A stretch of 64,000 bases of DNA from assembly GCA_043719295.1 (NCBI GenBank), contig JAYSUD010000007.1, positions 891-64,890 on the forward strand, in the 5' to 3' direction. The DNA comes from a bacterium. Lineage in GTDB: Bacteria; Patescibacteriota; Minisyncoccia; Phycocordibacterales; UBA918. Positions 1 through 64,000 of the stretch are shown here, piece after piece; the first letter of the stretch is position 1; each line of letters begins with the position of its first letter. The notes beneath the pieces are model-generated. The model saw only the letters and a list, made by a program, of their open reading frames with translations, was not told the DNA's origin and searched no databases. Made by a program: the position numbers and the translations under genes.

Positions 1-3000
1 TATTACGAGATTGTTTGAGGGAGGATTAACTACTGTATTGTTTACGGTTACGGAAATTGGTGCTGCGTCTTGAATGTTTCCCGCTGCGTCAACTGCACGT
101 GCACTGATAATGTGCGCACCATTTGCAACACTCGCACTATTCCATAAAAATGTATACGGTGCTGTTGTATCTTGTGAACCTACAACGTTACCATCAATGA
201 GTAATGTTACACCTGTAACGGCAACATTATCTGAAGCAGTTGCGGTAATGGTTGTTGTCCCTGAAACAGCAATGCCCACACTTGGTGCTACGATAGATAC
301 AGTTGGAGAAATTGTATCTGCTGTAGAAGTTGCACCGGGTCCAGACACACTAACATCATCAATAATAAGTGTACCGTTACCAGCAATTAGATGGAAAAGG
401 GTCATCGATACTACTCCAGTTGGTGGAGTAAAGGTACGACTCATTGTTGCCCAAGTTCCACCAGTTGTAGGTAGTGCTTGCAGAAACTGGTACTGCGAAG
501 CACCGCTAGTTGTCGTGTAACGGATCAGTGCTTCAGAACCAATTGTACTGTTGTACTTGTCACTTATTGTATATTCCGTTCCAGGTGCTACTGGAACATC
601 ATTGAAAAACCATTTTGCATCTCCGTTAGTGTAGCCACTGATAGTGACCGAGGCAGCACTACCAGAGTAACCTGTAGTTGGATACGTAAACACACGGTTG
701 TTTGTTCCCCATCCACCACGGTTCCAGTTTTGGGGGTTACCTGTTGTGCCTAGCGTTTCAAACCCTGAGTTTAGTACTAAGTTACCACCTGCCGGAGGTG
801 TAGTTGAGCTTATATTATTCACCGTGACAAGTCTCTCAACCTTATCGTTATTTCCGTAAGGATCATGTGAAGTGGCTTTTATCACATAATCACCATCTGG
901 ATAAGCTGTTGTGTCCCAAACTACTTCATAAGGTGCAGTAGCGTCTTCAACTCCATGCAACACACCATTAATTGCAAAGTAAACTCCGACTACAGAAGTA
1001 TCATCACTACTCGTTGCTACTAAGGTTACTGTTCCTGAAAGTACATCCCCAACATTTGGATAGACAAAATTAACTCGTGGTGCATTAATTTCTGAAGGAG
1101 TACCAGTACCAGTTGCGTATAATTCAACGTTATCAATAGCCAGAATTGCTTCAGAACTAATGAGATGGAAAAAGGTAATAGTTTCAGCTCCCACAGGTGG
1201 TACAAAAGTCTTCTCTAATTGAGTCCATGAATCAGTTGGTTGAATTTCCTTTATGAGACCAAAATGATGATCTGAACCGTCAGCAAAAGTGTATCGTCCA
1301 ATGATGTCAGAGATTGAGTTGGACTTATACATGGTTCGATATGTATATTCGGTACCAGAATCGACTGGTACCGAAGTGTGTACCCAGCGAGCATCTCCAG
1401 TATCACCATATTCATAGTCTGTAATTACTACCTGTATAGCAGAACCGCCACCCACACCGGTTACAGGATAAGTAAATTCACTCGTAAGAGTTCCGAATCC
1501 TCCAGGTTGCCAACCAAGTGGATTAAGACCGTTAGCTATTTCAAAATCGCCATTTTGTATAAGATTTGGTAAATTATTATTTCCGTTATCTATACTGACT
1601 GTGATTGAGGGAGTGTCAGTTGTATTTCCTGAGGTATCACTAATTCTTGCTGACAGAGCGTAATTACCGTCAGTTAAAGCGGTAGTATCAAACTGCAACG
1701 TATAGGGTGCCTCAGAATCATTAACTCCAACTGGATTACTGTCTATATATAATTGAACTGAAGCTACGCCAATATTGTCAGTAGCATCAACTCCAACTTG
1801 AGTTACATTGGAAAGCACTGATCCCGATGTAATATTGTTAATAATTCCTGATGGAGGCATCACGTCACCACCATTAGTTAAAGTGAGAGAAAAATCATCA
1901 ATTGTTAGTCTTCCATTATTTGCTAATTCATGGAAGATAGTTGCTGTCTCTACTCCAGCTGGAACAATAAAAGTAAAGGTATTGCGAGTTGGCTGTGATA
2001 CAGGTGGTACTACAGAAAGAAATAGATATTCGGTAGTTCCATTTGTCCTCACAAATTGAACAAGTACATCAGTTGGTGCTGTTGCCGTATACAGGTTTGA
2101 AAATGTATAACTTTCTCCCGGAGTCACAAACGCTGGCGAAGAGAGCCATTTGGCGCTACCTGATTCGTAGTTAGTAACGTTGATTTCAGCCGCTTTGGCA
2201 CCAGCATAGCCCACAACCGGATATGTAAAGATTGGATTCATCACACCGTACCAGTTTTGATACCAATCAAGCGGCGATGTTACAAAGGTTCCTTCAATCT
2301 CAACTGACGGATTAGTTACTAAATTACCAGAGCCAATACCATTATTTAGGTACAAGTTAATGCTCTTACGGTTAGATAAGCCATTACTATCGAGTACAGT
2401 TAGGATAACCTCCACATAAACATCATTAGCAGTATGGTCGTCGGCAGGAAACCTAATTGAAGTTGTACCATTTGCTTGATAGATACTATGGGTATGCACA
2501 TTATGGTGCAAAACAACTTCCCAAGAAAATGCGCTCGGAGGAATAATACCATCTTCAGGATCAGTTCCTTCACCACGTACAGTAATCATACCACCTGAAA
2601 CATATAGTGAACCACTAGAGGGAGTAGTAATTTGAGCCTGCGGAGACTGATTACCGACGTAGATGGTGGTACTTTCTGCTACAGCTGAACCAAGACTATC
2701 AGTCACTACTAACGACGCATTGTAAGTACCATTAACTAAATAAGTGTGCGAAGGATTAGCAGCAACCGAAGTGCTCCCATCGCCGAAAGTCCAAGCATAA
2801 GTCATTGGATTGCCGTCTGGGTCATAGGTGCCTAAACTTGAAAATGAAACATTTAATGGTGACAGACCAAAAATAGGATTTGCATTTAGCAAAACAACCG
2901 GACGGCGGTTACCATCAGTATGAGTTATCCTATTAAGATTACCAAAAACAATATCAATGTAGTAGACATTGCCATCAGGACCAGTAATAATTTCTACTGG

Positions 3001-4731
3001 GAAGATATCTGTATTAAAATCGTCTAATCCAATTACAGCGGTACCGGAAGCATTAAGCTCAAGACGCTTCATCCACATTTGAGAATAATCACCAATAAAA
3101 AGCGAATTATTATAGATTGAGGGATAGACTCCATTATCTGGAAATGATCCGGCTGTTATAGAACCCGCTCCTGAGGCATTGTGAGGGTATGTATAAACTG
3201 GATTAATGTGCAAAGAAGTAGTCTCACAACCATAACTTGTCGCGAAGTCTCCTTCCCGACATGGCCAACCATAGTTACCTCCCGGTACTATCCGATTAAT
3301 TTCTTCCCAACTACCCCAACCGACATCGCCTACATACAGCTGTCCTGTGGTTGGGTGAAAGTTAAATCTGAAAGCATTTCTTAGACCAAGTGCATACACT
3401 TTTGATCGATTTGAATTAGGATCCCCATTATAAAATGGATTGTCAGTAGGAGCTGTTCCATCTGTGTTAATGCGGAGTATTTTACCTGCCAAAGCATCAA
3501 TATTTTGAGCTCGAAGCGCACGAGGATCAACAGTAACAAAATCAGCACCATCCCCCAAAGTTGCATACAGTTTTCCATCAGGACCAAACCGCAAGCCTCC
3601 AACACTGTGACTGTTTGAGTCCGAGGCTATACAGTCGTCAGTTACTAATAAATCTTCACAGGATGGAGAGTCGATTGAGCCTCCGTCACTACCAACTAAA
3701 ACAAACTTACTTGACTCACTGGCAACATCACCCACGACTGTAAGTCTTACAATTCGACCAGTTTTTGGACCAGCTACATTAACACCAGGAGTGTTTTCAT
3801 AAGTGTATAACGCATAAATATAGCCATTGATAGAGAAATTTGGATCAACAGCCAAACCTAAAAGACCACGGTCACCGAAATTATTAACGTCAGTGAGAGT
3901 AACTAACGGCTCAGGCAGTAATATGTCATTTTTAATAATCCTTATCGAGCCTCCTTTTTCAGCAATTAAAATCCGCCCATCTGGTGTAAACGCTGCAGCA
4001 GTTGCTAAAGCAAAACCTTCTGCAACTACTACACTCTCAAATCCAGGCTCCACAATTTGTGCTTCAGCCCACAAAGGTAACGAAAACATCACAATTCCGA
4101 CAACGATACCAAGCGCAACCGGCAAGGCTAACGAAATGCTTACACGAAGTGTAGAACTAAGACTTCGTATAGGTTCAATCTTCGGAACCCTCTTGAGGAA
4201 AAAATTCTGAATTGGCACTGTTTTAGACTGAATCTGTAAAATTCCTTTTTGAATTGTAGTACCGAACGCACTAATAAAAGACACAAACGTTTTATAGGAT
4301 CGTATGAGTGTCGCATTATTCATAGTGATACGGATTGACTCATTAAGTTTATTCCTGTTTTTAGAGAATAGCCAGACCATCAGGACTCCAAATATAAACA
4401 CTAAAACCATTGGGTATTGTGGTAATACCATAATAAGTTCAAAAAACTTTCCAAAATAGTATTTATATAAGATAACTTGTGGTTCATCTGCTCCAACTTT
4501 TAATGCAGTACCAATAGCAATCGAACCAAGCATAAGCATATAACTACTAACAAAAAGCAAAATTGCGTACGAAATAAGCTTGTTTACAAATTTATTTCTT
4601 ACTATACCCCCATCTTTATTATAAGTCTGGTAGGCTGAGCGATGACCTCTACCGCGTAGATAGTTTAAAATCTTGGCTGAAATGATAATAGCCAAGTGAA
4701 TAAATACAGATAATCCGAAAATTGGTATCAT
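1..4731 (-). CDS. Giant cell-surface protein, partial (ORF continues beyond window start; >1570 aa in window). N-terminal TM segments, glucose/sorbosone-dehydrogenase-like (SGDH/PQQ-type) beta-propeller, PKD domain, then at least three CBM4_9-like + bacterial Ig-like repeat units
   Basis: Hand translation of minus strand from ATG (4731-4729): MIPIFGLSVFIHLAIIISAKILNYLRGRGHRSAYQTY... Frame checked codon by codon at 4621-4731 and at 61-120 (…GAHIISARAVDAAGNIQDAA); no stop seen. Absent from supplied ORF track because no in-window stop. Motifs read: GGSIRIIKNDILLPEP/GDRGLLGLAVDPNF (SGDH-like propeller), PLNVSFSSLGTYDPDGNPMTYAWTFGDGSTS (PKD), repeated NGDFE…(CBM-like) followed by APY…WDTT…DG.Y…A.D..GN (Ig-like). 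Supplied track has only short ORFs across 1-4737, consistent with one long minus-strand reading frame. Confidence 0.75.
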   Translation of the reverse strand, partial: MIPIFGLSVFIHLAIIISAKILNYLRGRGHRSAYQTYNKDGGIVRNKFVNKLISYAILLFVSSYMLMLGSIAIGTALKVGADEPQVILYKYYFGKFFELIMVLPQYPMVLVFIFGVLMVWLFSKNRNKLNESIRITMNNATLIRSYKTFVSFISAFGTTIQKGILQIQSKTVPIQNFFLKRVPKIEPIRSLSSTLRVSISLALPVALGIVVGIVMFSLPLWAEAQIVEPGFESVVVAEGFALATAAAFTPDGRILIAEKGGSIRIIKNDILLPEPLVTLTDVNNFGDRGLLGLAVDPNFSINGYIYALYTYENTPGVNVAGPKTGRIVRLTVVGDVASESSKFVLVGSDGGSIDSPSCEDLLVTDDCIASDSNSHSVGGLRFGPDGKLYATLGDGADFVTVDPRALRAQNIDALAGKILRINTDGTAPTDNPFYNGDPNSNRSKVYALGLRNAFRFNFHPTTGQLYVGDVGWGSWEEINRIVPGGNYGWPCREGDFATSYGCETTSLHINPVYTYPHNASGAGSITAGSFPDNGVYPSIYNNSLFIGDYSQMWMKRLELNASGTAVIGLDDFNTDIFPVEIITGPDGNVYYIDIVFGNLNRITHTDGNRRPVVLLNANPIFGLSPLNVSFSSLGTYDPDGNPMTYAWTFGDGSTSVAANPSHTYLVNGTYNASLVVTDSLGSAVAESTTIYVGNQSPQAQITTPSSGSLYVSGGMITVRGEGTDPEDGIIPPSAFSWEVVLHHNVHTHSIYQANGTTSIRFPADDHTANDVYVEVILTVLDSNGLSNRKSINLYLNNGIGSGNLVTNPSVEIEGTFVTSPLDWYQNWYGVMNPIFTYPVVGYAGAKAAEINVTNYESGSAKWLSSPAFVTPGESYTFSNLYTATAPTDVLVQFVRTNGTTEYLFLSVVPPVSQPTRNTFTFIVPAGVETATIFHELANNGRLTIDDFSLTLTNGGDVMPPSGIINNITSGSVLSNVTQVGVDATDNIGVASVQLYIDSNPVGVNDSEAPYTLQFDTTALTDGNYALSARISDTSGNTTDTPSITVSIDNGNNNLPNLIQNGDFEIANGLNPLGWQPGGFGTLTSEFTYPVTGVGGGSAIQVVITDYEYGDTGDARWVHTSVPVDSGTEYTYRTMYKSNSISDIIGRYTFADGSDHHFGLIKEIQPTDSWTQLEKTFVPPVGAETITFFHLISSEAILAIDNVELYATGTGTPSEINAPRVNFVYPNVGDVLSGTVTLVATSSDDTSVVGVYFAINGVLHGVEDATAPYEVVWDTTAYPDGDYVIKATSHDPYGNNDKVERLVTVNNISSTTPPAGGNLVLNSGFETLGTTGNPQNWNRGGWGTNNRVFTYPTTGYSGSAASVTISGYTNGDAKWFFNDVPVAPGTEYTISDKYNSTIGSEALIRYTTTSGASQYQFLQALPTTGGTWATMSRTFTPPTGVVSMTLFHLIAGNGTLIIDDVSVSGPGATSTADTISPTVSIVAPSVGIAVSGTTTITATASDNVAVTGVTLLIDGNVVGSQDTTAPYTFLWNSASVANGAHIISARAVDAAGNIQDAAPISVTVNNTVVNPPSNNLVI

Positions 4732-4737
4732 AAAAAA

Positions 4738-5775
4738 TTAATCAGTTTGGATGTTTTTGCTGATAAAACGTTCAGGATGAAACCATGCAAGATTTTTTTT
4801 GCCTAGAATCATTTCTTTAACCATCTGTTCTAGAAAAATGTAGGCATTAATAACTACAAGTAAAGCGTATGGAATTGGTACAAGTATAAGTTCTAAGCGT
4901 TTTTCTTTCCATGCAGCGAACAGCGCGAACACTGAAGCTAATGCTAAATATGAAATAATAAAATTTGCAAAGAATTTAAGACTTAATATTGGCAACAAAA
5001 AAAATAAAACTGAAAAAACAAATCCTTCTGCGTACATAATTGATAGTTCAAGTGCAACTTTTGGTTGTTTAGTTGCTAAGGTATAGTGTTTTATCAGACA
5101 TTGCCACCCTCCTCCAAACCATCTCCGAACTTGATTAATATATGAATGGAGTGTTATTGGATCTTGAGTAAACACAATCAGACGAGTGTCATATTGAATT
5201 TTTAAATCCAGTTGATGAAGTCGATAGGTAAAATCTAAGTCTTCAGTAAGAGTATCGTGCTCAAAAGAAATAAACTTCCTAAAATCTGCAGTTTTAAAAA
5301 CTCCTGCAGCTCCAGGAATCACAAACAAAAAACCTAAGTGATGTTGAGCTAATTTATGAAGGTTCTGTCCTACAGAATACTCGAAAGCACGACATGCAGT
5401 AAGCCAGTTGTATTTTTTACTTTGTATATAGCCTCCAAGTGCAGAAAGTTGAGGGTTTTGTACAAAATCGTCTTCAACATATTTAATAAAATCTTGGTCA
5501 AGTACTGTATCACCATCTGTAGCAACAAACACATCTCCGGTAACGTATTGTAGTCCGATTTCTTGCGCATAACTTTTATTACCTGTTGGCGTTGGAAGTG
5601 AAACTACAGTGATTGCATCACCAAATGAAGCAAGAATTTCTGCACTTTTATCAGAACTTCCGTCGTTTACAACAATAATTTGATCTGGCTTTCTTGTTTG
5701 AGAAAGGCATGAAGAAACACAATCAGCGATTGATTTTTCTTCATTGTAACAGGGAATAAGAATTGAAATTTTCAT
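4738..5775 (-). CDS. Family 2 glycosyltransferase, processive beta-glycan synthase type (cellulose synthase/PgaC/NodC-like), C-terminal TM helices
   Basis: ORF track 4738..5814; likely start MKISILIPCYNEE (5775). Motifs DGSSD, DGD, TEDLD and QVRRW (QxxRW) typical of processive GT2; hydrophobic C-terminus. Stop 7 nt from start of giant ORF at 4731. Confidence 0.8.
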   Translation of the reverse strand: MKISILIPCYNEEKSIADCVSSCLSQTRKPDQIIVVNDGSSDKSAEILASFGDAITVVSLPTPTGNKSYAQEIGLQYVTGDVFVATDGDTVLDQDFIKYVEDDFVQNPQLSALGGYIQSKKYNWLTACRAFEYSVGQNLHKLAQHHLGFLFVIPGAAGVFKTADFRKFISFEHDTLTEDLDFTYRLHQLDLKIQYDTRLIVFTQDPITLHSYINQVRRWFGGGWQCLIKHYTLATKQPKVALELSIMYAEGFVFSVLFFLLPILSLKFFANFIISYLALASVFALFAAWKEKRLELILVPIPYALLVVINAYIFLEQMVKEMILGKKNLAWFHPERFISKNIQTD

Positions 5776-5885
5776 TATATGCGAAATTGAGCGCTGGCAC
5801 ACAACACGAATCACCCCTTTGGCTATAAGGTGAAGAACACTTGCTGTGGCTAGGAGCTGAATTCCTCTGCATTATACATCTATTA

Positions 5886-5915
5886 GACTTTTTGTCAATC
5901 CATTGACAAAAAGTC
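5886..5915. promoter_or_regulatory. Perfect 14-bp inverted repeat with 2-bp spacer (GACTTTTTGTCAAT cc ATTGACAAAAAGTC), candidate operator upstream of GT2/giant-protein operon
   Basis: Read directly at 5886-5915; lies 13 nt downstream of sortase stop and ~70 nt upstream of GT2 start on minus strand; no flanking T-tract so not a classical intrinsic terminator. Confidence 0.35.
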
Positions 5916-5927
5916 AGCTGTGTAGGT

Positions 5928-6584
5928 CTACAACACTTCTTTTATCGTTGCGTATACCACAAGATTATGACTGTATCGTTGAATCCCTTTATTAAAAGTG
6001 CCTGAACAGGTTACCAAGCGAAGTGTTGGAGCGTCTGTTTTTCCATATACCTTTTCAGTTGGAAATGAGTCTTGCGGGTACCTAACAAGCTCATCGACGA
6101 CAAACACTGCAGTGGTACCATCTTCCCTCCCCACATCAATAGTGTCGCCCTTTCTAAGCCGTCCAAGTGAATAAAAGATTGCAGGACCGTCTTTTGAATC
6201 TACGTGCCCTAAGATGACCGCTGGACCAACCTCTCCAGGAGTCGCCCCTTGCCCATACCACCCAACTTGAGTGAATGAATCGGGAACTTCGATAGTTTGA
6301 TCAGCTTGTAATTGAAGTGGTGCTACAAAAGTAGCGTCAAGTGAAAGCGCAGGGATTCGTAAAGAAATTGGTTGACTTCGCTCATACAAACTACTATTTG
6401 AAGCTAACTCTTGTTCTGAAGAAGTTTTTTCTTGGTGATAAGATTTTCCTATTATTCCCATACCCACAATGATACAAACAACAAACGCCACTACGAGAAC
6501 GTAATGACGAATTGTTTGTTTCAGAGTCTTTTGTTGAGGATTAGTATCCATTCTTTGTTCGTCGTGTTGAAACTGAACCTCCAA
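5928..6584 (-). CDS. Sortase family transpeptidase (class E/F-like) with N-terminal TM anchor
   Basis: ILGHVDS (His), TLRLVTCSG (TLxTC Cys) and downstream QRYS (Arg) catalytic triad order; N-terminal hydrophobic segment. Alternative start MDTNP at 6551. Confidence 0.75.
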   Translation of the reverse strand: MEVQFQHDEQRMDTNPQQKTLKQTIRHYVLVVAFVVCIIVGMGIIGKSYHQEKTSSEQELASNSSLYERSQPISLRIPALSLDATFVAPLQLQADQTIEVPDSFTQVGWYGQGATPGEVGPAVILGHVDSKDGPAIFYSLGRLRKGDTIDVGREDGTTAVFVVDELVRYPQDSFPTEKVYGKTDAPTLRLVTCSGTFNKGIQRYSHNLVVYATIKEVL

Positions 6585-8016
6585 GAATTGCTGTTAGGTT
6601 TGGAAGTGTGACCCCAATAGGTGAGGTTGCTCCAGCACCTGTTGCTGGCGCACCAAGCGGCATCTTGTCTGTTGCAGCACCAAGTACTGCACCCTTAGGA
6701 GTGTTTGAAGTTGAATCTCCACGCACTTCCCCGTCTGGAGTATTATTACTTGGACTCTTACGTGAACCAACTTTACCTCCACCTCCTCCTCCGCCACCGT
6801 TTGAAGAATCAACTGGTGCATTTACAATAACTGAACAAGTACTAGAAGCTTCAGTATCATCAAACACGGTAAGTGTAAACGTTTCTTCTAAACCAGTAGT
6901 TGTTACAACTGCTGTACCGGTAGCTACACTTGTTGAAGCTATAGCACCGAATTGTGTGAGTGTTGCAGATGTAGCGTCGAGACTCACCCATGCAAGAGTT
7001 TCAGTATTTGGCTCATTTTCTACATCCTCAAGAACAGCAATTTCACACACAGGGAAATACTCTTCATCAGTATCGTCATCACAATCTTCCTCGAATGTTC
7101 GAGCAAATTGCTCTGTTGATGTTGATGCTTCGTCACAAGGATCAATAACTACATCTTTTTTGTTGTAGAAATCAACGTGATATGCATCATCTGCATATAC
7201 ATAGCCGTTTGTTTCACCTACTTGTACGCTTGTCTTTCCATCTTCAGTTTTAATGTCAGCGTCAGCGGCAACAGTAAGTTTGTTCGCTTCATTAGCTTCC
7301 TTAGTTCCCATTTCAACACTTACGTTTGTCCATCCTTTCTGAAGTACCTCATACACACGATACATAAATGAATGTTGCTCTTCTACAACTTCAGTTCCCG
7401 CATATCCATCCCATTCAAGACAGTAGTAACCGTTTTTGTCTGTATTTTCTTCATCGAGTCCGTAGATGTTCTCGCTCCGATCTCCAAATGTAAGTACTTT
7501 CATGAGACCAATAGCCCAGTTTGAAAGTGGATTGCCCTTTTCATCGTACTTGTGACCTTCAAATTCACATGCACCTTCAGTGTCTTCATTGGTGTCTTCA
7601 TACACACAAGTTCCTTCTTCTTCATAGTTAGTAGCCTCACTATCGTTACAGGTAACAGCATCAAGCGGTGCGACACATCCATTTTCGTGAATTTCTTGGT
7701 TTTCAGTAGTCCAGTTTTGTCCTTCAAAAGAACCAGATTCTTCTTCACCTAAGTCATAATTAAATGGTGGAATGATATCAGACCCGTGCGTACCATGACC
7801 ATTAATCTCGTTAATGATACTATTTGCATCTACTGTATTACTTGTATAAGGGTTATGTTCACTTGCGGTTGCATGACAAATGGTCACATTTGGATTATTG
7901 GGAAACTCAAATTCCGTTGCAAATACTGAGCTAAATGGACCAAAAGCCATAGCTAAGAGTACAATAACGGCAAAAAAACGCTTTTGCGTAATTGAATGAA
8001 TAGTTGAATAAGTCAT
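6541..8016 (-). CDS. Secreted, highly acidic (D/E/T/N-rich), Cys-containing surface protein with poly-Gly run; possible sortase substrate
   Basis: Signal peptide (FFAVIVLLAMAFGPFSSVFA); acidic low-complexity body with paired Cys; GGGGGGGG run; C-terminus …GVTLPNLTAILGGSVSTRRTKNGY (LPxxT-like then short hydrophobic + basic tail). Overlaps sortase gene start. Confidence 0.55.
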   Translation of the reverse strand: MTYSTIHSITQKRFFAVIVLLAMAFGPFSSVFATEFEFPNNPNVTICHATASEHNPYTSNTVDANSIINEINGHGTHGSDIIPPFNYDLGEEESGSFEGQNWTTENQEIHENGCVAPLDAVTCNDSEATNYEEEGTCVYEDTNEDTEGACEFEGHKYDEKGNPLSNWAIGLMKVLTFGDRSENIYGLDEENTDKNGYYCLEWDGYAGTEVVEEQHSFMYRVYEVLQKGWTNVSVEMGTKEANEANKLTVAADADIKTEDGKTSVQVGETNGYVYADDAYHVDFYNKKDVVIDPCDEASTSTEQFARTFEEDCDDDTDEEYFPVCEIAVLEDVENEPNTETLAWVSLDATSATLTQFGAIASTSVATGTAVVTTTGLEETFTLTVFDDTEASSTCSVIVNAPVDSSNGGGGGGGGKVGSRKSPSNNTPDGEVRGDSTSNTPKGAVLGAATDKMPLGAPATGAGATSPIGVTLPNLTAILGGSVSTRRTKNGY

Positions 8017-8186
8017 AGAATATTAAATTATGGGTAGTCTAACTTTTACTAAAGGATTAAGAAAAAAACTATCAGACACATGGCGCACATGGAGTCATGT
8101 ATTGCCAGGATTGTACAACGTGATTTAAAAAAATGCAAGTTAGACAACAAGAATAGCCTCATGGCAAACTCTCACAGAAACCTAAT

Positions 8187-8612
8187 CTAACTTTTTTGTA
8201 CCTGCTCTAGCTTAAAAATATCTAAATTCTTTTCAAAGAGAATATTGTAGTGCTCAAAAAAATTGTTTTGACCAAGTAGAATATCCACAGGTAAATCAAT
8301 TACAAAATTAAAAGGTGCCTCAAATAAGTACTCGGAATCTTTGACCATCATACTCAATGTATGAACATAACCTGTTGAATGACCATTTCCAATACCTCCT
8401 ACGAGTAAGTGAGTTCCTGACTCAATAATAATACCCAAATCTTTTGCATAAGATGCATTAATCATTGATGTTGTGCAACCAGAATCAATCATCGCAAGAA
8501 TTGGTGGCAGACTAAAGTCACCGTTGTGAAGCTCAATCTCAAGCATTGGGCGACAAACTACCCCTTCTTTTCCTGCAAAGAACTTGAAGTATCGAAATGT
8601 TGACCAAGTCAT
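8187..8612 (-). CDS. Retropepsin-like (clan AA) aspartic protease
   Basis: AMIDSGCTTSMI motif (D-S/T-G active site) in a 141-aa protein, typical of bacterial retropepsin-like proteases. Confidence 0.6.
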   Translation of the reverse strand: MTWSTFRYFKFFAGKEGVVCRPMLEIELHNGDFSLPPILAMIDSGCTTSMINASYAKDLGIIIESGTHLLVGGIGNGHSTGYVHTLSMMVKDSEYLFEAPFNFVIDLPVDILLGQNNFFEHYNILFEKNLDIFKLEQVQKS

Positions 8613-8630
8613 ATCAAAAACGTGTCTTTA

Positions 8631-8828
8631 TTAAAAAGCAAACGAAAGCCCTGTTGGTAAGGCTCGAATAAATACAACGTCCTTATTTCCTACTTTTTGT
8701 TTCAATTCATGTGGCGTGTCTGCATACTCAACAACTGCCGAGTAATCCGTAGACAGAGCAACCCATTTCCCTTCGTGCTCTTTTTTAAGCACAGTAGATA
8801 AATCATAGTTTTTAGTTTTTTCTTGCAT
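8631..8828 (-). CDS. Small hypothetical protein (DUF5678-like?) upstream partner of the aspartic protease
   Basis: 65-aa ORF 19 nt upstream of the protease gene, same strand; KWVAL…VVEYADTPHEL…VVFIRALP pattern recalls small DUF5678-type proteins; assignment from memory only. Confidence 0.35.
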   Translation of the reverse strand: MQEKTKNYDLSTVLKKEHEGKWVALSTDYSAVVEYADTPHELKQKVGNKDVVFIRALPTGLSFAF

Positions 8829-8970
8829 ATATACGAAAATATTAGATTGACCTATACTCAGTATAGTATGAAATGGATCTCTTGTCTTAACAAATAGGTA
8901 CGTTGGTAGTTTGTAACAGTATTGCTAAATTTATTTTGTATTCGGTACTTTTATAGGTTAAAATAGAGAC

Positions 8971-9534
8971 ATGATAAAAACATTCACTGGAGTTTTCCTT
9001 TTCAGCCTTTTTGTACTTTCTGCCTCTGCCTCACAAACAGAAGCGTATTTTACAACTAACCAAACAGCTACCAAAATCAACGAGACTACAGCCCTTTTTT
9101 CAATTGAATACGCTTTCGGGCTTGAAAAAAGAGATATCTATATGCCGGTGTATGCAGAACGAGGTCTTCTCCACGCAAGCACAGCACAAAAAGTTGGGTA
9201 TTCCTTACATAAAGACGGTAAAAAAATAACCCTCCAAGGCACAACTATCGGTATGGCAGTTTCTAAAGCGCCGATTGTAAACGGAATGTATAAACTTGAA
9301 AAAGGAAAAGCTCAAAAAATGACACTCTATGTAATCTTAACAACTTCTTCAACAACTCCAGAAATGGATTACACACTCCAAGTTGATAAACTTCCTTTTT
9401 ATGTCGATATCGGAAAGAAAGACCTCCAAACCCAAGGCCTCAACCCTTCAGAGCTACAGTACTACATCACTAAGCAGGTTGGACTCAATTCAAAGCCAAA
9501 AGGGCCAAAAATACAAATTCCAACTGGGAAATAG
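8971..9534 (+). CDS. Secreted hypothetical protein
   Basis: N-terminal signal peptide (FLFSLFVLSASASQ); no recognizable catalytic motif. Confidence 0.45.
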   Translation: MIKTFTGVFLFSLFVLSASASQTEAYFTTNQTATKINETTALFSIEYAFGLEKRDIYMPVYAERGLLHASTAQKVGYSLHKDGKKITLQGTTIGMAVSKAPIVNGMYKLEKGKAQKMTLYVILTTSSTTPEMDYTLQVDKLPFYVDIGKKDLQTQGLNPSELQYYITKQVGLNSKPKGPKIQIPTGK

Positions 9535-9585
9535 ATTACATTGAAAAAGGGCCATGCGCATGCGCAAGGCCCTTTTGCTAGTGAT

Positions 9586-10833
9586 TTACACACTATTGCC
9601 AGCAACCCAACCAGTAGTCCAACACAATTGCAGTGAATACCCTCCTGATGGTCGTGTAATGTTTAGTACGTCTCCGGTAAAGAAAAGATTATCCTGTTTT
9701 TTAGACCGCATCGTTTTCGTATCAACTTCAGAGAGATCAATTCCACCATCAGACACTACAGCCCAGTCGTAGCCCATAGTATCAGTGATAGTAAGTGGCA
9801 TTGCTTTGAGTAAATCAACAAGCGCATGACGTTCTTCTTTGGTTACACTGTGCACCTTTGTTTCTCGAAGTTCAGGACTCATATGAAATCCTACCGCATG
9901 CTGCATCCCCGCAGGTACAATTTCTTTAAGGATATTCATCAACGTTTTATTTTTGCTTATATTAAAAAGCTCTATCACCCGATTACGTAACGTACCTACT
10001 TCCGTATCTGGATACATGTCGATTGTTGCAGTAACCGGACCAAAACGTAATAACTGCTTCACTTGATTGGCACTATTAAGAATTAAAGGCCCTGAGATAC
10101 CAAAATGGGTAAACAAAAGTCGTCCTGTTTTAGAAAAGCTCTTCTTCTTGTTTTTGTTTATGTCGTTGAAGGTAATCTTCATAAATGACAACGCGGTACC
10201 TGAAAGCTCTTTAACCCACCTATCTGCAACTTTAAGCGGGACAATATTTGGATTTGGTTTATGAACCGTATGTCCAAGCGAAGTTAACCATTCTAGACCT
10301 TCACCCGTTGAACCAGTTTCTTTGTGCGATGAGCCTCCAGTAGCGAGGATAAAGTTTGTACCTCCAAATGATTCACCATTTGTTTCAACTCCAACAATCT
10401 TCCCTTCACGTACTATAAAGTTAGTTACTTTGTAGCCAAGCTTCAAGGTAACTCCATTTTTGGTCATGTATTTTTTCAAAAGTGCAGTCACGTCGGGTGC
10501 ACTTTGTGTTTCAGGAAACGCTCGTTTACCACTTTCAACTACAAGTGGTAGTCCTCTTTTTTCAAAGAAATCAAAACATTCTTTTACTCCGAACTGTGAA
10601 AATGGTGAGAATAGAAATTTATCAGCATCACCATAGTGCGATAAAAGTTTTCTGACATCGTATTCTGCATTGGTAACGTTACACCGTCCACCACCAGTGA
10701 TTGAGAGCTTCTTCCCAAATTCCTTATTCTTTTCTATGATTAAGACACGTTTTCCGTTCTCAGCAGCTCGGCCCGCTGCAAACATACCAGAAGCTCCGCC
10801 ACCAATAACAACCACATCATACTGGGCACTCAT
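9586..10833 (-). CDS. NAD(P)/FAD-dependent oxidoreductase, HI0933/BaiN (aminoacetone oxidase-like) family flavoprotein
   Basis: N-terminal Rossmann motif YDVVVIGGGASGMFAAGRAA, GGGRCNVTN motif typical of HI0933-like proteins; track ORF 9586..10893, likely start MSAQYD at 10833. Confidence 0.8.
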   Translation of the reverse strand: MSAQYDVVVIGGGASGMFAAGRAAENGKRVLIIEKNKEFGKKLSITGGGRCNVTNAEYDVRKLLSHYGDADKFLFSPFSQFGVKECFDFFEKRGLPLVVESGKRAFPETQSAPDVTALLKKYMTKNGVTLKLGYKVTNFIVREGKIVGVETNGESFGGTNFILATGGSSHKETGSTGEGLEWLTSLGHTVHKPNPNIVPLKVADRWVKELSGTALSFMKITFNDINKNKKKSFSKTGRLLFTHFGISGPLILNSANQVKQLLRFGPVTATIDMYPDTEVGTLRNRVIELFNISKNKTLMNILKEIVPAGMQHAVGFHMSPELRETKVHSVTKEERHALVDLLKAMPLTITDTMGYDWAVVSDGGIDLSEVDTKTMRSKKQDNLFFTGDVLNITRPSGGYSLQLCWTTGWVAGNSV

Positions 10834-10950
10834 GTGAGGTATTTCTTTTTCTACTGGAGTATTTTCGCTCGTAGGAGTTGACATAAGACGCAAAATATAT
10901 CATAATCATCACCTAATTGCAACTTGCATATCTAGCTGAAACAAGGTTTT

Positions 10951-11152
10951 CAGAAACGAGTGCAATTCGAGGCGGGCAAAGAAATTTTTACGAGGTGTGA
11001 GAAGTGACTGAATGTCACTTCGCAAGACTCAATGAGACAATTCGTAACGAAGTGGAGAAGAGTCCATTAAGTGGACAGCTTCGGTACGAAGAGTTGTAGT
11101 ACATTGAGAAAAAATTTCTGTAGGCCAACGAAGAAGTGTGCCGTTTGTGGAA
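10951..11152 (+). repeat. Intergenic repeat element copy R1 (longest form; 5', middle and 3' modules all present)
   Basis: CAGAAACGAGTGCAATTCGAGGCGGGCAAAGAAATTTTTACGAG … GAGAAGTGACTGAATGTCACTTCGCAAGACTC … ACGAAGAAGTGTGCCGTTTGTGGAA; related copies at 24085, 26191, 38481, 43103, 44470, 50037(rc), 54270, 54996. Confidence 0.6.
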
Positions 11153-11164
11153 ATCTAACATACT

Positions 11165-11887
11165 ATGTCATCAGAAAATAATATCTATCCTATGCGATTG
11201 AATAAATACTTGGCTCACCAAGGTACTGCTTCACGTCGGGAAGCTGACACCCTTATTGAACAAGGGCAAATTCTTGTTAATGGGAAAACTGCGGTTATGG
11301 GTCAAAAAGTTGAACGAACTGACACCGTTACTCTTAAAGGCTCTACAAAAGAAAAGAAGTATCTTGCTTACTACAAAGGCCGAGGGATTATTACTCACTC
11401 ACCGAGTGCTGGCGAAGTTGATATTGCAACAAAACTTAAAGAAGACTACAGCATCACTGATGTGAACCCTGTTGGACGGCTTGATAAAGATTCTGAAGGA
11501 CTGATGATTTTAACTAACGATGGCCGTATTACAGGCCCCTTACTCGACCCCGAAGCAGAACACGAAAAAGAATACGAGGTATCCGTTGATAAACCAGTTA
11601 ATGGTTTTTTCTTGAAACAACTTGAGCACGGAGTAAACATTGAAGGTTATTTTACAAAACCATCAACAGCAACCAAACACAAACACCCACTGAAGTTCAC
11701 GCTAATCCTAACTGAAGGTAAAAAACACCAAATCCGGCGTATGTGTGCAGCACTAGGCTACCAAGTCCAAGACCTCAAACGAGTACGTATTGCCAACATT
11801 GAGTTAGGCGAACTCAAGCCAAACCAATACCGAATCCTAAAAGGCCAAGAACTCGAAGCTTTCCTAAAAGAACTCAACACCAACTAA
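11165..11887 (+). CDS. rsuA: Pseudouridine synthase, RsuA/RluB family (S4 domain + catalytic domain)
   Basis: N-terminal S4-like MRLNKYLAHQGTASRREAD; catalytic motif VGRLDKDSEGLMILTNDG; KKHQIRRM motif. Exact paralog (RsuA vs RluB) uncertain. Confidence 0.8.
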   Translation: MSSENNIYPMRLNKYLAHQGTASRREADTLIEQGQILVNGKTAVMGQKVERTDTVTLKGSTKEKKYLAYYKGRGIITHSPSAGEVDIATKLKEDYSITDVNPVGRLDKDSEGLMILTNDGRITGPLLDPEAEHEKEYEVSVDKPVNGFFLKQLEHGVNIEGYFTKPSTATKHKHPLKFTLILTEGKKHQIRRMCAALGYQVQDLKRVRIANIELGELKPNQYRILKGQELEAFLKELNTN

Positions 11888-11913
11888 CAACCTATCCCCT
11901 TGTCGAACTACGA

Positions 11914-11940
11914 AGTCCGAGGTCCGACCTCGGACTTTTA
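11914..11940 (+). terminator. Rho-independent terminator hairpin (AGTCCGAGG tccg ACCTCGGACT + TTTT) after rsuA
   Basis: Perfect 9-bp stem read in sequence followed by T-tract; a near-identical palindrome recurs at 20557-20576. Confidence 0.5.
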
Positions 11941-11960
11941 AATATTTAAATAAATGAAAA

Positions 11961-11988
11961 GGCCGCGTGTAGAGAGACGCGGCCTTTT
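11961..11988. terminator. Bidirectional terminator hairpin (GGCCGCGT gtagagag ACGCGGCC flanked by A-run/T-run)
   Basis: 8-bp GC-rich stem with AAAA 5' and TTTT 3'; sits between convergent genes rsuA(+) and 12006..12296(-). Confidence 0.5.
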
Positions 11989-12005
11989 CAGGTTTCGTCT
12001 TTCGC

Positions 12006-12296
12006 TTACGCGGCCGGAATTTCGCAGAGCTGTAGCAACTCATCGCAGAACGCTTGCCGTTGCTTCGGCGTTGTGCCTGAACCTGCATTAGCCCAGAAGC
12101 CATTGATCGGCCTGTCGATATAACTGCCGAGCGAAAAGGGTTTCCCGGGACAATGCCTTTCCCAAATTTCACCGATCTCGGTTTCATTGGGGAACTTCAA
12201 AACTTGAAAATCCTGATCGAGCTTGTCAGTCCCATTCCAGACAAAGTATCGTCCAGATTTGGAATGATATTTCATTATCAGTGGCAATTTTTCCAT
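12006..12296 (-). CDS. Hypothetical protein; locally GC-rich relative to neighbours (possible horizontally acquired)
   Basis: 96-aa ORF, no recognizable motif; noticeably higher G+C by eye than flanking sequence. Confidence 0.4.
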   Translation of the reverse strand: MEKLPLIMKYHSKSGRYFVWNGTDKLDQDFQVLKFPNETEIGEIWERHCPGKPFSLGSYIDRPINGFWANAGSGTTPKQRQAFCDELLQLCEIPAA

Positions 12297-12414
12297 TGAG
12301 CCCTCCTTGGCTGACTGAGTGGATACAGTATCATTATGCAGAAAAAATACAACGAAATGTGTTGTATACGTAAGTCACACATTTTTTTCTAGTTTATTTT
12401 TCTGCGAACAGTCA

Positions 12415-12852
12415 CTATTCCATCTGATAGCAAGATGTTTTACCTTCTTCTTTTGTCCAATCTGTGTATCGCCACCAAGTCGGCTTAAAAACCATGAATA
12501 CATCTGTTTTATACTTTGCTACTTTTTCTGGGAATTTTTTGAGATAAAAAGCTTCTTGTTCTTTTGTAACCCCAGAAGAAATTGAGCCATCAAACTGTGC
12601 AACAATTGTTTTAATTTCCTCAAAACCTGTCGTAAATGAAGCTCTGGAACTTCTATACGTAGCAATGCGTTCATACTTACGAGATTCTGGTGATGTCTGT
12701 ATAATGATTTCAAGTGTTTCGGGAATACAAGCAAAATGCACAGTAGCCACATGTGGGTCACCATTTAGTAGCTGCGTTGCAAGAGAACCAAATCGTTCCT
12801 TTTGTAGAAACATAATCACCTCATTTTCCATATCTGTGATTTTATTTTCCAA
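12415..12852 (-). CDS. Pyridoxamine 5'-phosphate oxidase-like FMN-binding split-barrel family protein (general stress protein 26-like)
   Basis: Size (145 aa) and pattern …RFGSLATQ..NGDPHVATVHF…YLKKFP… resemble PNPOx-like fold proteins; weak. Confidence 0.5.
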   Translation of the reverse strand: MENKITDMENEVIMFLQKERFGSLATQLLNGDPHVATVHFACIPETLEIIIQTSPESRKYERIATYRSSRASFTTGFEEIKTIVAQFDGSISSGVTKEQEAFYLKKFPEKVAKYKTDVFMVFKPTWWRYTDWTKEEGKTSCYQME

Positions 12853-12878
12853 GTTTTGCTAAGTAACTTACACAACAA

Positions 12879-13754
12879 TTATTTATTCTTGATTGATTCA
12901 AGCATTGCTGCCATTCCCGCTAGGTCTTTATTTGAACCAGCATCGATGATAATAGTGTTGCCGTGACTTGCTGCACTTGTAATAGTGTCGAGTCTGTTGG
13001 TGTCAGTTAGAAACTGGATTGCGATATCTGTTTTAAGTCCAGCTTCCTGCATGGTCTTCATTGCCTCCTCAAGTCCTCTTGCAATTGCTGTTCGCATTTG
13101 TGCCATACCTTCACCTTGTAGCTTCTTACTCTCAGCTTCTGCTTGTGCTGCACCAACAAGTTTTATGCGCGCTGCTTCAGCTTCGTTTCGAGCTGCTTCC
13201 ATCAGCCGTTTACTTGCAATGACCTTATTAAACGCATCACGCACTTCACTACTTGGCTGTGGCTCATCAACAAGGACGTTTTCAATACTGTATCCAAACC
13301 GAGCGAATTGTTCGGATAATGCGGTTTGCACCTGTGACTCTACAGCGTCACGATTAGCATACAGCTCCGTCATTTCCATACCTGATGCTGTTTGTCGCAC
13401 ATTGTTTAATACATAGGAGGTAATTTGTTTCTCTGGTGATTCAAGTTCGTAATGCGCTTTAACGGCGCCAATAGCATCGTCACTTGCTTTATACTGTACT
13501 TTAACAGGCAACATCATGAAAGCGTTGTCACTAGTCTTAACAGACACATCAGCGTGAATTTCCTGAAGTTGGACATTTACCCGAGAAACTATTTTCGTAA
13601 TTGGCCACGGCAATTTAACATGGAGCCCCGGGAATACCGCTTGTGGATGTGGTCGGCCAAATGTCTCTAAAATTGCTGCAGTCTTCCCTTTTACCACATA
13701 CAACATTGAAGGTACACAGAGTACCGCTACTATTAAAATAACAATCCAAAACAT
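12879..13754 (-). CDS. SPFH/band 7 (stomatin/prohibitin-like) membrane protein
   Basis: N-terminal TM, SPFH-like core, long Ala/Glu/Lys-rich coiled-coil tail (EAARNEAEAARIKLVGAAQAEAESKKLQGE). Confidence 0.8.
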   Translation of the reverse strand: MFWIVILIVAVLCVPSMLYVVKGKTAAILETFGRPHPQAVFPGLHVKLPWPITKIVSRVNVQLQEIHADVSVKTSDNAFMMLPVKVQYKASDDAIGAVKAHYELESPEKQITSYVLNNVRQTASGMEMTELYANRDAVESQVQTALSEQFARFGYSIENVLVDEPQPSSEVRDAFNKVIASKRLMEAARNEAEAARIKLVGAAQAEAESKKLQGEGMAQMRTAIARGLEEAMKTMQEAGLKTDIAIQFLTDTNRLDTITSAASHGNTIIIDAGSNKDLAGMAAMLESIKNK

Positions 13755-13821
13755 AGCTCAATATGACTTAACGAATATAGCGACAGTATAACAAACTCGT
13801 ACCAAACTGGTACAGCTTAAA

Positions 13822-13856
13822 CAAAAATCGGCTTTGAAAGCCGATTTTTTGTTTAA
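13822..13856 (-). terminator. Intrinsic terminator hairpin downstream of typA (AAAAATCGGCTTT gaa AAAGCCGATTTTT)
   Basis: 13-bp stem with A/T runs on both sides, 10 nt after typA stop (minus strand). Confidence 0.5.
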
Positions 13857-13865
13857 GCATTCTTA

Positions 13866-15656
13866 CTACCCCTTACTCCCTTTCTTTCTATCACCTTCTT
13901 TTAGCTGTTGCTTTCGGAGTCGAACAGATACGGGACATACTTCGAGATATTCATCTTCAGCCATAATCTCGAGACCAATTTCAATTGACAGCGGACGGTG
14001 TGGCACAAGTGTTGTAGCTTCGTCAGTTCCTGATGCGCGCATGTTGGTAAGTTGCTTTCCTTTAGTAGGATTTACCGTCATCTCTTCACCCTTAGAGGTG
14101 TTACCAATTACCATTCCCTCGTACACTTCGTCTCCTGCAGTGATGTACAAAGCGCCACGGTCTTGCAAACTAAAGAGTGAGAATCCAAGTGCTTTTCCAG
14201 GTGCCATTGAGATCATTGATCCAGCTTTTCGCTTCTTGATTTCACCAGCATATGGTTTAAACCCAAGTACCTGTGAAGCTAAAATACCTTCTCCTCGCGT
14301 ATCAACCATAAATTGGTTTTTGTATCCAAGAAGTCCTCGAGTTGGTCCTTCGAAAATCAATCGCACTTGATTCCCATGTACGATCATATTCTGCATGATA
14401 AATGCTCGGTTTGAGAGTCGTTCAATAACAGGGCCTTGGTATTCAGAAGGAATATCAACCGTCACTTCTTCAAATGGCTCCATTTTATGTCCATCAACTT
14501 CACGGATAATTACCTGTGGTTGTGATACTGAAAGTTCAAATCCTTCACGTCGCATGTTTTCAAGCAAGATAGCAACATGCATTTCACCTCGTCCATATAC
14601 TTGGAAAATATCACCTCCACTAAAGTCTACCTGTAGTCCAACGTTAATTTCAAGCTCTTTCTCAAGACGTGCTTTGATTTGTCGTGAAGTTACATACTTT
14701 CCTTCTTTACCAGCAAACGGAGAACTGTTTACCAAGAATTGAAGACCAATAGTTGGTTCGTCAATTGAAATTGCTGGCAATGGTTCAACACTTTCGTTGT
14801 CAGTAAGTGTCTCACCAATGTTGATGTCGGTAAGTCCTGCAATAAGTACAATGTCTCCCGCAAATGCTTCCTGCATTTCAACTTGAGCGATACCTCGGTA
14901 GCCACTAAGTTTTACAATTTTTCCTTTCTTTGTGTCCATCCCATCATGTTTTATAAAAAGCTGTTGTGCTTTCTCAAGTTTTCCTTCGTAAATACGCGCA
15001 ACCGCAAGACGTCCAAGGAAATTGTCATACCCAAGGTTAAACACCTGTGCTTTAAGCGCTTGACCTGCTTCATATCCTTTCGCTGCAGGTACTTTTTCCA
15101 AAATTACATCAAGAAGTGGTGAGAGATCAACGAGTTCATCGCTCATCTTCCGCTTTGCAACTCCTTGTCGTCCGATTGCGTACACCGGTGTAAAGTCAGA
15201 CTGTTCGTCGTTAGCGCCAAGCTCTAAGAAAAGCTCAAGTACTTGCTCCTCACATTTTGACGGATTTGCAGCAGGTTTATCAATCTTGTTGATAACCACA
15301 ATTGGTTTGAGTCCAAGCTCAAGTGACTTCTTAAGTACAAAGCGAGTTTGTGGCATTGGCCCTTCTTGCGCATCAACTACCAAAAGCACACAGTCAATTG
15401 AACGGAGTACTCGTTCTACTTCAGAACCGAAGTCCGCGTGACCAGGAGTATCAACAATATTGATTTTAGTGCCCTTATACTCAATTGAGGTGTTCTTTGC
15501 GTAAATGGTAATACCTCGCTCTTTTTCAAGTGCGTTGTTGTCCATTGAAGCCCCCGCTTCACGGAAACCAGTTTGTTCCATAAGTGCGTCGGTCAAGGTA
15601 GTCTTACCATGGTCTACGTGGGCGATGATTGCAATATTTCGAATTTCTTGGCTCAT
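13866..15656 (-). CDS. typA: Translational GTPase TypA/BipA
   Basis: N-terminus IRNIAIIAHVDHGKTTLTDALM (G1), DTPGHADF (G3), NKIDK (G4); 596 aa, matches BipA length and domain order rather than LepA/EF-G. Confidence 0.9.
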   Translation of the reverse strand: MSQEIRNIAIIAHVDHGKTTLTDALMEQTGFREAGASMDNNALEKERGITIYAKNTSIEYKGTKINIVDTPGHADFGSEVERVLRSIDCVLLVVDAQEGPMPQTRFVLKKSLELGLKPIVVINKIDKPAANPSKCEEQVLELFLELGANDEQSDFTPVYAIGRQGVAKRKMSDELVDLSPLLDVILEKVPAAKGYEAGQALKAQVFNLGYDNFLGRLAVARIYEGKLEKAQQLFIKHDGMDTKKGKIVKLSGYRGIAQVEMQEAFAGDIVLIAGLTDINIGETLTDNESVEPLPAISIDEPTIGLQFLVNSSPFAGKEGKYVTSRQIKARLEKELEINVGLQVDFSGGDIFQVYGRGEMHVAILLENMRREGFELSVSQPQVIIREVDGHKMEPFEEVTVDIPSEYQGPVIERLSNRAFIMQNMIVHGNQVRLIFEGPTRGLLGYKNQFMVDTRGEGILASQVLGFKPYAGEIKKRKAGSMISMAPGKALGFSLFSLQDRGALYITAGDEVYEGMVIGNTSKGEEMTVNPTKGKQLTNMRASGTDEATTLVPHRPLSIEIGLEIMAEDEYLEVCPVSVRLRKQQLKEGDRKKGSKG

Positions 15657-15803
15657 AGTAATTGTTTGTTAAATAAAAATGGCGCACAAAGGCGTCGTTA
15701 AGTGGCAGTAGGATACAGTTAAAACACGATTTTGTCTAGACGTCAGAAATGAAAAAGGCCGTCGCAACGCCCCTTTTCGGTTTGTTACGATGGCCGTAGC
15801 CAG

Positions 15804-16139
15804 CTATTGTCCACCATTTGACTCAGATACGTTGCGACTGAACATATCATCAACAGTCCTCATCCGCTTTGAACGTCCCTGCTCAAAGCCAGCATCGAAA
15901 CCTGCCTGAGCAACAGTCGACAAGAGTTCGTAGAGACTGGTGTTTGATCCTGGGTCCCCTACGATTGTTACAAGAGCTTGCATGAATGCATCAGATGAAC
16001 CTAGTGCGATTGCAATCGGATCGCATACATCCTCACCAAAATCATCAATACGCGGATCATGATCACAGATTATTCTCACCCCAAAAACTTCTGCTTGATC
16101 ATTTCTGAAAGCCATATGAAACTTAGTTGGCACTTTCAT
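15804..16139 (-). CDS. Hypothetical protein (GC-rich outlier)
   Basis: 111-aa ORF without recognizable motifs; higher local G+C. Confidence 0.35.
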   Translation of the reverse strand: MKVPTKFHMAFRNDQAEVFGVRIICDHDPRIDDFGEDVCDPIAIALGSSDAFMQALVTIVGDPGSNTSLYELLSTVAQAGFDAGFEQGRSKRMRTVDDMFSRNVSESNGGQ

Positions 16140-16183
16140 AACATTTTCTCCCTTGATATTTCAGGCGGATTCAAAATACTCCT

Positions 16184-16441
16184 CTACTTTGAATTAGTCA
16201 ATCTTTGTTTCTCTTCACGAGTTAAGTTTTTAAGCTCTGCTTCCTCTTTTTGAGCATAACTTCGATTTTTCTTTCGTTTTTTGTACACCAAAACTACAGG
16301 GCGACGTGCTTTTGTATATTTTGCACCAGAAGTTTTCTTCCCTTCACCATTATGTTCTTGTACTCGACGTGCCACGTCAGTAGTCACCCCAGTATACAAA
16401 GACTCATCACTACAACGGACCATGTATACAAACCACGTCAT
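16184..16441 (-). CDS. GIY-YIG nuclease family protein (UPF0213/YhbQ-like)
   Basis: WFVYMVRCSDESLYTGVTTDVARRVQEHN…RRPVVLVY = GIY-YIG signature; track ORF 16184..16489, likely start MTWFVYMV at 16441. Confidence 0.7.
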   Translation of the reverse strand: MTWFVYMVRCSDESLYTGVTTDVARRVQEHNGEGKKTSGAKYTKARRPVVLVYKKRKKNRSYAQKEEAELKNLTREEKQRLTNSK

Positions 16442-16442
16442 A

Positions 16443-17078
16443 TTACAAAGTTGCACTCTTTCTTCGATGATAGACAAAGAAAAATACAATCACAATTAAG
16501 CAAAAAAGTGGCACATACACCAACGGTGACAAAAGGGTTGTGAACTTTGAATTACCTAAAAATTCTTTGACCTCAAACAGCGTACGTACGTTTGCAAAAT
16601 ATCCACGATTTATCTTCTCAGTCCCTAACATCAAACGATACTTCCCTTCATTGTTAGGAGAACTCACCTCAAGTGTATATACACCAGGTTCAAGATTTGC
16701 TTCAAGTGCCCCTCCATTTCTAAATGTCTCAACAAGCATTCTGTCTTTCACTTCATTCCATGGTTGCTCTTTTATCAAAGTACGCTTAATCTCAGTCACC
16801 CCACGCCGTTCTTGCTTTACAATAATTATTGATACATCATTTTTTTGAACAGCAATATCAGGAATTGATACTGTAGCTTTAAACTGATAGGAGGTTGGAA
16901 CTTCAAATTCAAACGTGTGTGGGTATCCATCGAGACGACCAAAAAATTCTTGAGATGTTGTCGGCTCTGCAATTTGGAGTACTGCGTACTGGTCTTGGGG
17001 CTTTGCAATAACTGAAGTATACGCAAGTGCGCATACTGGCAATAAAAGTAGAATAAAAAATAGAGCTCTCAAAGACAT
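16443..17078 (-). CDS. Secreted protein with C-terminal TM anchor and basic tail
   Basis: Signal peptide (FFILLLLPVCALA); C-terminus LVYVPLFCLIVIVFFFVYHRRK. Confidence 0.45.
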   Translation of the reverse strand: MSLRALFFILLLLPVCALAYTSVIAKPQDQYAVLQIAEPTTSQEFFGRLDGYPHTFEFEVPTSYQFKATVSIPDIAVQKNDVSIIIVKQERRGVTEIKRTLIKEQPWNEVKDRMLVETFRNGGALEANLEPGVYTLEVSSPNNEGKYRLMLGTEKINRGYFANVRTLFEVKEFLGNSKFTTLLSPLVYVPLFCLIVIVFFFVYHRRKSATL

Positions 17079-17118
17079 AATAAACTCATTGTATCAGATG
17101 AGTCAGAACGACAGAAAA

Positions 17119-17706
17119 TTATTCAGCGGTGACACCTCCTTCATTGAAACGATCAAACATCATTTGAATTGGACCTTCTTCAATAAGAACAGGGTACGTG
17201 CTTGTCGGGTTTGCCATAAATTCCCATACTGCAATCAAACTTTCTTGAAGAACTGTGTCATTTGCAAGCTTAGTTGAGCAAGTATCAAGTGCATAGGTCT
17301 TTCCTTCTTTTGTCACATCGTACATATAGTCAAGTCCATCAACATAGCTAGCACATTCACCTGAAGTAGTATCTTGCGCAAGCGAAACTAGTTTTTCTGT
17401 AGTGAGTTTTTGGAATACAGAGGTACGCATGTCTACAGGAATCCTTCCGTCAGTTACTTCTGCACGAGGTGTGCTTTGGTACTGATACTTTCTATTGTCT
17501 TGAAGTTTAAATGAGGAGCAGGCATCCATTTCCTGACACCCACCATACATTTTACCTTCAATCACCACTGTATCTTCACTTATTATTTCTGACTCGTCAG
17601 TATTGGGTGCTAGTTCGGGCACAAATACGGTGACATAGAGAAACATTCCCGAAAGTATTCCCATAACAAGCGATGAACCCAAAATAAAGTAAATTTTCCC
17701 TGTCAT
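17119..17706 (-). CDS. Membrane-anchored hypothetical protein
   Basis: Likely start MTGKIYFILGSSLVMGILSGMFLYV (N-terminal TM); several Cys in extracytoplasmic part. Confidence 0.45.
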   Translation of the reverse strand: MTGKIYFILGSSLVMGILSGMFLYVTVFVPELAPNTDESEIISEDTVVIEGKMYGGCQEMDACSSFKLQDNRKYQYQSTPRAEVTDGRIPVDMRTSVFQKLTTEKLVSLAQDTTSGECASYVDGLDYMYDVTKEGKTYALDTCSTKLANDTVLQESLIAVWEFMANPTSTYPVLIEEGPIQMMFDRFNEGGVTAE

Positions 17707-17835
17707 ACAGTTAATTAATTGTAATCTACAGTATAGCAAATGTTTCAAAACACAATCGCACAATCCCTAGATATGGGGTAGAATTCCCTTGCTCAAGTAA
17801 CAGAGACTAGTACACGTAATACATTGATTTTTTAT

Positions 17836-17922
17836 GGAGAGTTCGCATAGTGGTCTAGTGCACTGCCTTGGAAAGGCAGCATCGGGGCAACCTGATCAGG
17901 AGTTCAAATCTCCTACTCTCCG
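17836..17922 (+). tRNA. tRNA-Ser (anticodon GGA), long variable arm
   Basis: Acceptor GGAGAGT/ACTCTCC, 3-bp D-stem, anticodon stem CTGCC/GGCAG with loop TTGGAAA (GGA), 18-nt variable arm, T-arm AGGAG-TTCAAAT-CTCCT, discriminator G. Confidence 0.85.
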
Positions 17923-17925
17923 CAT

Positions 17926-18732
17926 ATGGGATACTGTATATATTGCGATAGCAAAAGTGAACTTACTGACGAACATATCATCCCTCATGGTTTAGGAGGA
18001 AAGCTGATTCTTAAGGACTCGAGCTGTAAAACATGTGCGATTGAGACGAGTCGTCTAGAAGATGCTTTACTCAGGGGTCATTGGGCTAGCGCAAGAAAGC
18101 ACTTAAACATGCCAAGCAGACATAAAAGGAGAAACGAAGGAAATCCTACGATGGCTGAAATAAAAATTATTAGACGTAATGGCATTATCTTATTAGCGCA
18201 AATAAGAGCTGACGAAGCAAATTTTTTGCTTTTGCCGTATCTATTCAGATCTGAATTACTACACGAACCAATATTAGAGGGTATCAAACCGTATGCAAAG
18301 AATTTTGGTTTTATCTTCTTAAAAATTAACGGCCCTTCTAAAGCGTACATCAGTGGTAACGAATACAAATTTGACGGAAGTGAAAAGATTGAAAATATAA
18401 TAAATAAATTTGATTCTAACAATATATTTCGTTTCTTGGCTAAAATTGCTCACTCCTATGCCATACACATCTATGGACTCAGTGCATGTAATGAGTATTA
18501 CTTACCGAAAATAATACTAGGGAATGTTACTGAAGCAATGCAGTATATTGGAAATGCTCCAGATGAGATGCAAAATTTAAGATTAGATAAGTGTGATGAT
18601 TTTCATTCATTAAAATCAGAAATATTAGATGGTCACTTGTGTGTATATATCCAACTCTTCAATGTTACCAACTTTACGCCAACACCTATTTATCAAGTTG
18701 TAGTCGGACGTGTGAATGCACAAGGAGACTAA
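17926..18732 (+). CDS. HNH endonuclease-domain protein with ~215-aa C-terminal domain of unknown function
   Basis: CIYCDSKSELTDEHIIPHGLGG…SSCKTCA (Cys4 zinc finger + HNH His); starts 4 nt after tRNA-Ser; very AT-rich. Confidence 0.6.
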   Translation: MGYCIYCDSKSELTDEHIIPHGLGGKLILKDSSCKTCAIETSRLEDALLRGHWASARKHLNMPSRHKRRNEGNPTMAEIKIIRRNGIILLAQIRADEANFLLLPYLFRSELLHEPILEGIKPYAKNFGFIFLKINGPSKAYISGNEYKFDGSEKIENIINKFDSNNIFRFLAKIAHSYAIHIYGLSACNEYYLPKIILGNVTEAMQYIGNAPDEMQNLRLDKCDDFHSLKSEILDGHLCVYIQLFNVTNFTPTPIYQVVVGRVNAQGD

Positions 18733-18807
18733 TGTGCCCCCCTTATCCAATTGCATATTGTAAAACCTCATCAATAAACAACTCCCGAAACTTTTTTTGA
18801 TTTTTTG

Positions 18808-19608
18808 TCACTTTAATCTTTTCTTCTCAAACTTCTTAATCCGTGTTTTTGCTTTCCCAACACCGTCAACCACTGGCAAATTCTCTGGCATAGTACCGCC
18901 AATATTTCTAATAGTGTTCCTCACTTTTTGTCCAACTTCAAAGTGTGCTAGGTTGGCATTACCTTCGCCTTTAATGTTTTCTCTTCGAATTTTTGCGTCA
19001 GTTTGTGTCGCTCGAAATAGATTGGCTGCTAATTCTTCGCTGTTCATATGATCGAGAATTTGCTGAGATGTGCCTAACTTCTTTTTTTCATGAATATCTT
19101 GCATTGTCATTCCACCATACAATCCTTTATAGCCTGCGTTTTGGAAAATTGCATAATTTTGAACACCTGCACCCTTAGCTGTTTTGGTGAGTGACGTATT
19201 ATGCTTTTTTATTTCTTCACGCAGAAAAACTCGTTTGTTATCTTCAACGAGATTATCCGTGTCTTCTTGGCGATGAGTCTGAATGGCAAAGTAAGTTTGT
19301 CCTTTCGCCACGACAACTTTGGTAGGGTTTGAGTTTTGCACAATCAAATAACACGCATAGCGAGACAAATAGACTGTTTCAACGTTCTTTTCCGCTCCTG
19401 AACCAATTGCGACCATATCGGTGGCTTCAACGAAATGGCTGTGGATAACCTCGCCACTATTCTCGCACGCAACCCTTGCTTTACTTATCACGGTTTGAAA
19501 ATTTCGATAATCGGAGTATTCAAGAGCCTTAGCTAGATCACGAGACGACCAATACTCTGCACCTTGGTCGTCCAAACGCTTGATAGTTTCGAACTGATTT
19601 TCTTTCAT
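18808..19608 (-). CDS. dinD: DinD-family (DNA-damage-inducible protein D-like) protein
   Basis: Hallmark blocks EYWSSRDLAKALEYSDYRNFQ, MVAIGSGAEK, LSRYACYLIVQN, GQTYFAIQT, AIFQNAGYKGLYGG, ELAANLFRATQT, TMPENLP collinear with E. coli DinD as recalled. Confidence 0.8.
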   Translation of the reverse strand: MKENQFETIKRLDDQGAEYWSSRDLAKALEYSDYRNFQTVISKARVACENSGEVIHSHFVEATDMVAIGSGAEKNVETVYLSRYACYLIVQNSNPTKVVVAKGQTYFAIQTHRQEDTDNLVEDNKRVFLREEIKKHNTSLTKTAKGAGVQNYAIFQNAGYKGLYGGMTMQDIHEKKKLGTSQQILDHMNSEELAANLFRATQTDAKIRRENIKGEGNANLAHFEVGQKVRNTIRNIGGTMPENLPVVDGVGKAKTRIKKFEKKRLK

Positions 19609-19701
19609 TACTGCAATTTTACCACATTAATATTGCTGCTTCGTTAAAAAAGACCCAAAAATAACATTTTAGACTCGTAAAAAGTGATATACTGTTTGTA
19701 T

Positions 19702-20166
19702 ATGAAAAATACATTAATTATAGGGGCTGTGGTGATCGTGGTTTTGGCCAGTCTATTATTTATGATTAAACCTAAGGAAACTACAACTATCCCAGTTGTT
19801 ACCCCTCCAAACACACAGGAACAAACTGAGGAAAACGTAAATACTGAAAATGGCCGTATTGGAAATCCGGGAACACCGACAGTTCCAACAGGCAAATTAA
19901 AAGCAGACACATTTACAGGAAAACTTGAAAAAGTTGATGTTGGTTGTTTTGCAGATGGTGAATGTTACGTTGAAGTTGATGGAAAACACATCACAGCAAT
20001 CATGGGTTGGAGCCAGGAGACTGTAGGAAGTATCATCGGAGTTGAAGGGTTTGGAGATCTTGAAAAGTATATTGGAAAAAAAGTTGAAGTATATGCACAA
20101 GACAATAGTGACGGAACATACACACTCTACGGAAGTGAAGGATTCTATATCAAGGTGTTAGAATAG
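19702..20166 (+). CDS. Membrane-anchored/secreted hypothetical protein
   Basis: MKNTLIIGAVVIVVLASLLF N-terminal anchor; Thr/Pro-rich linker; Cys pair. Confidence 0.45.
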   Translation: MKNTLIIGAVVIVVLASLLFMIKPKETTTIPVVTPPNTQEQTEENVNTENGRIGNPGTPTVPTGKLKADTFTGKLEKVDVGCFADGECYVEVDGKHITAIMGWSQETVGSIIGVEGFGDLEKYIGKKVEVYAQDNSDGTYTLYGSEGFYIKVLE

Positions 20167-20171
20167 AAAAG

Positions 20172-20543
20172 ATGAACCCAGTGCAGGAAAAATTAATAGA
20201 AAAAGTCCTCCGTATTGGAGTGGCTTTTTCTTTTATCTACCCACCAATTTCTGCTTTCTTTAACCCATACGCATGGGTAGGATACTTCCCTTCATTCCTA
20301 ACTAATTTGAGCTTCATTGATAGTCTGGCACTCTTGCACATCTTTGGTGTCATAGAGCTCTGTATTGGTATTTGGATTATATTTGGAAAACGAATTTTTA
20401 TTCCATCGCTCCTTGCCTCAGTATTTCTTTTTGCAATTATCATATTCAACTTGGCACAAATTGACGTACTGTTCCGTGATATCCCAATCCTCCTTATGGC
20501 ATTACTACTATGCATAATCGACACACAGAAAAAAAGTCTATAG
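20172..20543 (+). CDS. Small integral membrane protein (DoxX-like)
   Basis: Four predicted TM segments; RIGVAFSFIYPPISAFFNPYAW resembles DoxX family start. Confidence 0.45.
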   Translation: MNPVQEKLIEKVLRIGVAFSFIYPPISAFFNPYAWVGYFPSFLTNLSFIDSLALLHIFGVIELCIGIWIIFGKRIFIPSLLASVFLFAIIIFNLAQIDVLFRDIPILLMALLLCIIDTQKKSL

Positions 20544-20591
20544 AGTATGTTCAAAAGTCCGAGGTCGGACCTCCTCACATGCCAAGACAGC

Positions 20592-20632
20592 GGAAGTTGT
20601 ACATAACGCAACTTCCTCTGTTTTGTTGATGG
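20592..20632 (+). terminator. Rho-independent terminator (GGAAGTTG tacataacg CAACTTCC + TCTGTTTTGTTG)
   Basis: 8-bp perfect stem followed by T-rich tract downstream of 20172..20543. Confidence 0.5.
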
Positions 20633-20689
20633 TCATTAATATTTTTTGACGATATAAAAAGGCCTGACTGTTGGATCCGGCCTATCTCC

Positions 20690-20940
20690 TGTTTTCTACA
20701 GCTCATGCGATGGCAAGCACAGAGGCGAGAGCCTCAAGCCCATCCCGACGCATTTTTGAAGTTCCACCGCCCAAGACTGCCAAAGGAAATACAACCTCGA
20801 TCCAGTCGTGCCGTGCCGCGCCCATACCGAATTGATAAAAGTTCACGCTCTTTGGCTGAGGGTAGTTTCTCGAACAAAGGAAGTTCGTCACAGCATTTGC
20901 GACCCCTTCAGCTTTAAGGTCGAATTTGCAGTACCTGTCA
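20690..20940. other. GC-rich (~55-60% by eye) non-coding-looking segment of unknown nature in an AT-rich genome; candidate structured RNA or remnant of foreign DNA
   Basis: ORFs through it on both strands translate to Arg/Pro-rich low-plausibility peptides; strong compositional contrast with flanks. Confidence 0.3.
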
Positions 20941-20942
20941 TT

Positions 20943-21356
20943 TTGACACCTTCTTTATTCGGCCTAATCGCCCATCGACGCGGACTGATATTTCTCACCT
21001 CAATCATCTGTGCTTACTCCCTAAACCCATCAGTCAGCACAATTGCTGTTGATCGGATTGTGCGAGTAGTAAAGCAAATTGGTGAAAAAACGCAAATTGA
21101 AAGTGCAAAGTATAACCTCGAACGTTTTGTATTGTGGTATATACTTATGAACATGGATAATGAAATACGTGAACGCCTTGAAGCGCAAGATTTAAAACTT
21201 GATGCAATTTATGTATCGGTAGAAAAAACAAGAAAATATTTTCAAATAATACTCTGGGGTACACTCGCCACTGTTGTTGTACCACTTATAGGGCTACTTA
21301 TTGGTATTCCAATCTTCCTCAATTCGTATATGAGCCAGATGGAAGGGTTACTTTAA
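20943..21356 (+). CDS. Hypothetical small membrane protein (start uncertain; TTG at 20943 or ATG at 21144)
   Basis: C-terminal half of track ORF 20808..21356 has TM-like segments (WGTLATVVVPLIGLLIGIPIFL); upstream half overlaps GC-rich segment and looks non-coding. Confidence 0.3.
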   Translation: MTPSLFGLIAHRRGLIFLTSIICAYSLNPSVSTIAVDRIVRVVKQIGEKTQIESAKYNLERFVLWYILMNMDNEIRERLEAQDLKLDAIYVSVEKTRKYFQIILWGTLATVVVPLIGLLIGIPIFLNSYMSQMEGLL

Positions 21357-21410
21357 AAATTGAATTGGTAAACATCAAAAAACTGACACCCTGTGTCAGT
21401 TTTTTGATAA

Positions 21411-22310
21411 TTACACATCCATCTCGCGTAAAATCTTGATACGGTCTTGAGCCGGTGGGTGTGTTTGGAAGAGGCTTGAGATTTTTTGCATGATACCTCG
21501 TTTGTCATTTCCAAATGGGTCTGCGATAAATAAGTGTGCAGTAGCGTTATTTGCACGAACCATTGGACGTGATGACGCTGCAATTTTTTCAAGCGCCGAT
21601 GCTAAGCCCTCTGGATAACGGGTCAACATTGCTCCCGACACGTCAGCTAAGTACTCACGCTTTCGTGATATAGCAAGCTGAATCATTTGTGCTGCAATAG
21701 GTGCCAAAATAATCCCTATAACTCCAAGGACCAAGAGGACCACACCTGCTTTATTATCTCTATCCCCTCCTCCCCACATCATTGAACGCATGAGCATGTC
21801 CGCTACAATTGCGACAAATCCTGCAAGCACAACAGCAACTGTAGAAACAAGCATATCTTTATTACCAACGTGTGCAAGTTCGTGAGCCATCACACCTTCT
21901 AACTCAACTCTATTGAGAATCTGTAGCAAACCAGTTGTGGCACACACTACCGCATGCTCAGGATTACGTCCTGTTGCAAAGGCATTTGGCGCAGGATCGT
22001 TCACGACATACACCTTGGGCATCGGTAGCCCGGCTGTAATAGAAAGATTTTCAACAATGTTGATGAGATCACGATGAATGTTGATGTCAGCAGGAACGGC
22101 TCCAGTCATTTTCAATACAAGTTTATCAGAAAACCAATAGCTACCCACATTCATTAATAGTGAAAACACTATCGCAATATACATAATCGACGGATTGCCA
22201 TAAATGGCACTTGCAATGTACCCAATTACCACTATAATCACAAAAAACATCGACATTAACAGCCATGTTTTTCGAATATTACTCCCCTGATGTGTATATA
22301 AAGTTCCCAT
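21411..22310 (-). CDS. htpX: Zinc metalloprotease HtpX (peptidase M48)
   Basis: HELAHVGNKD (HExxH), N-terminal TM helices, conserved M48 downstream Glu region; 299 aa. Confidence 0.85.
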   Translation of the reverse strand: MGTLYTHQGSNIRKTWLLMSMFFVIIVVIGYIASAIYGNPSIMYIAIVFSLLMNVGSYWFSDKLVLKMTGAVPADINIHRDLINIVENLSITAGLPMPKVYVVNDPAPNAFATGRNPEHAVVCATTGLLQILNRVELEGVMAHELAHVGNKDMLVSTVAVVLAGFVAIVADMLMRSMMWGGGDRDNKAGVVLLVLGVIGIILAPIAAQMIQLAISRKREYLADVSGAMLTRYPEGLASALEKIAASSRPMVRANNATAHLFIADPFGNDKRGIMQKISSLFQTHPPAQDRIKILREMDV

Positions 22311-22363
22311 ATATGTTCAGTATACAATACTTCATCTTTTTTAAAAAACAGCTGTACAGGTAA

Positions 22364-24067
22364 CTACCAAGAACCTCCACCACCTCCGCCTCCACCCCCT
22401 CCTGAAGACCCTCCGCCACTACTACCGCTCACTCCCGAAGAAGCTGCGAACGAACTTGAAAATGTACCAATATCACTTGCAAATGAAGTTGCAGAAAAAG
22501 CACCGACGGCTCCACCCTCATACCAAGAAGGGTTTGGAATAGTAATTCCTTCAAATACTTTGGACCATTCTTTTTCTACACCAAACGCAATTGCATACGG
22601 TAGATACTCCATAAATTGTTCTGGACTCTTCTCTGGCGCATTAAAAAACTTGTATCGCTCTTTTTCAGTTACAGAAAGAAAAAGTTTAAAGCCTTTGAGG
22701 TAGTTTAATGTTTCGTACCCTTTTCCAGTACGACGTTCATACATAAATAATAACCCAACAAAAATACAAACTAGGATAAAAATACTAAAGAAAAATATTT
22801 CTGCAGGTACTACCGTAACTATTTCTGCTGTTGCAAAGAAGGATACTAGAGCGATACCTCCGAATAATAGAATCAAAATCTGAACCCACATTCTACTCAG
22901 TTGAAAATAACCTTCTTGATACAAATCAGCCTTAATGTCTTTGCGTAGTTTCGCTAAAAGTACTGCATTTTCTGCTTGTCGCGCTGAATCAGTTTTCAGG
23001 GTAGTGAGTGTAACAATTGAACCAATTTCTGCTTCTTCAGGAAATAGGACTGATAAAATTGTACTAAGGAATGGATTATCCATTTCTTTTTGGAGACGTG
23101 TGAGCTCAAAAATATAGTCACTTGTATCAAAAATTAATAACACTTTTAGCTCTACTTTCTGTATCTTTATAAAGCCTTGTTGTGCGAGGTATATAATGCC
23201 TGCAGTAATATCACGAGCATCAAGTTTTCCATCAAACACTAAGCCTGTATACATAGGTAATACACTTTCATATGGATGGTACTGTGCAACTACTGTTCTA
23301 CGTAACTTGAAGTGAGTACGATATCTGTATGCAGAGATGCCTATAACAAGTACGCATAAAATTCCAAGAACATACCCAATCCAGTTACTTCTAACTTCTT
23401 CATTGATTAATACTGCAACTTGATCTGCGTTTAGTTCTTGCGCAACAGTAAGTCCTGTACCTGGAGTGAGTAGCCCTGTTGTAAACGTACTGCTTGTGGC
23501 AGTTTGTGTATCCATGGTACACCGCGTTGTATCACCATACACGCCCTGATAACAGGTGCGAGTTTCTTTAAGTAATTGCCCTGTTGAATCGGTAACAATC
23601 GCGTTTGCCTTTTCAATTGGTACAAGCCAGTTGTTGCCTGTTACGTTGTAGTACAGCTCTGACCCCTGTTTGCCATACGAAAGCGCTCCATTCAGTTTGA
23701 AACGGAGTGTATACGTGTGTACACCAGATATCGTAACATCGGCACTTCCAATTTTTACCTCAACTTCAGTTCTTTTATCAGTAATTTGATATGGTTCATC
23801 CACACCATCTTTTAAAACCTCGAGGACCTCAATTGCGATAGATCTCTTCTTGTACCATACGGTATTTTTTTGTGGATGTTGTTCTTGAAGTGTGCGGTAT
23901 ATCCCGTGTCTTTCTGTTGCTCCGAAATCATACGTAATTGTTTCTGTAACCACCACCGTTCCATCTTCTTGCACATCAAGGACAGCAGAAAAGTCTGATA
24001 TTTGTTCAGCATGCGCAACTCCAGCTAGGCAGAAGAGTAAGGCAAAACAAAAAACAAGTTTGTACAT
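22364..24067 (-). CDS. DUF2207-family membrane protein with Gly-rich C-terminal tail
   Basis: Signal peptide, large extracytoplasmic domain, three TM helices, C-terminal SGGGSSGGGGGGGGGGSW; classic partner of LemA. Start placed at MYKLVFCF (24067) so that it does not overlap repeat R2. Confidence 0.7.
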   Translation of the reverse strand: MYKLVFCFALLFCLAGVAHAEQISDFSAVLDVQEDGTVVVTETITYDFGATERHGIYRTLQEQHPQKNTVWYKKRSIAIEVLEVLKDGVDEPYQITDKRTEVEVKIGSADVTISGVHTYTLRFKLNGALSYGKQGSELYYNVTGNNWLVPIEKANAIVTDSTGQLLKETRTCYQGVYGDTTRCTMDTQTATSSTFTTGLLTPGTGLTVAQELNADQVAVLINEEVRSNWIGYVLGILCVLVIGISAYRYRTHFKLRRTVVAQYHPYESVLPMYTGLVFDGKLDARDITAGIIYLAQQGFIKIQKVELKVLLIFDTSDYIFELTRLQKEMDNPFLSTILSVLFPEEAEIGSIVTLTTLKTDSARQAENAVLLAKLRKDIKADLYQEGYFQLSRMWVQILILLFGGIALVSFFATAEIVTVVPAEIFFFSIFILVCIFVGLLFMYERRTGKGYETLNYLKGFKLFLSVTEKERYKFFNAPEKSPEQFMEYLPYAIAFGVEKEWSKVFEGITIPNPSWYEGGAVGAFSATSFASDIGTFSSSFAASSGVSGSSGGGSSGGGGGGGGGGSW

Positions 24068-24084
24068 AGAATTAATAGAACTTT

Positions 24085-24194
24085 TAGAAACGTGTACAAT
24101 TCGAGGCGTGCAAGTTAAATATGACGAGGTGTACGCATAGTACATAGAGGAATATTTTACGCAGCACAACGAAGAAGTGTGCCGTTTGTGGAAG
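24085..24194 (+). repeat. Intergenic repeat element copy R2 (5' module + 3' module)
   Basis: …GTGTACAATTCGAGGCGTGCAAG…CAACGAAGAAGTGTGCCGTTTGTGGAAG. Confidence 0.55.
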
Positions 24195-24201
24195 TTCTAA
24201 C

Positions 24202-24579
24202 TTATTTCAAAATCCCCTGCGGTGTCTCATTACTCTTATACGCTCCATCTTCAGACCAAGAAAGAAAGTGACGCTTTGTATAAAATCCTTTTGCTGTGAC
24301 ATTTTCTGTCATTGCATTTTTGATATCTGCCTCACTAAATTCAAGTTGTTTGGTCAATGCATCAAGAACCACCATTAAGTCGGCATATTCTTGAAGGAAC
24401 TCCTCTCTTGAACGAGTGTGTGCAAGAGAACTTGCTTCTTCTCGTACTTTCTTTAGAAGTTCCTGTTGAAATTCTGCATCATCAGTAATCACCCGAATCT
24501 CGCACGCTTCACCTTTAGATTCAATTCGTTCCTTAATATCGTCTCTAACTAATTTATTATAGTAGACTCGATTTGTCAT
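24202..24579 (-). CDS. MazG-like nucleotide pyrophosphohydrolase (putative)
   Basis: 125 aa; EEASSLAHTRSREEFLQEYADLMVVLDAL resembles EExxE/D…D MazG/HisE-type NTP-PPase motifs; moderate. Confidence 0.45.
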   Translation of the reverse strand: MTNRVYYNKLVRDDIKERIESKGEACEIRVITDDAEFQQELLKKVREEASSLAHTRSREEFLQEYADLMVVLDALTKQLEFSEADIKNAMTENVTAKGFYTKRHFLSWSEDGAYKSNETPQGILK

Positions 24580-24590
24580 AGAAAAGTTGA

Positions 24591-25175
24591 TTAAAAACTA
24601 ACTTTCACCGGTTCCCGTTGTTCACTTCCTGCCTCTAGTTCGAAGAATTTTTCTTCTTTAAAGCCAAACATATTCCCAATAACGTTACCAGGGAATGACT
24701 GAAGACCGATAGCAAGATCACGAACGTTACCGTTGTAGAATCGACGTGATGCTTGGATTTTGTTTTCAGTGTCAGAAAGCTCTGTTTGCAACTGTGCGAA
24801 GTTTTGGTTTGCCTTCAAGTCAGGATACGCTTCAGCAATTGCCATAAGCTTACCAAGTGAAGCGCCAAGTGCCTGTTCTGCTCCTGCCATAGCCGCAATT
24901 TGTTCTGCAGTTATGTTTGAAGGATCAACGTGTACTTGCGTTGCTTTTGCCCGCGCATTAGTGACCGAATCAAGCGCTTCACGTTCGTGTGAGGCATATC
25001 CTTTCACTGTTTCGATAAGGTTTGGAATAAGGTCATATCGTCGCTTCAATTGCACATCAATATCTGCCCACGCTTCTTTAGTATTTTGAGTGAGCTTTAC
25101 AAAGTTGTTGTACATCCACACAAACCACACTACTAAAACCCCTGCTACAATCAATACAATAAGTCCTGTGCTCAT
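24591..25175 (-). CDS. lemA: LemA family protein
   Basis: N-terminal TM then YNNFVKLTQNTKEAWADIDVQLKRRYDLIPNLIETVKGYASHE… highly characteristic of LemA. Confidence 0.85.
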   Translation of the reverse strand: MSTGLIVLIVAGVLVVWFVWMYNNFVKLTQNTKEAWADIDVQLKRRYDLIPNLIETVKGYASHEREALDSVTNARAKATQVHVDPSNITAEQIAAMAGAEQALGASLGKLMAIAEAYPDLKANQNFAQLQTELSDTENKIQASRRFYNGNVRDLAIGLQSFPGNVIGNMFGFKEEKFFELEAGSEQREPVKVSF

Positions 25176-25348
25176 AAAATTTAAAATCCTAGTTGTTAAC
25201 TAACCCTCAAATTGTACCATAATTAGATTGAAGTCAAGATGTCAACTAGGAGACAGCACCTAGACAACTATGTTTAGTATGGTTACTATGTGCTATAGAT
25301 ATCCCTGCTCTTTATAACAGGGTTAACTCAACAACATAGGGGGCGACA

Positions 25349-26023
25349 ATGAGCAATAGTGAAGTAGGACGTGTAGAAGAACTGACTCTGATAACACGTA
25401 ACACAGATCTAGCAAAAAGATTTGAATTGCAAGTCGAGACTGAAAACATCAAAGCTTGCAAAGTGAGTGGAATCATACCAGACAAAACATATCAAGGATG
25501 CATCATCTTAGGTCATGACCTTGTTATGCAGTACTTAGACCGTAAACAAACTCTGATTAATGCAAACCGTATTGTTGTCTATCACGAACAGGGTACACCT
25601 GATGATGAGATTAATTTCATAGATTTACCATTTGGCTGCTACGTACGAGGACAACTCTCCTGCCGTTTGCTGGAGATTCGTTTGAGAAACATTCTAAAAA
25701 ACATAGTCACTAGTGATTCTGCTATAGAAGATGCCTTTCTTACTTGTAATGGGTTCAGCTTTTATCCAGAACGTGCAAAGCTTTACTTTAAGGATGGAGA
25801 GATTGCTCTAACTGTCAAAGAAATAGGTGTTCTTCGTCTCTTGATGTCATCGAAAGGAGCTATTATCAGTCGCGATCGGTTCTTAGATGCGATATATCCA
25901 GATGACAACATCTTACCTCGGACAGTCGACTGTATAATAAAAAAGCTGCGTGCCAAAATACGCAAAATTAGTGATGTCGAACATATTGAGACAATCTATG
26001 GCATAGGATATAGAATGGAATAG
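25349..26023 (+). CDS. OmpR/PhoB-type winged-helix transcriptional regulator with atypical (non-canonical receiver-like) N-terminal domain
   Basis: C-terminal trans_reg_C pattern (…SRDRFLDAIYPDD…RTVDCIIKKLRAKI…IETIYGIGYRM); N-terminal ~120 aa lacks DD/D/K receiver residues in canonical positions; no histidine kinase nearby. Confidence 0.65.
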   Translation: MSNSEVGRVEELTLITRNTDLAKRFELQVETENIKACKVSGIIPDKTYQGCIILGHDLVMQYLDRKQTLINANRIVVYHEQGTPDDEINFIDLPFGCYVRGQLSCRLLEIRLRNILKNIVTSDSAIEDAFLTCNGFSFYPERAKLYFKDGEIALTVKEIGVLRLLMSSKGAIISRDRFLDAIYPDDNILPRTVDCIIKKLRAKIRKISDVEHIETIYGIGYRME

Positions 26024-26052
26024 TTCATCTCTCTATCGTTAAGGTCAAACAA

Positions 26053-26091
26053 CCGCCATGCCGAATCACTTCGGCATGGCGGGTTTACTTT
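26053..26091 (+). terminator. Strong rho-independent terminator (13-bp stem CCGCCATGCCGAA tcac TTCGGCATGGCGG + GTTTACTTT)
   Basis: Read directly 30 nt after regulator stop. Confidence 0.6.
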
Positions 26092-26190
26092 ATACAGATT
26101 TTTTTAATTACACGATATTGATTTTCATATTAAAAAAGAACAATACTCGTGTATTGTTCTTTTTTAATCTTTTATACAATAAAAGCTCAT

Positions 26191-26290
26191 AAATCGAAGT
26201 GGGTACGAGGCGCACAAAGAAATTTTTACGAACCCTACATGCTGTAGGTCGAGTGAAAATTTACTGCAGCACAACGAAGTAACCGACCGA
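26191..26290 (+). repeat. Intergenic repeat element copy R3 (degenerate 3' module) between convergent regulator and groEL
   Basis: …GGGTACGAGGCGCACAAAGAAATTTTTACGAACCCTACATGCTGTAGGTCGAGTGAAAATTTACTGCAGCACAACGAAG…. Confidence 0.45.
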
Positions 26291-26304
26291 TTTTAAGTTT
26301 TTAT

Positions 26305-27957
<1,653 letters not shown>

Positions 27958-28087
27958 TTATGAGCTTGCGAATTTAGAAAATATGGTCCGCCTTTTGTTT
28001 CAAACAATCCTTTGTTTGAAACATTCGGCGGGACTCTCTATCTTTAGTCCGCAAACTAAAATTACATTAATAAATTATAATAAACAT

Positions 28088-28399
28088 CTACCCCAACACC
28101 GCCAAGATACTCGATTCTGAAACGATAAAAAAGACTTCTTCGTCAACTTTTACTTCATCATAGCCGTACTTTGAAAAGAAAACTCGGTCACCTGCTTTCA
28201 CTTCCATAGGAATCCGCTTAACGCCATCTTCGTCCCATTTTCCAGCTCCAACAGACACAATGATTCCCTGTTCTGGTTTTTCCTTGCTCACTGAATCGGG
28301 AATAATAATGCCTGAGTGCGATACCGTCCCTGCTTCAACGTCGGTAAGCCGTCGTACCACACATCGATCAGCTAACGGTTTGATGTTAATTTCTGACAT
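28088..28399 (-). CDS. groS: Co-chaperonin GroES (10 kDa)
   Basis: IKPLADRCVVRRL…GIIIPDS…GIIVSVGAG; 103 aa, immediately upstream of groL. Confidence 0.9.
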   Translation of the reverse strand: MSEINIKPLADRCVVRRLTDVEAGTVSHSGIIIPDSVSKEKPEQGIIVSVGAGKWDEDGVKRIPMEVKAGDRVFFSKYGYDEVKVDEEVFFIVSESSILAVLG

Positions 28400-28606
28400 A
28401 TTTTAATTAATATTGAATAATTTTTTTTCAAAGCATGCACACATAAAAACGTGCGCCCGCCATTCCATAATTTCATCCCAAACTACATTATTACGTGCAG
28501 TCTTGGACTGATAGTATACGTCAGCTAGAAAGGCTGTCAAAAATTCTCTTTCTATGATTAAATTACGAGCAAGGTACCCACAAGAAATAAATTATGGGAG
28601 GACTAG

Positions 28607-29011
28607 ATGGTTTATGTTCATACAAAACCAAACGAACTGAGAATCTTCGGAACAGTAGTTTTAGTTCATATTCCTAAACCAAAAATTGGTTGGGTTGGAA
28701 TATGGGTACAGGGCCACGAGTTCTTCACACAATACAACTTCAACACTGCACATCTACCAGAAGGGTTTAGACAACCAACTGGTCCAAGACTATCGATTCA
28801 TCTATTTGTTGATGAAGTTGATAGACCAACTCGACTATATATTGCTGGCCAGACTATTTGGCATCGAGGAGAAGGAGCGTCAGATTATGTAGGAGTAATC
28901 ACACCTGGTCCTGTTTATATATCAAGAGCTACACAAACCGATTCAGGGAGTTCTCGTTGGGGAATTGCACAAAAAAGAGAACGTCCGATAAAAAACCCAA
29001 ACTTTATTTAA
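28607..29011 (+). CDS. Hypothetical protein
   Basis: 134-aa ORF followed by a terminator; no recognizable motifs. Confidence 0.4.
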   Translation: MVYVHTKPNELRIFGTVVLVHIPKPKIGWVGIWVQGHEFFTQYNFNTAHLPEGFRQPTGPRLSIHLFVDEVDRPTRLYIAGQTIWHRGEGASDYVGVITPGPVYISRATQTDSGSSRWGIAQKRERPIKNPNFI

Positions 29012-29021
29012 ACAAAACTGG

Positions 29022-29053
29022 CCGCGACATAACTCGCGGCCTTGTTGTTTTAA
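29022..29053 (+). terminator. Rho-independent terminator (GGCCGCGA cataac TCGCGGCC + TTGTTGTTTT)
   Basis: 8-bp GC stem; same GGCCGCG stem type as 11961-11988. Confidence 0.5.
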
Positions 29054-29122
29054 AATAAGACCTATGAGATTCACAACAGCAATCTTGCAACAGGACACAA
29101 TCTCTGCTACATTAGTACTCAC

Positions 29123-29365
29123 ATGGAATTTATACAGTCTGTAGTGCTTCCCGTACTGCCATACGTACAAATAATTCTCTCTGTCTTTCTAACAGCAGCA
29201 ATCCTGCTACAGCAACGCGGATCGAGTCTTGGTGGCGCATTTGGAAGCGATAACTTTAGTTCAACATTTCACAAACGACGTGGTAGTGAGCTTTTCCTAT
29301 TCCGATTTACTCTCGTGACCGCAATTTTGTTTGTCCTATCTGCACTTATTACTGTTGTCTTCTAA
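29123..29365 (+). CDS. secG: Preprotein translocase subunit SecG
   Basis: 80 aa, two TM; AAILLQQRGSSLGGAFG matches SecG LLQ.GKG.GLG.AFG signature. Confidence 0.65.
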   Translation: MEFIQSVVLPVLPYVQIILSVFLTAAILLQQRGSSLGGAFGSDNFSSTFHKRRGSELFLFRFTLVTAILFVLSALITVVF

Positions 29366-29444
29366 ACTACAAAAGAAGGCTGTATCCATAATCTGAACCG
29401 ACACTTTTAACGTAGTGTTTCTATTAACTTTTTAGGGGGTATCT

Positions 29445-31196
29445 ATGGCTCTATTTAACAAAAACAGACGATTTTCTCTGGCACATACTTATTTTTCGTT
29501 TATAACGAGGCGCAAGATAAGTGACCGGCTTATTTTCAATGTTGTATTGTGTGTACTTTCTGTATCGGTACTTTTTGCGGTCCTTACAATCAATGCTCTT
29601 TACACACAGTCTGTCCCTACTTCAGGCGGAACTATAGTTGAAGGAATTGTTGGTACACCTCGTTTTGTAAACCCTGTGCTTGCAATCAATCGTGCAGATC
29701 ACGACATGGTGGCACTTATTTATAGTGGCCTTCTCAAACTTGATGAAAGCGGCAATCTTGTAAACGATGTTGCAGAATCAGTTACCGTTTCAGAAGACGG
29801 AAAAACGTACCAGGTAACATTGAGAAAAGGAGTATCGTTTCATAACGGGCAAGAATTAAAAGTTCGCGATTTTGCATACACTATTGCACTCATTCAAAAT
29901 CCAGATCTCAAAAGTCCTCTTCGAGGTAACTGGGATGGAGTTAAGATTGAGGAGCTTGGTGAATATGAAATGAACATTGTGCTTGAAGAAGCATATGCAC
30001 CATTTACTGAAAACCTCCTAACCGGCATCTTACCTCGAGAGTTATGGGACGAACTTCCTATCGAACAAGTGCCGTTTAGTCAGAACAATACGCAACCGAT
30101 TGGAACAGGACCATACATGGTTACCGATGTCCTTCGGAATAAATCGGGACTTATCAATGGGTACAAACTAAGTGCGTTTAGTGCCTCAAACAATAGACCC
30201 AATATTTCCACGCTCGTATTCAACTTCTATCAAAATGAAGATGAGCTCAAAAATGCTCTCGCAAAAAAAGAAATCGCAAGTACGCCAAGTCTTTCTCCAG
30301 AGTTCTTTTCTGAAGTGTCACAAGACACGTATCAAGTCATACAAAGTCCACTTCCTCGTACATTTGCAATTTACTTTAATCAAAACAAATCTGCAGCTTT
30401 GCGTGACGTAAGTGTCCGAAACGCACTTGCAACAGTCATTGATAAGGAGGCTTTAGTTGATACAGTGGTTAATGGGAGTGGTATACCCACAGACTCTCCT
30501 GTTCCCCCAGGGTTCCTTGCGGTACACTTTAACCAAGAAGAGGAAAATAAAGCTGAAAGCACCGTAGACAAACTCGTCATTGCACAAGCACTCCTTACTG
30601 AAGGAGGCTGGAGAAAAAACGAGCAAGGTATTTATGAGAAAGTTATTGATAGCAATAGAGTTACGTTATCAGTCTCGCTTTCAACTGCAAACACACCACT
30701 TTTTGATCAAACTGCGACGTACATAAGTACCGTATGGAAAGCACTTGGAGCCGAAGTCACTGTTTCACAATTTGAACAAACTGACCTCGTCCAAGCGGTT
30801 ATCAGACCAAGGGATTTCGAAGCATTATTATATGGTGCTGACATCGGACGACAAGTTGATCTGTATCCTTTCTGGCACTCATCGCAAAAAAATGATCCCG
30901 GACTTAACATCGCACAATATACCAACATTGATGTAGACGGATTACTTGAAAAGACGAGAATTGCACAAGAGCCAAATGAACGAAAAACTAGCATTGAGTC
31001 AGTAGAAACCATTATCGCGAAAGATATTCCGGCAGTATTTCTCTTTGTGCCTACTTTTGGCTATGTACTTGATAAAAGTGTTACGGTAACGCCCTTTACA
31101 AAGTTAAGTAAACCAAGTGAACGATTTGCAAATATTTCAGCATGGCACATGAAATCAAATAACGTATGGCCTATTTTTTCAAACACAACACAGTAA
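29445..31196 (+). CDS. ABC-transporter substrate-binding protein, family 5 (peptide/oligosaccharide-binding, OppA/DppA-like), membrane-anchored; no adjacent permease genes
   Basis: N-terminal anchor; SBP_bac_5-like blocks (…VSFHNGQELKVRDFAYT…, PIGTGPYM…). Confidence 0.7.
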   Translation: MALFNKNRRFSLAHTYFSFITRRKISDRLIFNVVLCVLSVSVLFAVLTINALYTQSVPTSGGTIVEGIVGTPRFVNPVLAINRADHDMVALIYSGLLKLDESGNLVNDVAESVTVSEDGKTYQVTLRKGVSFHNGQELKVRDFAYTIALIQNPDLKSPLRGNWDGVKIEELGEYEMNIVLEEAYAPFTENLLTGILPRELWDELPIEQVPFSQNNTQPIGTGPYMVTDVLRNKSGLINGYKLSAFSASNNRPNISTLVFNFYQNEDELKNALAKKEIASTPSLSPEFFSEVSQDTYQVIQSPLPRTFAIYFNQNKSAALRDVSVRNALATVIDKEALVDTVVNGSGIPTDSPVPPGFLAVHFNQEEENKAESTVDKLVIAQALLTEGGWRKNEQGIYEKVIDSNRVTLSVSLSTANTPLFDQTATYISTVWKALGAEVTVSQFEQTDLVQAVIRPRDFEALLYGADIGRQVDLYPFWHSSQKNDPGLNIAQYTNIDVDGLLEKTRIAQEPNERKTSIESVETIIAKDIPAVFLFVPTFGYVLDKSVTVTPFTKLSKPSERFANISAWHMKSNNVWPIFSNTTQ

Positions 31197-31271
31197 CGAA
31201 TATATATATACAACGCATTCAAATACGCATTAACAACTAAGAGCTACACGCTCATAATTAAAAATTACAAT

Positions 31272-33308
31272 ATGGAACAAAATAATCACAACGCACAAAC
31301 ACCGCGACCTACATCAGCTCCTTCACGAGGAACTACTCCCCACGCACCGCGACGACAGTACGCAGGCGCTTCACAACCATCAAGTCGGAGTACTTCATTT
31401 ACACGGCGTCCGTATGGAGCACAAACACCACGGCAAACAACGGGAGCCGCTCCTTCAACAAACCCTCACCAAAGAACTACCGGTGAGCGAACTTCACGAA
31501 CTACAGGTGCGCCGAAGCGAAGTCGTGGACGTAAAGATAACAACAGAGGACGAAAATCAATGACCAATCCTGCGTTAAAGCACCGGATGAACATCAAAGA
31601 TGAAAAAACACCAGTACTTGTAGAAGTAACCGACGAAGATACAGTTCGAGTAATCCCTATGTCGGGAGTTGAGCAAATTGGTCGGAACATGACCATTGTT
31701 GAAACAAAAGATGATATCCTCATCTTCGATATTGGATTCCAATTCATCTCACCTGAAAGTAACGCGCCAGGAGCTGACTATATTCTTCCAAACACCCAGT
31801 ATCTTGAAGAACGTCGCCATAAAATCAAAGGGCTTATTGTTACCCACGGTCACCTCGACCACATTGGAGGTATTCCGTTTGTTATGGAACGAATTGGTAA
31901 CCCACCAATTTACACACAATACCTAACGTCATTGATGATCCTCAAACGTCAAGAAGAATTCCCCCACATGGAACCAATAACAATGCACGTTATCAAAGAA
32001 GGTGATTCTTTTGTTGTAGGTAACACAAAAATTAAGTCTTTCCCTGTAACCCACTCTATTCCTGACGCAATGGGGATTTCTGTTGAAACAAAGCATGGAG
32101 ATATTGTTATTACCGGAGACATTAAACTTGTTCATGAGAATGGAGTTGTTGTCGTTGAAGAACGAGAAGCATGGGAAAAAGTAGGACAAAATAAAAACAT
32201 CATGCTGGTGTGTGATTCAACCAACGCCGATCAAAGTGGTTTCTCAGCACCTGAAGGAGTAGTATTCAAAAGTATTGAAGAAATCATTACTAACGCATCA
32301 GGCCGTTTGATTGTTGGTACCTTCTCCTCACAATTTGACCGCTTAACAAATATCATTAGAACCTGTGAGAAGCTCGGAAAAAAAGTTGTGCTTGAAGGGC
32401 GAAGCATGAAGAACAATATCGACATTGCAATAGTGGCAAAACTTTTAATTGTTGATCCCAAAGTGTTCATTAGTGCAAATGACATGCCAAATTATCCAAG
32501 TGATAGAATTGTTATCCTTACAACAGGAGCCCAAGGCGAAGAAAATGCAGCACTCATGCGTATGGCAACTGACAAACATAAATTTGTGACGCTAAGTGAG
32601 AGAGATACGCTAGTACTTTCCTCTTCAGTTATTCCAGGAAATGAAGTTGCAGTCCAAAAGCTTAAAGACAATATTTACCGTAAAAACGTTCGCGTGATTA
32701 ACTACAAGTCTGCAGCAGTGCACTCTTCAGGACACGGTAACGCCTCTGAGCTTGTATGGGTACATCAAACAGTAAAGCCAACATTCTTACTTCCTGTTCA
32801 TGGACACCACTACCACCTTAAGAGTCATATGTACGTTGCAATTGAAAATGGTTTCAAACGCGAAAACATTGTAGTACCTGATAACGGAACTATCATCGAT
32901 ATTAAAAACGGAACTGAACTTACTGTTCACAAAGACAAAGCACCAAATGAAATAGTGCTTGTTGATGGATTTACCGTTGGAACACGACAAGAAGTTGTGC
33001 TACGAGACCGTATTTCCCTTTCAGAACAAGGTATGTTTGTCATTATTGCGACCATCAATACAAAAACAGGAAAACTCCGAAAATCACCAGACATTATTTC
33101 TCGAGGATTTGTCTACTTACGAGAAAGCCAACAACTACTCTCAGAAGCACGTATTTTAATTAAGAAAACGGTAGAAAAAAACACAGAGCGAATGAACCCT
33201 ATTGACCTCGATATTGTCAAAGAAGAACTTTCTGATGTGGTAAGTTCGTTCTTAATGCAGAAGACGCAGAAGTCACCGATGGTTATTCCAGTGTTAATTG
33301 GGATTTAG
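31272..33308 (+). CDS. rnj: Ribonuclease J (metallo-beta-lactamase/beta-CASP) with ~110-aa basic low-complexity N-terminal extension
   Basis: VTHGHLDHIGG (HxHxDH), beta-CASP and C-terminal domain order; N-terminal R/T/P/S-rich extension. Confidence 0.9.
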   Translation: MEQNNHNAQTPRPTSAPSRGTTPHAPRRQYAGASQPSSRSTSFTRRPYGAQTPRQTTGAAPSTNPHQRTTGERTSRTTGAPKRSRGRKDNNRGRKSMTNPALKHRMNIKDEKTPVLVEVTDEDTVRVIPMSGVEQIGRNMTIVETKDDILIFDIGFQFISPESNAPGADYILPNTQYLEERRHKIKGLIVTHGHLDHIGGIPFVMERIGNPPIYTQYLTSLMILKRQEEFPHMEPITMHVIKEGDSFVVGNTKIKSFPVTHSIPDAMGISVETKHGDIVITGDIKLVHENGVVVVEEREAWEKVGQNKNIMLVCDSTNADQSGFSAPEGVVFKSIEEIITNASGRLIVGTFSSQFDRLTNIIRTCEKLGKKVVLEGRSMKNNIDIAIVAKLLIVDPKVFISANDMPNYPSDRIVILTTGAQGEENAALMRMATDKHKFVTLSERDTLVLSSSVIPGNEVAVQKLKDNIYRKNVRVINYKSAAVHSSGHGNASELVWVHQTVKPTFLLPVHGHHYHLKSHMYVAIENGFKRENIVVPDNGTIIDIKNGTELTVHKDKAPNEIVLVDGFTVGTRQEVVLRDRISLSEQGMFVIIATINTKTGKLRKSPDIISRGFVYLRESQQLLSEARILIKKTVEKNTERMNPIDLDIVKEELSDVVSSFLMQKTQKSPMVIPVLIGI

Positions 33309-33462
33309 TTTAAACTTCCAAATTCGGCGCATTTCTTCGTTGCCTCACTCATTTGCTCCCGCGCAGTAGAACTACTACAGCTTGGTCGCAAGCCTCGCTT
33401 GCGCCTCGAACTACATCCAAATTTGAAAGTTTAAAAAACTTAATCTTTATACATAAATTAAA

Positions 33463-33490
33463 ATACTATTGCTTAGCAATGGTATTTTTT
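33463..33490 (+). terminator. Candidate terminator hairpin (TACTATTGC ttag GCAATGGTA + TTTTTT) downstream of rnj
   Basis: Imperfect 9-bp stem with T6 tract, ~155 nt after rnj stop. Confidence 0.35.
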
Positions 33491-33616
33491 GTAGGGAGGT
33501 TTGTAGTTTCGACAATTACTATAGACAAAACAAATTTATAGTTATATTGTTCGGGCAGCCTAAGCCAAGAGGCTTCAATAAGTTCTATAAACATAACCTG
33601 AAGAGGAGTAACCCTA

Positions 33617-34087
33617 ATGGCTCTCATCCACGTTATCCAAACTGGAGGTACCATCGACAAAGACTATTTGCCCACTGACGAAAATCATGGGTACAACTTT
33701 GTTATCGGTGAGTCTGCATATCATTCTATCAGTCGACGAGCTGGCATACCTTACACCGTGGCGTTCACCCGTGCCTGCCAGAAAGATAGTCTCGATATGG
33801 ACGACAACGACCGAGACACCATTAAACGAATCGTTTCAGCAACCCGTGAAGATAAAGTTATAATCTTGCACGGAACAGATACGATTCAAGTTACCGCCCA
33901 GCACTTGACTAACATCACAGGAAAGGTCATTGTGCTGACAGGCGCAATGAAGCCCGAGCGTTTTCGTGATTCGGATGCCGACTTCAACTTTGGTATGGCA
34001 ATCGGGGCTACACAATGCCTGATTCCAGGCATTTACATTGCTCTTTATGGTTTTGTCGAGCGCTGGGATAAGTTCTACCATCGTTGA
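33617..34087 (+). CDS. Asparaginase/glutaminase-family domain protein (short, N-terminal-domain-only); GC-rich outlier
   Basis: HVIQTGGTIDK (TGGTI active-site motif of type I asparaginase family) in a 156-aa protein. Confidence 0.5.
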   Translation: MALIHVIQTGGTIDKDYLPTDENHGYNFVIGESAYHSISRRAGIPYTVAFTRACQKDSLDMDDNDRDTIKRIVSATREDKVIILHGTDTIQVTAQHLTNITGKVIVLTGAMKPERFRDSDADFNFGMAIGATQCLIPGIYIALYGFVERWDKFYHR

Positions 34088-34260
34088 CGCCACCCTTGCA
34101 AAGAAATTGAAAGGTACCCTTTCGTTTCGGCGAAAGGGTAGTTTTCTTTTACCTCCCCACCCATAATTGTCGAACCAACCCCAGCTCGGCGCTCCAAAAC
34201 TTGACAATACATTAGAAATGTATGTATCATTTTTTAGTATAGTCACCTAGGAGAAATGCT

Positions 34261-34652
34261 ATGATTTCCATTTTGGAAAAAATGCTCGCATCCTCACGGG
34301 TGCGCATGTTGCTAGTCGGAGTTGTGAGCTTGATTGTTTCCAATAGTTCATTTCTCGCTCTTATCAGCATTGGAGTTCATTACCAAATTGCATCAATCGC
34401 TAATTTCCTAGTGTACCTTGGGGTGAACTTCACCCTTAACAAGAAATGGGCGTTCAAGAGTCAGGGCAACACTAAGAAGCAAGCTGTGGCGCACACGAGT
34501 CTCCACCTTAGCAATCAACTACTCATAATGGTTGGCTGTGGGTACTAGTCGAAAAGGCTGGGATACACCCCGCTTGGTCACAAGCAATAATGCAAATTGC
34601 AGTAACGGCAGTGGTGATCATCATCACCCCAATCATCTTCAGGGACAAATAA
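34261..34652 (+). pseudogene. gtrA: GtrA-family membrane protein disrupted by a frameshift (or sequencing error) near 34530-34545
   Basis: Frame 1 gives TM1-TM2…NKKWAFKSQ…MVGCGY* (stop 34546-34548); frame 3 from ~34512 continues …WLWVLVEKAGIHPAWSQAIMQIAVTAVVIIITPIIFRDK* (stop 34650-34652) = GtrA TM3-TM4. Track ORF 34532..34864 is a third, spurious frame. Confidence 0.5.
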
Positions 34653-34803
34653 CCGTTTTCCGAAAGCCGTTTGGAGAGCGGTTTTCTTATTCCCTATCTC
34701 AAACAAAATTGTCTAACTCCTTTAAGCTCGGCGCACATCAAAAAAAATCTTGTACAGGTATTTTAAGAAAATCTATTTACATATCCTGTATAATTGTTGC
34801 AGT

Positions 34804-36021
34804 ATGCCTCGAGCTATTCCTGATGCGTTGCGCATTTTTAAAACAAAAGAGAGCAAAAACTTAACTCTTTTATATATTGCGCTTATTTTGCTCTCACTCC
34901 ATTGGGCGATGGTTATTTATATAAACTCATCATTTCTTGGACATTTTCTTCAAGCAACAGCGGTGAGTATCGTCTATGCGTGCGGTGCATTACTATCGTT
35001 ACTATTGTTTTTCTACACACCATCGTTGTTACAAACACTCGGTAACTATAAAGTCACTGTCTTTTTTACAGTCCTTGAAATTTGTGCCGTTATTGGCATG
35101 GCGGTTTCAATAACGGCACCTTTTGCAATCTTCTTTTTTCTACTTCATTTTATTTTGGTGCCCTTATTACTCTTTAATCTCGATATTTTTATTGAGACTG
35201 TTATTGGAACAACGGAAAAAAAGACGGGGTCGGCTCGAGGTCTCTATCTCTGCCTCCTGAGCCTTGCTACCGCCGTAGGGCCACTTTTAACTGGACTTAC
35301 AAGCTCTCATGAACAAAATTCACTTGGAAGTGCATACCTTCTTTCATCATTATTCTTAATCCCCTTTCTATTTATTTTTGTACGATACTTTTCCTCATTT
35401 ACAGATCCGCTCTACAACACATTGTCACTACCTAAAATGACGTTACTCTTGAAAGGTGACAGGAGTATCAAAAGTATCATCACAATTGGCTTCTTACTTC
35501 AACTCTTTTTTACGTGGATGGTCATTTATACACCACTCTATCTTGTTCAAACGGGTGGTTTTTCTCTCTATGAAATTGGACTTATCATGTTTGTAGGTTT
35601 ATCTGCATACATACTCTTTGAATACCCTATTGGAATTATTTCTGATACATATATTGGCGAGAAGAAAATGATGGCGTTTGGTTTTTTACTTTTGGCACTT
35701 TCAACCTCTTGGCTTGCCTTTTTACCAAACGGACACATTGGTGTCTGGATGTTTGCAATGTTTATTACCCGCGTTGGTGCTTCATTTGTTGAAGCAACTT
35801 CAGAGTCATACTTTTTCAAACACGCAAACGGCAAAGACGCCGACTCCATAAGTGTATTTAGAATGACGCGCCCCCTATCTTCTCTTGTGGGTGCGCTACT
35901 TGGAAGTATTACACTTTTGTATCTGCCTTTTAACTTACTCTTTATTGTTCTCGCATTTCTGATGGTTCCCGGAATTTTCATAACACTTTTATTGAAAGAT
36001 AGTTCTCTCCAATCAGACTGA
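34804..36021 (+). CDS. MFS-type transporter (12 TM predicted)
   Basis: Multiple hydrophobic segments with short loops; likely start MPRAIPDALRIF. Confidence 0.6.
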   Translation: MPRAIPDALRIFKTKESKNLTLLYIALILLSLHWAMVIYINSSFLGHFLQATAVSIVYACGALLSLLLFFYTPSLLQTLGNYKVTVFFTVLEICAVIGMAVSITAPFAIFFFLLHFILVPLLLFNLDIFIETVIGTTEKKTGSARGLYLCLLSLATAVGPLLTGLTSSHEQNSLGSAYLLSSLFLIPFLFIFVRYFSSFTDPLYNTLSLPKMTLLLKGDRSIKSIITIGFLLQLFFTWMVIYTPLYLVQTGGFSLYEIGLIMFVGLSAYILFEYPIGIISDTYIGEKKMMAFGFLLLALSTSWLAFLPNGHIGVWMFAMFITRVGASFVEATSESYFFKHANGKDADSISVFRMTRPLSSLVGALLGSITLLYLPFNLLFIVLAFLMVPGIFITLLLKDSSLQSD

Positions 36022-36051
36022 ATCTAAAATACTCCAATCGATTGGAGTATT

Positions 36052-36867
36052 TTAGCCGGGCAGTTGATACTTGCTTTGTATCTTAACAATCATCCCTTCC
36101 TGAATAAGATTCTCTACTTGTGCATCAATTCTAATGTCTTCAAATGAAGAAAGTTCAGTATGCAGTGTTTTTCGTGTGCCTGGCTTCTTTGTTAGTAGTC
36201 GAATCACTGTGCCTCTGATTTGTCTATCACTTCCCTTAAAAGAAGATTGTTTAGTATAATGTTTACTCTTAGTATTTGGGTTTCCAAATTCTTTCTTGAT
36301 GTATGAACCATAGTCCATCAACGCGTAATACCATTCTCTTGGATTTTGATTGTCACAGGTTAGTACGATATATCGTACTAATTGCGCATCAGAAATTTCT
36401 GATTCGTCTTTGAAAAAATGATGTAAAAAGACCGCACGCACATTTGTTTCAATGAGCGCAACGGGTGTATTAAAAGCAAATGCTAACACCGCTTTAGCGG
36501 TATACGGTCCGATTCCAGGAAGTGTGCCCAGTGTTTCTTCTGTCTTTGGAAACACCCCCTTATGCAAAGCTACGATAACTTGAGCACAAGAAAGCAACAT
36601 TTTTGCACGCCTGTTATACCCAAGTCCTTGCCATAGTGTAAGCACATCAGCAAGTGATGCTTTAGAGAGTTTCTGTATAGTCGGATACTTTGCTAAAAAA
36701 GCCTCATATTTCGGTATCACTCTATCAACCTGTGTTTGTTGCAACATCATCTCAGAAACCAAAATGGCATACGGATCACGGGTTTGCCTCCATGGAAGTT
36801 GATGTCTCCCGTTCTCTTTATAAAACGTCAGAACTGTAGCTACAAACTTTTGTTCTCTTTTTGTCAT
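36052..36867 (-). CDS. MutY-like HhH-GPD DNA glycosylase lacking the [4Fe-4S] Cys cluster
   Basis: LPWRQTRDPYAILVSEMMLQQTQVDRVIPKYEAFLAKYPT…LPGIGPYTA (MutY N-terminal blocks); no Cys after the GPD region. Confidence 0.7.
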   Translation of the reverse strand: MTKREQKFVATVLTFYKENGRHQLPWRQTRDPYAILVSEMMLQQTQVDRVIPKYEAFLAKYPTIQKLSKASLADVLTLWQGLGYNRRAKMLLSCAQVIVALHKGVFPKTEETLGTLPGIGPYTAKAVLAFAFNTPVALIETNVRAVFLHHFFKDESEISDAQLVRYIVLTCDNQNPREWYYALMDYGSYIKKEFGNPNTKSKHYTKQSSFKGSDRQIRGTVIRLLTKKPGTRKTLHTELSSFEDIRIDAQVENLIQEGMIVKIQSKYQLPG

Positions 36868-38229
36868 TTAAAATAAAGTTTTTTCTTCTCCATACCTTGC
36901 AATATATTGTGCTACATCAAACTTTCGTTTGCAACCGTTATAGTTCATATAGCGTATCTTTCCAAAAACAGGGCGCTCATTCCAAGCTCTGTCATGTACC
37001 CCGCAAACCGACCACATAACGCCCACTACACCGTTTGGATCAGTACCATCAAGTTCGTATTTGTCATTAAGGTACAGTGCAATGTCAATTGCCTGTTGCA
37101 CGTCTTTAGTCCACTCTACAATCTTTTTAGCCCAGTACATACGCATAAATCCATGCATCTTCCCCTCTTTGACCATTTGTAACTGTGCGGCATTCCAAAG
37201 TGGGTCATGTGTTTTCGCTTCCTCTAACTCTTTTTTTGTATACAAAAATTCACGAACATCTGCTTTGTGTTCACCTATGCTTTTTTGTGCCCATGCATGA
37301 GCACCTATTACTTTGTCGTAGTTAGAATTATAAAAACAGAAATTATCAGCAAGTTCGCGACGGACTATGAGTTCCTCAAGATACGTGTCTTTACAATCTT
37401 TTTTTGCATCGGCATTTTGTATCTTAAGCGCTATAGATTGTGCACCTATTTGTCCAAAATGAAGATACGGTGAGAGGTGCGAAAGATGGTTTTCATTGGG
37501 GTCGTTTCGTTTACGTGGATACGCATCTAACTTGTTTTCAGTAAAGTCTTTAAGCATTTTCTTGGCGTTTGTTATACCAGGAGATAGCCAGCTAACAGGT
37601 ACCACAGTACGATTTGTATCTATGTCTTCGAGTACAGAGTTCCAATTTATTTTTTCAAACTTTTTAACTGGTTGTAGCTTTTGCGTTGCAACTTTTGGAA
37701 ACGCAGTTAAAAATTCAGGTAGAAGGCGGTGTACTTTAGGACGAAATGTATATGCAGCAAATTCCTCTTTAGGACTCGCTATCCAGCAAGGGATAATGTT
37801 GTGTGCATCAACTTCGCTAAACTGCACGGGTATTTTTTTGGCAACTTTCTCTCGCCATACATCAGTAAAGCGTAGTGGATTAAAATCAGTCACAAGGTGC
37901 CCAACAGAATGCTCTTCTATATACCTGGCGATTGTTTCATTGGGATTGCCTTGAAGGAGTATGAATGGAATGTTAAGTACATCTAGTTCTTTTTCAACCT
38001 CTTGTAACCCTCCAAACATAAAGTTGTAGTGACGGAGTGTAGTATTTCCAAAAACAGGGACAAGGTTAAATAACACAACTAAGGGTACATTAGCTTTTAT
38101 GGCACACTCTTGCGCGTACAATAGTGCCCAGTTGTCTTGCACTCGTTGATCACGTTGCATCCAGTACACTACAGGACCATCGCCAGCAGGCTGATCATTT
38201 CGAAGTCGAACTCGTCTAACGTCAATCAT
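36868..38229 (-). CDS. phr: Deoxyribodipyrimidine photolyase, class II CPD type
   Basis: C-terminal blocks …GVVGVMWSVCGVHDRAWNERPVFGKIRYM…KRKFDV… characteristic of class II photolyases; stop adjoins MutY-like gene. Confidence 0.85.
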   Translation of the reverse strand: MIDVRRVRLRNDQPAGDGPVVYWMQRDQRVQDNWALLYAQECAIKANVPLVVLFNLVPVFGNTTLRHYNFMFGGLQEVEKELDVLNIPFILLQGNPNETIARYIEEHSVGHLVTDFNPLRFTDVWREKVAKKIPVQFSEVDAHNIIPCWIASPKEEFAAYTFRPKVHRLLPEFLTAFPKVATQKLQPVKKFEKINWNSVLEDIDTNRTVVPVSWLSPGITNAKKMLKDFTENKLDAYPRKRNDPNENHLSHLSPYLHFGQIGAQSIALKIQNADAKKDCKDTYLEELIVRRELADNFCFYNSNYDKVIGAHAWAQKSIGEHKADVREFLYTKKELEEAKTHDPLWNAAQLQMVKEGKMHGFMRMYWAKKIVEWTKDVQQAIDIALYLNDKYELDGTDPNGVVGVMWSVCGVHDRAWNERPVFGKIRYMNYNGCKRKFDVAQYIARYGEEKTLF

Positions 38230-38235
38230 ATTTCA

Positions 38236-38466
38236 CTATTTTACAGTGTCTGTTACGTCTTTATACTGAAATAAAGGGTTCTTTGGAATAATTATATATG
38301 CAATAAGATAGATAAGGAGCCCTGGCATGAAGCCAGTGATAATCAAAAAAACAACAAATCCAAATCTCCATAAAGTTGCATCTTGATTAAAATGTTCAGC
38401 AAATCCTGCAAGCACTCCCCCTGCAATACTGTCTTTTGTACTTCTGTATATTTTTTTTGGTTGCAT
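38236..38466 (-). CDS. PspC-domain membrane protein
   Basis: IAGGVLAGFAEHFNQDATLWRFGFVVFLII…IIP matches PspC domain. Confidence 0.65.
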   Translation of the reverse strand: MQPKKIYRSTKDSIAGGVLAGFAEHFNQDATLWRFGFVVFLIITGFMPGLLIYLIAYIIIPKNPLFQYKDVTDTVK

Positions 38467-38480
38467 AGTTTTATTAGATT

Positions 38481-38600
38481 AGACGTTCATAGGTGCCTTA
38501 GATACGCGAAGTACAAAGAAATTTTTTGGAGATGTGCAAGGGCACATTGACAAAAAATTTCTGTAGTACGACAAAGTAGCTAAGGTGCATATGAACGTCT
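38481..38600 (+). repeat. Intergenic repeat element copy R4 bounded by ~21-bp imperfect terminal inverted repeats (AGACGTTCATAGGTGCCTTAG … CTAAGGTGCATATGAACGTCT)
   Basis: TIRs 17/20 Watson-Crick + 2 G-U; core ACAAAGAAATTTTTT…AAAAAATTTCTGTAG shares modules with R1/R3/R7. Confidence 0.55.
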
Positions 38601-39282
38601 ACAGTTCGTAAATTACGTCCTTTCGCTCTACCACCACCTTCCAATCTCGCTTCTTTGCTTCATTAAATAGACCATTATTTGGATTAAAACAAATTGGAAT
38701 TGCAACTGACTTTAGTAGTTCAATATCTCCTTCTGTATCACCAACCCCAATTGAATCTTCCGTAGTCACATCTTCTTTTTCGAGTACTCGCGCAACAATG
38801 TTTGCTTTATTTTCAACAAGGTGCACATCAACCATGATTCCCGTAAACAAGTCTTGTGGGCCAATTTCATAAATCCTCCCATACACTTTGTTGAATCCAT
38901 AATCCTTGCAAAACTCATCTAAAATTGTTTTTGGAGATTGTGAAATTGCTACAAGGTAATAGTTGTCACGCTTGAGTGTTGCAATGAGGTCGCGGGTATA
39001 TCGATACACATAGTTACCTTGTTCTGATACAACCAGCTTCCCCACATCAGCAAGATCTCCATAGTGTATGCCTTTGATGTGAACGATGTATGATGCGACA
39101 ACGGCTTTAATATACGCGTCATAGGTTCCCTCTCTATTTCTCCATGCGTGATACTCTTTGACATACCCATCTTTAGCTTTTTTAGGAAAGATACCTTCTT
39201 TAATTAAAGCTTCCATAAGTTCAATTACTAAACTTGAACGAAACAGAGTTCCATCAATATCAAAGAAAGCGACTTTTTGCAT
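38599..39282 (-). CDS. HAD-superfamily hydrolase, subfamily IB (phosphoserine phosphatase-like)
   Basis: FFDIDGTLF (motif I), …SQSP (motif II region), GVGDTEGDIELL (motif IV). Confidence 0.75.
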   Translation of the reverse strand: MQKVAFFDIDGTLFRSSLVIELMEALIKEGIFPKKAKDGYVKEYHAWRNREGTYDAYIKAVVASYIVHIKGIHYGDLADVGKLVVSEQGNYVYRYTRDLIATLKRDNYYLVAISQSPKTILDEFCKDYGFNKVYGRIYEIGPQDLFTGIMVDVHLVENKANIVARVLEKEDVTTEDSIGVGDTEGDIELLKSVAIPICFNPNNGLFNEAKKRDWKVVVERKDVIYEL

Positions 39283-39533
39283 GAGTCTATTTTATACTAA
39301 AAAAGGCCGAGGACAAACCTAGGCCTAACAATTAACAGAATGAATCTAGCTGCAAGGGCAAAAAACTAGTCTGCCCTTGCATAGAGCGAGAATAAAGGTC
39401 GCAATTCTACTCCCACCATGGATGGTGATAGCTTCAACCAAACTTCACCATAAGAACAAGAATCTCTTCTCTTGGAAGGAGTACCGAGAGGGAGAATGCA
39501 TTGCCCACATAGACTATACAGTGAAACAAATGC

Positions 39534-40382
39534 TTACACAATCTCAATAAAAACAGGCCTCAACTCCTTCCAATGCTCTTTATCCATACTCAACACTGAA
39601 AACATTCCTTCATCGAGAAGACCAATGCCACGTATCTTTATGGTCTCATCTTTAAAAACAGCTTCGACATAGCAGACGTGCCCTCTATCCTCAACAACAT
39701 ACTCCATGATACTGCCAATTTTTGGAATGATGCCGATATGGATTCCTTCTTTTCCACGCAATATTTTTTGCCATGAACCTCCCACACGTCCATATGTAGT
39801 TGGCCAAGAAATATGAACATTTTTTCGATACAATGTATACAGTACATATTCAACGTCACACAATGGCAATGTTGCAACAGCTGCGTTAAATGCATCTGTA
39901 ATACACAGGCGAAGTTTTATTGTCTCAACATCATCAGCCTCATATACCTGACCTTCTACAAGAGATGGAAAAACATCAGAAAGTTGTTCACGGAGCATAT
40001 CTTTTAAAATCCATCCTTCTGTATTCCCCATTTTGACATGCGCCCACCGTCCACCAAACTTAATGACCAAGACAATGTCACCATAGGTAAGCTTAGCTAC
40101 AACTGAGTCAAATGCAATGACGGGGTCAAGATACAACGCAGCTTCAGGTTCTCCAACAAAATACGCAAGACCAGGCGATAGACTTATATCACTTTCATTT
40201 TGGCCTAGAGATACAGTTTCACTATTTACTTGCCCATGAAGCGGTAATAATAATTGAGGAGATGGTATGTGTCTATCTTCATAAGAAGAAACGGAGTTTC
40301 GAATATCTTCAAAAAAGACACCGAAAACTGCCGTGCGAGCAAACTTCCATAAATCATCCAAAACTGCCATGAGTACCTGCAT
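39534..40382 (-). CDS. SH3b-domain protein with putative permuted papain-like (NlpC/P60 or YiiX-like) hydrolase domain; no signal peptide
   Basis: YGDIVLVIKFGGRWAHVKMGNTEGWILKDML (SH3b-like); C-terminal …GIHIGIIPKIGSIMEYVVEDRGHVCYVEAVF with Cys/His candidates; tentative. Confidence 0.35.
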   Translation of the reverse strand: MQVLMAVLDDLWKFARTAVFGVFFEDIRNSVSSYEDRHIPSPQLLLPLHGQVNSETVSLGQNESDISLSPGLAYFVGEPEAALYLDPVIAFDSVVAKLTYGDIVLVIKFGGRWAHVKMGNTEGWILKDMLREQLSDVFPSLVEGQVYEADDVETIKLRLCITDAFNAAVATLPLCDVEYVLYTLYRKNVHISWPTTYGRVGGSWQKILRGKEGIHIGIIPKIGSIMEYVVEDRGHVCYVEAVFKDETIKIRGIGLLDEGMFSVLSMDKEHWKELRPVFIEIV

Positions 40383-40417
40383 ATATACAGTATACCACTT
40401 ATATTGCGAAGAGAATC

Positions 40418-41209
40418 TTAATACCCTCGTCTATATACTTCTGGAGGTAGTTGACTGATAAACGGGTTATAATCCCACAAAAAACGATAATCTTCCATAT
40501 TGATACTTGTTTTCTCTTTCCAAAAATCTGTGACAAATTGATTTGAGCTTTTCTGCAAAGAATAGAACTCTTCATTTATAGCACCCTCAGTTCCAATTTC
40601 GGTTGTAAACAATGGAATAGCATACGCTTTCCCAGCGTTGTACAGTAGGGCATCTGCAACTGCACGAGGTTTAATATGCTGATCTATTTTAAATTTTTTG
40701 CCATCACCGTGTAAGTTCAACAACTTTTCCGCATACTTCCGACGCATCATGTAACATGCAGTTGAAAAATCGTTAATGAAACGAACATGCAAGTCTAAAT
40801 GCATGCATACTGGATTATTTACAATAAGTTGCACCACATCCCAATCGTATGGTAAATGCGTTTCGAAGAAATCCCAAGTGAATTTCCAATGTTTAATCAT
40901 CTCAAAACTTACATCATCTTCGCAAACAAGTATTCGATCGTGATCAGTTTCGTAAATAAAATGATTAAGTAAATTGAGATGAGACAAAGTACACCCCACT
41001 TCAGATGGAGACAAATCTTTTGGATACGATCCTGAGATATATTCGCTCAAATCAGAATCTTTTCCATCAAAACCCACAATTCTTGTTACGTTTGTAATAG
41101 CAGTTTCATAGCACTGTTGCTCGAACCTCTCCTTTCGTGCACTCTGTCTATCAAGATTTATATAATAGAGATGTGGAAAATTTTTTAATATATCTTTATT
41201 TGAAAACAT
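40418..41209 (-). CDS. Glycosyltransferase family 25 protein (LPS/glycan beta-galactosyltransferase-like)
   Basis: YYINLDRQSARKERF…GFDGKD…SEVGCTLSHL = GT25 hallmarks. Confidence 0.7.
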   Translation of the reverse strand: MFSNKDILKNFPHLYYINLDRQSARKERFEQQCYETAITNVTRIVGFDGKDSDLSEYISGSYPKDLSPSEVGCTLSHLNLLNHFIYETDHDRILVCEDDVSFEMIKHWKFTWDFFETHLPYDWDVVQLIVNNPVCMHLDLHVRFINDFSTACYMMRRKYAEKLLNLHGDGKKFKIDQHIKPRAVADALLYNAGKAYAIPLFTTEIGTEGAINEEFYSLQKSSNQFVTDFWKEKTSINMEDYRFLWDYNPFISQLPPEVYRRGY

Positions 41210-41221
41210 GCGGGTATATAT

Positions 41222-41890
41222 TTACTTACTTTTAGGCCAAATTGCATTTGAATTTAAGTATACAATGCTTAACGGATGCAAACTACAGTCGTGCTTATTG
41301 GCTTTGCACACATGGCGCCCATAATGAACTAAGCGATGATTAAAGCCCCACCACGAAGACAGGGGGAGAATTTGCATCAAGTCTTTTTCAATACGCACTG
41401 GATCTGTATAGTCAGATAAGTCAAACCGAATCGCAAATCGTCGTACATGGGTGTCAACAGCAATACCGAGCTGTTTACCAAAAATAACTGACAAAATAAC
41501 GTTTGCAGTTTTACGAGCAACTCCCGGAATCGTGAGAAGTTCTTCCATTGTTTCTGGTAACGCACCTCCAAAGTCATTACGTACCTTTAATGCAGCACCA
41601 ATAATATTTTTTGCTTTATTCCTATAAAAGCCGCACGAGAATACATCTTTTTCCATCTCTTTTTGTGTGGCATCACAATAGTCAGTAATTGTTATATATT
41701 TTTTAAATAGATTTTCCGTTACCACATTTACACGGAGATCAGTACACTGTGCTGAAAGAATGACCGCAACAAGACATTCAAATTCATTTGAGAAGTTGAG
41801 TTCGATTTTTGCATCCGGGTATAAAGACTCTAAGATATGAGCCATCTCTAACGCACGTTTGGTTCGGATATTGCGTTTACGTGCATTCAT
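41222..41890 (-). CDS. nth: Endonuclease III (Nth)-like HhH-GPD glycosylase with degenerate Fe-S motif
   Basis: ECLVAVILSAQCTD…LPGVARKTANVIL…DTHVRR; C-terminal CKANKHDCSLHPLSIVY has only two of the four canonical Cys (C-x6-C-x2-H-x5-Y). Confidence 0.8.
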   Translation of the reverse strand: MNARKRNIRTKRALEMAHILESLYPDAKIELNFSNEFECLVAVILSAQCTDLRVNVVTENLFKKYITITDYCDATQKEMEKDVFSCGFYRNKAKNIIGAALKVRNDFGGALPETMEELLTIPGVARKTANVILSVIFGKQLGIAVDTHVRRFAIRFDLSDYTDPVRIEKDLMQILPLSSWWGFNHRLVHYGRHVCKANKHDCSLHPLSIVYLNSNAIWPKSK

Positions 41891-43059
41891 TAGAATTTGT
41901 TATAGAAAGAAAGTACAACTCCTCCCATTGATACAAATACTAATCCAACGAATACAAGAGGGCCAAGTATAGGTACAAAAAGCACCCCGTGCATCGCAAG
42001 TGTTCCAAGTGCAAGCCATACAAGCGTTACTTCTTTACCACGAGTAAGCCACAGACGTAGGTATGAGCCAAAAACTGCACCACAAAGTCCAATACCAAGT
42101 GTATACATAACAATACTAAAACCGAAAAGCAAAACACCAACAAGTGATCCAAGAACCGTTGCAAGCAAGATAATTCCAACTACCGGTGCTAAAATGGCAA
42201 CAGAGATTCCCACAACAGAACTCTTAAGTGGAGCTGTGTGTATAAGTAATACAATTTGCTGTAACCGACGTTTGAAAAAAAGATATATAACCAGTGTCGC
42301 AAAAAGTGTTATAAAAACAGGAATAAGACCCGATCTGAATTTTTCTTGAGCTGTCATTGTGGTACCGCCAAATTCACTTTTTGTCACTTCACCTCCAATA
42401 CTCGCATTTTGAGCACGCACTATAGTTTCAGGACTTGCATAGCGTACAAAGCCTCCAACTTTTGCTTTGTCTCCAAGTGTAATTGCGGTAGAAGATTTCA
42501 CATCAATATTTTTCCCGACTTCCGCATCAACACGAAGTGTTTTTGCTGTACCTAATATTGAACCTTTAACTGTACCCTCAATTTGTGCAGTACCTCCATA
42601 AAAAATTACATCACCATCAACGACCACATTTGAGAGAATGTTGAGCGTGCCTCCAATAACAAACACATCACCCGTCACATGCTCTGCGATAGTTACTTCC
42701 CCCGCCACAATCCGCACATCATCTGATACTTTTGCATGCACCTGGGCTGAACCTCCTAGAATTGATAAGTCTTTACCAATTGTTCCATTTACTGTTACTA
42801 TGCCCCCAACAGCGTACATATCTTCAGTTACTGTCCCTGACATAGTTGTCTTACCTCCAAAACCTGAAGAAACATAGTAGTCACCATTAACGATCTGATC
42901 TGCATCAATTGAGATATCGTCGCCAATACGCACCACAGTCTCAGCTGACGCCAAAAACGGCATGCACAAAAGAATAGCCCCAACTGAAAAAATACCAATA
43001 TGTTTCATAATAGGCTCAATTGTGCTCTTTTTTTGACCTCTTGTCCACCACTTAGTCAA
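41890..43059 (-). CDS. Membrane protein with N-terminal signal peptide, beta-helix-like repeat ectodomain (bactofilin/DUF4097-like repeats) and C-terminal multi-TM region
   Basis: Repeating G.V.G/I.I.G units; hydrophobic C-terminal third. Confidence 0.45.
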   Translation of the reverse strand: MTKWWTRGQKKSTIEPIMKHIGIFSVGAILLCMPFLASAETVVRIGDDISIDADQIVNGDYYVSSGFGGKTTMSGTVTEDMYAVGGIVTVNGTIGKDLSILGGSAQVHAKVSDDVRIVAGEVTIAEHVTGDVFVIGGTLNILSNVVVDGDVIFYGGTAQIEGTVKGSILGTAKTLRVDAEVGKNIDVKSSTAITLGDKAKVGGFVRYASPETIVRAQNASIGGEVTKSEFGGTTMTAQEKFRSGLIPVFITLFATLVIYLFFKRRLQQIVLLIHTAPLKSSVVGISVAILAPVVGIILLATVLGSLVGVLLFGFSIVMYTLGIGLCGAVFGSYLRLWLTRGKEVTLVWLALGTLAMHGVLFVPILGPLVFVGLVFVSMGGVVLSFYNKF

Positions 43060-43102
43060 ATAATGATGAATTATATTTTCATAGAATTATTAGCAGAATC
43101 AA

Positions 43103-43247
43103 CAGAACGAGTGCAATTCGAGGTTAAATAGTGACTTAATGTCACTATTTAAAAGGTTGTCGATATTTTGTTAAAAATATCATACAACCTTAACCGTTCA
43201 TGTAATGAAGAAAAGAAACATGAAAAGAAGTGTGCCGTTATGTGGAT
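43103..43247 (+). repeat. Intergenic repeat element copy R5
   Basis: CAGAACGAGTGCAATTCGAGG…AGTGACTTAATGTCACT…GAAAAGAAGTGTGCCGTTATGTGGAT. Confidence 0.5.
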
Positions 43248-43430
43248 TCTATTTTACAACGTATTCTACAGGTGCCTGCAAAATACTTGCCATCAAAACG
43301 CCGAGTAAAATGAGGAACAGTGCTGCACAAAAAAGTGCAATTTTGGGAAACGAAGGCTCCATCTTGCCCGAATGCCAATTTCGAGAGAAAAGAAATGAGA
43401 ATACAAACTGAAATATTGACATAGTAACTT

Positions 43431-44432
43431 CTATTGTTTAAAAAGTTCTAAACCTCTATTCCACATCTCATCGTGACCCTTAAGATGTAGCCAATACCAC
43501 CACTCGGCACCCCAGAGATACTGCTTTTGATACCGAGTATTTTTTGCATACTCTAAGATGTCATTGAATTTTTCAAGGTCCATACGTGAATACTGTGTTT
43601 CTATATCAACGTTTGTCACTGGCTCCAAAAGCCATGGTTCTGCTGAAAGTTCAATGAGCATTGTTTCCTTTTCACCATAGATGAGTGAAACGATACTTTC
43701 TTTCACTCGATAGAACCAAGGTGGGAGGATTGTTTTAAATTGACCTAGTTCAGGATTCCAGAAATACACATACACTGAAGTGCCAAACGCATCACCATGT
43801 CTATAGGGACCTGCCCATGTTCCTAAATTCCCACTATCGGTTATTAAAAAAGGTCGAGTACTATCAAGCGATCGAAAATGAGCTACCTCTCGTTCAAAAA
43901 AAGCTTCATCAAATTCCCCACAATGTTCTTTTGCAAATACTTCTAAGTAAGGCTCATTTTCAATCTGCCAATATTTTATAGCTTTATTTTCTTTGTATCG
44001 ATTTATAACAACTGTTGCATACTCAAGTGTTTGTTGCTGTCGTTCTTCTTGCGAAAGTTTTTGAGCCCATTCAGGCACATGACACTCAGGCCATCGAGGA
44101 AGTCTTCTCCCTACTGCCAAAACTACATCGGCTCCAACCTCTTCTGCTTTTTTGACTTGATAATCAAGTTCTTTAAAATTATAGACATCGTCTATTGGTT
44201 CAGTCATCGGCCAATGTGCAGCTAGTCGTAAGTGCCGCACTCCTAATTCATCCAAAATCGCATCATAGGTTTCTTTCCAGTCTAAGCCAAGTTCTTCTGC
44301 ATACATTGTATTAAACGACATTCCATATTGTATTTTTTCTGGAACTTCTTTTCGGGCAAGCAGAAAAACTACACAGACTAGCAAAAGAATTATTCCAAGA
44401 ATCCAAAGTAGTGTTTTTTTGAGTTTATTCAT
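43431..44432 (-). CDS. Membrane-anchored clan GH-A glycoside hydrolase (GH5/GH113-like)
   Basis: N-terminal anchor; WQIENEP (NEP acid/base motif of clan GH-A) and (beta/alpha)8-like pattern. Confidence 0.55.
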   Translation of the reverse strand: MNKLKKTLLWILGIILLLVCVVFLLARKEVPEKIQYGMSFNTMYAEELGLDWKETYDAILDELGVRHLRLAAHWPMTEPIDDVYNFKELDYQVKKAEEVGADVVLAVGRRLPRWPECHVPEWAQKLSQEERQQQTLEYATVVINRYKENKAIKYWQIENEPYLEVFAKEHCGEFDEAFFEREVAHFRSLDSTRPFLITDSGNLGTWAGPYRHGDAFGTSVYVYFWNPELGQFKTILPPWFYRVKESIVSLIYGEKETMLIELSAEPWLLEPVTNVDIETQYSRMDLEKFNDILEYAKNTRYQKQYLWGAEWWYWLHLKGHDEMWNRGLELFKQ

Positions 44433-44469
44433 TAAATTTATTTATTTCATGTATAGGACTTTTGTAAGT

Positions 44470-44592
44470 GAGTGAGAAGTGATATAAAATCACTTTGCAA
44501 GAGGTTACCTGCTCTTTTGGAAAAAGAGTGATAACCTGAACAGTTTCTGTAAGAAACTAGAGAGACGAAGAAGTGTGCCATTTACGAAAGTC
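44470..44592 (+). repeat. Intergenic repeat element copy R6 (middle hairpin module + 3' module)
   Basis: GAGTGAGAAGTGATATAAAATCACTTTGCAAGAGGTTACCTGCTCTTTTGGAAAAAGAGTGATAACCTG…GACGAAGAAGTGTGCCATTTACGAAAG; nested hairpins readable. Confidence 0.55.
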
Positions 44593-45531
44593 CTAAGTAA
44601 ATAGTATCACGAAGCCAACAGTAATAATGGCTATATACACCGACTTCCTCATAATTGTCTTAAAGTCGAATTCATTTTCTCCTGCAGCATGCGGGATAAA
44701 CCGTCCAACAAGGAGACTCAAAAGAATGATAAACGCGAACTTAAGTCCATCAAGTGCCTGCACGACTGCAACATCACCTAAGTCAGTAGCTTTAAGCAAC
44801 ATGAACGCTGCTGCTCCCGCAAGCACTTTTGTAATAAGTACAATCCATCCTGTTTTCTTCGAAGTCTTAGCAGTAGCTGCAGTAATTTCGTCATAGTATG
44901 AAGGTACTAACAAAAGAGAAAGCGCAAAAAGTACAAACCCAATCCGTGACCAGAAGAAACCATCAGCAAAACTCGTTTGCTCGAAAAGTCCTTTCATCAC
45001 GACGTAGTGTAATGCAAAAAAGAGACCACTGTGCACGATATGGAGAATCAGACTCCGATTACCTTTTAATCGCACGTGTGAAAGAAGGAGTGTTCCCAGA
45101 CTTAATAGTCCAATACCCCACAAAAAATGAGGTGCTAGTGGAATGTTAAAGAACAGATACGCCAGCCCAAAAGAAGATATTGCAGAGATGGCACCAATTG
45201 CCGGCATCACGTCTGAAGCATCTTGGTGTTTAAGAGCATCAAACATAGACACGAGTGCCATGAAGAAGGTGTACGCAGCTAAAAACGACATAGCTACCAC
45301 TTGGATAGATGGTTTTTGTACGTCAGCTAAACTTGGAATACCAATTGCATGAAGCCCTGGGATGAACGCAAGTATAAAAATCACCACCCAAAACCCCGTC
45401 ATCAAACATGAATAAAAAGCATACACAAAAGGACGAGGAAGCGCTTTCTCGTCAGAGACAATATATTTATCCAAAATCGCAACAATAGCGTTCAGGAATT
45501 GCCCAGCTGTCGCAAGAATAATCCAGTTCAT
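44593..45531 (-). CDS. Polytopic membrane protein (EamA/DMT-like, ~10 TM)
   Basis: Repeated hydrophobic helices throughout 312 aa; family assignment tentative. Confidence 0.45.
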   Translation of the reverse strand: MNWIILATAGQFLNAIVAILDKYIVSDEKALPRPFVYAFYSCLMTGFWVVIFILAFIPGLHAIGIPSLADVQKPSIQVVAMSFLAAYTFFMALVSMFDALKHQDASDVMPAIGAISAISSFGLAYLFFNIPLAPHFLWGIGLLSLGTLLLSHVRLKGNRSLILHIVHSGLFFALHYVVMKGLFEQTSFADGFFWSRIGFVLFALSLLLVPSYYDEITAATAKTSKKTGWIVLITKVLAGAAAFMLLKATDLGDVAVVQALDGLKFAFIILLSLLVGRFIPHAAGENEFDFKTIMRKSVYIAIITVGFVILFT

Positions 45532-45662
45532 GAAAGTCTCTTAAGTATCTCATTATTTGATTGAAATAACCCCAAACCTATCCCCAAAGATTAGTATTAA
45601 AAAAATTAACCGGCAACTTGTTCAGTTGCCGGTCATACATTCCTCCAAAAAAAGTTTTGTGA

Positions 45663-46043
45663 TTATGAATTCTTGAGCACGATCTCAGTTATTCCAAACC
45701 CAAGATCATGACCCTTAAATGCCATTCCATGATTTTTCATCATGAAGTCGCGCATGAGGTCCATAAGTGTTTCTTTTTCTTGAAGTTTGGGATCAAAATC
45801 ATAAAATCCTTCAATAACTCCAACAAAGCAGATTCCCAATTCCCGCGCCGCAGTACCGCGAACCATGACGCTGGTAAACTTCAGTCGACTATTGAAAGTT
45901 TCGACCATCATCCGTGCGGTCACGACAAGCTCTGCCGCAGATGTGTGACAAGGTTTGTCAGTATCACTGGAAAACTTCCAAGCTCCAGCTACCTGATTCG
46001 ACTGCTCAATGCTTTGTCCTGTCAAAGTGTACTTACCACTCAT
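45663..46043 (-). CDS. Hypothetical protein (GC-rich outlier)
   Basis: 126 aa, no recognizable motif; higher G+C than neighbours. Confidence 0.3.
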   Translation of the reverse strand: MSGKYTLTGQSIEQSNQVAGAWKFSSDTDKPCHTSAAELVVTARMMVETFNSRLKFTSVMVRGTAARELGICFVGVIEGFYDFDPKLQEKETLMDLMRDFMMKNHGMAFKGHDLGFGITEIVLKNS

Positions 46044-46245
46044 CGAAATTTCTCCACTTTAGGTTGAGGGTGAATGTAGCATGTTGAAGCAGCTACAGTA
46101 ATATTCTACATATATTTATGCTTTTGTCAATATATTGAGGTAATGTGAAAGAACCTTTGGGGATGTCCTCAAATAATCTCAAGCAAACCAGGTTTTTCCA
46201 AATTGTACGATATATCGTACTATTTTGAAATTACAATAATTATTT

Positions 46246-47469
46246 TTAACTACACTCTTCTATAATCTCTTTGTATCGCAGTGCTGAAGGGCGGATAGTT
46301 CGTTCTAAGGTATCGTAATTGATTGCTATGAGGCCAAAACGTTTTTCAAAGCCTAGTGCCCATTCGTAGTTATCAAGAAGTGACCAGTACATGTGTCCAC
46401 GTACGTCGATTCCTTCCTGCATTGCCTCATAGACAGACTCAACTTGCTTTTCAATGTATGCTGCACGATGTACATCTTTCTCATCTGCAATCCCCGCTTC
46501 AGCAACGAACAAAGGACGTTTGTATTTCCAAAGTAAATGAAGAGAACCTTTTATTCCTTCAGGGTATATGTCCCAGTCCATATCAGTTTTTTTATACACT
46601 TCGGTATCTCCAAACTTTTTATGAAAGTAGTAGTTAAGTCCAATTGAATCACATTTTCTGTAGGTACGCTTCATGAAGATATCAGTCCAACAGTAATTAG
46701 CAATTTTAGCTTTAAGCTGATTCAAAGGATTCCAGTTTGCATGAAAATAAATGACGTGTTTAACCACACTCACGTCCATTGTGGGGTCAGCTTTTTTGAT
46801 TGCGTCGTACGCTTTGTTGTGAGCATCTGCAAGATTCTTCATTACACGCAAGTAGAGGAAGAGTGGTTTGATTCCCTTCTCTGCCTTAGATTCATATGAT
46901 CGCCCTGAATTGGTGATGGAAACTATGTCCGTAAGCGCAAACCTTTTAAAAGGTGGCCAACTTCCCCGAAGCCATCCATTACTTCCAAATACATTTGGTT
47001 CGTTCATGGTTGAAATGCCTTCTAGATCACTCCCTAGTTTTTCTGCTACATACTGTGCATACCGTGCAAAAATCTGCGGTGAATCTTTTCGTTCAAATCC
47101 CCCACTTTCAGAAAACCACAACGGGAGCGTAAAGTGCCATAAAGTGGTGTAAGGTTTTAAACCTCGCGCTTTTAGTGCTTGAATTACTTTTCGGTAGTGC
47201 TCTATTTCACGCTCATCAAACTTCCCTTCTTCTGGCTCAATCCGTGCCCATTCAAGAGAAAAGCGATGTGCATTATGCCCAAGGCCTTGTGCTAAATCAA
47301 AATCAGCTTCATACCGATTATAGTGATCACACGCTCTTCCACAATGTGGCACACGTCCTTCACGCGCAGCTTTTGCCCAGTCAGTGTTTTCAATCCCTCC
47401 CTCAACTTGAAACGACGCTGCTGAAGCCCCCCATAAAAAACCTTCCGGAAACTGCATATCTTTTTTCAT
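46246..47469 (-). CDS. Glycoside hydrolase family 1 beta-glucosidase/beta-galactosidase
   Basis: FPEGFLWGASAASFQVEG N-terminal signature, MNEP acid/base motif, LLDNYEW C-terminal motif; nucleophile region is VAEAGIAD (variant of ITENG). Confidence 0.9.
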   Translation of the reverse strand: MKKDMQFPEGFLWGASAASFQVEGGIENTDWAKAAREGRVPHCGRACDHYNRYEADFDLAQGLGHNAHRFSLEWARIEPEEGKFDEREIEHYRKVIQALKARGLKPYTTLWHFTLPLWFSESGGFERKDSPQIFARYAQYVAEKLGSDLEGISTMNEPNVFGSNGWLRGSWPPFKRFALTDIVSITNSGRSYESKAEKGIKPLFLYLRVMKNLADAHNKAYDAIKKADPTMDVSVVKHVIYFHANWNPLNQLKAKIANYCWTDIFMKRTYRKCDSIGLNYYFHKKFGDTEVYKKTDMDWDIYPEGIKGSLHLLWKYKRPLFVAEAGIADEKDVHRAAYIEKQVESVYEAMQEGIDVRGHMYWSLLDNYEWALGFEKRFGLIAINYDTLERTIRPSALRYKEIIEECS

Positions 47470-47486
47470 ATCAAAAGTATAACAGA

Positions 47487-48008
47487 CTACAAAAGTGGTA
47501 CCTTTGCATACTTGCCTGCCTGCCCCATACTACCGTGTCCGACCGTATGTAATTCAACTTGAGTGCCATCTTTGAGGACGCCGAAAAACTGTACTGAACC
47601 AGGGTTTGTTAAGAGTCGCACTGGACCCTTAAGTTTAATTTGTGAGAGACCAATGACATCACTCGCAATCCATCCAACATGCCAATGCGAGGATACAGTT
47701 TGTACTGGTTCAAGTACTATAAAATTTTTCCATCCACCGAAAATTGGCATGTGAAAAACTGGAATTGGACCAAACCAGCGACGAATTGCACGAGGATTAC
47801 CAGCAACGGTAACTAATAACTTTGGATTAATATCTTCTACCTCAGAGACAACTAATTTCTGATTATTCCAAAAATGAGTCTGTTGTGGAGCTTCACGTAT
47901 GTTCCACTGCAAAAAGTACATAACCGGGATCATTAAGACATCTGCAATTTTACTTATTAAACTTTGATGTTTAATGTTAATCATAGTTTTAATAGAAATG
48001 AACAACAT
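47487..48008 (-). CDS. Hypothetical protein
   Basis: 173 aa, no recognizable motifs. Confidence 0.3.
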   Translation of the reverse strand: MLFISIKTMINIKHQSLISKIADVLMIPVMYFLQWNIREAPQQTHFWNNQKLVVSEVEDINPKLLVTVAGNPRAIRRWFGPIPVFHMPIFGGWKNFIVLEPVQTVSSHWHVGWIASDVIGLSQIKLKGPVRLLTNPGSVQFFGVLKDGTQVELHTVGHGSMGQAGKYAKVPLL

Positions 48009-48018
48009 CGTAAGTCGT

Positions 48019-48381
48019 TCATGATTGTTCGTTTCTGATTCTCACAAAAAAGAATTCACTGGTGACATCACCTGATGCTTCGATTTTATGCTCTAAGTTT
48101 GCAGGATTATAAATAAAATCTCCGGCAACATAGTCAAACCGCTCACCAGTACTGTATTCAATAAACCCCTTACCTGTGGTAACAATCCAAAATTCATCAA
48201 TTTCAATATGCTGATGCCAATTGAATACACTTCCTAGTTCTAGATACCCTTTCGTGACTGCTTCGATATTTGGAGAAATATCATCTGCACTACTGATAAG
48301 TAACTTTCGAGAGCCACTACCAGCATGAGCTTGCTCAGTTGCAATATTTTCAATAACCTTTTTAAACGGTTTTCGTTGCAT
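48019..48381 (-). CDS. Cupin-domain protein
   Basis: 120 aa; NWHQH…(His cluster) and …GDFIYNPANLEHK typical two-motif cupin pattern. Confidence 0.55.
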   Translation of the reverse strand: MQRKPFKKVIENIATEQAHAGSGSRKLLISSADDISPNIEAVTKGYLELGSVFNWHQHIEIDEFWIVTTGKGFIEYSTGERFDYVAGDFIYNPANLEHKIEASGDVTSEFFFVRIRNEQS

Positions 48382-48402
48382 ATGTCTATACTACCACCAA
48401 AA

Positions 48403-49137
48403 CTAGAAGTCTATCTCCCTTTCTTTAAACGATACTGGAGCTAGGTACATGAGCCATTTTTCGTATAACGCTGTAGTTGCGGTTACATCCCTTGCATTAT
48501 AACGAGCAATGTCGTGGAACTTTTTTTCTTTGAACAATAAAGCGACATCGTCTCCTGAAATCCCTTCACTTTTAGGACTTAGAATCCCGTATGCTCTACA
48601 AAATAAGTGAAGCGAGGGTTTTTTAAACATTGCTCCGTAAAATGTTAGTTGGTCTTGCAAGTCAACGTGATGCACTCCTTTCTGTTGATACAAATACCTC
48701 CCTTCTATCAAATCACAGGTTGGCATCACGCCCTGTACAACACTGCGGTGTAATAAAAATGGTACATCAAATGATCTCCCATTAAACGTCACGAACGTAT
48801 CGTAACTTTTTGCACCTTCCCAAAAATCCTCAAGCATCTCCTTTTCTGTTCGTTGTTTAAGCACATATCCACCAACTTCTTCATCAGACTCTCTACCTTC
48901 ACCTGTGTAATATACCGCACCTTGTTTTCGCTCAAGGTCATACACACCAATAGCAACAATCTTTCCAGTAAGGGGTGAGAACCCTAACCCTTCTTTTAAG
49001 TCTGTAAGCTGTGATTCTTCTTCAGTTTTGGTTTTTGTTGTTTTATGTATCCATCGTGAAAGCACCTCTTGTGTATTGGTATCCATAGTTTCCCAAGACT
49101 CTCCGATTGTTTCAATATCAAAGATCAAAGTTGCCAT
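48403..49137 (-). CDS. DEDD-type 3'-5' exonuclease, RNase H-like fold (PolB-exonuclease-related, COG3359-like)
   Basis: LIFDIETIG (Exo I DxE), later …YNARDV (Exo III-like); 244 aa. Confidence 0.55.
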   Translation of the reverse strand: MATLIFDIETIGESWETMDTNTQEVLSRWIHKTTKTKTEEESQLTDLKEGLGFSPLTGKIVAIGVYDLERKQGAVYYTGEGRESDEEVGGYVLKQRTEKEMLEDFWEGAKSYDTFVTFNGRSFDVPFLLHRSVVQGVMPTCDLIEGRYLYQQKGVHHVDLQDQLTFYGAMFKKPSLHLFCRAYGILSPKSEGISGDDVALLFKEKKFHDIARYNARDVTATTALYEKWLMYLAPVSFKEREIDF

Positions 49138-49140
49138 ATT

Positions 49141-49980
49141 TTATAAATTAAATGATTGTGGAATTCCTACAAAACAACCAAGTACATAGTTTCTATCTTT
49201 TCCAATTGTGTACCGATATCCTTCAGGATGTACGTAGCCACCACATGCGTCAACAGCGCCTTCGAACAAGCCATATACCGGAAAGCCATCACGTGCATAT
49301 CCGATAAGTACATTAGAATTTGTATTTTTATAAAAGGAAGCATCACTGTTTGATAATAAAGCACCCAATGAGGTAACCCCTATGATGGTACTTGGTACAC
49401 ATGTGGGATTACTTTGTACACGAGGGTACATTTCTATTTGTAACAACGTAGTGACAACCTGTTCCTTCTTTACTTGTACTGAACTTGATACTGTTGATGT
49501 TGCGAAAAGTATGGGTGCTTCTTTTTCTTCAGTATGTACAATAAGTCGCATGCCAGCTTTTATTTCAATACGCACATCTGAACGAGGCCATTGTGACATC
49601 ACTTCAAATGAATCATCAGAAGAACCACAAGAAACTATCCCCGCATTCCCTTCTACTGAAGTCGCAACATCTTGATCTCCATTGGTTTCTGTCGACGTTG
49701 CGACTACCGCTGTCTCTACGCTCGGGTTAACTTGTATTACTTCAGTGTTTTGTGCAAGAGCCTTTTTAAGACGCTCTATTGTTGAAGCCCGCTTATCTGT
49801 ATCTGTTTTTAATTGCGCTATTGCAGTAAAAGAAGTACTCGCGTTTGTATCGACCAAAAATGCAACAGGAGTACCTGCAAACAATGGTGCATAGACTGCT
49901 TTGAGGTGTGTAAGCGTAATCCCAAAAACCAAAAACAATACTACCCCAACAAATATAACCAAATCTCTACTTCGAATCAT
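49141..49980 (-). CDS. Membrane-anchored protein with C-terminal YHYH-like motif region
   Basis: N-terminal TM; C-terminus …DACGGYVHPEGYRYTIG resembles D.CGGH..P.G.YHYH of YHYH-family proteins; tentative. Confidence 0.4.
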   Translation of the reverse strand: MIRSRDLVIFVGVVLFLVFGITLTHLKAVYAPLFAGTPVAFLVDTNASTSFTAIAQLKTDTDKRASTIERLKKALAQNTEVIQVNPSVETAVVATSTETNGDQDVATSVEGNAGIVSCGSSDDSFEVMSQWPRSDVRIEIKAGMRLIVHTEEKEAPILFATSTVSSSVQVKKEQVVTTLLQIEMYPRVQSNPTCVPSTIIGVTSLGALLSNSDASFYKNTNSNVLIGYARDGFPVYGLFEGAVDACGGYVHPEGYRYTIGKDRNYVLGCFVGIPQSFNL

Positions 49981-50036
49981 TCACCCATAGTAGCAAAAAA
50001 GAAGCTTCAGAGCTTCTTTTTTTCTTGGTATAACTT

Positions 50037-50181
50037 AGTACTTACGCAAACGGCACATTTCGCCTCACTATCTCTTACAGAGACTGTCCACTCATTGGCT
50101 TTTATTCCACTTCGTTTCATAAAACCTCAATGAGTCTTGCGAAGTGATGTAAATCACTTCTCACTCGTTTGCGTAAGTACT
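50037..50181 (-). repeat. Intergenic repeat element copy R9 (inverted orientation) bounded by perfect 16-bp terminal inverted repeats AGTACTTACGCAAACG … CGTTTGCGTAAGTACT
   Basis: Reverse complement aligns with R1 middle/3' modules (GAGTGAGAAGTGATTTACATCACTTCGCAAGACTCATTGAG…CGAAGTGGAATAAAAGCCAATGAGTGGACAG…GGCGAAATGTGCCGTTTGCGTAAG). Confidence 0.6.
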
Positions 50182-50185
50182 ATGA

Positions 50186-51454
50186 CTATGCAATTTTAAT
50201 CTTAACGAGTTGCTCCACGCGCCGTATATCAGCAAGTAATTTTGAACGATCTGCATTATATAAATAAAGCAAAAATACTGCTCTCCCCCCTTTCCGTGCA
50301 AAAGTTGCTCTGTCACCAATTTTTTTATTGACTTTTATTTCGTAAAAAGATTCTAACTGCTCAATTTTCTTAATTCCTTTCATCTCAGTAATAACTCCTT
50401 CTTTTGGCAGGAACCATTTCATGTACACACTATTTCCAGTACATTTCTTTGGAATAATTGGTTTTCTTGGGATTCGTATGAGAATATCGTTTAAATAATG
50501 TTCGATACCGCAACTGAGGTTATAGATAGTATCTCGCGCACCTCCCGTTCGTGGACCCACTTCAATTACTTTCCACTCAGTATCAATTTTCATAAGTTCC
50601 GTATGGGCAGTGGTACTTCGTAATGCCAGTGCATGAATTGCAGTTTCAGTGACAGACTGTGCTTTTTTAACCGTATCACCTTTCAAGATTGTTGGTGTCA
50701 TCTGCGTATATCCATAAAAATCATGATGTCCAATATCTTTTCCAGTTTTTACTCGTACTAACGGCAAGTGATACACGGTGCCACGTGAATTTACATAACT
50801 ATCAATTGAGTACATGTCTCCTTCCATATACTCTTCTGCAATCACTTTCGGCTCTTCCATTCGCTTATCCTTTTCATACGCTGTTTTAAGTTTTCTAAAA
50901 CAAGTTGAGACAGCTTGCTTGAGATCATCTTCGTGGTAACAGATGCTTACAAATAAACTACCTGACATACTCGCAGGTTTTACAATCATTGGAAATCCAA
51001 TTTTTGTGACTACTCTTAGACGCTCAGCAGCAGTTGCATCTTTCACTTTAGTGAATTTCGGAGTTATCTTCGGATCATACAACTTGAAACGTTTTCGCAT
51101 CTCATACTTATCGGTCGCCCAACGTAACGACTCACTTGTTGGAGTTCGAAGATACGGCACACAGGGTACAATTCTTGCAAATCGAGCAATATGCTCTTCA
51201 CTACGGCAAGATATCGCTAAAAGCTCATCCTCAAAAGGTAAGAGTGCTTCACTTATTTTTTCAGGTTTTGAAAAATCTACTTTGATTAAAATATCATGCT
51301 GAGGCACCTTATAGACAACAGGATATTTTATATCCTGAATGAGCATGATGCGAAATGGTGTCCCGTGTTTTTTACCATACGCGCGAATATCACCAACAGA
51401 ATTGGGTTTTAAACCACCAACAAAAGCAATGATATTTTTATGTTTTTTGCTCAT
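50186..51454 (-). CDS. ATP-grasp domain enzyme (L-amino-acid ligase/carboxylate-amine ligase-like, ~420 aa)
   Basis: pre-ATP-grasp + ATP-grasp pattern: …GFPMIVKPASMSGS…, …VIAEEYMEGDMYSIDSYV…, …ELMKIDTEWKVIEVGPRTGG…. Confidence 0.65.
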   Translation of the reverse strand: MSKKHKNIIAFVGGLKPNSVGDIRAYGKKHGTPFRIMLIQDIKYPVVYKVPQHDILIKVDFSKPEKISEALLPFEDELLAISCRSEEHIARFARIVPCVPYLRTPTSESLRWATDKYEMRKRFKLYDPKITPKFTKVKDATAAERLRVVTKIGFPMIVKPASMSGSLFVSICYHEDDLKQAVSTCFRKLKTAYEKDKRMEEPKVIAEEYMEGDMYSIDSYVNSRGTVYHLPLVRVKTGKDIGHHDFYGYTQMTPTILKGDTVKKAQSVTETAIHALALRSTTAHTELMKIDTEWKVIEVGPRTGGARDTIYNLSCGIEHYLNDILIRIPRKPIIPKKCTGNSVYMKWFLPKEGVITEMKGIKKIEQLESFYEIKVNKKIGDRATFARKGGRAVFLLYLYNADRSKLLADIRRVEQLVKIKIA

Positions 51455-51634
51455 ATCTAATTATAAAATAAGGTGCACTTCGGTCTGTATACCAGAAATA
51501 CTGAGGAATGTAGAATTTGTGCACTGAAAGCATACTACATAACCTAAAATTTGCACTAGCTCAATATAGACCATTCAAGCAAAGATATCTAACGCTACTG
51601 AGTTTTTTATAGAAAAGTGTGTTATAAAGCTCCC

Positions 51635-52588
51635 ATGTCTGATGCACACAAACTAAGTATTGAAGTCTTAAAAGAAATTGCAGAGTCGCTTTCATATACG
51701 ACAAAATATCTTCAAAGCAAAGGAACTGCAGAGCGTCTTTTGATCTCTAACGGTAAAAAGATGTATATTGCAAACAGTACACATTTTGGATTTTACCCAG
51801 AAGTTCAAAGGTGGCAGCAACATCTTTTTGACAGCAAAATCTTAACCCAAGAGCTTTTAACCATGCTCGGGTATACAACTATAGTATCTTTCACTGCATA
51901 CTTTAAAGAGTACAACTCCTTGCGTGAACTTAATAGTGCGGTTGTAAACCATATTGAAAAATATCCTGTTATTGTAAAACCTGAACAAGGTGCACGAGGA
52001 AACAACATTACCATTGCAGTAAACAAAACCGCTGTCTTAGAGCAAGTTAAAGCACTCTACGCAATGAAGAAAAGCCTCCTCATACAACCAATTCATGCAT
52101 ATGATGAGTATCGTATTTTAGTTATTAATGGAAACATCGAAGTCATCCACATGAAACAATTAAACCATGTGGTTGGCGATGGAGTACAAACCATTCAAAA
52201 GCTTCTTCATAAAAAACAAAAAGGTGAAAAGGATGACACCTTTATAAAACTTGAATTAAAAAAAAGAGGGCTAAGCCTCCAGTCAATTCTTTCTAAGGAT
52301 GACACATTTTTAAGTCACCTCACTCGCTTCAGTTCTCCAAATGAATACTATCAGTCAAAAAAATTCCCTAAAGATGTGGTCACTTGGGCAAAAAAACTTT
52401 CGCTCGACATATCAGTCCCTACTATAGGAATCGACATCTTTGCCCCGTATGGACTAAGCGATACAAATTCATACATAATCATTGAACTTAATGCCAATCC
52501 CGCTTTTGAATATATCAACAAGCGGTATAATGACAGTCTTAAAGTAAAAGAAATTGCGACAAAATTCCTCACCCATTATTTTAAATAA
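51635..52588 (+). CDS. ATP-grasp ligase, RimK/glutathione-synthetase-like
   Basis: YPVIVKPEQGARGNNITIA, YDEYRILVINGNIEVIH, …ELNANPAF… (RimK-like blocks). Confidence 0.6.
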   Translation: MSDAHKLSIEVLKEIAESLSYTTKYLQSKGTAERLLISNGKKMYIANSTHFGFYPEVQRWQQHLFDSKILTQELLTMLGYTTIVSFTAYFKEYNSLRELNSAVVNHIEKYPVIVKPEQGARGNNITIAVNKTAVLEQVKALYAMKKSLLIQPIHAYDEYRILVINGNIEVIHMKQLNHVVGDGVQTIQKLLHKKQKGEKDDTFIKLELKKRGLSLQSILSKDDTFLSHLTRFSSPNEYYQSKKFPKDVVTWAKKLSLDISVPTIGIDIFAPYGLSDTNSYIIIELNANPAFEYINKRYNDSLKVKEIATKFLTHYFK

Positions 52589-52594
52589 CTAGCT

Positions 52595-53461
52595 ATGAAA
52601 AAAATTATTTTACTTAACGGTGGCAGTAGAACGCGTCGGGCATTCAACGAAGGAGTTGGTGATGCAAAGTTTATACCGCTTCGAACCAAAGGAATGATAG
52701 TGCACATTAACAAAGATCAGGGCGTTGCCTTTATATACAAAAATGACAAAGTAGATTTTACAGATTCATTTGTGTTTACTCGGCTTCGTGCAAATGATGC
52801 TCATTTTTGCGGAATTTTATATGAACACCTAAAGGCACTTGGCGTTCCCGCATTAGATCCTATCAATCTTTCATTTAAATTGTCAGAAGAAAAGATATCG
52901 CAGATGCCACGCCTTGCACGTGCGCACATACAAATTCCAGCAACAATAATTGCACAAGAGGAGTCATACGAATCTAACAAAGAGTACATACAAAAGCACA
53001 TAACCTTTCCTTTGGTATACAAAACAGATGGTAGCCAAGGTAATGCGGTATTTAAAATTAACTCTGAGATAGAGCTTGAAGCAAAAATAAAAATTAAAAA
53101 GAAAAATGAGCTTTTTATACTTCAAGAACTAATACCAAACACATTTGATACACGCACTATTGTTGCATTTGGTACGGTACTTGGTTCTATAAAACGAAGT
53201 GCCCAAAACGGAAACTTTTTAAACAACGTCGCACAAGGTGGACTTGTTTCAGCTTACGAACTAACTGATACTGAGAAAGAAGTGGCACTTTTGGCATCAA
53301 AAATAAATGGTATTGATTTTGGAGGCGTTGATATCATCCATACAGAACGCGGCCCTATTGTACTTGAAGTAAATAAGGCACCTCAAATCACAGGCTTTGA
53401 AAAAATTCATGGAGAGAACTTTGTTTTTAGGACAATCGCTCAAATGCTAGAAAAGATGTAA
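52595..53461 (+). CDS. ATP-grasp ligase, RimK-like (second tandem copy)
   Basis: FPLVYKTDGSQGNAVFKI, …TRTIVAFGTVLGSIKRS…, GGVDIIHTERGPIVLEVNKAPQ; 7 nt after previous gene. Confidence 0.65.
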   Translation: MKKIILLNGGSRTRRAFNEGVGDAKFIPLRTKGMIVHINKDQGVAFIYKNDKVDFTDSFVFTRLRANDAHFCGILYEHLKALGVPALDPINLSFKLSEEKISQMPRLARAHIQIPATIIAQEESYESNKEYIQKHITFPLVYKTDGSQGNAVFKINSEIELEAKIKIKKKNELFILQELIPNTFDTRTIVAFGTVLGSIKRSAQNGNFLNNVAQGGLVSAYELTDTEKEVALLASKINGIDFGGVDIIHTERGPIVLEVNKAPQITGFEKIHGENFVFRTIAQMLEKM

Positions 53462-53506
53462 CGAAAAAACCGCCACAGGCAGTTTTTTCGTTATTATAAA
53501 TTAACT

Positions 53507-54190
53507 TTATAGTCCAGGGATTCCAAACTCAACATTGCTTGCAGGTGCTTCTGTCCCCACCTCTACTTCACCAACTCCTAGTGCCGATTCAATTTTTTCA
53601 ATAAACTCTGGTACAGTTTTGAACTCTAGACGTTCACCATTTAAAAAGAAAGTTGGTGTCCCAGTAAGTCCTTTTTCTCGGGCCTCATTAAATTGTGAAC
53701 TCACATGATCGGAAATGAGAGATGCCCGCATATGCTGTTTAAAGAGATCAATATCAAGACCAATTTCTTCTGCATACTTCACAAAGAAAGCTTGTGGATT
53801 GGGAGATTTTGACCATGTTGCTTGATTTTCAAACAACTTGTCATGCATTTCCCAAAACTTATCTTGCTGTCCTGCTGCTTCAGTTGCTTTTGCTGCAGGG
53901 ATTGCGAATTTGTGGATACTTGAGAGTGGGAATTGTTTAAACTCAAATGCCATTTGATCTTTATACTTTTCGTAGACTTCAGAAACAATTGGGTAAAACT
54001 CACCACATGCTGGACATTCAAAATCCGCATATTCAGTTAAGACAACCTTAGAATCTACATTACCTCGAATGTGATTCTCAATCACCACCCCTTCATTTGC
54101 TTTTTCGCCTGCGTAACTTGCATACCAATACGATACACCTATAAGCAACAAAGCTACTCCAATAATTATTTTCCACATGTGATTTTTCAT
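53507..54190 (-). CDS. DsbA-family thiol:disulfide oxidoreductase (BdbD-like), membrane-anchored
   Basis: TEYADFECPACGEFYP (CPxC in thioredoxin fold), GTPTFFLNG cis-Pro loop region. Confidence 0.8.
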   Translation of the reverse strand: MKNHMWKIIIGVALLLIGVSYWYASYAGEKANEGVVIENHIRGNVDSKVVLTEYADFECPACGEFYPIVSEVYEKYKDQMAFEFKQFPLSSIHKFAIPAAKATEAAGQQDKFWEMHDKLFENQATWSKSPNPQAFFVKYAEEIGLDIDLFKQHMRASLISDHVSSQFNEAREKGLTGTPTFFLNGERLEFKTVPEFIEKIESALGVGEVEVGTEAPASNVEFGIPGL

Positions 54191-54269
54191 ATGACTATTC
54201 TACCTTCTTTTTTAACCGATTAACAACTTGACGTTGCACCTTAGTGATAGTGCGAGAATTTGAGACTTT

Positions 54270-54383
54270 CAGAAATGAGTACAATTCGAGGCGGGCTAAA
54301 GAAATTTTGCGAGCCCTACTTGCTGTAGGGTGAGAAAAAAATCTTGTAGCCCAACAAAGAAGTTGTGCCATTTATGGAAGTCG
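54270..54383 (+). repeat. Intergenic repeat element copy R7 (5' module + small hairpin + 3' module)
   Basis: CAGAAATGAGTACAATTCGAGGCGGGCTAAAGAAATTTTGCGAG CCCTAC ttgctg TAGGGT GAGAAAAAAATCTTGTAGCCCAACAAAGAAGTTGTGCCATTTATGGAAG. Confidence 0.55.
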
Positions 54384-54386
54384 AAG

Positions 54387-54914
54387 CTATTGGACTATAA
54401 GTTTCCCAACCATCCCACTAGTACGATGACTACCGACTGAACAATAGTATTCATAGGTTCCTTTTTTATCTGCTACAAACGTTGCGGAAGTCTTCACTCC
54501 TGGCTGTACACGCTTTGTAGCAACGGCAAATTCATCGATAACAACGTCATGGAACCCATCAGTACTTTCAAAATTGATAGTTACTGTATCGCCTTCTTTG
54601 ACTACAATTTCTTCAACATCATATCCAAAGTTGACCCCCTTTACCGTGAACACTTGTGCAGTAGGGTCAAGAGTGACTGATGGTTGTTTTACTGCATCTT
54701 TTGGTACCACAATAGATTGCTCAGTGTTTTGATCTTCATTTTGCATCGCTTCAACATCTGAATTTTGCATCACCGTACCATCTGGCATCAGATGAGAATC
54801 TGAAGGTACAACTATAGGAGTCTCTGTTTGAGTCTTCGAATAATATTGCGCAAATGCGAAGTATCCTCCCCCTCCTATCAAAAGCAACGCCAGAATGATA
54901 TATAGGTATTTCAT
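54387..54914 (-). CDS. Cupredoxin (plastocyanin/azurin-like type-1 blue copper protein), secreted/anchored
   Basis: …FHDV… (His) and C-terminal YEYYCSVGSHRTSGMVGKLIV (Cys-x4-His-x4-Met ligand set); N-terminal signal/anchor. Confidence 0.7.
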   Translation of the reverse strand: MKYLYIILALLLIGGGGYFAFAQYYSKTQTETPIVVPSDSHLMPDGTVMQNSDVEAMQNEDQNTEQSIVVPKDAVKQPSVTLDPTAQVFTVKGVNFGYDVEEIVVKEGDTVTINFESTDGFHDVVIDEFAVATKRVQPGVKTSATFVADKKGTYEYYCSVGSHRTSGMVGKLIVQ

Positions 54915-54995
54915 ACTATGTAATCGATTAAATAATACCTACTATACCATAATCTAATAAACCTAAATTAATGTGATTTTGACCATAGTCCTTTC

Positions 54996-55130
54996 ACAAA
55001 CGAGTGAGAAGTGACTAGATGTCACTTCGCAAGAGGTTGCCTACTCTTTTGGAAAAAGAGTGACAACCTGTACAGTTCCAGTAGGGAACAAGAGAGTCTA
55101 CAACGAAGAAGTTGTGCCGTTTGTGGAAGG
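54996..55130 (+). repeat. Intergenic repeat element copy R8 (middle hairpin module + 3' module), near-identical architecture to R6
   Basis: CGAGTGAGAAGTGACTAGATGTCACTTCGCAAGAGGTTGCCTACTCTTTTGGAAAAAGAGTGACAACCTG…CAACGAAGAAGTTGTGCCGTTTGTGGAAGG. Confidence 0.55.
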
Positions 55131-55131
55131 G

Positions 55132-56604
55132 CTATACAATATCGCCAATCTCTTTAGCTATAACAGTCTCAGCCTCATCAATATTTTTACGAAGCCGTTT
55201 AAGAATCTTCGCCTCGGCTTGTGTAAGCTTTCTTTTTTTACTTGTTTTTTCAAGTGTTGCAATATCTTCCAATAAATCAGTACGTAAAAGTTCAAACGCT
55301 TTATGTGTCATAGCTTTCGCTTCAGCAACTTCTTTGGCAACATGTCGACGCAAGCCACCAAATGCTTTCCAAGTAGCGAAGAGTACCCCACAAAGAAGTA
55401 CCACAAGCGCCAAAAATGGTATGACAATTGAAAGTATCATAATAACAAAGTCACCTTTTTGTTTAATACCCCCATTTAAAGTTTCATCATTTTCTTCAAG
55501 TATCACCGACTTATCTATAACAGTAAATGATATTTTTGATTCTGTTGTATTACCTGCACCATCAAAAGCTGTAACAGTAAGGACATGAACTCCTTCTTCA
55601 ATCGCTGTAATTTTATATATATGACTTCCATCATCCACAAACGATACTGGTGTTTCTTCGTTTATTTGCACTGTATACGAAGCAATCTTTGAAAGTTCAT
55701 CTTCAGCTTCAAAGAGAAACGAAAGTGGCGCAACTTCCGTTACTGTAAAAGGTTGTGGTGCTACTGTGTCAACTTGTATTTTATAATGTATTACTTCACT
55801 CCATCCTTGTTGACCTAAAGACTGCACATGAAGGTACGAAGTTCCTTCAGGTAGGTCTTGTATTACTTTAGTTTCTATCGGAGGTTCATACAGTACCGCG
55901 GGTTTTGAACTAGGGTTATCATCAAGGAGCAATCGTAATGCTTTAGTATCACGAACAAACGTAAAGGTAAACATTCCTGTTGTAGTAGAAGACCACCCAT
56001 CTTGTGTATGCGTTGCTGATGTTATTGTCGGTGGAAGTGTTGCGGGACCAGAGGATAGAGATTCTTCTTGTTGCACGCTTTGTACAACAACTTCTGGAAG
56101 TAACGTAAATGAAGCAGTTCCTTTACTTGCAAGAATCTCTGTCCCTTCCCCATCATTTGCAAGTAACGAAGCTGAAGAAAATGAAAGTGAGGAAGCTCCT
56201 TGTGATTTTACCCTAAATGTCAGATTAAGAACCTTCCCTTGTGATCCCTTAAATCCTGGATTAAGAACAATGCCCTCAAAGTTCACTGTTCCTTTAGTAT
56301 TTGAAAATGAAGGTTCTTGAACCCACAAAGACATAATCGACTGGTTCTTTGAAATACTTATAACCTCGAGTTTGTCTTGAGGGTAGGACACAACACCAGA
56401 AACAGCGTTAATAGAAGATTCACCACTTCCTGTATACACACCAACAGTAAATGTTGAACCTTGAGCATAAGAACCTGTTGTTGGAGAAAATGTTAACGTT
56501 GCCGCTAGAGTAACTCCCACTTGAACGAAAAAAAGAAAAATTACAAATGTGAACGTACAGAAAAAGTTCGCCGATATATAAAATATGTTACAAGAAGAAC
56601 GCAC
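55132..56604 (-). CDS. Cohesin-like domain surface protein with Ig-like middle region, C-terminal TM anchor and cytoplasmic coiled-coil tail
   Basis: N-terminal LTFSPTTGSYAQGSTFTVGVYTGSG…INAVSGVVSYPQDKLEVISI… fits cohesin beta-sandwich pattern; TM FVIMILSIVIPFLALVVLLCGVLFATW. Confidence 0.5.
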   Translation of the reverse strand: MRSSCNIFYISANFFCTFTFVIFLFFVQVGVTLAATLTFSPTTGSYAQGSTFTVGVYTGSGESSINAVSGVVSYPQDKLEVISISKNQSIMSLWVQEPSFSNTKGTVNFEGIVLNPGFKGSQGKVLNLTFRVKSQGASSLSFSSASLLANDGEGTEILASKGTASFTLLPEVVVQSVQQEESLSSGPATLPPTITSATHTQDGWSSTTTGMFTFTFVRDTKALRLLLDDNPSSKPAVLYEPPIETKVIQDLPEGTSYLHVQSLGQQGWSEVIHYKIQVDTVAPQPFTVTEVAPLSFLFEAEDELSKIASYTVQINEETPVSFVDDGSHIYKITAIEEGVHVLTVTAFDGAGNTTESKISFTVIDKSVILEENDETLNGGIKQKGDFVIMILSIVIPFLALVVLLCGVLFATWKAFGGLRRHVAKEVAEAKAMTHKAFELLRTDLLEDIATLEKTSKKRKLTQAEAKILKRLRKNIDEAETVIAKEIGDIV

Positions 56605-57419
56605 AGTACAACTATAATACCAATTGTTTTTTCATTTTGATACCACAGTATATCTTTTTGTGGATAGAAAATGACCACACGTTCATTTTGATTCATGTCT
56701 ATTGCCTTAATAAAGATTTTTTTATTTTGGTTTATATTTTTAATTTTGTATGGACTTTCAGCTTTATGGTACCTGCCAAACAAACCCTCTTTAATTTCAA
56801 AGTGTGAGAGCCCAGAGTTTTTATCTAATGTTGAAAAAACCAAAAACGCATCTCCATCGAACACATCAACGTCGTACTCAACTGACGGTACAAAGAGTTC
56901 TGGCACTTCGTCATCTAGATACACTTTCTTCAGGATTGTTGACTCTCCTTCTTCAACTACCACATGCAAGTTTTGAGAAACGACCACCGCCTCTGAGCCC
57001 AACCCATCGTGCACAAGTACTTGAGAATTTGAAATAGAAATAGTACCTTGTCCTTTTTTTAAGACAGAAAAAGTGAGGTTAACAATCGAGGCGTCTTCTT
57101 GTGTAAATCCCCCTGGAGTAATCCCTGCAAACGATACACTTCCATTGTTGACTCCTTTTGTGTCACGAAGCCAGACTGTCACTACCGAATCCCCTGCATC
57201 ACTTGAAACAAACTCAAGAAGGTCAGGAGGGTATGCAACTTCCAGTTCTACTGCATTAAGTACCTGCTTTTGTGTATCAATACGCACAGAAACTGTCAAA
57301 ACATCCCCAACATGAACACTACTAAAGTCACTCTCAATCTTAAGAAGTGCCCCATACACAGGCATTGTTGCCGCATACCATCCAAACACCACCATACTCC
57401 ATACTAAAAATAATTTCAT
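56541..57419 (-). CDS. Cohesin-like domain surface protein with C-terminal TM anchor
   Basis: LLKIESDFSSVHVGDVLTVSVRIDTQKQVLNAVELEVAYPPDLLEFVSS… (cohesin pattern); TM near C-terminus; alternative start MKLFLVW (57419) avoids overlap with upstream gene. Confidence 0.5.
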   Translation of the reverse strand: MKLFLVWSMVVFGWYAATMPVYGALLKIESDFSSVHVGDVLTVSVRIDTQKQVLNAVELEVAYPPDLLEFVSSDAGDSVVTVWLRDTKGVNNGSVSFAGITPGGFTQEDASIVNLTFSVLKKGQGTISISNSQVLVHDGLGSEAVVVSQNLHVVVEEGESTILKKVYLDDEVPELFVPSVEYDVDVFDGDAFLVFSTLDKNSGLSHFEIKEGLFGRYHKAESPYKIKNINQNKKIFIKAIDMNQNERVVIFYPQKDILWYQNEKTIGIIVVLCVLLVTYFIYRRTFSVRSHL

Positions 57420-57421
57420 AT

Positions 57422-58471
57422 TTATCCAGTCCAATGGAAGGCCATAATACTAAAATCTACAAGATTTATTTTTCCATCGCCGTTAAGATGATTTGTCTCA
57501 CGAATTAAAAAGGATGGATTTAGGGGACGCTGATACCAAAATGCAACAATGGAAAAATCAACTAAGTTTACTCTACAATCTCCATTTAAGTCAGCCTTAG
57601 AAGAACACGTTGGTGGCGTGTTGTTGTATACGTTTTTTGTACCAACTTCAAAAGGATATACTGCACTTTGCGAAGAAATAACAGATTCCAAAGAAGCACG
57701 TGATTTAGCTGTATGTGACCCAAGTTCCAATACTGAAGAATCAAAGCTATGCAAATAGACACCATCTGTATCTGAAGTAGCCTTCACAAAATGCTGTAAC
57801 TCTGAATTTACTTCAATGGTGATTGCTGAAAAAGGAGTACTCTGTCCAAAAAGTACAATGGGCTCACCCTTTTTTACTTCAGTTTTATCACCGGTTAACG
57901 TTGGAGACACAAAAATACTTTCAATTTTTGTCACTACGTTTTTACTTACTGATATTGGAAATGTCAAAAGAGTCGATCGTACTCCTTTACTATCTTCACT
58001 GTAGATGGAAAAAATATACGTACCGGCACTTAAACCTTTTATCAAAACTTGAAACGTTGCATTTTCATCAGCAATAGTTGTTGCTACTACTTGTGCATCT
58101 TTTAAGATTGTAACTTCACTTTTAGGGTATGCGCGACCCTTAAGAACAACTTGTGCCCCCTTAGGAGTACTCCCGCCACTTCCCCCACCCCCACCTGAAG
58201 GTGGTGGCGTAAAAATGCAGGACGTTGTATCTAACAGACATGATGATGTACATGACAAGGTTCCTGAAGTAAATCCCTCTAAAGTACAAGAAGACCCCCC
58301 TAAGTCGGGTCCATCACACTCTTCCGGGCTTTCAATGATGTAATCTCCACATCCTTCAACAATTGCTTCTATAGCAACTGTAGAACTTCCAACTCCCTGA
58401 GCATTTGAATATTGAACTACTATAAAACTTACACAAAGTGATACAAGTATAATGACAGAAGGAGCTTTCAT
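57422..58471 (-). CDS. Secreted protein with N-terminal Cys-rich (Myxococcus-type CxDG…EECDG) repeat, Gly-rich linker, Ig-like domains and C-terminal type I dockerin (two Ca-binding repeats)
   Basis: C-terminus …ADLNGDCRVNLVDFSIVAFWYQRP…NHLNGDGKINLVDFSIMAFHW = duplicated DxNxDGxVNxxD dockerin repeats; N-term EGCGDYIIESPEECDGPDL. Confidence 0.65.
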   Translation of the reverse strand: MKAPSVIILVSLCVSFIVVQYSNAQGVGSSTVAIEAIVEGCGDYIIESPEECDGPDLGGSSCTLEGFTSGTLSCTSSCLLDTTSCIFTPPPSGGGGGSGGSTPKGAQVVLKGRAYPKSEVTILKDAQVVATTIADENATFQVLIKGLSAGTYIFSIYSEDSKGVRSTLLTFPISVSKNVVTKIESIFVSPTLTGDKTEVKKGEPIVLFGQSTPFSAITIEVNSELQHFVKATSDTDGVYLHSFDSSVLELGSHTAKSRASLESVISSQSAVYPFEVGTKNVYNNTPPTCSSKADLNGDCRVNLVDFSIVAFWYQRPLNPSFLIRETNHLNGDGKINLVDFSIMAFHWTG

Positions 58472-58477
58472 TACACA

Positions 58478-59434
58478 TTATTTGTTTGATTTACTTTTTG
58501 AAATAATCCAAGAATTGTATTTCCGGAGACCAAGATAGAGACCCGCAAGAATCACTGCAGAAATTACTAATAACTGCCAAGGAATCAGTACAAAGCGATA
58601 TACGTCAGTAGCAACTTGATTTGTGGCACCATAGGTAACTTTTATGTGTGCACTATAGAGACCAAAGTGAAAATCTGAAAATTGTTCCTTTGCGGTTGCA
58701 AAAAAACTATCTGTTGAAGTAGCAACTACTGTTTGCCCCCACACTGATTCAAATTTGCGTGTGCTATTTGGCAACACACTCCCTTCGTTTACGTTTGCAG
58801 CAAATGTTGTAGCAACTCCTCCAAAAGTGTTTTTAATGGTTATGTCACCAAGTGGTACAACCCGGTCTCCTCCACTATTTGAAAAGCGATACGAAAAAGA
58901 AATAGGAAGTTCAGAAAATATGCGCCCACCATTATTTGCAGCGTACTCACTCAAGCCAGCACTTTCGACAATATCACCTGAGACTCGAAGGAGTATCAGG
59001 ATTCCTAGCTTTCCACCAATTGAAACTTCCCCAGCTTCTTGAGATGCTGGATCTTGTTCTCCTAAGAAAACAGCCGCGAAGTAACCTCCTGGTTCAGCGT
59101 CTTTGGGGATAGTAATTGTATAGGGTACTATTGTTTTCTGTCCTGGTTCTAGTGTCACTTGGTTTTGTGCTCGTAGCCAAGTAGCAAGCCCGTCTGTAGC
59201 GCCTATAAAACGAGGTGAGCCGGTATCTCCCGCAGGCTCGAAATTTTCAAATGAAGTAAAAAGTAGCTTTGGTATGTTCTGCTCATTAATAAGCTCAATT
59301 TCACCTCGAAGTGTCTGCCCTGCGTCTCCTGTAACCTCAACTTTAACTGGTGAAGCAGTAAGTGCAAATGCTTGGCTTGCAGAGAAAAAAAGCGTTATTG
59401 CCAATCCCAACATCACTAACCGAGTTAATTTCAT
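58478..59434 (-). CDS. Cell-surface protein with signal peptide, beta-sandwich ectodomain and C-terminal TM anchor + Lys-rich tail (DUF916-like?)
   Basis: Signal peptide LGLAITLFFSASQAFA; C-terminal WQLLVISAVILAGLYLGLRKYNSWIISKSKSNK. Confidence 0.4.
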   Translation of the reverse strand: MKLTRLVMLGLAITLFFSASQAFALTASPVKVEVTGDAGQTLRGEIELINEQNIPKLLFTSFENFEPAGDTGSPRFIGATDGLATWLRAQNQVTLEPGQKTIVPYTITIPKDAEPGGYFAAVFLGEQDPASQEAGEVSIGGKLGILILLRVSGDIVESAGLSEYAANNGGRIFSELPISFSYRFSNSGGDRVVPLGDITIKNTFGGVATTFAANVNEGSVLPNSTRKFESVWGQTVVATSTDSFFATAKEQFSDFHFGLYSAHIKVTYGATNQVATDVYRFVLIPWQLLVISAVILAGLYLGLRKYNSWIISKSKSNK

Positions 59435-59472
59435 TTGTGGCTATAATACTCCATATTTTTGCCTGTGCAACT

Positions 59473-60540
59473 TTAAAAGTTTGCAGTAGCCACGTAGGTC
59501 AAGGTTGATGTGTATGCACCTGCTTCAGTGTTTGAAGTAATGTTTGCAATGTATCTTGCTGAATAGGTTGTGTTTGCTGACGCTCCTGCTGCAGAAGCGA
59601 TTTGGTCAGGGAATGCTGCACTATCAAACGCAAATCCAGCAGCTGCATACGGCACAGCAACAGTTCCAGAACCTCCTGAAGCTGACATACGAACACCAAA
59701 CTGTTCTGTTCCAATACTTGACGCTGTGTTAGCCGCACCTATTGCAGTAATAGTGTTAGCGCCTGAAGTAAGTGTGTTTCCTGCAAGACTCATAGAATAC
59801 CCACTTGCAGCATTGGTCCCCACAATAACGTTATGGGCCTCAACTTCTGTAGCTTGTCCTGAAGCAGTTCCAGATGCAAATCGCGCAGCTCCTGAACCAA
59901 GTGAACCAAAAGAAATAGTGTTATCAGAAATACTAAACGTAATTGATTGAGGCACCGTAGCGGTGATGGCAACCTGGCTGTTTGTTAAGATATTGTTTGT
60001 GATGTCTCCTGTATCACCAAAGGTTCCTGAAACGGTCATTGTATATGAACCAGGTGTAGTTGGGTTAATTGAGTTTGTCCCGTTGTAGGTAATGATCATC
60101 TTATCATTTGCCGCAACAACAGCTGCACCTACGCCATCAGAAGGAGCAGTCAAGGTCAAAATCCGATTCTGTGTTCCTGAGAAAGCTGCTCCCCATGCAG
60201 AAGCACTTGGTGCTGCCGCTAGTGTTTCAGTGCTTTCAAGTCCCGTTGATGCACCATGGGTAAAAGTTACTGTACCAATAGTCTTACTTGTAAAGTTGTA
60301 GTCAGAAGGGAATGTAAGAATGATTGTATCTGTATTGTCTCCTGCACCGGTTGGTGTAACAAAACGAATAGCATGAGTTGATGTCGCGCTTATGGTCTGA
60401 TTTGACATTGTATCTGAAACTGCAGTTATCGACGCTGCATACGCAAAATTAAACGAAAACAATGAGACAAGCATCGCAAACAGAAGTGCAAAACTCGTTG
60501 CTTTCAAGGCTTGAGTATTAAAAATTAAAGATGCGGTCAT
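59473..60540 (-). CDS. Secreted Thr/Ser/Ala/Gly-rich beta-rich surface protein (putative fibre/adhesin subunit)
   Basis: Likely start MTASLIFNTQ… with signal peptide …SLFSFNFAYA|AS; low-complexity T/S/A/G-rich body; no catalytic motifs. Confidence 0.4.
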   Translation of the reverse strand: MTASLIFNTQALKATSFALLFAMLVSLFSFNFAYAASITAVSDTMSNQTISATSTHAIRFVTPTGAGDNTDTIILTFPSDYNFTSKTIGTVTFTHGASTGLESTETLAAAPSASAWGAAFSGTQNRILTLTAPSDGVGAAVVAANDKMIITYNGTNSINPTTPGSYTMTVSGTFGDTGDITNNILTNSQVAITATVPQSITFSISDNTISFGSLGSGAARFASGTASGQATEVEAHNVIVGTNAASGYSMSLAGNTLTSGANTITAIGAANTASSIGTEQFGVRMSASGGSGTVAVPYAAAGFAFDSAAFPDQIASAAGASANTTYSARYIANITSNTEAGAYTSTLTYVATANF

Positions 60541-60696
60541 GGTAAATAGTGTAAATAGAATTAAATAATGGAACGTGTAACGCACCGTGCACAAGACACA
60601 GCTGTAACTCCCTTTAGTATACCCCTAATTCACAACACAAATACGTCAGCCTGTGAAGAACTTTCAACGTTAAGCGGACCTTATTTTAAAAAGCTA

Positions 60697-61155
60697 TCAA
60701 AATTGTAGATATGTTGTAAACATAAACGGTACGTTGTTAACTTCATAATGCATATGTATCTGTGTTGGAACGTTTCCAAGAGTTGGAACCACCGTCATGT
60801 GCATTTCACTAAGTACGAACGCGTCTCCCGTAAGAACGACTTCATCACTTCCTGTCCTTTTAAAGTACACTTTTCCATCAAAGAAACGAATCGTAAGAGG
60901 ACTTTCTGAGTTCAAATCGGGTCGCGAAATTACTAGTGTATAGGGAGTAGACAGCGTTACTGCTGTGGCACCCTGAAGTGCCCAATGTATTTTCCTCTGT
61001 ATAAACATCCCTTCTTCTTGTATAGCGATATCAGTACGATTGTTTTCAAAACTCTGTAATAGCTCATAGACAGTAATGAGTGCACCTGTCATGAGTACAC
61101 CAAAAAGAGCAATATAGATAAGTGTCTCAAGTAATGTGAATCCGTGTTTGCTCAT
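60697..61155 (-). CDS. Type IV pilin/pseudopilin (prepilin-type N-terminal cleavage/methylation domain)
   Basis: N-terminus MSKHGFTLLETLIYIALFGVLM (G|FTLLE class III signal). Confidence 0.7.
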   Translation of the reverse strand: MSKHGFTLLETLIYIALFGVLMTGALITVYELLQSFENNRTDIAIQEEGMFIQRKIHWALQGATAVTLSTPYTLVISRPDLNSESPLTIRFFDGKVYFKRTGSDEVVLTGDAFVLSEMHMTVVPTLGNVPTQIHMHYEVNNVPFMFTTYLQF

Positions 61156-62288
61156 GGTGAATAAATGACCGTTAACTTTTGTGGCTGGTTTGCAAACTGA
61201 TTTATTGTGTACAAATAATCCGCACTATTGTCTATTCCTAATGGTGCTAGATGCGGAATATTCATAAATGATATTCTGCCTGCATTTATAAGACTCGTGC
61301 TCCAGGTGCTTTTGCTTGCATTCCAAATCTGGAATTCAAAACCGCTTTTACTTGTTCCGAGATACAAAAGCTGGCCCGAACCACCAAGTGAATGTACATC
61401 AGCACCCACTTCACTGGTGGCTTTAGGAGTCCCGACACCTTCAAGTAAAGACAAAATATCAAACATATAGAGCTCGTTACCTCCCCCACTCCTCCGACCA
61501 AGATACAGATCATTCCCTCTGAGATATAGACTTGATGCATCTTCACTCCCTGGCAAATTAAAACTTGCAACTTCAGTTGGAATATCATTGGTAACATCAT
61601 AGATACTTAGTTCCTTAAGTGCAGCACTTGTAGCTAGGTATATATAGCGGCGCATTGTACCCTCGACCATCTGCTCACGAACTACCATGTCGTTTACGGT
61701 ACGATTTAAATTAACTGAAGCTCCAACTATTTCACTGGTAATACTTGGAACGATGATATCAAATAGGTGAAATTCTGGACCTGCTGTTTCTCGCGTGGTG
61801 ACGTAAAGTCTATTACCGTAAACTTGAATCCGCCATCCTTGCGGAAACGAGCTGCCGATAGTGATACCATGTAACGTTTTTTGGAGGACAGGAATCGGTT
61901 CTTCTCCATCAGTGACGTCAACTATCGCGAGTTGGGAGGTAGATGCGTGTTGCATCATGTATGCATACGTCCTTCCTGTTTTTAAATCTCGAGCAACATC
62001 AATTGCGTTGATTCGTTTTCCATACACCGATGAAGTACCTATTAATATAGGATTTGTACCTACAATTGTTGGTGCGCTGTATATTGAAAGCTGAGGTGAA
62101 GATGATGAGGTTATGTATAGGTAATCCCCAAAGACATCAACTCCAGTTGAGAAAAGAGGAGGTACTATCTCTGAACCTGAAGTTTGAAGTGACCCCAAAA
62201 GCCAATTACCTCCAAGTTCTTTTACTCTGCAGTCCCCTCCTTTTGCAATAATTTCAGTTTGATTTGTGAGATACGTTGGCAACATCAT
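61152..62288 (-). CDS. Beta-propeller protein with LVIVD-like repeats, within pilus gene cluster
   Basis: Recurrent LAIVDVTDG / LSIYDVTND / LYMFDILS / FHLFDIIVP / LYVT / LYLG units. Confidence 0.45.
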   Translation of the reverse strand: MMLPTYLTNQTEIIAKGGDCRVKELGGNWLLGSLQTSGSEIVPPLFSTGVDVFGDYLYITSSSSPQLSIYSAPTIVGTNPILIGTSSVYGKRINAIDVARDLKTGRTYAYMMQHASTSQLAIVDVTDGEEPIPVLQKTLHGITIGSSFPQGWRIQVYGNRLYVTTRETAGPEFHLFDIIVPSITSEIVGASVNLNRTVNDMVVREQMVEGTMRRYIYLATSAALKELSIYDVTNDIPTEVASFNLPGSEDASSLYLRGNDLYLGRRSGGGNELYMFDILSLLEGVGTPKATSEVGADVHSLGGSGQLLYLGTSKSGFEFQIWNASKSTWSTSLINAGRISFMNIPHLAPLGIDNSADYLYTINQFANQPQKLTVIYSP

Positions 62289-62318
62289 GGAAGTGGTCGG
62301 ATATCGTTCTCCAATACG

Positions 62319-62657
62319 TCAGGAAACATTTGTCTCTGCATACTTAAAACAAGAAGAAATGTCTGTAACGGCGTGTTGTAAAAAATAACAAAGTCCCCCA
62401 AGAAGACAGAGCGTGTCAGCAACATCATCAAGAACAGCAAGTGTTTGAAGATCCGTACTTGAGGCACCTTGAAAGTCTTCTAAAGACGAGGCCACAAGAA
62501 GTTCACTTTGCATCTTTGTTTTGTACAATGCCTCTGTGCCGACTTGTGAAGTAATAACCCAGTACTGAGAAGAAATATTTGCCTCTACAGCTCCAACAAT
62601 AATGGTAACCATCAATGCTAACGCGATTACAATTTCAAGAGTACTAAATCCTCGCAT
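62319..62657 (-). CDS. Type IV pilin-like protein (prepilin N-terminal domain)
   Basis: MRGFSTLEIVIALALMVTIIVG (G|FSTLE). Confidence 0.7.
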   Translation of the reverse strand: MRGFSTLEIVIALALMVTIIVGAVEANISSQYWVITSQVGTEALYKTKMQSELLVASSLEDFQGASSTDLQTLAVLDDVADTLCLLGGLCYFLQHAVTDISSCFKYAETNVS

Positions 62658-62663
62658 AAAGTA

Positions 62664-63152
62664 TTAGCGATATATCGCGCCTTCATGATTAATAAAAACA
62701 CCTGTGGTTGCCATACGATTAGTATCTTCAAGGATAATCTGGCCATCGTATGAAGCATTGCCTGACAATTGTTCAAACACAATTTCATTTGGTGACACAC
62801 CATCTATTGTGACGTCATAAGAAGATGCTATGTACGTACGTGATGAGATATCAGAATTTGCCAATGTATGCCCTTCAAATACAACATACCCGCTATACCC
62901 ATTTGGATACAACGCTACACCGTGTTCACTTTGGTTCACATTATTAAGTGCCTTTGTTCTTGCAGTTTGAAGTACTGATATAAGACTATCGCGTTCAGAC
63001 AGAAATGCTGTTCTTTGATACGTATCCGCAGTAAAGAAAAGTGTCGAACCAAGAATCATACTCAAAAGTGTTAACACTACTAAAACTTCAATCAGCGTGA
63101 AGCCATCGTAACTTTTATTTTTGTCACTGGTGTAAGTTTTGCGTAATGCCAT
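62664..63152 (-). CDS. Type IV pilin/pseudopilin
   Basis: Likely start MALRKTYTSDKNKSYDGFTLIEVLVVLTLLSMILG (G|FTLIE); track ORF 62664..63224 has a longer implausible N-terminus. Confidence 0.65.
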   Translation of the reverse strand: MALRKTYTSDKNKSYDGFTLIEVLVVLTLLSMILGSTLFFTADTYQRTAFLSERDSLISVLQTARTKALNNVNQSEHGVALYPNGYSGYVVFEGHTLANSDISSRTYIASSYDVTIDGVSPNEIVFEQLSGNASYDGQIILEDTNRMATTGVFINHEGAIYR

Positions 63153-64000
63153 AAATGGGCGTAATAATCGAAACCGCGATAAACCCAACACATAAACCCA
63201 TAGTGAGCATGAGTATCGGCTCAAGGACGGTTGTTAAATTCTTGGTAGCGTCACGCATATCTGCCTCATATATTTCTGAGATATACTCAAGAGTTGGACC
63301 AAGGTTCCCCGTTAGTTCAGATGCCTTTATCATTTGTATACAAAGCGGAGGAAAAAGTCTCGTGTGCTTTTGAAGACGTGCTGAAAGTAGCTGACCTTGT
63401 ACAACCCCTTTTTGAGCATCTATAAGAACCTCTTTGTATACCAAGTTGTCAGAGCTTAAAGATGCTATGGTAAGTGCCTCAACAATCCACACTTCATGCT
63501 GTAGCAATAGTCCAAGTGTTCGCAACACGTTTGTAAGATTGTAGGACACGTGTAATCGACCAAAAATGGGAATCTTTAAAAGAGCAGAGTCCCGTGCATA
63601 TTTAAATGTGTTGTTTTTACATAACTGGGGATACACAACCACACAAAGGGCAATACTACCTAATAAAATATGCCAATACGATTTCAATAATTCACTTACT
63701 TCAATTACTATGCGAGTTGAAAGTGGTAGATCAATATGTAAGCTACTAAATATGGGAAGGATTTTCGGAAAAATGTATAAAATAAGAAAAAATGTAATAC
63801 CCAGAGTTGCGATAACAATTATTGCTGGGTACACCAATGCGCCAACAATTTGTTTGCGCAATTCTTGTTTTTTCTTGAGTTCTACTGTCACATATTCAAG
63901 ATTTAAAGGAAGCGTGCCTGAAGATTCTCCTACCCGCACCATATTGATACAAAAGACTCCAAAGCTTTTGGGGAACTTTTGCATCGCAAACGACAGTGTT
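63124..64000 (-). CDS. pilC: Type II secretion/type IV pilus assembly platform protein PilC/GspF family, partial (N-terminus beyond window end)
   Basis: GspF-domain blocks …GESSGTLPLNLEYV…, polytopic TM pattern, C-terminal …GFIAVSIITPIYGITQN…; ORF open to window edge. Confidence 0.8.
   Translation of the reverse strand, partial: TLSFAMQKFPKSFGVFCINMVRVGESSGTLPLNLEYVTVELKKKQELRKQIVGALVYPAIIVIATLGITFFLILYIFPKILPIFSSLHIDLPLSTRIVIEVSELLKSYWHILLGSIALCVVVYPQLCKNNTFKYARDSALLKIPIFGRLHVSYNLTNVLRTLGLLLQHEVWIVEALTIASLSSDNLVYKEVLIDAQKGVVQGQLLSARLQKHTRLFPPLCIQMIKASELTGNLGPTLEYISEIYEADMRDATKNLTTVLEPILMLTMGLCVGFIAVSIITPIYGITQNLHQ

Follow-up and report, generated by a model that had tools for sequence, protein, structure and literature searches.

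The minus strand of the 64,000-nucleotide bacterial window (the whole stretch of DNA that was analysed) carries a real gene cut by the window edge, which on its sequence encodes an exported multi-domain Patescibacteria protein of about 2,000 residues. Judging from its gene context, we consider this giant protein to be the extracellular processing subunit of a Pga/Ica-like synthase-dependent polysaccharide system, with a probability of roughly 0.55. A literature search found no description of the architecture or of the gene cassette, a GT2 synthase gene followed by the giant-protein gene, in which it occurs.

The open frame runs from 4731 to 1 (1..4731, minus strand, as for all features located below) with 1,577 codons and zero stops in the translated window, while the remaining five frames across 1-4731 contain 64–169 stops, so it is too long to have arisen by chance. 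Re-translation thus bears out the first-pass annotation, which had read an uninterrupted frame from the ATG at 4731 to position 1 and had explained its absence from the ORF track by the want of an in-window stop. The ORF tool indeed skips those ORFs that leave the end of their source. The ATG at 4731 stands 6 nt past the TAA (4740-4738) of the upstream gene, and we take it as the true start because the closest relatives open with the same residues, MIPIFGLSVF... being the beginning of both this protein and its relative P0001. The gene has a GC content of 0.407, compared with 0.397 in the rest of the window, and no paralog of it was found elsewhere within the 64 kb.

The gene is 3′-truncated by the window edge at aa 1577. 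An independent assembly (L091, Logan SRR23617205) has identical DNA over the same genes and stops even earlier inside the giant gene, at aa 1,347. Exact look-ups with the GT2 and sortase sequences gave nothing beyond a 10.4-kb Logan contig, whose end falls at an earlier point of the gene, and an exact DNA search of metagenome_contigs with window bases 1-47 gave no match.

The closest relative, P0001, has 2,095 residues and is 75% identical over 99% of the 1,577-residue window protein, and the relatives range from 1,900 to 2,500 aa. Of 8,000 scored candidates, 1,992 match the protein at E ≤ 1e-5, mostly from Patescibacteria. This number and the conserved synteny contradict the earlier expectation of a strain-specific protein, whereas the guess of an episymbiotic small-genome bacterium agrees with the nearest relatives, all of which come from Patescibacteria/Parcubacteria MAGs. 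Relatives are named PQQ-dependent sugar dehydrogenase by NCBI and JGI.

Beyond the window's end, P0001 has a further CBM unit followed by a CE4/NodB deacetylase domain, into which another CBM unit is inserted. The metal and catalytic motifs of CE4 are intact in the closest relatives (FDDG, H(T/S)xxH, YPYG and LxMFHQ). The CE4 domain is fused in L001, L002, L086 and L087 and encoded by a separate gene in L083, and it was not seen in the L084 or L085 loci.

The N-terminal part is membranous, with four hydrophobic segments at aa 1-19, 56-74, 99-117 and 197-220 by hydropathy. The first three make up a membrane module (aa 1-130; 4342..4731), delimited by hydropathy and alignment A2, in the order of TM1 (1-19), a basic cytoplasmic loop with SA(F/Y)QTYNK-GG, TM2 (56-74), an external G-A-D-E-P-Q and TM3 (99-117). 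The module matched no Pfam family. Its matches form only 16 clusters among 1.84 billion representatives, and in these it is always either a small protein or the N-terminus of a giant protein. In L086, a 142-aa gene between the GT2 gene and the giant gene is homologous to aa 1-130 of the window protein (E 1.6e-35), and in L090 a homolog of the module is positioned after the GT2 C-terminus. By its sequence, then, the module forms one protein with the giant ectodomain here, and at least one relative encodes it in a gene of its own.

Two candidate origins of the module were dismissed. Homology to PgaD is not detectable, as the hhalign probability against E. coli PgaD is 0.2%, and the comparison with PgaD is kept as an analogy of position and topology. 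Nor is there detectable homology to the N-terminal TM region of PgaC, for whose relocation a probability of 23% over 16 hydrophobic columns amounts to noise.

A variable basic linker of predicted cytoplasmic location (aa 131-196; 4144..4341), defined by its sequence composition and poorly conserved among the class A relatives, leads to TM4, a probable internal signal peptide (aa 197-224; 4060..4143) that ends in ...LPLWAEA before QIVEPGFE. An (A/V)-x-A directly precedes Q/A-I-x-E-P-G-F in 18/18 class A proteins, and this junction lines up with the point where the signal peptide ends in the class B relatives, which have no TM module. The end of TM4 is therefore probably a signal-peptidase-like site, with cleavage expected between Ala224 and Gln225, which would probably free the ectodomain from its membrane module. 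The multi-TM N-terminus noticed earlier holds as four segments, but it probably gives no permanent anchor, since TM4 ends with (A/V)-x-A before the Gln.

The ectodomain begins with a six-bladed GSDH-type β-propeller (aa 225-604; 2920..4059), recognised by Pfam, AF2, Foldseek and a residue table. The Pfam GSDH match covers aa 245-592 with 157.6 bits (cutoff 25), and the AF2 model has a pLDDT of 87.1 and a pTM of 0.90. Its Foldseek matches include 3A9G, 2ISM, 7CDY, 3DAS and 2G8S with TM scores of 0.79–0.86 normalised to the target, as well as sGDH, and the best of them span E values from 1e-24 to 1e-20.

In the propeller alignment of 17 sequences, which are 53–87% identical to the window protein, His375, Arg451-Asn452 and the pairs Cys358/367 and Cys491/502 are invariant. 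His375 aligns with the catalytic base His144 of sGDH, and Arg451/Asn452 with its Arg228/Asn229 at PQQ O4/O5; these residues are invariant in alignment A1. The His motif is present in 108/120 relatives and the RN motif in 115/120, and a Gly stands opposite Gly247 of sGDH, which ligates Ca through its backbone. As to whether PQQ/Ca ligands are retained, the picture is mixed: residues aligned with these positions are kept, but the basic PQQ-carboxylate clamps are missing, as Ser/Ala550, Phe/Gly/Trp577 and Val579 align with Lys377, Arg406 and Arg408 of sGDH. The R-x-R clamp position reads GPV, WPV or FPV in 98/120 relatives, and the alignment of blade 6 agrees between the sGDH and YliI comparisons. 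The blade-6 Arg is conserved in the characterised sGDH, Asd and AA12 enzymes (PMC6881789).

PQQ six-bladed propellers with Cys pairs have been described in 247 CPR genomes, together with the lack of PQQ synthesis genes in CPR genomes, and PQQ/La binding was reported for Chloroflexi and Acidobacteria proteins only (Voutsinos et al. 2026 preprint). The lanthanide signature given there is Asn, Glu, Arg, Asp, Asp in place of Asn448-Ser449-Leu450-Asp451...Glu471 of CcPDH. Our propeller has Asp469-Val470-Gly471-Trp472 ... Glu493, placed by sequence order, which is neither the lanthanide nor the CcPDH metal signature, and a lanthanide-type signature is unrecognisable at the aligned positions.

The propeller is followed by a PKD domain (aa 605-689; 2665..2919; Pfam PKD_4 69.2 bits and PKD 45.9 bits, matching aa 616-688) and by an Ig-like domain (aa 690-802; 2326..2664) with an all-β AF2 model and a weak Big_7 match. 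The latter carries an invariant His cluster, L-H-H-N-x-H-x-H ... D-H, comprising His742, 743, 746, 748 and 766. This motif keeps a fixed spacing from the propeller in 110/120 relatives and is found also in at least 11 distant non-Patescibacteria propeller proteins, and no solved homolog of the Ig domain carries it.

Three pairs of CBM4_9-like and Ig-like units come next. CBM unit 1 (aa 803-958; 1858..2325) has a weak Pfam CBM_4_9 match (E 0.003), and its AF2 model resembles the type-B CBMs 2C26, CBM4-2, CBM16, CBM22, CBM29 and CBM4 with TM scores of about 0.6–0.69. It is paired with Ig-like unit 1 (aa 959-1056; 1564..1857; Pfam Big_13 at aa 991-1049 and Big_7). CBM unit 2 (aa 1057-1215; 1087..1563; CBM_4_9 E 6e-4 and a weak CBM_4_9_1 match) is followed by Ig-like unit 2 (aa 1216-1312; 796..1086; Big_7). 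CBM unit 3 (aa 1313-1465; 337..795) contains the best CBM_4_9 stretch at aa 1316-1439, and Ig-like unit 3 (aa 1466-1570; 22..336) the best Big_7 stretch at aa 1476-1544. The start of a fourth CBM-like unit (...SNNLVI; 1..21), collinear with P0001, is cut by the window edge.

For the whole protein, Pfam gives 48.5 bits to CBM_4_9 (cutoff 25.9, 2 stretches) and 132 bits to Big_7 (3 stretches), and units 1 and 2 of the CBM type are below the cutoff when taken singly. The CBM-type β-sandwich fold is confirmed on the unit 1 model, and glycan binding is putative. The CBM/Ig units are old and diverged, as the DNA showed no direct repeat of at least 30 nt and the protein no internal BLASTP match at E ≤ 1e-3; a recent internal duplication is rejected on these two negatives. 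Altogether Pfam, hydropathy, AF2 and Foldseek agree with the first-pass domain order of a multi-TM N-terminus, a GSDH/PQQ-type propeller, a PKD domain and at least three CBM4_9-like and Ig-like units.

The upstream gene (4738..5775) encodes 345 residues with DGD, TED and QVRRW motifs and three C-terminal TM helices. With its D,D,D,QxxRW motifs and these helices, the sequence is that of a processive GT2 synthase. It matches Glycos_transf_2 and Glyco_trans_2_3 of Pfam, aligns over 287 aa with E. coli PgaC (29% identity, E 4e-34), where the motifs coincide, and aligns with BcsA across the GT core. Its best NCBIfam match is PgaC_IcaA (E 5.9e-41), while its score against the TIGR03937 equivalog is 140.8 bits, far under the 422.3 cutoff, over profile positions 46-327 of 407. 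It is without residues 1-75 of PgaC, the N-terminal TM region.

The same cassette, running from the GT2 gene to the small 2-3-TM membrane module, the giant ectodomain and a tethered GH26-like protein, is common to 7/7 long-form loci. The GT2 gene ends 1–10 nt before the TM module or the giant gene in the window, L001, L002, L083-L087 and L090, with gaps of 6, 8, 6, 5, 2, 10, 5, 1 and 9 nt in the nine loci. Stop readthrough or a split gene was considered, as the TAA is in frame here, but rejected, because in-frame gaps in 3/9 loci are what chance predicts. As a control, two short-form Patescibacteria loci have neither the GT2 nor the GH26 partner. In another control, 80 non-Patescibacteria loci with distant propellers, among the matches listed, gave 1 weak GT2 match and 1 GH26 match.

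The genes that flank the cassette vary between loci. The synteny census covered the 7 long-form loci together with the window, L090 and L091. They were chosen from the top matches and belong without exception to related Parcubacteria-type lineages, so common descent rather than selection could account for part of the synteny. In some relatives, genes for GH18, GH16 and CAP-domain proteins lie near the giant gene.

The GH26-like gene is on the far side of the giant gene in 7/7 long-form loci. All seven partners keep the acid/base Glu and have Ser at the position of residue 222 of CtLic26A, the nucleophile. Hence the partner may not be a hydrolase, as the canonical nucleophile is missing.

On the other side, a class F sortase (5928..6584; NCBIfam class_F_sortase 182.8 bits, cutoff 166) lies upstream of the GT2 gene in the window, L001, L002, L084, L085 and L086. 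It adjoins a gene, found by translation, for a 491-aa acidic secreted protein (6541..8016) with a C-terminal sorting signal of MPLGAPATGAG, a hydrophobic stretch and RRTK. The signal x-P-x-G-A/G-x-x-T-G-A-G-G is common to the sortase-adjacent proteins of five other loci, and the 491-aa protein is the probable sortase substrate.

The sortase is probably a neighbouring unit that does not act on the giant protein. In the 19 relatives with inspected C-termini, the protein ends in a CE4 or CBM-like module and the local x-P-x-G-A-x-x-T-G-A-G-G signal is missing. Screening with a loose LPxT[GAS] regex picked out P0010 and P0011 alone, and four relatives were flagged for a hydrophobic segment at the C-terminus. 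Sortase anchoring of the giant protein was accordingly discarded, as the local signal is missing from the inspected C-termini and the flags of P0010 and P0011 were not upheld.

These features suggest how a Pga/Ica-like system may work here. The membrane module would be a co-synthase packing against the GT2, much as PgaD/IcaD or the BcsB anchor does. TM4 would serve as an internal signal peptide, and the ectodomain released by the cut at Ala224 would hold the emerging β-linked glycan via its CBM units. The C-terminal CE4 would de-acetylate the glycan, the propeller possibly oxidise its reducing end and the GH26-like partner trim or release the polymer. The PgaC-like GT2, the CE4 and the lack of a nucleophile in the GH26 would suit a polymer of N-acetylhexosamine, and the lichenase-like GH26 and the CBM4-type folds a β-glucan. 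Against this reading stand the low GT2 score for the PgaC/IcaA equivalog, the loci in which no CE4 was seen, the Ser in place of the GH26 nucleophile, the missing PQQ clamps and PQQ synthesis genes, and the fact that no electron acceptor is evident.

It is also imaginable, if unlikely, that the locus is a synthase-dependent exopolysaccharide machine of a type not described before, carried by Patescibacteria. There a minimal PgaC-like GT2 would work with the lineage-specific membrane module and the giant released ectodomain would take the nascent chain, reducing end first. The propeller would then oxidise or cap the chain, the CBM/Ig units hold it, the CE4 de-acetylate it and the GH26-like protein cut it by substrate-assisted catalysis. 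If so, the widespread CPR "PQQ propellers" gain a role in the building of matrix or attachment polymers.

The giant protein might instead be directed at the host, as an adhesin or a cell-wall-modifying enzyme whose CBMs bind host surface glycans and which deacetylates peptidoglycan or chitin-like material and oxidises sugars, with the GT2 serving an unrelated envelope function. The Patescibacteria lineage, the CBM-type folds, the PgdA/NodB-kind CE4 of relatives, the GH18, GH16 and CAP-domain genes near some of them and the adjoining sortase with its surface-protein substrate all agree with it. However, it leaves unexplained why a processive GT2 and a dedicated TM module are joined to the giant gene at 1–10 nt spacing in every long-form locus and are absent from the short forms, as well as the fission and fusion of the TM module. 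Moreover, the examined relatives have no convincing cell-wall anchor, their inspected C-termini being CE4 or CBM-like, and the N-terminal anchor is probably cleaved. We find the host-directed role rather doubtful. The related first-pass proposal of a carbohydrate-binding adhesin or surface enzyme reads the domain anatomy correctly but misses the GT2 upstream, the GH26-like protein downstream in relatives and the separable TM module that always follows the GT2.

Two other explanations put the propeller at the centre. As a stand-alone extracellular PQQ-dependent sugar dehydrogenase, the protein would be directed to polysaccharide through its CBMs, and its substrates would be free aldoses or those at polymer ends, with the PQQ scavenged from neighbouring cells. 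The Pfam GSDH and fold matches, the invariant His375 and Arg451-Asn452, the names given by NCBI and JGI and the propellers with Cys pairs in 247 CPR genomes speak for this, and the fungal CcPDH (AA12) fused to CBM1 is a precedent. We think it quite improbable nonetheless, since the positions of Lys377, Arg406 and Arg408 of sGDH are non-basic family-wide (Ala/Ser, Gly/Trp/Phe and Val) and the score against TIGR03606 (non_repeat_PQQ) is 106.4 bits, under the 434.55 cutoff. Furthermore, the CPR lineage is without PQQ biosynthesis genes according to the 2026 preprint, there is no cytochrome or other acceptor domain, and the cassette context is ignored. A non-catalytic scaffold, with the propeller as a ligand-binding module as in vertebrate HHIP, which has the same fold and binds glycosaminoglycan, and the whole protein as a long lectin-like spacer or matrix protein, is very improbable. 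It would account for the missing carboxylate clamps and the many CBM/Ig repeats, and the propeller matches HHIP both in sequence and, strongly, in structure, one of the matching structures being a heparin complex. But the invariance of the catalytic His, the Arg-Asn pair and the dense polar residues around them in the 17 sequences argues for a conserved active site in the propeller, and the CE4 catalytic motifs are intact in relatives.

Patescibacteria (CPR) are abundant and mostly uncultured, and rely on attachment to host cells, and the building of their surfaces is little known. The giant-protein family, which is conserved in many of them, joins three subjects usually treated apart, a polysaccharide synthase, a giant exported protein and the puzzling PQQ-type propellers of organisms unable to make PQQ. 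If the reading as a Pga/Ica-like system is true, it provides a testable model of how CPR make an extracellular polymer, and four of its parts can be cloned: GT2, TM module, ectodomain and GH26-like protein. If it is wrong, the gene at least stands correctly annotated within a large, unstudied family. The family also defines two uncharacterised conserved modules, namely the small TM module and, travelling with the propeller subfamily well beyond CPR, the Ig domain with the His cluster.

Among known systems, PgaABCD of E. coli and IcaADBC of staphylococci, which make poly-β-1,6-GlcNAc, resemble the cassette in a PgaC-homologous GT2 followed by what is, by position and topology, a small membrane partner and, as seen in relatives, a downstream CE4 deacetylase function and a glycoside-hydrolase-family protein. 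The ica genes are ordered as icaA-icaD-icaB, that is synthase, small TM protein and deacetylase, and the cassette mirrors this order. Unlike theirs, its GT2 is below the equivalog cutoff and without the first ~75 residues of PgaC, and its deacetylase ends a ~2,000-aa protein with the GSDH propeller, PKD, His-cluster Ig and CBM/Ig repeats. Its hydrolase-family partner is GH26-like without the nucleophile, not GH153, and no outer-membrane porin is in the cassette.

BcsA-BcsB shares a processive GT2 with QxxRW, the core of which aligns to BcsA. BcsB is a large extracytoplasmic subunit with carbohydrate-binding domains and has membrane helices beside the synthase, where it is anchored by a C-terminal helix. 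The giant protein would likewise be a large extracytoplasmic partner with carbohydrate-binding domains and membrane helices next to the synthase. It has, however, no sequence relation to BcsB, there is no PilZ domain, and its membrane part is N-terminal, separable and probably cleaved.

The soluble PQQ dehydrogenases, namely sGDH of A. calcoaceticus (1C9U), YliI/Asd of E. coli (2G8S), Asd of P. aerophilum (3A9G) and TTHA0570 of T. thermophilus (2ISM), have the same six-bladed fold (TM up to 0.86 normalised to the target) and share with our propeller the catalytic His and the Arg-Asn pair that binds the ortho-quinone of PQQ. They are only 21–27% identical to it and ~350–450 aa long, whereas our propeller has non-basic residues in place of the Lys and Arg-x-Arg clamps, carries two additional invariant Cys pairs of disulfide type and sits inside a giant protein.

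The AA12 enzymes CcPDH (6JWF/6JT5) and TrAA12 (6I1T) are alike in that a secreted PQQ propeller is fused to a carbohydrate-binding module, but the structural match is much weaker (12–15% identity, TM ~0.6), and the giant protein has no cytochrome domain and no clear counterpart of Arg621 or His560 of CcPDH. The invariant Arg288, His517 and Trp553 of our propeller run in the order of Arg273, His539 and Trp563 of CcPDH, so an AA12-like PQQ binding mode is conceivable from sequence order. Finally, PKD-CBM44 of C. thermocellum (2C26) is the best match to the pair of Ig-like domain and CBM β-sandwich. The CBM unit resembles it and the type-B CBMs, which bind glycan chains, of CBM4, CBM16, CBM22 and CBM29 at TM 0.6–0.69, though at an identity of only 10–19%.

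The minus strand reads without a stop through 1,577 codons from the ATG at 4731 to position 1 of the window on re-translation, as the first-pass annotation had claimed. Since the remaining five frames across these 4.7 kb are each broken by 64–169 stops, the frame is genuinely coding. It is absent from the mechanical ORF list for want of an in-window stop, as also supposed, because that list leaves out ORFs running off the source end. The TAA of the upstream gene, 6 nt and the ATG follow in succession. N-termini of the closest relatives read MIPIFGLSVF... or MF-QF-GLS--IHL-II, and these shared residues make ATG 4731 the conserved start.

The GC content is 0.407 in the giant gene and 0.397 in the rest of the window, and no paralog lies within the 64-kb window. 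In L091, an independent assembly of the same genes from SRR23617205, their DNA is identical. Assembly ends within the giant gene twice independently, at aa 1,577 in the window (position 1) and at aa 1,347 in L091 (position 10434). MAGs probably often contain only part of such repeat-rich giant genes, so that database lengths and domain counts for the family would be underestimates.

The domains are ordered as a membrane module, TM4, propeller, PKD, His-cluster Ig and three units of CBM-like plus Ig domains; of a fourth CBM-like unit, cut by the window edge, only the first residues remain. Pfam assigns GSDH (aa 245–592, 157.6 bits), PKD/PKD_4 (aa 616–688), CBM_4_9 in two stretches (48.5 bits), Big_7 in three stretches and Big_13, while hydropathy marks hydrophobic segments at aa 1–19, 56–74, 99–117 and 197–220. 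With the AF2 models, they bear out the annotated architecture of a multi-TM N-terminus, a GSDH propeller, PKD and at least three CBM4_9-like plus Ig units. By the positive-inside rule, loops 20–55 and 122–196 are predicted to be cytoplasmic and all past aa 224 extracellular.

The AF2 model of aa 225–604 has a pLDDT of 87.1 and a pTM of 0.90. Its best superpositions are with the Asd-type structures 3A9G, 2ISM, 7CDY, 3DAS and 2G8S (target-normalised TM 0.79–0.86) plus sGDH, followed by HHIP and more weakly by fungal AA12 enzymes. The modelled aa 690–960 form two beta-sandwich domains, Ig-like and then CBM-type, and the latter best matches 2C26, which we take to be the C. thermocellum PKD-CBM44 pair, CBM4-2, CBM16, CBM22, CBM29 and CBM4. 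The CBM/Ig repeat units are old, because the gene contains no DNA repeats of 30 nt or longer and the protein no internal BLASTP matches. The only four cysteines in 1,577 residues make two invariant pairs, both within the propeller, which fits an exported protein.

The PQQ/Ca ligands, whose retention had been left as a question at first pass, are kept in part. In the sGDH/YliI profile alignment, sGDH His144 corresponds to His375 and Arg228/Asn229 to Arg451/Asn452, all three invariant, and the backbone Ca ligands Gly247/Pro248 to Gly471/Trp472. However, the three basic residues with which sGDH and Asd clamp the PQQ carboxylates have given way to non-basic ones family-wide, sGDH Lys377, Arg406 and Arg408 becoming Ser/Ala550, Phe/Gly/Trp577 and Val579. 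According to PMC6881789, sGDH, Asd and AA12 all conserve an Arg in blade 6. Further invariant residues of the propeller, Arg288, Arg455, His517, Trp553 and Lys555, could provide an AA12-like binding mode, going by sequence order only.

A 2026 preprint (10.64898/2026.07.10.737718) describes, for 247 CPR genomes, six-bladed PQQ propellers that have one or two Cys pairs, finds PQQ biosynthesis encoded in no CPR genome, proposes lanthanide dependence and is silent on any context of CBM, PKD, deacetylase or glycosyltransferase. The Asn-Glu-Arg-Asp...Asp metal signature that it gives cannot be recognised here, the aligned stretch being Asp-Val-Gly-Trp...Glu. The propeller is a GSDH-fold member with a conserved active site and a putative cofactor use.

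Another conserved cluster lies in the AF2-modelled Ig-like domain at aa 690–802 (window 2326–2664, minus strand), with five invariant His in L-H-H-N/D-x-H-x-H ... D-H. This domain stands at a fixed distance after the propeller and PKD in 110 of 120 family members, and is found also in at least 11 distant propeller proteins of other phyla, including a Nitrososphaera archaeon (loci L005, L006, L007, L011, L020, L031, L036, L038, L045, L046 and L055). This shared occurrence makes the propeller, PKD and His-cluster Ig an old core. The domain belongs to no Pfam family, no PDB structure carrying the His cluster was found, and the cluster may be a metal site.

The giant protein has 1,992 relatives at E≤1e-5 among 8,000 scored candidates and a best match, P0001 (2,095 aa), that shares 75% identity across 99% of the query, which contradicts the earlier suggestion of a strain-specific protein. 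The named top matches are MAG proteins of Patescibacteria, Parcubacteria, Nomurabacteria, Pacebacteria and Kaiserbacteria, called 'PQQ-dependent sugar dehydrogenase' or 'Ig-like domain-containing protein' in the databases and 'glucose/arabinose dehydrogenase/...deacetylase' at JGI. Beyond the part covered by the window, P0001 has a further CBM-like unit and a CE4/NodB deacetylase. The CE4 motifs FDDG, H(T/S)xxH, YPYG and LxMFHQ are kept, the first two being separated by a CBM-like insertion of ~200 aa. Beyond Patescibacteria, a genome scan confirmed at least 517 relatives of the propeller subfamily, and the 80 loci kept (31–45% identity) belong to Chloroflexota, Acidobacteriota, Actinomycetota, Planctomycetota, Proteobacteria and archaea.

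Directly upstream of the giant gene is a GT2 gene of 345 aa (4738–5775, minus strand). The DGD, TED and QVRRW motifs that it carries, together with three TM helices at the C-terminus, are the signature of processive polysaccharide synthases. PgaC/IcaA is its best curated family (E 5.9e-41), although its 141 bits against a 422-bit cutoff reject it as an equivalog. Its alignment with E. coli PgaC spans 287 residues at 29% identity (E 4e-34) and brings the three motifs into register; the first ~75 residues of PgaC have no counterpart in the GT2. The BcsA core can also be aligned to it.

This neighbourhood is conserved. We inspected contigs of nine relatives, seven of the long form (L001, L002 and L083–L087) and two of the short form; the seven, set beside the window, are top-match picks from related lineages. 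All seven long-form loci have a GT2 of 344–346 aa ending 1–10 nt before the next gene, and all seven have a GH26-like gene on the far flank of the giant gene. The genes outside this cassette vary, such as RNase J and SBP_bac_5 in L001/L002, V-type ATPase in L083 and FUR/Zip in L085.

Neither the GT2 nor the GH26-like partner accompanies the two short-form relatives (1,539 and 1,090 aa, both without CE4), and among the 80 distant loci kept, GT2 occurs in one (weak) and GH26 in one. The 1,539-aa short form, P0051 at locus L088, directly follows mraZ, methyltransferase and ftsI-type PBP genes, part of a division/cell-wall cluster, a placement hinting that the short forms have another role, possibly linked to peptidoglycan. 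A 1,725-aa relative from JGI/GEM, P0099, is composed of a Dpm1/GtrB-like non-processive cytoplasmic GT2, one TM helix and then propeller, PKD and His-cluster Ig. It is a second, independent link between GT2 and propeller.

The family N-termini fall into two classes, class A with a 4–5-TM N-domain as in the window and class B with an ordinary signal peptide. In L086, a class B locus, a 142-aa gene between the GT2 and giant genes is homologous to window aa 1–130 (profile E 1.6e-35, 46% identity). The same gap in L087 holds a 108-aa hydrophobic ORF, in which homology to the module was not detected. In L090, a further locus, the GT2 C-terminus is followed after 9 nt by a free-standing module copy. 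An exhaustive HMMER search with aa 1–135 through 1.84 billion representatives yields only 16 clusters, 13 of small proteins (101–196 aa) and 3 of giant proteins, always matched at the extreme N-terminus and with no other fusion partner. The conserved core comprises TM1, a basic loop SA(F/Y)QTYNK-GG, TM2 and G-A-D-E-P-Q; no Pfam family matches the module.

TM4 ends with (A/V)-x-A directly before Q/A-I-x-E-P-G-F in all 18 class A proteins, and this junction coincides exactly with the signal-peptide end of class B. TM4 is therefore inferred to serve as an internal signal peptide that signal peptidase cleaves behind Ala224. Whether the two parts are encoded by one gene or by two, the outcome would then be a membrane module plus a released ectodomain.

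The GH26-like genes are located on the minus strand in L001 (16298–17638), L002 (17105–18367), L083 (15868–17034), L084 (14398–15699), L085 (14282–15418) and L086 (16133–17413) and on the plus strand in L087 (13765–15180). All seven products have an N-terminal hydrophobic anchor with a Pro/Thr-rich linker. The whole catalytic domain aligns with the GH26 domain of C. thermocellum CelH (E 3e-27), presumably the lichenase CtLic26A, far better than with mannanases. The acid/base Glu is kept in all seven (SELNGNW, aligned to CelH E109). The position of CelH residue 222, which we take to be the Glu nucleophile of the wild-type enzyme, is Ser in all seven and Gln in the aligned chain 2CIP_A. This nucleophile-less clan GH-A partner could perform substrate-assisted catalysis on 2-acetamido sugars, which would fit a PgaC-like synthase and CE4, but could equally be a non-catalytic binder.

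On its other side, the GT2 gene adjoins a class F sortase gene (5928–6584, minus strand; 182.8 bits against a cutoff of 166), preceded by a gene for a 491-aa protein (6541–8016, minus strand). The latter, like its counterparts in five other loci (L001 4488–6305, L002 5922–8114, L084 4767–6119, L085 5217–6152 and L086 3642–5630), is secreted and carries at its C-terminus an unusual sorting signal, x-P-x-G-A/G-x-x-T-G-A-G-G, ahead of a hydrophobic stretch and a basic tail. The signal looks like a Patescibacteria variant of LPXTG, and in most loci the GT2 cassette has such a sortase and substrate-like pair close upstream. We rejected this sortase as the anchor of the giant protein and regard the pair as a neighbouring unit, because the inspected C-termini of the giant protein's relatives lack the signal. 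A loose LPxT[GAS] regex was positive only for two relatives, P0010 and P0011.

Elsewhere in the window, a 141-aa ORF (8187–8612, minus strand), also called as a gene in L091, weakly matches retropepsin-like aspartyl proteases (PF09668, 27.0 bits against a 26-bit cutoff). A minus-strand gene run at 55132–63984, mostly without Pfam match (378 aa, 373 aa) and including a 490-aa protein with a weak Big_13 match, ends with a T2SS-F/PilC-type platform protein (63124–63984). A type IV pilus-like locus is a possible reading of this run. Across the 64 kb, tRNA-Ser(GGA) (17836–17923, plus strand) is the sole RNA gene detected, and neither rRNA nor any other Rfam family is present.

From sequence, predicted structure and gene order, we favour, at somewhat better than even odds (about 0.55), a synthase-dependent polysaccharide mechanism that joins the GT2, the TM module, the released ectodomain and the GH26-like protein. 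The GT2 would polymerise a beta-linked glycan and extrude the chain, and the ectodomain, released at Ala224|Gln225, would bind it with its CBM units. The C-terminal CE4 seen in relatives would modify the chain and the GH26-like protein would trim or release it. The weakest part of this mechanism is what the propeller does. Oxidation by GSDH enzymes takes place at the anomeric carbon and processive GT2s such as BcsA-type synthases extrude the reducing end first, so the propeller might oxidise or cap that end, an attractive guess for which no electron acceptor is evident.

Alternatively, the giant protein may be an adhesin or enzyme directed at a host, a PQQ dehydrogenase acting alone or a lectin-like scaffold. 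These three readings are not mutually exclusive, but none of them explains the coupling of the GT2 and the TM module.

Databases already list the giant-protein family under automatic names, and the preprint notes its propeller. Four features appear undescribed in the literature searched: the cassette and its conservation, the separability of the TM module, the AxA junction and a GH26 partner without the nucleophile. As to the known synthase systems, hhalign finds no homology of the module with PgaD or the PgaC N-terminus. In the polysaccharide mechanism, the 2–3-TM module would complete or regulate the synthase as do PgaD/IcaD or the BcsB anchor, which it resembles in position and topology only.

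Follow-up and report, generated by a model that had tools for sequence, protein, structure and literature searches.

The window, that is, the whole 64-kb stretch of DNA analysed here, carries groEL at 26305–27951 on the minus strand. The closest named relatives of the encoded GroEL, at about 83% identity, are from Candidatus Kaiserbacteria, Nomurabacteria and Paceibacteria, and the host of the repeat family described below is therefore a CPR/Parcubacteria bacterium with a reduced genome. Relatives used for comparison include L010, which has a GroEL 91% identical to that of the window and is syntenic with window 17–43 kb, and L223, whose cupredoxin is 74% identical to the window protein. The only Rfam 15 match above the gathering threshold in the window is a tRNA gene of 87 nt with a long variable arm (17836–17922, plus strand). 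A very large ORF (1–4731, minus strand, >1577 aa) runs off the window and a 3721-aa gene is found in the relative (L010:18911–21656); these giant ORFs resemble the surface-protein-type genes typical of CPR genomes. Canonical bidirectional intrinsic terminators, with an A-run, a GC-rich hairpin and a T-run, are located at 26116–26181, 21361–21421, 33460–33491 and 53457–53493, indicating that the host uses ordinary terminators and that the repeat elements lie upstream of them. A 27-nt inverted match of 93% identity (GAGGTCCGACCTCGGACTTTTAAATAT) occurs at 11919–11945 and 20547–20573, both intergenic and far apart, and possibly represents another small repeat of hairpin or terminator type.

Ten copies of one repeat family are present in the window, together making up about 1.4 kb, or about 2.2% of its length. 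Nine of these loci had been listed as related in the original prediction. Their relationship was confirmed by a repeat search of the window, which placed the reported loci together in families of direct and inverted repeats, and by nhmmer profiles of three modules, which gave E-values of 1e-13 to 1e-2 and no window match outside the reported loci. The 5' module was matched at 10951, 24086, 54270, 43105 and 26206, the hairpin module at 10997, 44472, 55004 and 50164 (minus strand), and the 3' module at 11126, 24167, 55101, 54353, 44564, 43223 and 50061 (minus strand). The 3'-end pattern had 5 matches in the window versus 0.26 expected from shuffles. When covariance model R1 was run on the window without filters, a tenth copy was added. 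The nine loci had been placed correctly; their ends, however, lie 7–20 nt further out on each side than first given, reaching into a TA-flanked terminal inverted repeat.

The elements are imperfect palindromes of 120–215 bp, and no ORF of at least 60 aa lies wholly inside any copy. They end in imperfect terminal inverted repeats of about 15–17 nt (consensus GGACTTACGCAAACG / CGTTTGCGTAAGTCC), which are perfect in c7 and several loci. Counted at a fixed alignment column, at least 14 of 37 distinct copies have TA on both sides, as do most of the high-scoring copies. Since TA...TA is self-complementary, the flanking TA could partly be an extension of the stem. GA on both sides was found in two independent cases, c8 and the orthologous pair L035/L082. 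All copies contain the conserved helix GUGCA-A-UUC / GAA-G-UGUGC with two fixed wobble pairs. Type A (c2 and c8, and the degenerate c3, c4 and c10) is one long stem, in which an invariant 5x6 internal loop (GAGGC / AACGAA) is followed by a helix of 3–4 bp; the upper part consists of the AAAGAAAUUUUU / AAAAAUUUCU helix, a tandem-GA loop (CGAG / UGAG) and an apical hairpin. In type B (c6, c9 and c7), the interior is a three-hairpin junction instead of the long stem. The interiors can be combined, as in the composite of A and B in c1 and the further mixture in c5. The family thus has at least two conserved interiors and is modular, in agreement with the hairpin-forming modular interiors first proposed. 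A short form of about 78 nt at L076:8342–8420 has the family's 5' end in perfect form (TAGGACTTACGCAAACG) and a minimal interior that differs; it adjoins the stop codon of an opposite-strand gene and comes after a canonical terminator.

The canonical A-type copy c2 (24076–24199, plus strand) has the ends TA-GAAC...GTTC-TA and scores 134.2 bits with the covariance model. It lies 2 nt from the TAA stop of a 125-aa gene (24202–24579, minus strand), antisense to that gene. The other canonical copy, c8 (54262–54384, plus strand, 117.4 bits), has GA...GA flanks and is located 4 nt past the TAG stop of a cupredoxin gene (54387–54914, minus strand). The degenerate A-type copy c3 (26180–26303, plus strand, 76.6 bits) has the groEL stop (26305–26307) on one side and the bidirectional terminator at 26116–26181 on the other. 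Nearby, a Trans_reg_C (winged-helix response-regulator-like) gene on the opposite strand (25349–26023, plus strand) separates groEL from lemA; groEL is directly followed by lemA in L010 and L013, so the Trans_reg_C gene is a local insertion beside c3. Two further copies are A-type variants. c4 (38480–38601, plus strand, 70.8 bits, fold −61.6 kcal/mol) sits inside the stop codon of a HAD-hydrolase gene (38599–39282, minus strand), with TA flanks at 38480–38481 and 38600–38601. c10 (33310–33434, minus strand), which is the added copy, was matched by the model at 33305–33437 on the minus strand (64.6 bits, E 1.5e-13). It extends from the TAG stop of RNase J (31272–33308, plus strand), to which it is antisense, and the canonical terminator at 33460–33491 comes next.

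Among the B-type copies, the terminal CTA of c6 (44454–44595, plus strand) is the TAG stop codon of a 312-aa gene (44593–45531, minus strand), and the terminal CTA of c9 (54986–55134, plus strand, TA...TA flanks) is the TAG stop of a 490-aa cohesin/Ig-like gene (55132–56604, minus strand). c7 (50036–50182, minus strand) has a perfect 16-nt terminal inverted repeat (TAGTACTTACGCAAACG) and lies 3 nt past the stop of an ATP-grasp gene (50186–51454); it is the sole sense copy between tandem genes in the window. The composite c1 (10944–11156, plus strand) has the A-type outer stem and AAAGAAAUUUUU helix around a B hairpin and a second hairpin. It lies between divergent genes, in the 5' UTR of a pseudouridine-synthase gene identified by Pfam (ATG at 11165). 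A short-read contig of the window organism starts inside c1 (L001:1–64), so the family probably fragments assemblies of these genomes. In c5 (43095–43250, plus strand), three internal hairpins, of which one is B-like, lie between a 5' end of type A and a 3' end of type C; this copy folds at −53.8 kcal/mol and is weakly matched by the covariance model (15.6 bits). The second hairpin of c9 (55038–55061, minus strand) matches the 13-nt conserved tail of Rfam DUF805b (AAAAGAGUAGGCA) with E 0.11, a match that is far under the gathering score in a 201-nt search and is probably due to chance.

The predicted folds of the copies range from −27 to −78 kcal/mol, with z-scores down to −12.9. RNAalifold on 16 type-A copies gave 42 pairs, 23 of them with compensatory double changes. 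When 37 distinct copies were aligned to the model, 93.2% of cells were paired and 38 of the 42 pairs had changed on both sides; these covariation figures are somewhat inflated, as the alignment was fitted to the model, and the margin is large. None of 500 shuffles reached the observed pairing values, and pairing fell to 36–45% when the partners were slid by 1–3 columns. For type B, 20 of 46 pairs were compensated. The pairing of AAAGAAATTTTT with AAAAATTTCT, which the original prediction had described as closing a long stem, corresponds to helix 4, where all 9 of 9 pairs have compensatory changes. A K-turn reading of the basal loop was rejected, as covariation backs the RNAalifold pairing instead, and a likeness of one apical hairpin to group II intron domain V was not kept across copies.

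In every copy, the strand that runs from the 5' to the 3' module folds much better than its complement. The fold energy of c2 is −48.1 kcal/mol (z −7.9) versus −27.6 kcal/mol (z −3.0) for the complement, that of c1 is −78.3 versus −53.3 kcal/mol, and the covariance model gives 134 bits forward versus 29 bits reverse. G·U pairs outnumber A·C mismatches by 129 to 17, or by 56 to 16 without three fixed wobble positions; 23 individual sequences have more G·U than A·C, and 2 have more A·C than G·U. Such an excess of G·U over A·C indicates that one specific strand has been selected to fold. Mutation bias is an unlikely cause, because the folding strand is locally C-rich, which is the opposite direction. 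Part of the G·U excess is inheritance from master copies and not of independent origin, and the excess is concentrated in the outer stem, while the inner helices show no asymmetry (G·U 7 versus A·C 11). The type-A internal loops are invariant between lineages 15 points apart in GC content. Of the elements in the orthologous pair L035/L082, one is 84.7% identical, similar to its flanks (73–85%). In contrast, the other is only 59.7% identical between flanks of 75–85%, and both of its members still fold (95 and 75 bits), which suggests either that compensatory change was accelerated or that another family member took its place.

These features would be expected if the main role of the family lay in a functional structured RNA, or in a single DNA strand that folds, formed by the 5'-to-3'-module strand, with mobility as a mere means of spread. 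An antisense or small RNA family, or a protein-binding RNA with invariant GAGG loops, would be examples. The one-sided folding, the G·U excess against the local composition, the invariant loops and the diverged L035/L082 element that still folds all agree with this explanation, which is compatible with a mobile element and places the selected function at the level of nucleic-acid structure. As the main account of the family, however, we consider it unlikely. Because the folding strand of most copies runs antisense to the neighbouring gene, its transcription would require a promoter of its own, and no conserved promoter was seen in the element or beside it. The 3' end is not terminator-like, the inherited part of the G·U excess and the symmetric inner helices also count against this account, and the existence of related genomes entirely without the elements argues against an essential host function.

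The mobility of the elements is supported by filled and empty sites. The empty site of c4 is found in L010:2960–2985, where the end of the HAD gene reads GAACTA TAA TCCACT ATG. The filled site in the window reads GAACTG TA-GACGTTCAT...ATGAACGTC-TA ATCTAAT...ATG. When the element and one TA are removed, the junction TAATC is identical to that of L010, indicating that c4 was inserted in the TA of the stop codon and that the TA was duplicated. The TAG stop of the HAD gene now consists of the duplicated TA and the first G of the element. In L223, the spacers corresponding to the c9 and c8 sites (69 nt and 77 nt) contain no element, and both junctions are spanned by the alignment of the flanks. At c9, the second TA is followed by T, versus the G expected for a simple insertion into TAG, and the only base-exact empty site is that of c4. 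At the c3 site, L010 has no element and L013 has a very different variant between flanks 88–90% identical to the window. In the region around the gene beside c2, L010 contains two paralogous small genes (L010:12383–13267; 123 and 124 aa) where the window has one (24202–24579); c2 and the L010 copy are not orthologues, as the L010 copy lies between the paralogues and c2 lies after the single gene. Exact-protein look-ups for strain-level insertion polymorphism returned only the same organism or nothing.

Dispersal of the family, as originally claimed, is seen in two copies in other contigs (L061:1781–1908 and L076:10094–10220), which are 94.5% identical and share no homology in their flanks. The copy load differs between lineages, with 10 copies in the 64 kb of the window, 1 in 21.6 kb of L010 and 0 in 31 kb of L223–L226. 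The genes next to the elements have unrelated functions (HAD hydrolase, glycosidases, cupredoxin, cohesin/Ig, ATP-grasp enzymes, DsbA, GroEL and RNase J), so the family is not tied to a pathway.

The position of the elements relative to genes was counted for 42 copies with callable neighbours, using a simple ORF caller and including some orthologous pairs. In 30 of 40 cases, the element's 3' end points towards the 3' end of a gene on the opposite strand, and the facing stop codon is usually 0–10 nt away. The gene contexts were convergent in 11, divergent in 2, tandem antisense in 16 and tandem sense in 4. The contexts are therefore varied, as the original prediction stated for its copies in every kind of intergenic region, but they are not evenly used, with gene 3' ends favoured. 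A stop codon is abutted by the 3' end of the element in about 22 cases and by the 5' end in 2, that is, where an element touches a stop codon, its folding strand is nearly always antisense to the gene in question. In c4, c6, c9 and c10, the terminal TA is common to the element and the stop codon. Promoter-like extended −10 boxes of the downstream gene are found beyond the other end of the element. An outward promoter composed of a −35 TTGCAC and the duplicated TA as the start of a −10 box was considered and rejected, as lineages differ in the hexamer and no −10 boxes are present.

Long stable hairpins directly after stop codons could also be immobile 3'-end structures that the host evolved at these sites, either as terminators or to stabilise mRNA. 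This can hardly be the explanation. No U-tract follows either strand, and the canonical terminators come after the elements at groEL and RNase J, so that the element is part of the 3' UTR and the reading as an intrinsic terminator was rejected. Furthermore, the mRNA strand is not the better-folding one, near-identical copies stand at unrelated loci, filled and empty sites exist, and some copies, such as c1, lie in 5' UTRs. A riboswitch-leader reading was also tested and set aside.

REPINs are long hairpins with compensatory changes between their arms, as are the elements here, and belong to systems with a single-copy Y1 (RAYT) gene flanked by the repeats. If the family were REPIN/REP-like and moved as single-stranded DNA hairpins through a Y1 (HUH) transposase of the RAYT type, the better folding of one strand and the placement at gene 3' ends would fit as well. 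A Y1_Tnp gene is in fact present in a related lineage, in an IS200-like insertion sequence (L224:73–618) in which the 153-aa Y1_Tnp gene (122–583) lies between direct copies of the hairpin CCCCGYATGCTTGCATCGGGG. These hairpins, however, are its own and unrelated to the family, the 31-kb neighbourhood contains no family copy, and no Y1 gene was found among the scanned window proteins. A 2-bp target duplication with a clean empty site is not expected for HUH single-strand transposition. Local GC skew failed to separate replication-linked from transcription-linked orientation, because the skew follows gene direction; where the two are separable, the orientation follows the genes, since c10 flips with the genes and the GC skew stays negative. 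Mobilisation of this kind is thus very unlikely. The broader initial description of the family as MITE-like or REP/Correia-like is accordingly supported for its MITE/Correia-like part by the inverted ends, the TA flanks and the filled and empty sites, and its REP-like part is less likely. An integron attC origin was rejected, as the ends GGACTTACGCAAACG / CGTTTGCGTAAGTCC lack the R'' (RYYYAAC) and R' (GTTRRRY) core sites, and the flanking genes are housekeeping genes (groEL, RNase J) as opposed to arrays of promoterless cassettes.

Taken together, the elements are probably non-autonomous DNA transposons (MITEs) of a Parcubacteria (CPR) lineage. Bacterial MITEs are shorter than 200 bp, have terminal inverted repeats, TA termini and a target duplication, and form long stem-loop transcripts (PMC2229807). 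The family corresponds to this description in its size, non-coding nature and copy number, its terminal inverted repeats, its target duplication and its long predicted stem-loop. A transposase encoded elsewhere would recognise the ends of the element and paste it into a TA. The insertions that survive would be those in, or a few bases from, a stop codon, where the TA and the first G of the element would rebuild a TAG stop because the element begins with G. With the stop codon on one side and the terminator of the gene or the promoter of the following gene on the other, the element would do little harm and would be co-transcribed within the 3' UTR or the intercistronic RNA. We infer that the transposase is of the DDE type, IS630/Tc1-mariner-like or IS5-like. 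No such partner turned up: the search for an autonomous transposase, which had been proposed with the original prediction, found none with matching ends in the window (Pfam on 20 proteins) or near orphan ends in the fetched loci.

The position of the elements is what insertion into TA, followed by selection within a compact genome, would be expected to produce. In contrast, a symmetric TA target gives no reason to expect the orientation bias. Selection rather than targeting would explain both position and orientation. The folding strand carries three GAGG (Shine-Dalgarno-like) motifs, and this strand or its motifs may be deleterious on an mRNA. Our best guess is that the strongly folding strand would be harmful when it is part of an mRNA, which would account for the orientation bias. 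Other features are less easily reconciled with simple cut-and-paste transposition. An IS630/mariner enzyme with a strict requirement for TA would not give rise to the GA...GA flanks of c8 and L035/L082. Neither the orientation bias of about 22:2 nor selection for pairing on one strand follows from cut-and-paste transposition by a DDE enzyme, and inverted repeats that serve as a transposase binding site would be expected to be conserved, not covarying. Selection of one strand to fold, together with its antisense placement, could mean that CPR bacteria possess a new class of structured RNA, such as an antisense, protein-binding or ribosome-binding RNA, or that a folded single strand is transposed in a fixed orientation; either outcome seems doubtful at present. 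Single-strand insertion in a fixed orientation beside stop codons is not known for TA-duplicating MITEs.

As MITEs, the elements are closest in kind to the Correia, RUP and BOX families, and there is no sequence match to Correia, BOX or Rfam. In the window-wide Rfam search only the tRNA passed the threshold, and a search with two elements at E up to 10 gave at best 14–15 bits versus thresholds of 35–88. The original suggestion that the family was not previously described is consistent with these results. Correia elements (CREE/NEMIS) of Neisseria are similar in being non-coding, about 100–155 bp long, with terminal inverted repeats and a TA target duplication at the termini (PMC2229807). They also form a long stem-loop in the transcript, which is predicted for the present family, have variants that differ by an internal segment, and make up about 2% of the DNA (PMC2229807). 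Unlike Correia, the family belongs to a different phylum, has a strong antisense orientation bias and adjoins stop codons, and no IHF site or outward promoter was found in it. The Correia inverted repeat had 0 matches at up to 3 mismatches.

RUP of pneumococcus is a MITE of about 107 bp with TA insertion and terminal inverted repeats, for which mobilisation by IS630-Spn1 is proposed (PMC2229807). The family resembles RUP in its TA insertion and its terminal inverted repeats, and mobilisation in trans by an IS630-type enzyme would be of the same kind as that supposed here. In contrast, RUP has a candidate partner with matching ends, which was not found for this family, and RUP copies are highly similar, whereas the window copies are old (60–85% identical) and covarying. 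BOX elements of S. pneumoniae and S. suis consist of a 5' module, a variable hairpin middle and a 3' module, with end modules that pair, and often supply the stop codon of the adjacent gene, as does the present family (PMC3049150). Pneumococcal or S. suis BOX was the first guess, from the GC content of about 40% and the modular build, and was rejected because GroEL is of CPR/Parcubacteria type and BOX A is absent; the BOX A1R sequence had 0 matches at up to 3 mismatches. Unlike BOX, the family has a TA duplication and an empty site, and its host is a CPR bacterium, not a streptococcus. ERIC/IRU elements of enterobacteria are likewise imperfect palindromes in transcribed intergenic regions, with internal-insertion variants and an orientation that matters for the effect on neighbouring mRNAs (PMC2229807). 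They have no sequence relation to the family and have short terminal inverted repeats (7 bp), and no stop-codon association is reported for them in the text consulted (PMC2229807).

Beyond the window, a metagenome scan with the 3'-module pattern returned at least 120 loci. Among the 120 listed loci, about 33 distinct bona fide copies were found on roughly 20–25 low-GC contigs (36–53% GC), often 2–3 per contig. One of the contigs (L093, 53% GC) is Kaiserbacteria-like and encodes a NusB-Nudix protein that shares 90% identity with one from Ca. Kaiserbacteria, and an unrelated metagenome contig (L065) carries a B-type copy. In the genome collection, the 3'-end pattern gave 4 chance matches only; this pattern fixed variable outer-stem bases and was too narrow, so that the result tells little about how widely the family occurs. 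In viral contigs, the 3' module had 0 matches, and the 5' core had 89 matches, equal to the estimated chance number and none of them accompanied by the 3' module. A literature search on repeats in Parcubacteria, CPR or Patescibacteria found nothing relevant.

The elements are a new family of a well-known kind, in a phylum for which none was found described. Two of their features are unusual and well supported, namely the strand-specific structural selection and an association with stop codons that depends on orientation. The genomes of CPR/Patescibacteria are small and usually called poor in mobile DNA; here, a MITE family takes up about 2% of 64 kb, and it is common to Kaiserbacteria-like and other Parcubacteria contigs. 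Covariance model R1 and its alignment would permit annotation of the family, which could also be useful for marking strains. An insertion that enters the TA of a stop codon and regenerates TAG would be a safe landing in a compact genome, and the strand-specific covariation together with the orientation bias raises a testable question on the interplay between the elements and transcription.

What the first reader, a model, noticed from the sequence alone, without database searches (positions are those of the whole stretch)
17836..19683. tRNA-Ser-adjacent two-gene islet: HNH-domain protein plus DinD-family protein
An ORF starts 4 nt after the 3' end of tRNA-Ser(GGA). It encodes an N-terminal Cys4/His HNH nuclease motif (CIYC…DEHIIP…CKTC) fused to a ~215-aa unknown domain. 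A DinD-like (DNA-damage-inducible protein D family) gene follows convergently. Both are strongly AT-rich, and no integrase is present. tRNA 3' ends are classic integration sites. HNH nucleases with novel C-terminal domains are common in abortive-infection and defence modules, and DinD/Bro-like proteins are typical of mobile or defence islands. This is a plausible uncharacterised nuclease-based defence or addiction module.
Basis: partly seen in the sequence, partly recalled or inferred. Interest (0 to 1): 0.6.

Follow-up and report, generated by a model that had tools for sequence, protein, structure and literature searches.

The report
Solo HNH nuclease fused to tRNA-Ser
Directly after a serine tRNA gene in a small-genome (Parcubacteria-type) bacterium lie two unrelated stand-alone genes: an uncharacterised nuclease that has no promoter or leader of its own, and an ordinary DinD gene. 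They are not the two-gene defence module that was proposed.

Summary
The sequence features are real. tRNA-Ser(GGA) lies at 17836-17923. An intact 268-aa ORF (17926-18732) has a Cys4/His HNH finger. A convergent DinD orthologue lies at 18808-19608. No integrase lies nearby.

Three parts of the interpretation fail.
- The genes are not strongly AT-rich.
- The window holds no att repeat.
- The genes are not a conserved pair. DinD was absent from all 17 genome-collection loci with an HNH homologue and from the other HNH contexts examined.

The slot does vary. One relative carries dapB, dapA and a peptidoglycan-binding gene there. A more distant one carries tRNA-Ser, HNH and the same downstream gene, but no DinD.

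The HNH protein belongs to a large unnamed family (about 2,500 clusters at E<=1e-30). Members are solo genes in varied contexts. The C-terminal roughly 215 aa match no Pfam family, and the model matches no solved or viral structure.

The start codon sits 2-3 nt after the tRNA end in two diverged genomes, and this genome appears to use leaderless mRNAs. I infer read-through from the tRNA plus 3' processing. The tRNA allele also tracks HNH presence rather than relatedness, which is unexplained.

My best guess is a stand-alone defence or exclusion nuclease. DinD is a separate, highly conserved insertion. Interest is moderate.

The parts
17836..17923 (+). tRNA-Ser(GGA), type II tRNA. CCA is not encoded: the discriminator G17922 is followed by CAT and then ATG.
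   Evidence: ARAGORN, Rfam RF00005 at 55.5 bits, sequence. It is 95.5% identical to the tRNA of the HNH-bearing L031, but only 74-78% identical to the tRNAs of the closer, HNH-less relatives L026, L027 and L029.
17926..18732 (+). Intact 268-aa gene of an unnamed family: an N-terminal Zn-ribbon HNH finger joined to a family-specific C-terminal domain.
   Evidence: ORF. 98 full-length homologues. 6,709, 4,537 and 2,539 cluster representatives at E<=1e-3, 1e-10 and 1e-30. AlphaFold2 model with pLDDT 94.4 and pTM 0.92.
17935..18075 (+). HNH beta-beta-alpha metal finger, residues 4-50. It contains Cys4 (C4, C7, C34, C37) and the E16-H17 catalytic dyad. Position 38, where the canonical Asn follows the second CxxC, is Ala.
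   Evidence: Pfam HNH_5. Predicted strands 13-17 and 28-34 and helix 35-49. C4, E16, H17, C34 and E45 are invariant in 77 sequences, with C7 in 75 and C37 in 76. Position 38 is A35/E20/N7/Q6/S6. Weak profile match to the HNH of IscB-type proteins.
18076..18729 (+). C-terminal alpha/beta domain, residues 51-268, with the signature helix FLAKIAHSY (K173 invariant). Function unknown.
   Evidence: No Pfam family in 77 members. No Foldseek match at E<=1e-3 for the whole-chain model in the PDB or BFVD, with best query TM 0.22 and 0.18. Conservation.
18733..18807 (.). 75-nt spacer between the convergent HNH and DinD genes.
   Evidence: Sequence. No terminator-like site found by the scan.
18808..19608 (-). 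DinD (DNA damage-inducible protein D) orthologue with an N-terminal Bro-N domain. It is an independent single-gene insertion compared with L031.
   Evidence: NF008573 at E 1e-106, PADLOC candidate PDC-S13 at 3e-108, Bro-N at 1.8e-12, phrog_8036. Absent between HNH and the downstream gene in L031. Nucleotide homology to other DinD loci covers only the ORF plus 7-19 nt upstream.
19616..19624 (-). Extended -10 box (TGGTAAAAT) that ends 7 nt before the DinD ATG. This is a leaderless-type promoter.
   Evidence: Sequence. The same geometry occurs at 23 of 57 long ORFs of the window, against 10% of all ATGs.
19679..19704 (+). Right edge of the window-specific segment. It holds the extended -10 box (TGATATACT, 19685-19693) and the ATG (19702) of the conserved 154-aa downstream gene.
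   Evidence: Homology to L027 resumes at 19679. The gene is conserved in L027 (74% aa) and L031 (55% aa).

Best explanation
The stretch between tRNA-Ser(GGA) and a conserved 154-aa membrane-anchored protein gene is a variable slot in this Parcubacteria/Paceibacterota-type lineage. In the window it holds two unrelated single-gene units.

(1) The HNH gene. It belongs to a large, unnamed, horizontally scattered family of ~265-aa proteins. Each has an N-terminal zinc-ribbon HNH finger packed against a family-specific domain with no detectable relatives. It has no promoter or leader of its own. I infer that it is transcribed by read-through from the tRNA promoter. Cleavage of the CCA-less tRNA precursor after the discriminator base (RNase Z-type processing) would leave an mRNA with a 3-nt leader. 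This organism could translate such an mRNA because leaderless initiation seems to be its normal mode. The most likely function is a stand-alone DNA nuclease for defence or exclusion, type IV-restriction-like. In that scheme the C-terminal domain selects the substrate and the E16-H17 site cuts.

(2) The DinD gene. It has its own leaderless promoter and was inserted later in the opposite orientation. It is an orthologue of a gene that is very strongly conserved in this group. By homology it is a Bro-N DNA-binding protein. From my own knowledge (not checked here), E. coli DinD inhibits RecA filaments.

Shown: gene identities, absence of pairing, slot variability, tRNA-HNH adjacency in two genomes, and the leaderless promoter pattern. 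Inferred: co-transcription and processing, nuclease activity, and the defence role.
For: - Identity and intactness of both genes.
- No conserved partner. DinD is absent from all 17 genome-collection loci. The neighbours of 15 genome loci and 10 viral loci are heterogeneous.
- Slot variability. Homology to L027 breaks at 17924 and resumes at 19679. L027 has dapB, dapA and a PG_binding_1 gene there, and L029 has a DUF4331 gene.
- In L031 the tRNA-Ser ends at 957 and the HNH ATG is at 961. The orthologue of window gene 19702-20166 follows directly.
- Leaderless usage. 23 of 57 long ORFs have TANNNT ending 5-9 nt before the ATG, against 10% background. SD-like motifs occur at 5 of 57, which equals background.
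- Defence leaning. In the P2-like prophage L035 a family member lies between the portal gene and gpA, next to HicB. PMC9122126 describes this cos-proximal region as a defence hotspot. RM, GmrSD and PDC-type genes occur among neighbours.
- Most of the 90%-identity clusters listed are singletons spread over many phyla.
- DinD is independent. It is 77-91% identical in many lineages and sits in other contexts.
Against: - No PADLOC, PHROG or NCBIfam model matches the HNH protein.
- The canonical metal-binding Asn after the second CxxC is Ala here and varies across the family, so catalytic competence is unproven.
- Many homologues sit among ordinary metabolic genes, and the defence-neighbour signal was not tested statistically.
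- No transcript data exist. A weak -10-like TACTCT inside the tRNA acceptor arm cannot be excluded as an internal promoter.
- HNH at the same site in two genomes 59% identical in protein could mean long vertical retention, that is, a lineage housekeeping role.
Confidence: 0.5

Rival explanations
1. Selfish tRNA-linked cassette. The HNH protein is a free-standing homing-type endonuclease. It cuts HNH-less tRNA-Ser(GGA) alleles and is copied in by repair, converting the neighbouring tRNA gene at the same time. From my own knowledge, this resembles the phage T4 Seg and Mob free-standing endonucleases, including SegB in the T4 tRNA region.
For: - The start codon abuts the tRNA in two diverged genomes.
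- The tRNA allele tracks HNH. Window and L031 are 95.5% identical. Window and L026 are 74% and window and L027 77.5%. Yet L026 flanks are 86-93% nt identical to the window, and the downstream protein is 74% identical to L027 against 55% to L031.
- The site is polymorphic for presence and absence.
- Two independent assemblies break at this tRNA (L001 starts inside it, L026 ends in it).
Against: - The two HNH proteins are only 59% identical, so any transfer is old.
- tRNAs are slow-evolving, so 95% identity may simply be the ancestral state.
- In the other 15 full-length genome-collection loci the nearest tRNA, where one was found at all, is about 2-7 kb from the gene, and the neighbours of those loci share no conserved gene.
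- There were no matches in 50,697 phage genomes.
Confidence: 0.12
2. One reading: HNH and DinD together form a two-gene nuclease-based defence or addiction module brought in by integration at the tRNA.
For: - The two genes are adjacent and lie at a tRNA 3' end.
- DinD matches the PADLOC candidate PDC-S13 and the N-terminal part of a type I specificity-subunit model.
- Both genes are missing from L027.
Against: - The orientation is convergent.
- DinD is absent from all 17 genome-collection loci with an HNH homologue, and no Bro-N gene is listed in the other HNH contexts examined.
- L031 has HNH at the same site without DinD.
- DinD homologues of 88-90% identity lie elsewhere without HNH.
- There is no att repeat, no integrase and no compositional deviation.
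Confidence: 0.05
3. Relic of a decayed tRNA-Ser-integrated island. HNH was the gene next to attL of an old element. The window and L031 kept HNH but lost the integrase and attR. L027 and L029 kept both element ends and lost the interior. On this view HNH may have no present role tied to the tRNA.
For: - L027 and L029 have a direct repeat of the last 18-22 nt of the tRNA about 125 nt downstream.
- L027 and L028 carry the first 12 nt of the window's HNH ORF (ATGGGATACTGT) 31 nt after the tRNA, preceded by AAGGAGG. The 12-mer is unique among 56 loci.
Against: - The HNH ORF is intact with all family-invariant residues, so it is under selection.
- The spacer in L027 and L029 keeps hairpins through compensatory changes (43 predicted pairs, 8 compensatory). 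That suggests function rather than decay.
- The 12-mer is part of one of those hairpins.
Confidence: 0.18
4. A lineage housekeeping nuclease (repair or processing) that happens to lie after the tRNA and is inherited vertically.
For: - Same position and same downstream gene in the window and L031, with commensurate divergence: HNH 59% aa and neighbour 55% aa over the full length, or 66% over the conserved C-terminal 117 aa.
- Composition matches the genome.
Against: - HNH is absent from the closer relative L027, and from L029 as far as its contig reaches.
- Family distribution is patchy across phyla, and most of the listed clusters are singletons.
- Some members lie in prophages and on megaplasmids.
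Confidence: 0.1

Closest known systems
HNH / His-Me finger nucleases of the Pfam HNH_5 type (group 1 and the unannotated group 8 of Jablonska et al. 2017, PMC5714182)
   Same: Cys4 zinc ribbon, beta-beta-alpha core, and an invariant acidic-His dyad (E16-H17). The Pfam score is above the gathering cut-off. RefSeq annotates homologues simply as 'HNH endonuclease'.
   Different: The canonical Asn or His metal ligand after the second CxxC is not conserved and is Ala38 here. The finger is N-terminal and joined to a ~215-aa domain with no Pfam family, and the whole-chain model has no structural neighbour. No member has been studied, as far as the held literature shows.
Stand-alone modification-dependent (type IV) restriction nucleases such as McrA (own knowledge)
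   Same: A solo gene with no methyltransferase partner. It combines an HNH nuclease with a separate putative recognition domain, and its distribution is sporadic, sometimes in defence regions.
   Different: The domain order is reversed, with HNH at the N-terminus. No reader domain (for example SRA-type) was recognised. No PADLOC model matches. Activity is untested.
E. coli DinD / PADLOC candidate PDC-S13 (for the second gene)
   Same: Full-length equivalog match covering residues 3-264 of 266, with a Bro-N domain.
   Different: It lies in a Parcubacteria-type genome with a leaderless promoter. SOS/LexA control is unknown. It is extremely conserved within this group, at 77-91% identity.
Free-standing homing endonucleases next to tRNA genes (phage T4 SegB; own knowledge)
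   Same: A nuclease gene sits hard against a tRNA gene. The site is polymorphic, and the flanking tRNA allele travels with the nuclease gene.
   Different: SegB is a GIY-YIG enzyme in a phage. Here the setting is chromosomal and cleavage specificity is unknown. In most other loci examined the family gene is not next to a tRNA.
tRNA-punctuated, leaderless mRNAs of mitochondria (own knowledge)
   Same: The coding sequence begins within a few nucleotides of a tRNA 3' end. tRNA processing would therefore create the translatable 5' end.
   Different: This is a bacterial chromosome and a single case. It is inferred from sequence geometry and the genome-wide leaderless promoter pattern, not from RNA data.

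Membership tests
HNH (His-Me finger) nuclease, Pfam HNH_5 | Profile score above the curated cut-off | tested here: met
   32.9 bits against 27.5, residues 4-40. 75 of 77 family members match HNH_5.
HNH (His-Me finger) nuclease, Pfam HNH_5 | Beta-beta-alpha fold with a Cys4 zinc site | tested here: met
   Strands 13-17 and 28-34, helix 35-49, local pLDDT 95-98. C4 and C34 are invariant, C7 is present in 75 of 77 and C37 in 76 of 77.
HNH (His-Me finger) nuclease, Pfam HNH_5 | General-base His preceded by an acidic metal ligand | tested here: met
   E16 and H17 are invariant in 77 sequences.
HNH (His-Me finger) nuclease, Pfam HNH_5 | Second metal ligand (Asn or His) right after the second CxxC | tested here: not met
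   Position 38 is Ala in the window protein. Across the family it is A35/E20/N7/Q6/S6. The invariant E45 on the same helix might substitute, but this was not tested.
HNH (His-Me finger) nuclease, Pfam HNH_5 | Nuclease activity | not testable with these tools
   Needs biochemistry.
DinD (NCBIfam NF008573 equivalog) | Full-length score above the equivalog cut-off, plus a Bro-N domain | tested here: met
   356.2 bits against 242. Bro-N at E 1.8e-12.
DinD (NCBIfam NF008573 equivalog) | DNA-damage (LexA) induction and RecA inhibition | not tested
   No LexA-box analysis was done. The upstream region shows only a leaderless -10 box.
tRNA-integrated genomic island | Located at the 3' end of a tRNA gene and variable between relatives | tested here: met
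   Homology to L027 stops at 17924 and resumes at 19679. The cargo differs in L027 and L029.
tRNA-integrated genomic island | Direct repeat of the tRNA 3' end at the far boundary | tested here: not met
   The only copy in the 64 kb, allowing up to 3 mismatches, is the tRNA itself. Such repeats do exist in L027 and L029, around a 125-nt spacer.
tRNA-integrated genomic island | Integrase or recombinase gene | tested here: not met
   None in the long ORFs between 4.7 and 28 kb, nor in the precomputed annotations of L001 and of the related contig L026.
tRNA-integrated genomic island | Composition different from the host | tested here: not met
   HNH has 35.6% GC and GC3 of 30.5%. DinD has 40.6% GC. 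The genome has 39.8% GC and a mean GC3 of 30.4%.
Two-gene defence or toxin-antitoxin module | The two genes co-occur and are co-oriented across genomes | tested here: not met
   DinD is absent from all 17 genome-collection loci. L031 lacks DinD. DinD homologues lie elsewhere. The genes are convergent.
Known anti-phage systems (PADLOC-DB 2.0) | A model match for the HNH protein | tested here: not met
   No match at E<=0.1. Among 77 members there are only marginal HNH-level similarities to PtuB, best E 0.0027. Newer DefenseFinder models were not available.
Type II restriction-modification | An adjacent cognate methyltransferase | tested here: not met
   None in the window. Each methyltransferase model matched only one of the 93 neighbour ORFs from 15 loci, so methyltransferases are not a recurrent neighbour.
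Free-standing homing endonuclease | Sits beside a conserved target gene at a presence/absence-polymorphic site, with co-conversion of the flank | tested here: inconclusive
   Adjacency is seen in 2 genomes, and the tRNA allele tracks HNH. This rests on only five tRNA loci, and in most other loci examined the family gene is not next to a tRNA.
Free-standing homing endonuclease | Cleaves the allele that lacks it | not testable with these tools
   Needs a cleavage assay on L026- or L027-type tRNA-Ser DNA.

The most novel reading that the evidence does not exclude
tRNA-Ser(GGA) and the HNH gene form one selfish or co-adapted cassette. The nuclease mRNA is the tRNA trailer. It is released by tRNA 3' processing and translated without a leader. 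The nuclease targets tRNA-Ser alleles that lack it, so the tRNA allele and the nuclease spread together. This would explain why this tRNA differs so much between close relatives.
Probability: 0.1. Interest if true: 0.75.

Novelty: new variant of a known kind. Interest (0 to 1): 0.4.

Why it matters
The HNH protein stands for a large family that nobody has studied: thousands of 50%-identity clusters across many phyla. Its second domain has no Pfam family, and the predicted fold matches no solved or viral structure. Family members appear as solo genes, one of them in a known prophage defence hotspot. That makes the family a reasonable candidate for a new single-protein defence nuclease.

The tRNA-abutting start codon, in a genome that appears to run on leaderless mRNAs, offers a directly testable case of tRNA-punctuated gene expression in a bacterium. 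The mismatch between tRNA allele and organismal relatedness points to unusual dynamics at this tRNA gene.

DinD and the proposed two-gene module are ordinary or unsupported.

Tried and rejected
- att search. No repeat of the tRNA 3' end was found in the window.
- Two-gene module. Rejected from the co-occurrence data.
- DUF3592 as a partner gene. It lies next to homologues in two loci but was not among the recurrent neighbour families in 15 loci.
- Phage packaging HNH. Terminase genes lie within 3 kb in several prophage loci. In L035, however, the gene sits in the accessory region between portal and gpA, and no phage genome matched.
- Profile search of the PDB. It found only the HNH finger of IscB-type proteins, plus a spurious match to a cytochrome c555 trimer on the LAKIA motif.
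- Rfam. Only the tRNA was found in the window. Nothing was found in the spacer of relative L027 or in window 20450-21150.
- Structured RNA at 20655-21010. Fold z-scores of -0.15 and -0.25 give no support.
- Promoter and terminator scan of 17500-19900. No plus-strand promoter and no terminator was found.
- Second metagenome or genome scan for more tRNA-Ser/HNH cassettes.
Full report
**What is there**

ARAGORN and Rfam place tRNA-Ser(GGA) at 17836-17923. A 268-aa ORF follows at 17926-18732 and begins MGYCIYC...DEHIIP...CKTC. No other in-frame start upstream of the family-invariant Cys4 exists, so the ATG lies 3 nt after the tRNA discriminator base. Pfam HNH_5 matches residues 4-40 above its cut-off. 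A convergent 266-aa ORF at 18808-19608 is a full-length DinD equivalog with a Bro-N domain. It also matches the PADLOC candidate PDC-S13.

Pfam scans of the long ORFs between 4.7 and 28 kb found no integrase, and the precomputed annotations of L001 and of the related contig L026 list none either.

- The genes are not strongly AT-rich. HNH is 35.6% GC with a GC3 of 30.5%, equal to the genome mean. DinD is 40.6% and the window 39.8%.
- The window has no repeat of the tRNA 3' end.

**The HNH protein**

It has 98 full-length homologues of 240-450 aa, mostly 255-300 aa, in the word-indexed search. A profile search of 1.84 billion cluster representatives finds 6,709 at E<=1e-3 and 2,539 at E<=1e-30.

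C4, Y6, E16, H17, P20, C34, E45 and K173 are invariant in 77 sequences, and C7 and C37 nearly so. Position 38 normally carries the metal-binding Asn after the second CxxC. It is Ala here and varies across the family.

AlphaFold2 gives a confident single globule (pLDDT 94.4, pTM 0.92). A beta-beta-alpha finger occupies residues 13-49, and an alpha/beta body surrounds the FLAKIAHSY helix.

The body has no detectable relatives:
- Foldseek finds nothing for the whole-chain model at E<=1e-3 in the PDB or in viral models. The best query TM scores are 0.22 and 0.18.
- None of the 77 members has a Pfam family beyond HNH.
- PADLOC, PHROGs and NCBIfam have no model for it.
- RefSeq calls homologues 'HNH endonuclease'.
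- The His-Me finger survey lists an unannotated HNH_5 group but does not discuss it.

**Not a pair**

DinD is absent from all 17 genome-collection loci that encode a relative of the HNH protein, and no Bro-N gene is listed in the other HNH contexts examined. The neighbours of 15 genome loci are heterogeneous and mostly metabolic. A few are RM, GmrSD, MobA, IS or terminase genes.

Close DinD homologues (88-90% identical) sit next to glmS or DUF2130 genes. Nucleotide homology there is confined to the ORF and its -10 box. DinD has more than 7,900 strong homologues. More than a hundred clusters are 77-91% identical, and the few that carry source names are Paceibacterota, Nomurabacteria, Minisyncoccota and Taylorbacteria. 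DinD is therefore a strongly constrained gene of this group, placed at varying positions.

**The slot is variable, but HNH is tied to the tRNA**

The contigs of relatives were found through the upstream 214-aa protein.
- In L027, homology to the window runs to 17924, the tRNA end, and resumes at 19679. The interval holds dapB, dapA and a PG_binding_1 gene instead.
- In L029, a DUF4331 gene follows the tRNA.
- L031 carries the closest HNH homologue (59% aa). It has tRNA-Ser(GGA) at 870-957, the HNH ATG at 961, and then directly the orthologue of window gene 19702-20166, with no DinD.

The conserved frame is therefore tRNA-Ser, then a slot, then the 154-aa gene. HNH occupies the slot in two diverged genomes. 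DinD is an extra insertion in the window lineage.

**How HNH can be expressed**

There is no room for a promoter or ribosome-binding site between the tRNA and the ATG. In this window, 23 of 57 long ORFs have a TANNNT box ending 5-9 nt before the ATG, against 10% of all ATGs. SD-like motifs are at background, 5 of 57. DinD and the 154-aa gene show textbook extended -10 boxes 7-8 nt before their ATGs.

The organism therefore seems to rely on leaderless mRNAs. The tRNA gene does not encode CCA. From general knowledge, cleavage after the discriminator by RNase Z-type processing would leave an mRNA that starts CAUAUG. This is inferred, not shown.

**Unexplained features**

1. The tRNA allele follows HNH presence, not relatedness.
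   - Window and L031 tRNAs are 95.5% identical. Window against L026 is 74%, against L027 77.5% and against L029 74%.
   - Yet L026 flanks are 86-93% nt identical to the window.
   - The downstream protein is 74% identical to L027 but only 55% to L031.
2. In L027, L028 and L029 the tRNA is followed by a ~125-nt spacer and then a direct repeat of the last 18-22 nt of the tRNA. This is a classic att signature.
   - The spacer keeps its hairpins through compensatory changes: 43 predicted pairs, 8 of them compensatory, from only two sequences.
   - Rfam has no match for it.
3. The first 12 nt of the window's HNH ORF recur 31 nt after the tRNA in L027 and L028, preceded by AAGGAGG. They occur nowhere else in 56 loci.

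These observations fit three accounts: an old island whose attL-proximal gene was HNH, a cassette that moves together with its tRNA, or homing-type co-conversion. I cannot separate them with five loci.

**Function**

The family is patchy across Pseudomonadota, Bacteroidota, Deinococcota, Chloroflexota, Acidobacteriota and this group. It is always a solo gene. It is rare on plasmids (5 records) and absent from 50,697 phage genomes at this sensitivity. It is present in 16 predicted viral or prophage contigs.

In the P2-like prophage L035 it lies between the portal gene and gpA, beside HicB. PMC9122126 describes this cos-proximal region as a defence hotspot.

I therefore favour a stand-alone defence or exclusion nuclease. 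Confidence is modest, because the second metal ligand is missing and many copies sit among metabolic genes.

**Verdict**

- The 'two-gene module' reading is not supported.
- The HNH gene is an intact member of a large unstudied family with an unusual, conserved linkage to tRNA-Ser.
- DinD is ordinary.

Noticed in passing
L027:6200-6340 (-), L028:1-93 (-), L029:2970-3112 (-): In HNH-less relatives the tRNA-Ser is followed by a conserved ~125-nt hairpin-rich spacer. A direct repeat of the last 18-22 nt of the tRNA follows it. Between L027 and L029 there are 43 predicted pairs, 8 with compensatory changes. Rfam has no match. It could be an att remnant, a miniature element or an unknown small RNA with a tRNA-like 3' end.
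   Followed up: partly
window 17836-17923 versus L026, L027, L029, L031: The tRNA-Ser(GGA) sequence is only 74-78% identical between the window and close relatives whose flanks are 71-93% identical. It is 95.5% identical to a more distant genome that also carries HNH. Two independent assemblies (L001, L026) break inside this tRNA.
   Followed up: partly
whole window (for example 19616-19624 -, 19685-19693 +, 39534-40382 upstream): The genome appears to use leaderless transcripts. 23 of 57 long ORFs have a -10-like box ending 5-9 nt before the ATG, often with an upstream TG, against 10% of all ATGs. Shine-Dalgarno-like motifs are at background frequency.
   Followed up: partly
window 20532-21100: A ~570-nt stretch is replaced by only ~180 nt in relative L027. 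It has higher GC (0.44-0.48), no Rfam match and no excess folding energy on either strand. It may be a decayed gene or the extended 5' part of ORF 20808-21356.
   Followed up: partly
window 18808-19608 and homologues (P0252-P0370): DinD is exceptionally conserved in this group of small-genome bacteria, at 77-91% aa identity in more than 100 clusters. Nucleotide identity is ~80%, and the gene sits at different genomic positions. This suggests strong selection on a gene whose role in these organisms is unknown.
   Followed up: partly
L035:1811-10480: This P2-like prophage has, in order: terminase, portal, two small ORFs (114 and 90 aa, no Pfam match), HicB, an HNH-family gene, two unknown genes and gpA. 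The family member thus lies in the cos-proximal defence hotspot described for P2-like phages.
   Followed up: yes
L019:7238-7612 and L023/L024/L025 (for example L023:8933-9400): A small DUF3592 membrane-protein gene lies next to the HNH homologue in a Trueperaceae MAG and in contigs attributed to Hydrogenophaga. It was not recurrent in the 15-locus neighbour survey.
   Followed up: partly
L050:144-1055: A 43%-identical HNH homologue is followed 56 nt downstream by a tRNA-Lys(TTT) gene. This is another tRNA-adjacent copy, but on the other side of the gene.
   Followed up: no
L019:6032-7109: A HaeII-type restriction endonuclease gene split into two ORFs (probably a pseudogene) lies about 900 nt upstream of the Trueperaceae HNH homologue.
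   Followed up: no
window 16184-16489: A small GIY-YIG (URI-type) protein gene lies 1.3 kb upstream of the tRNA. It is conserved in the relatives L026, L027 and L029, so it belongs to the stable flank and not to the variable slot.
   Followed up: yes
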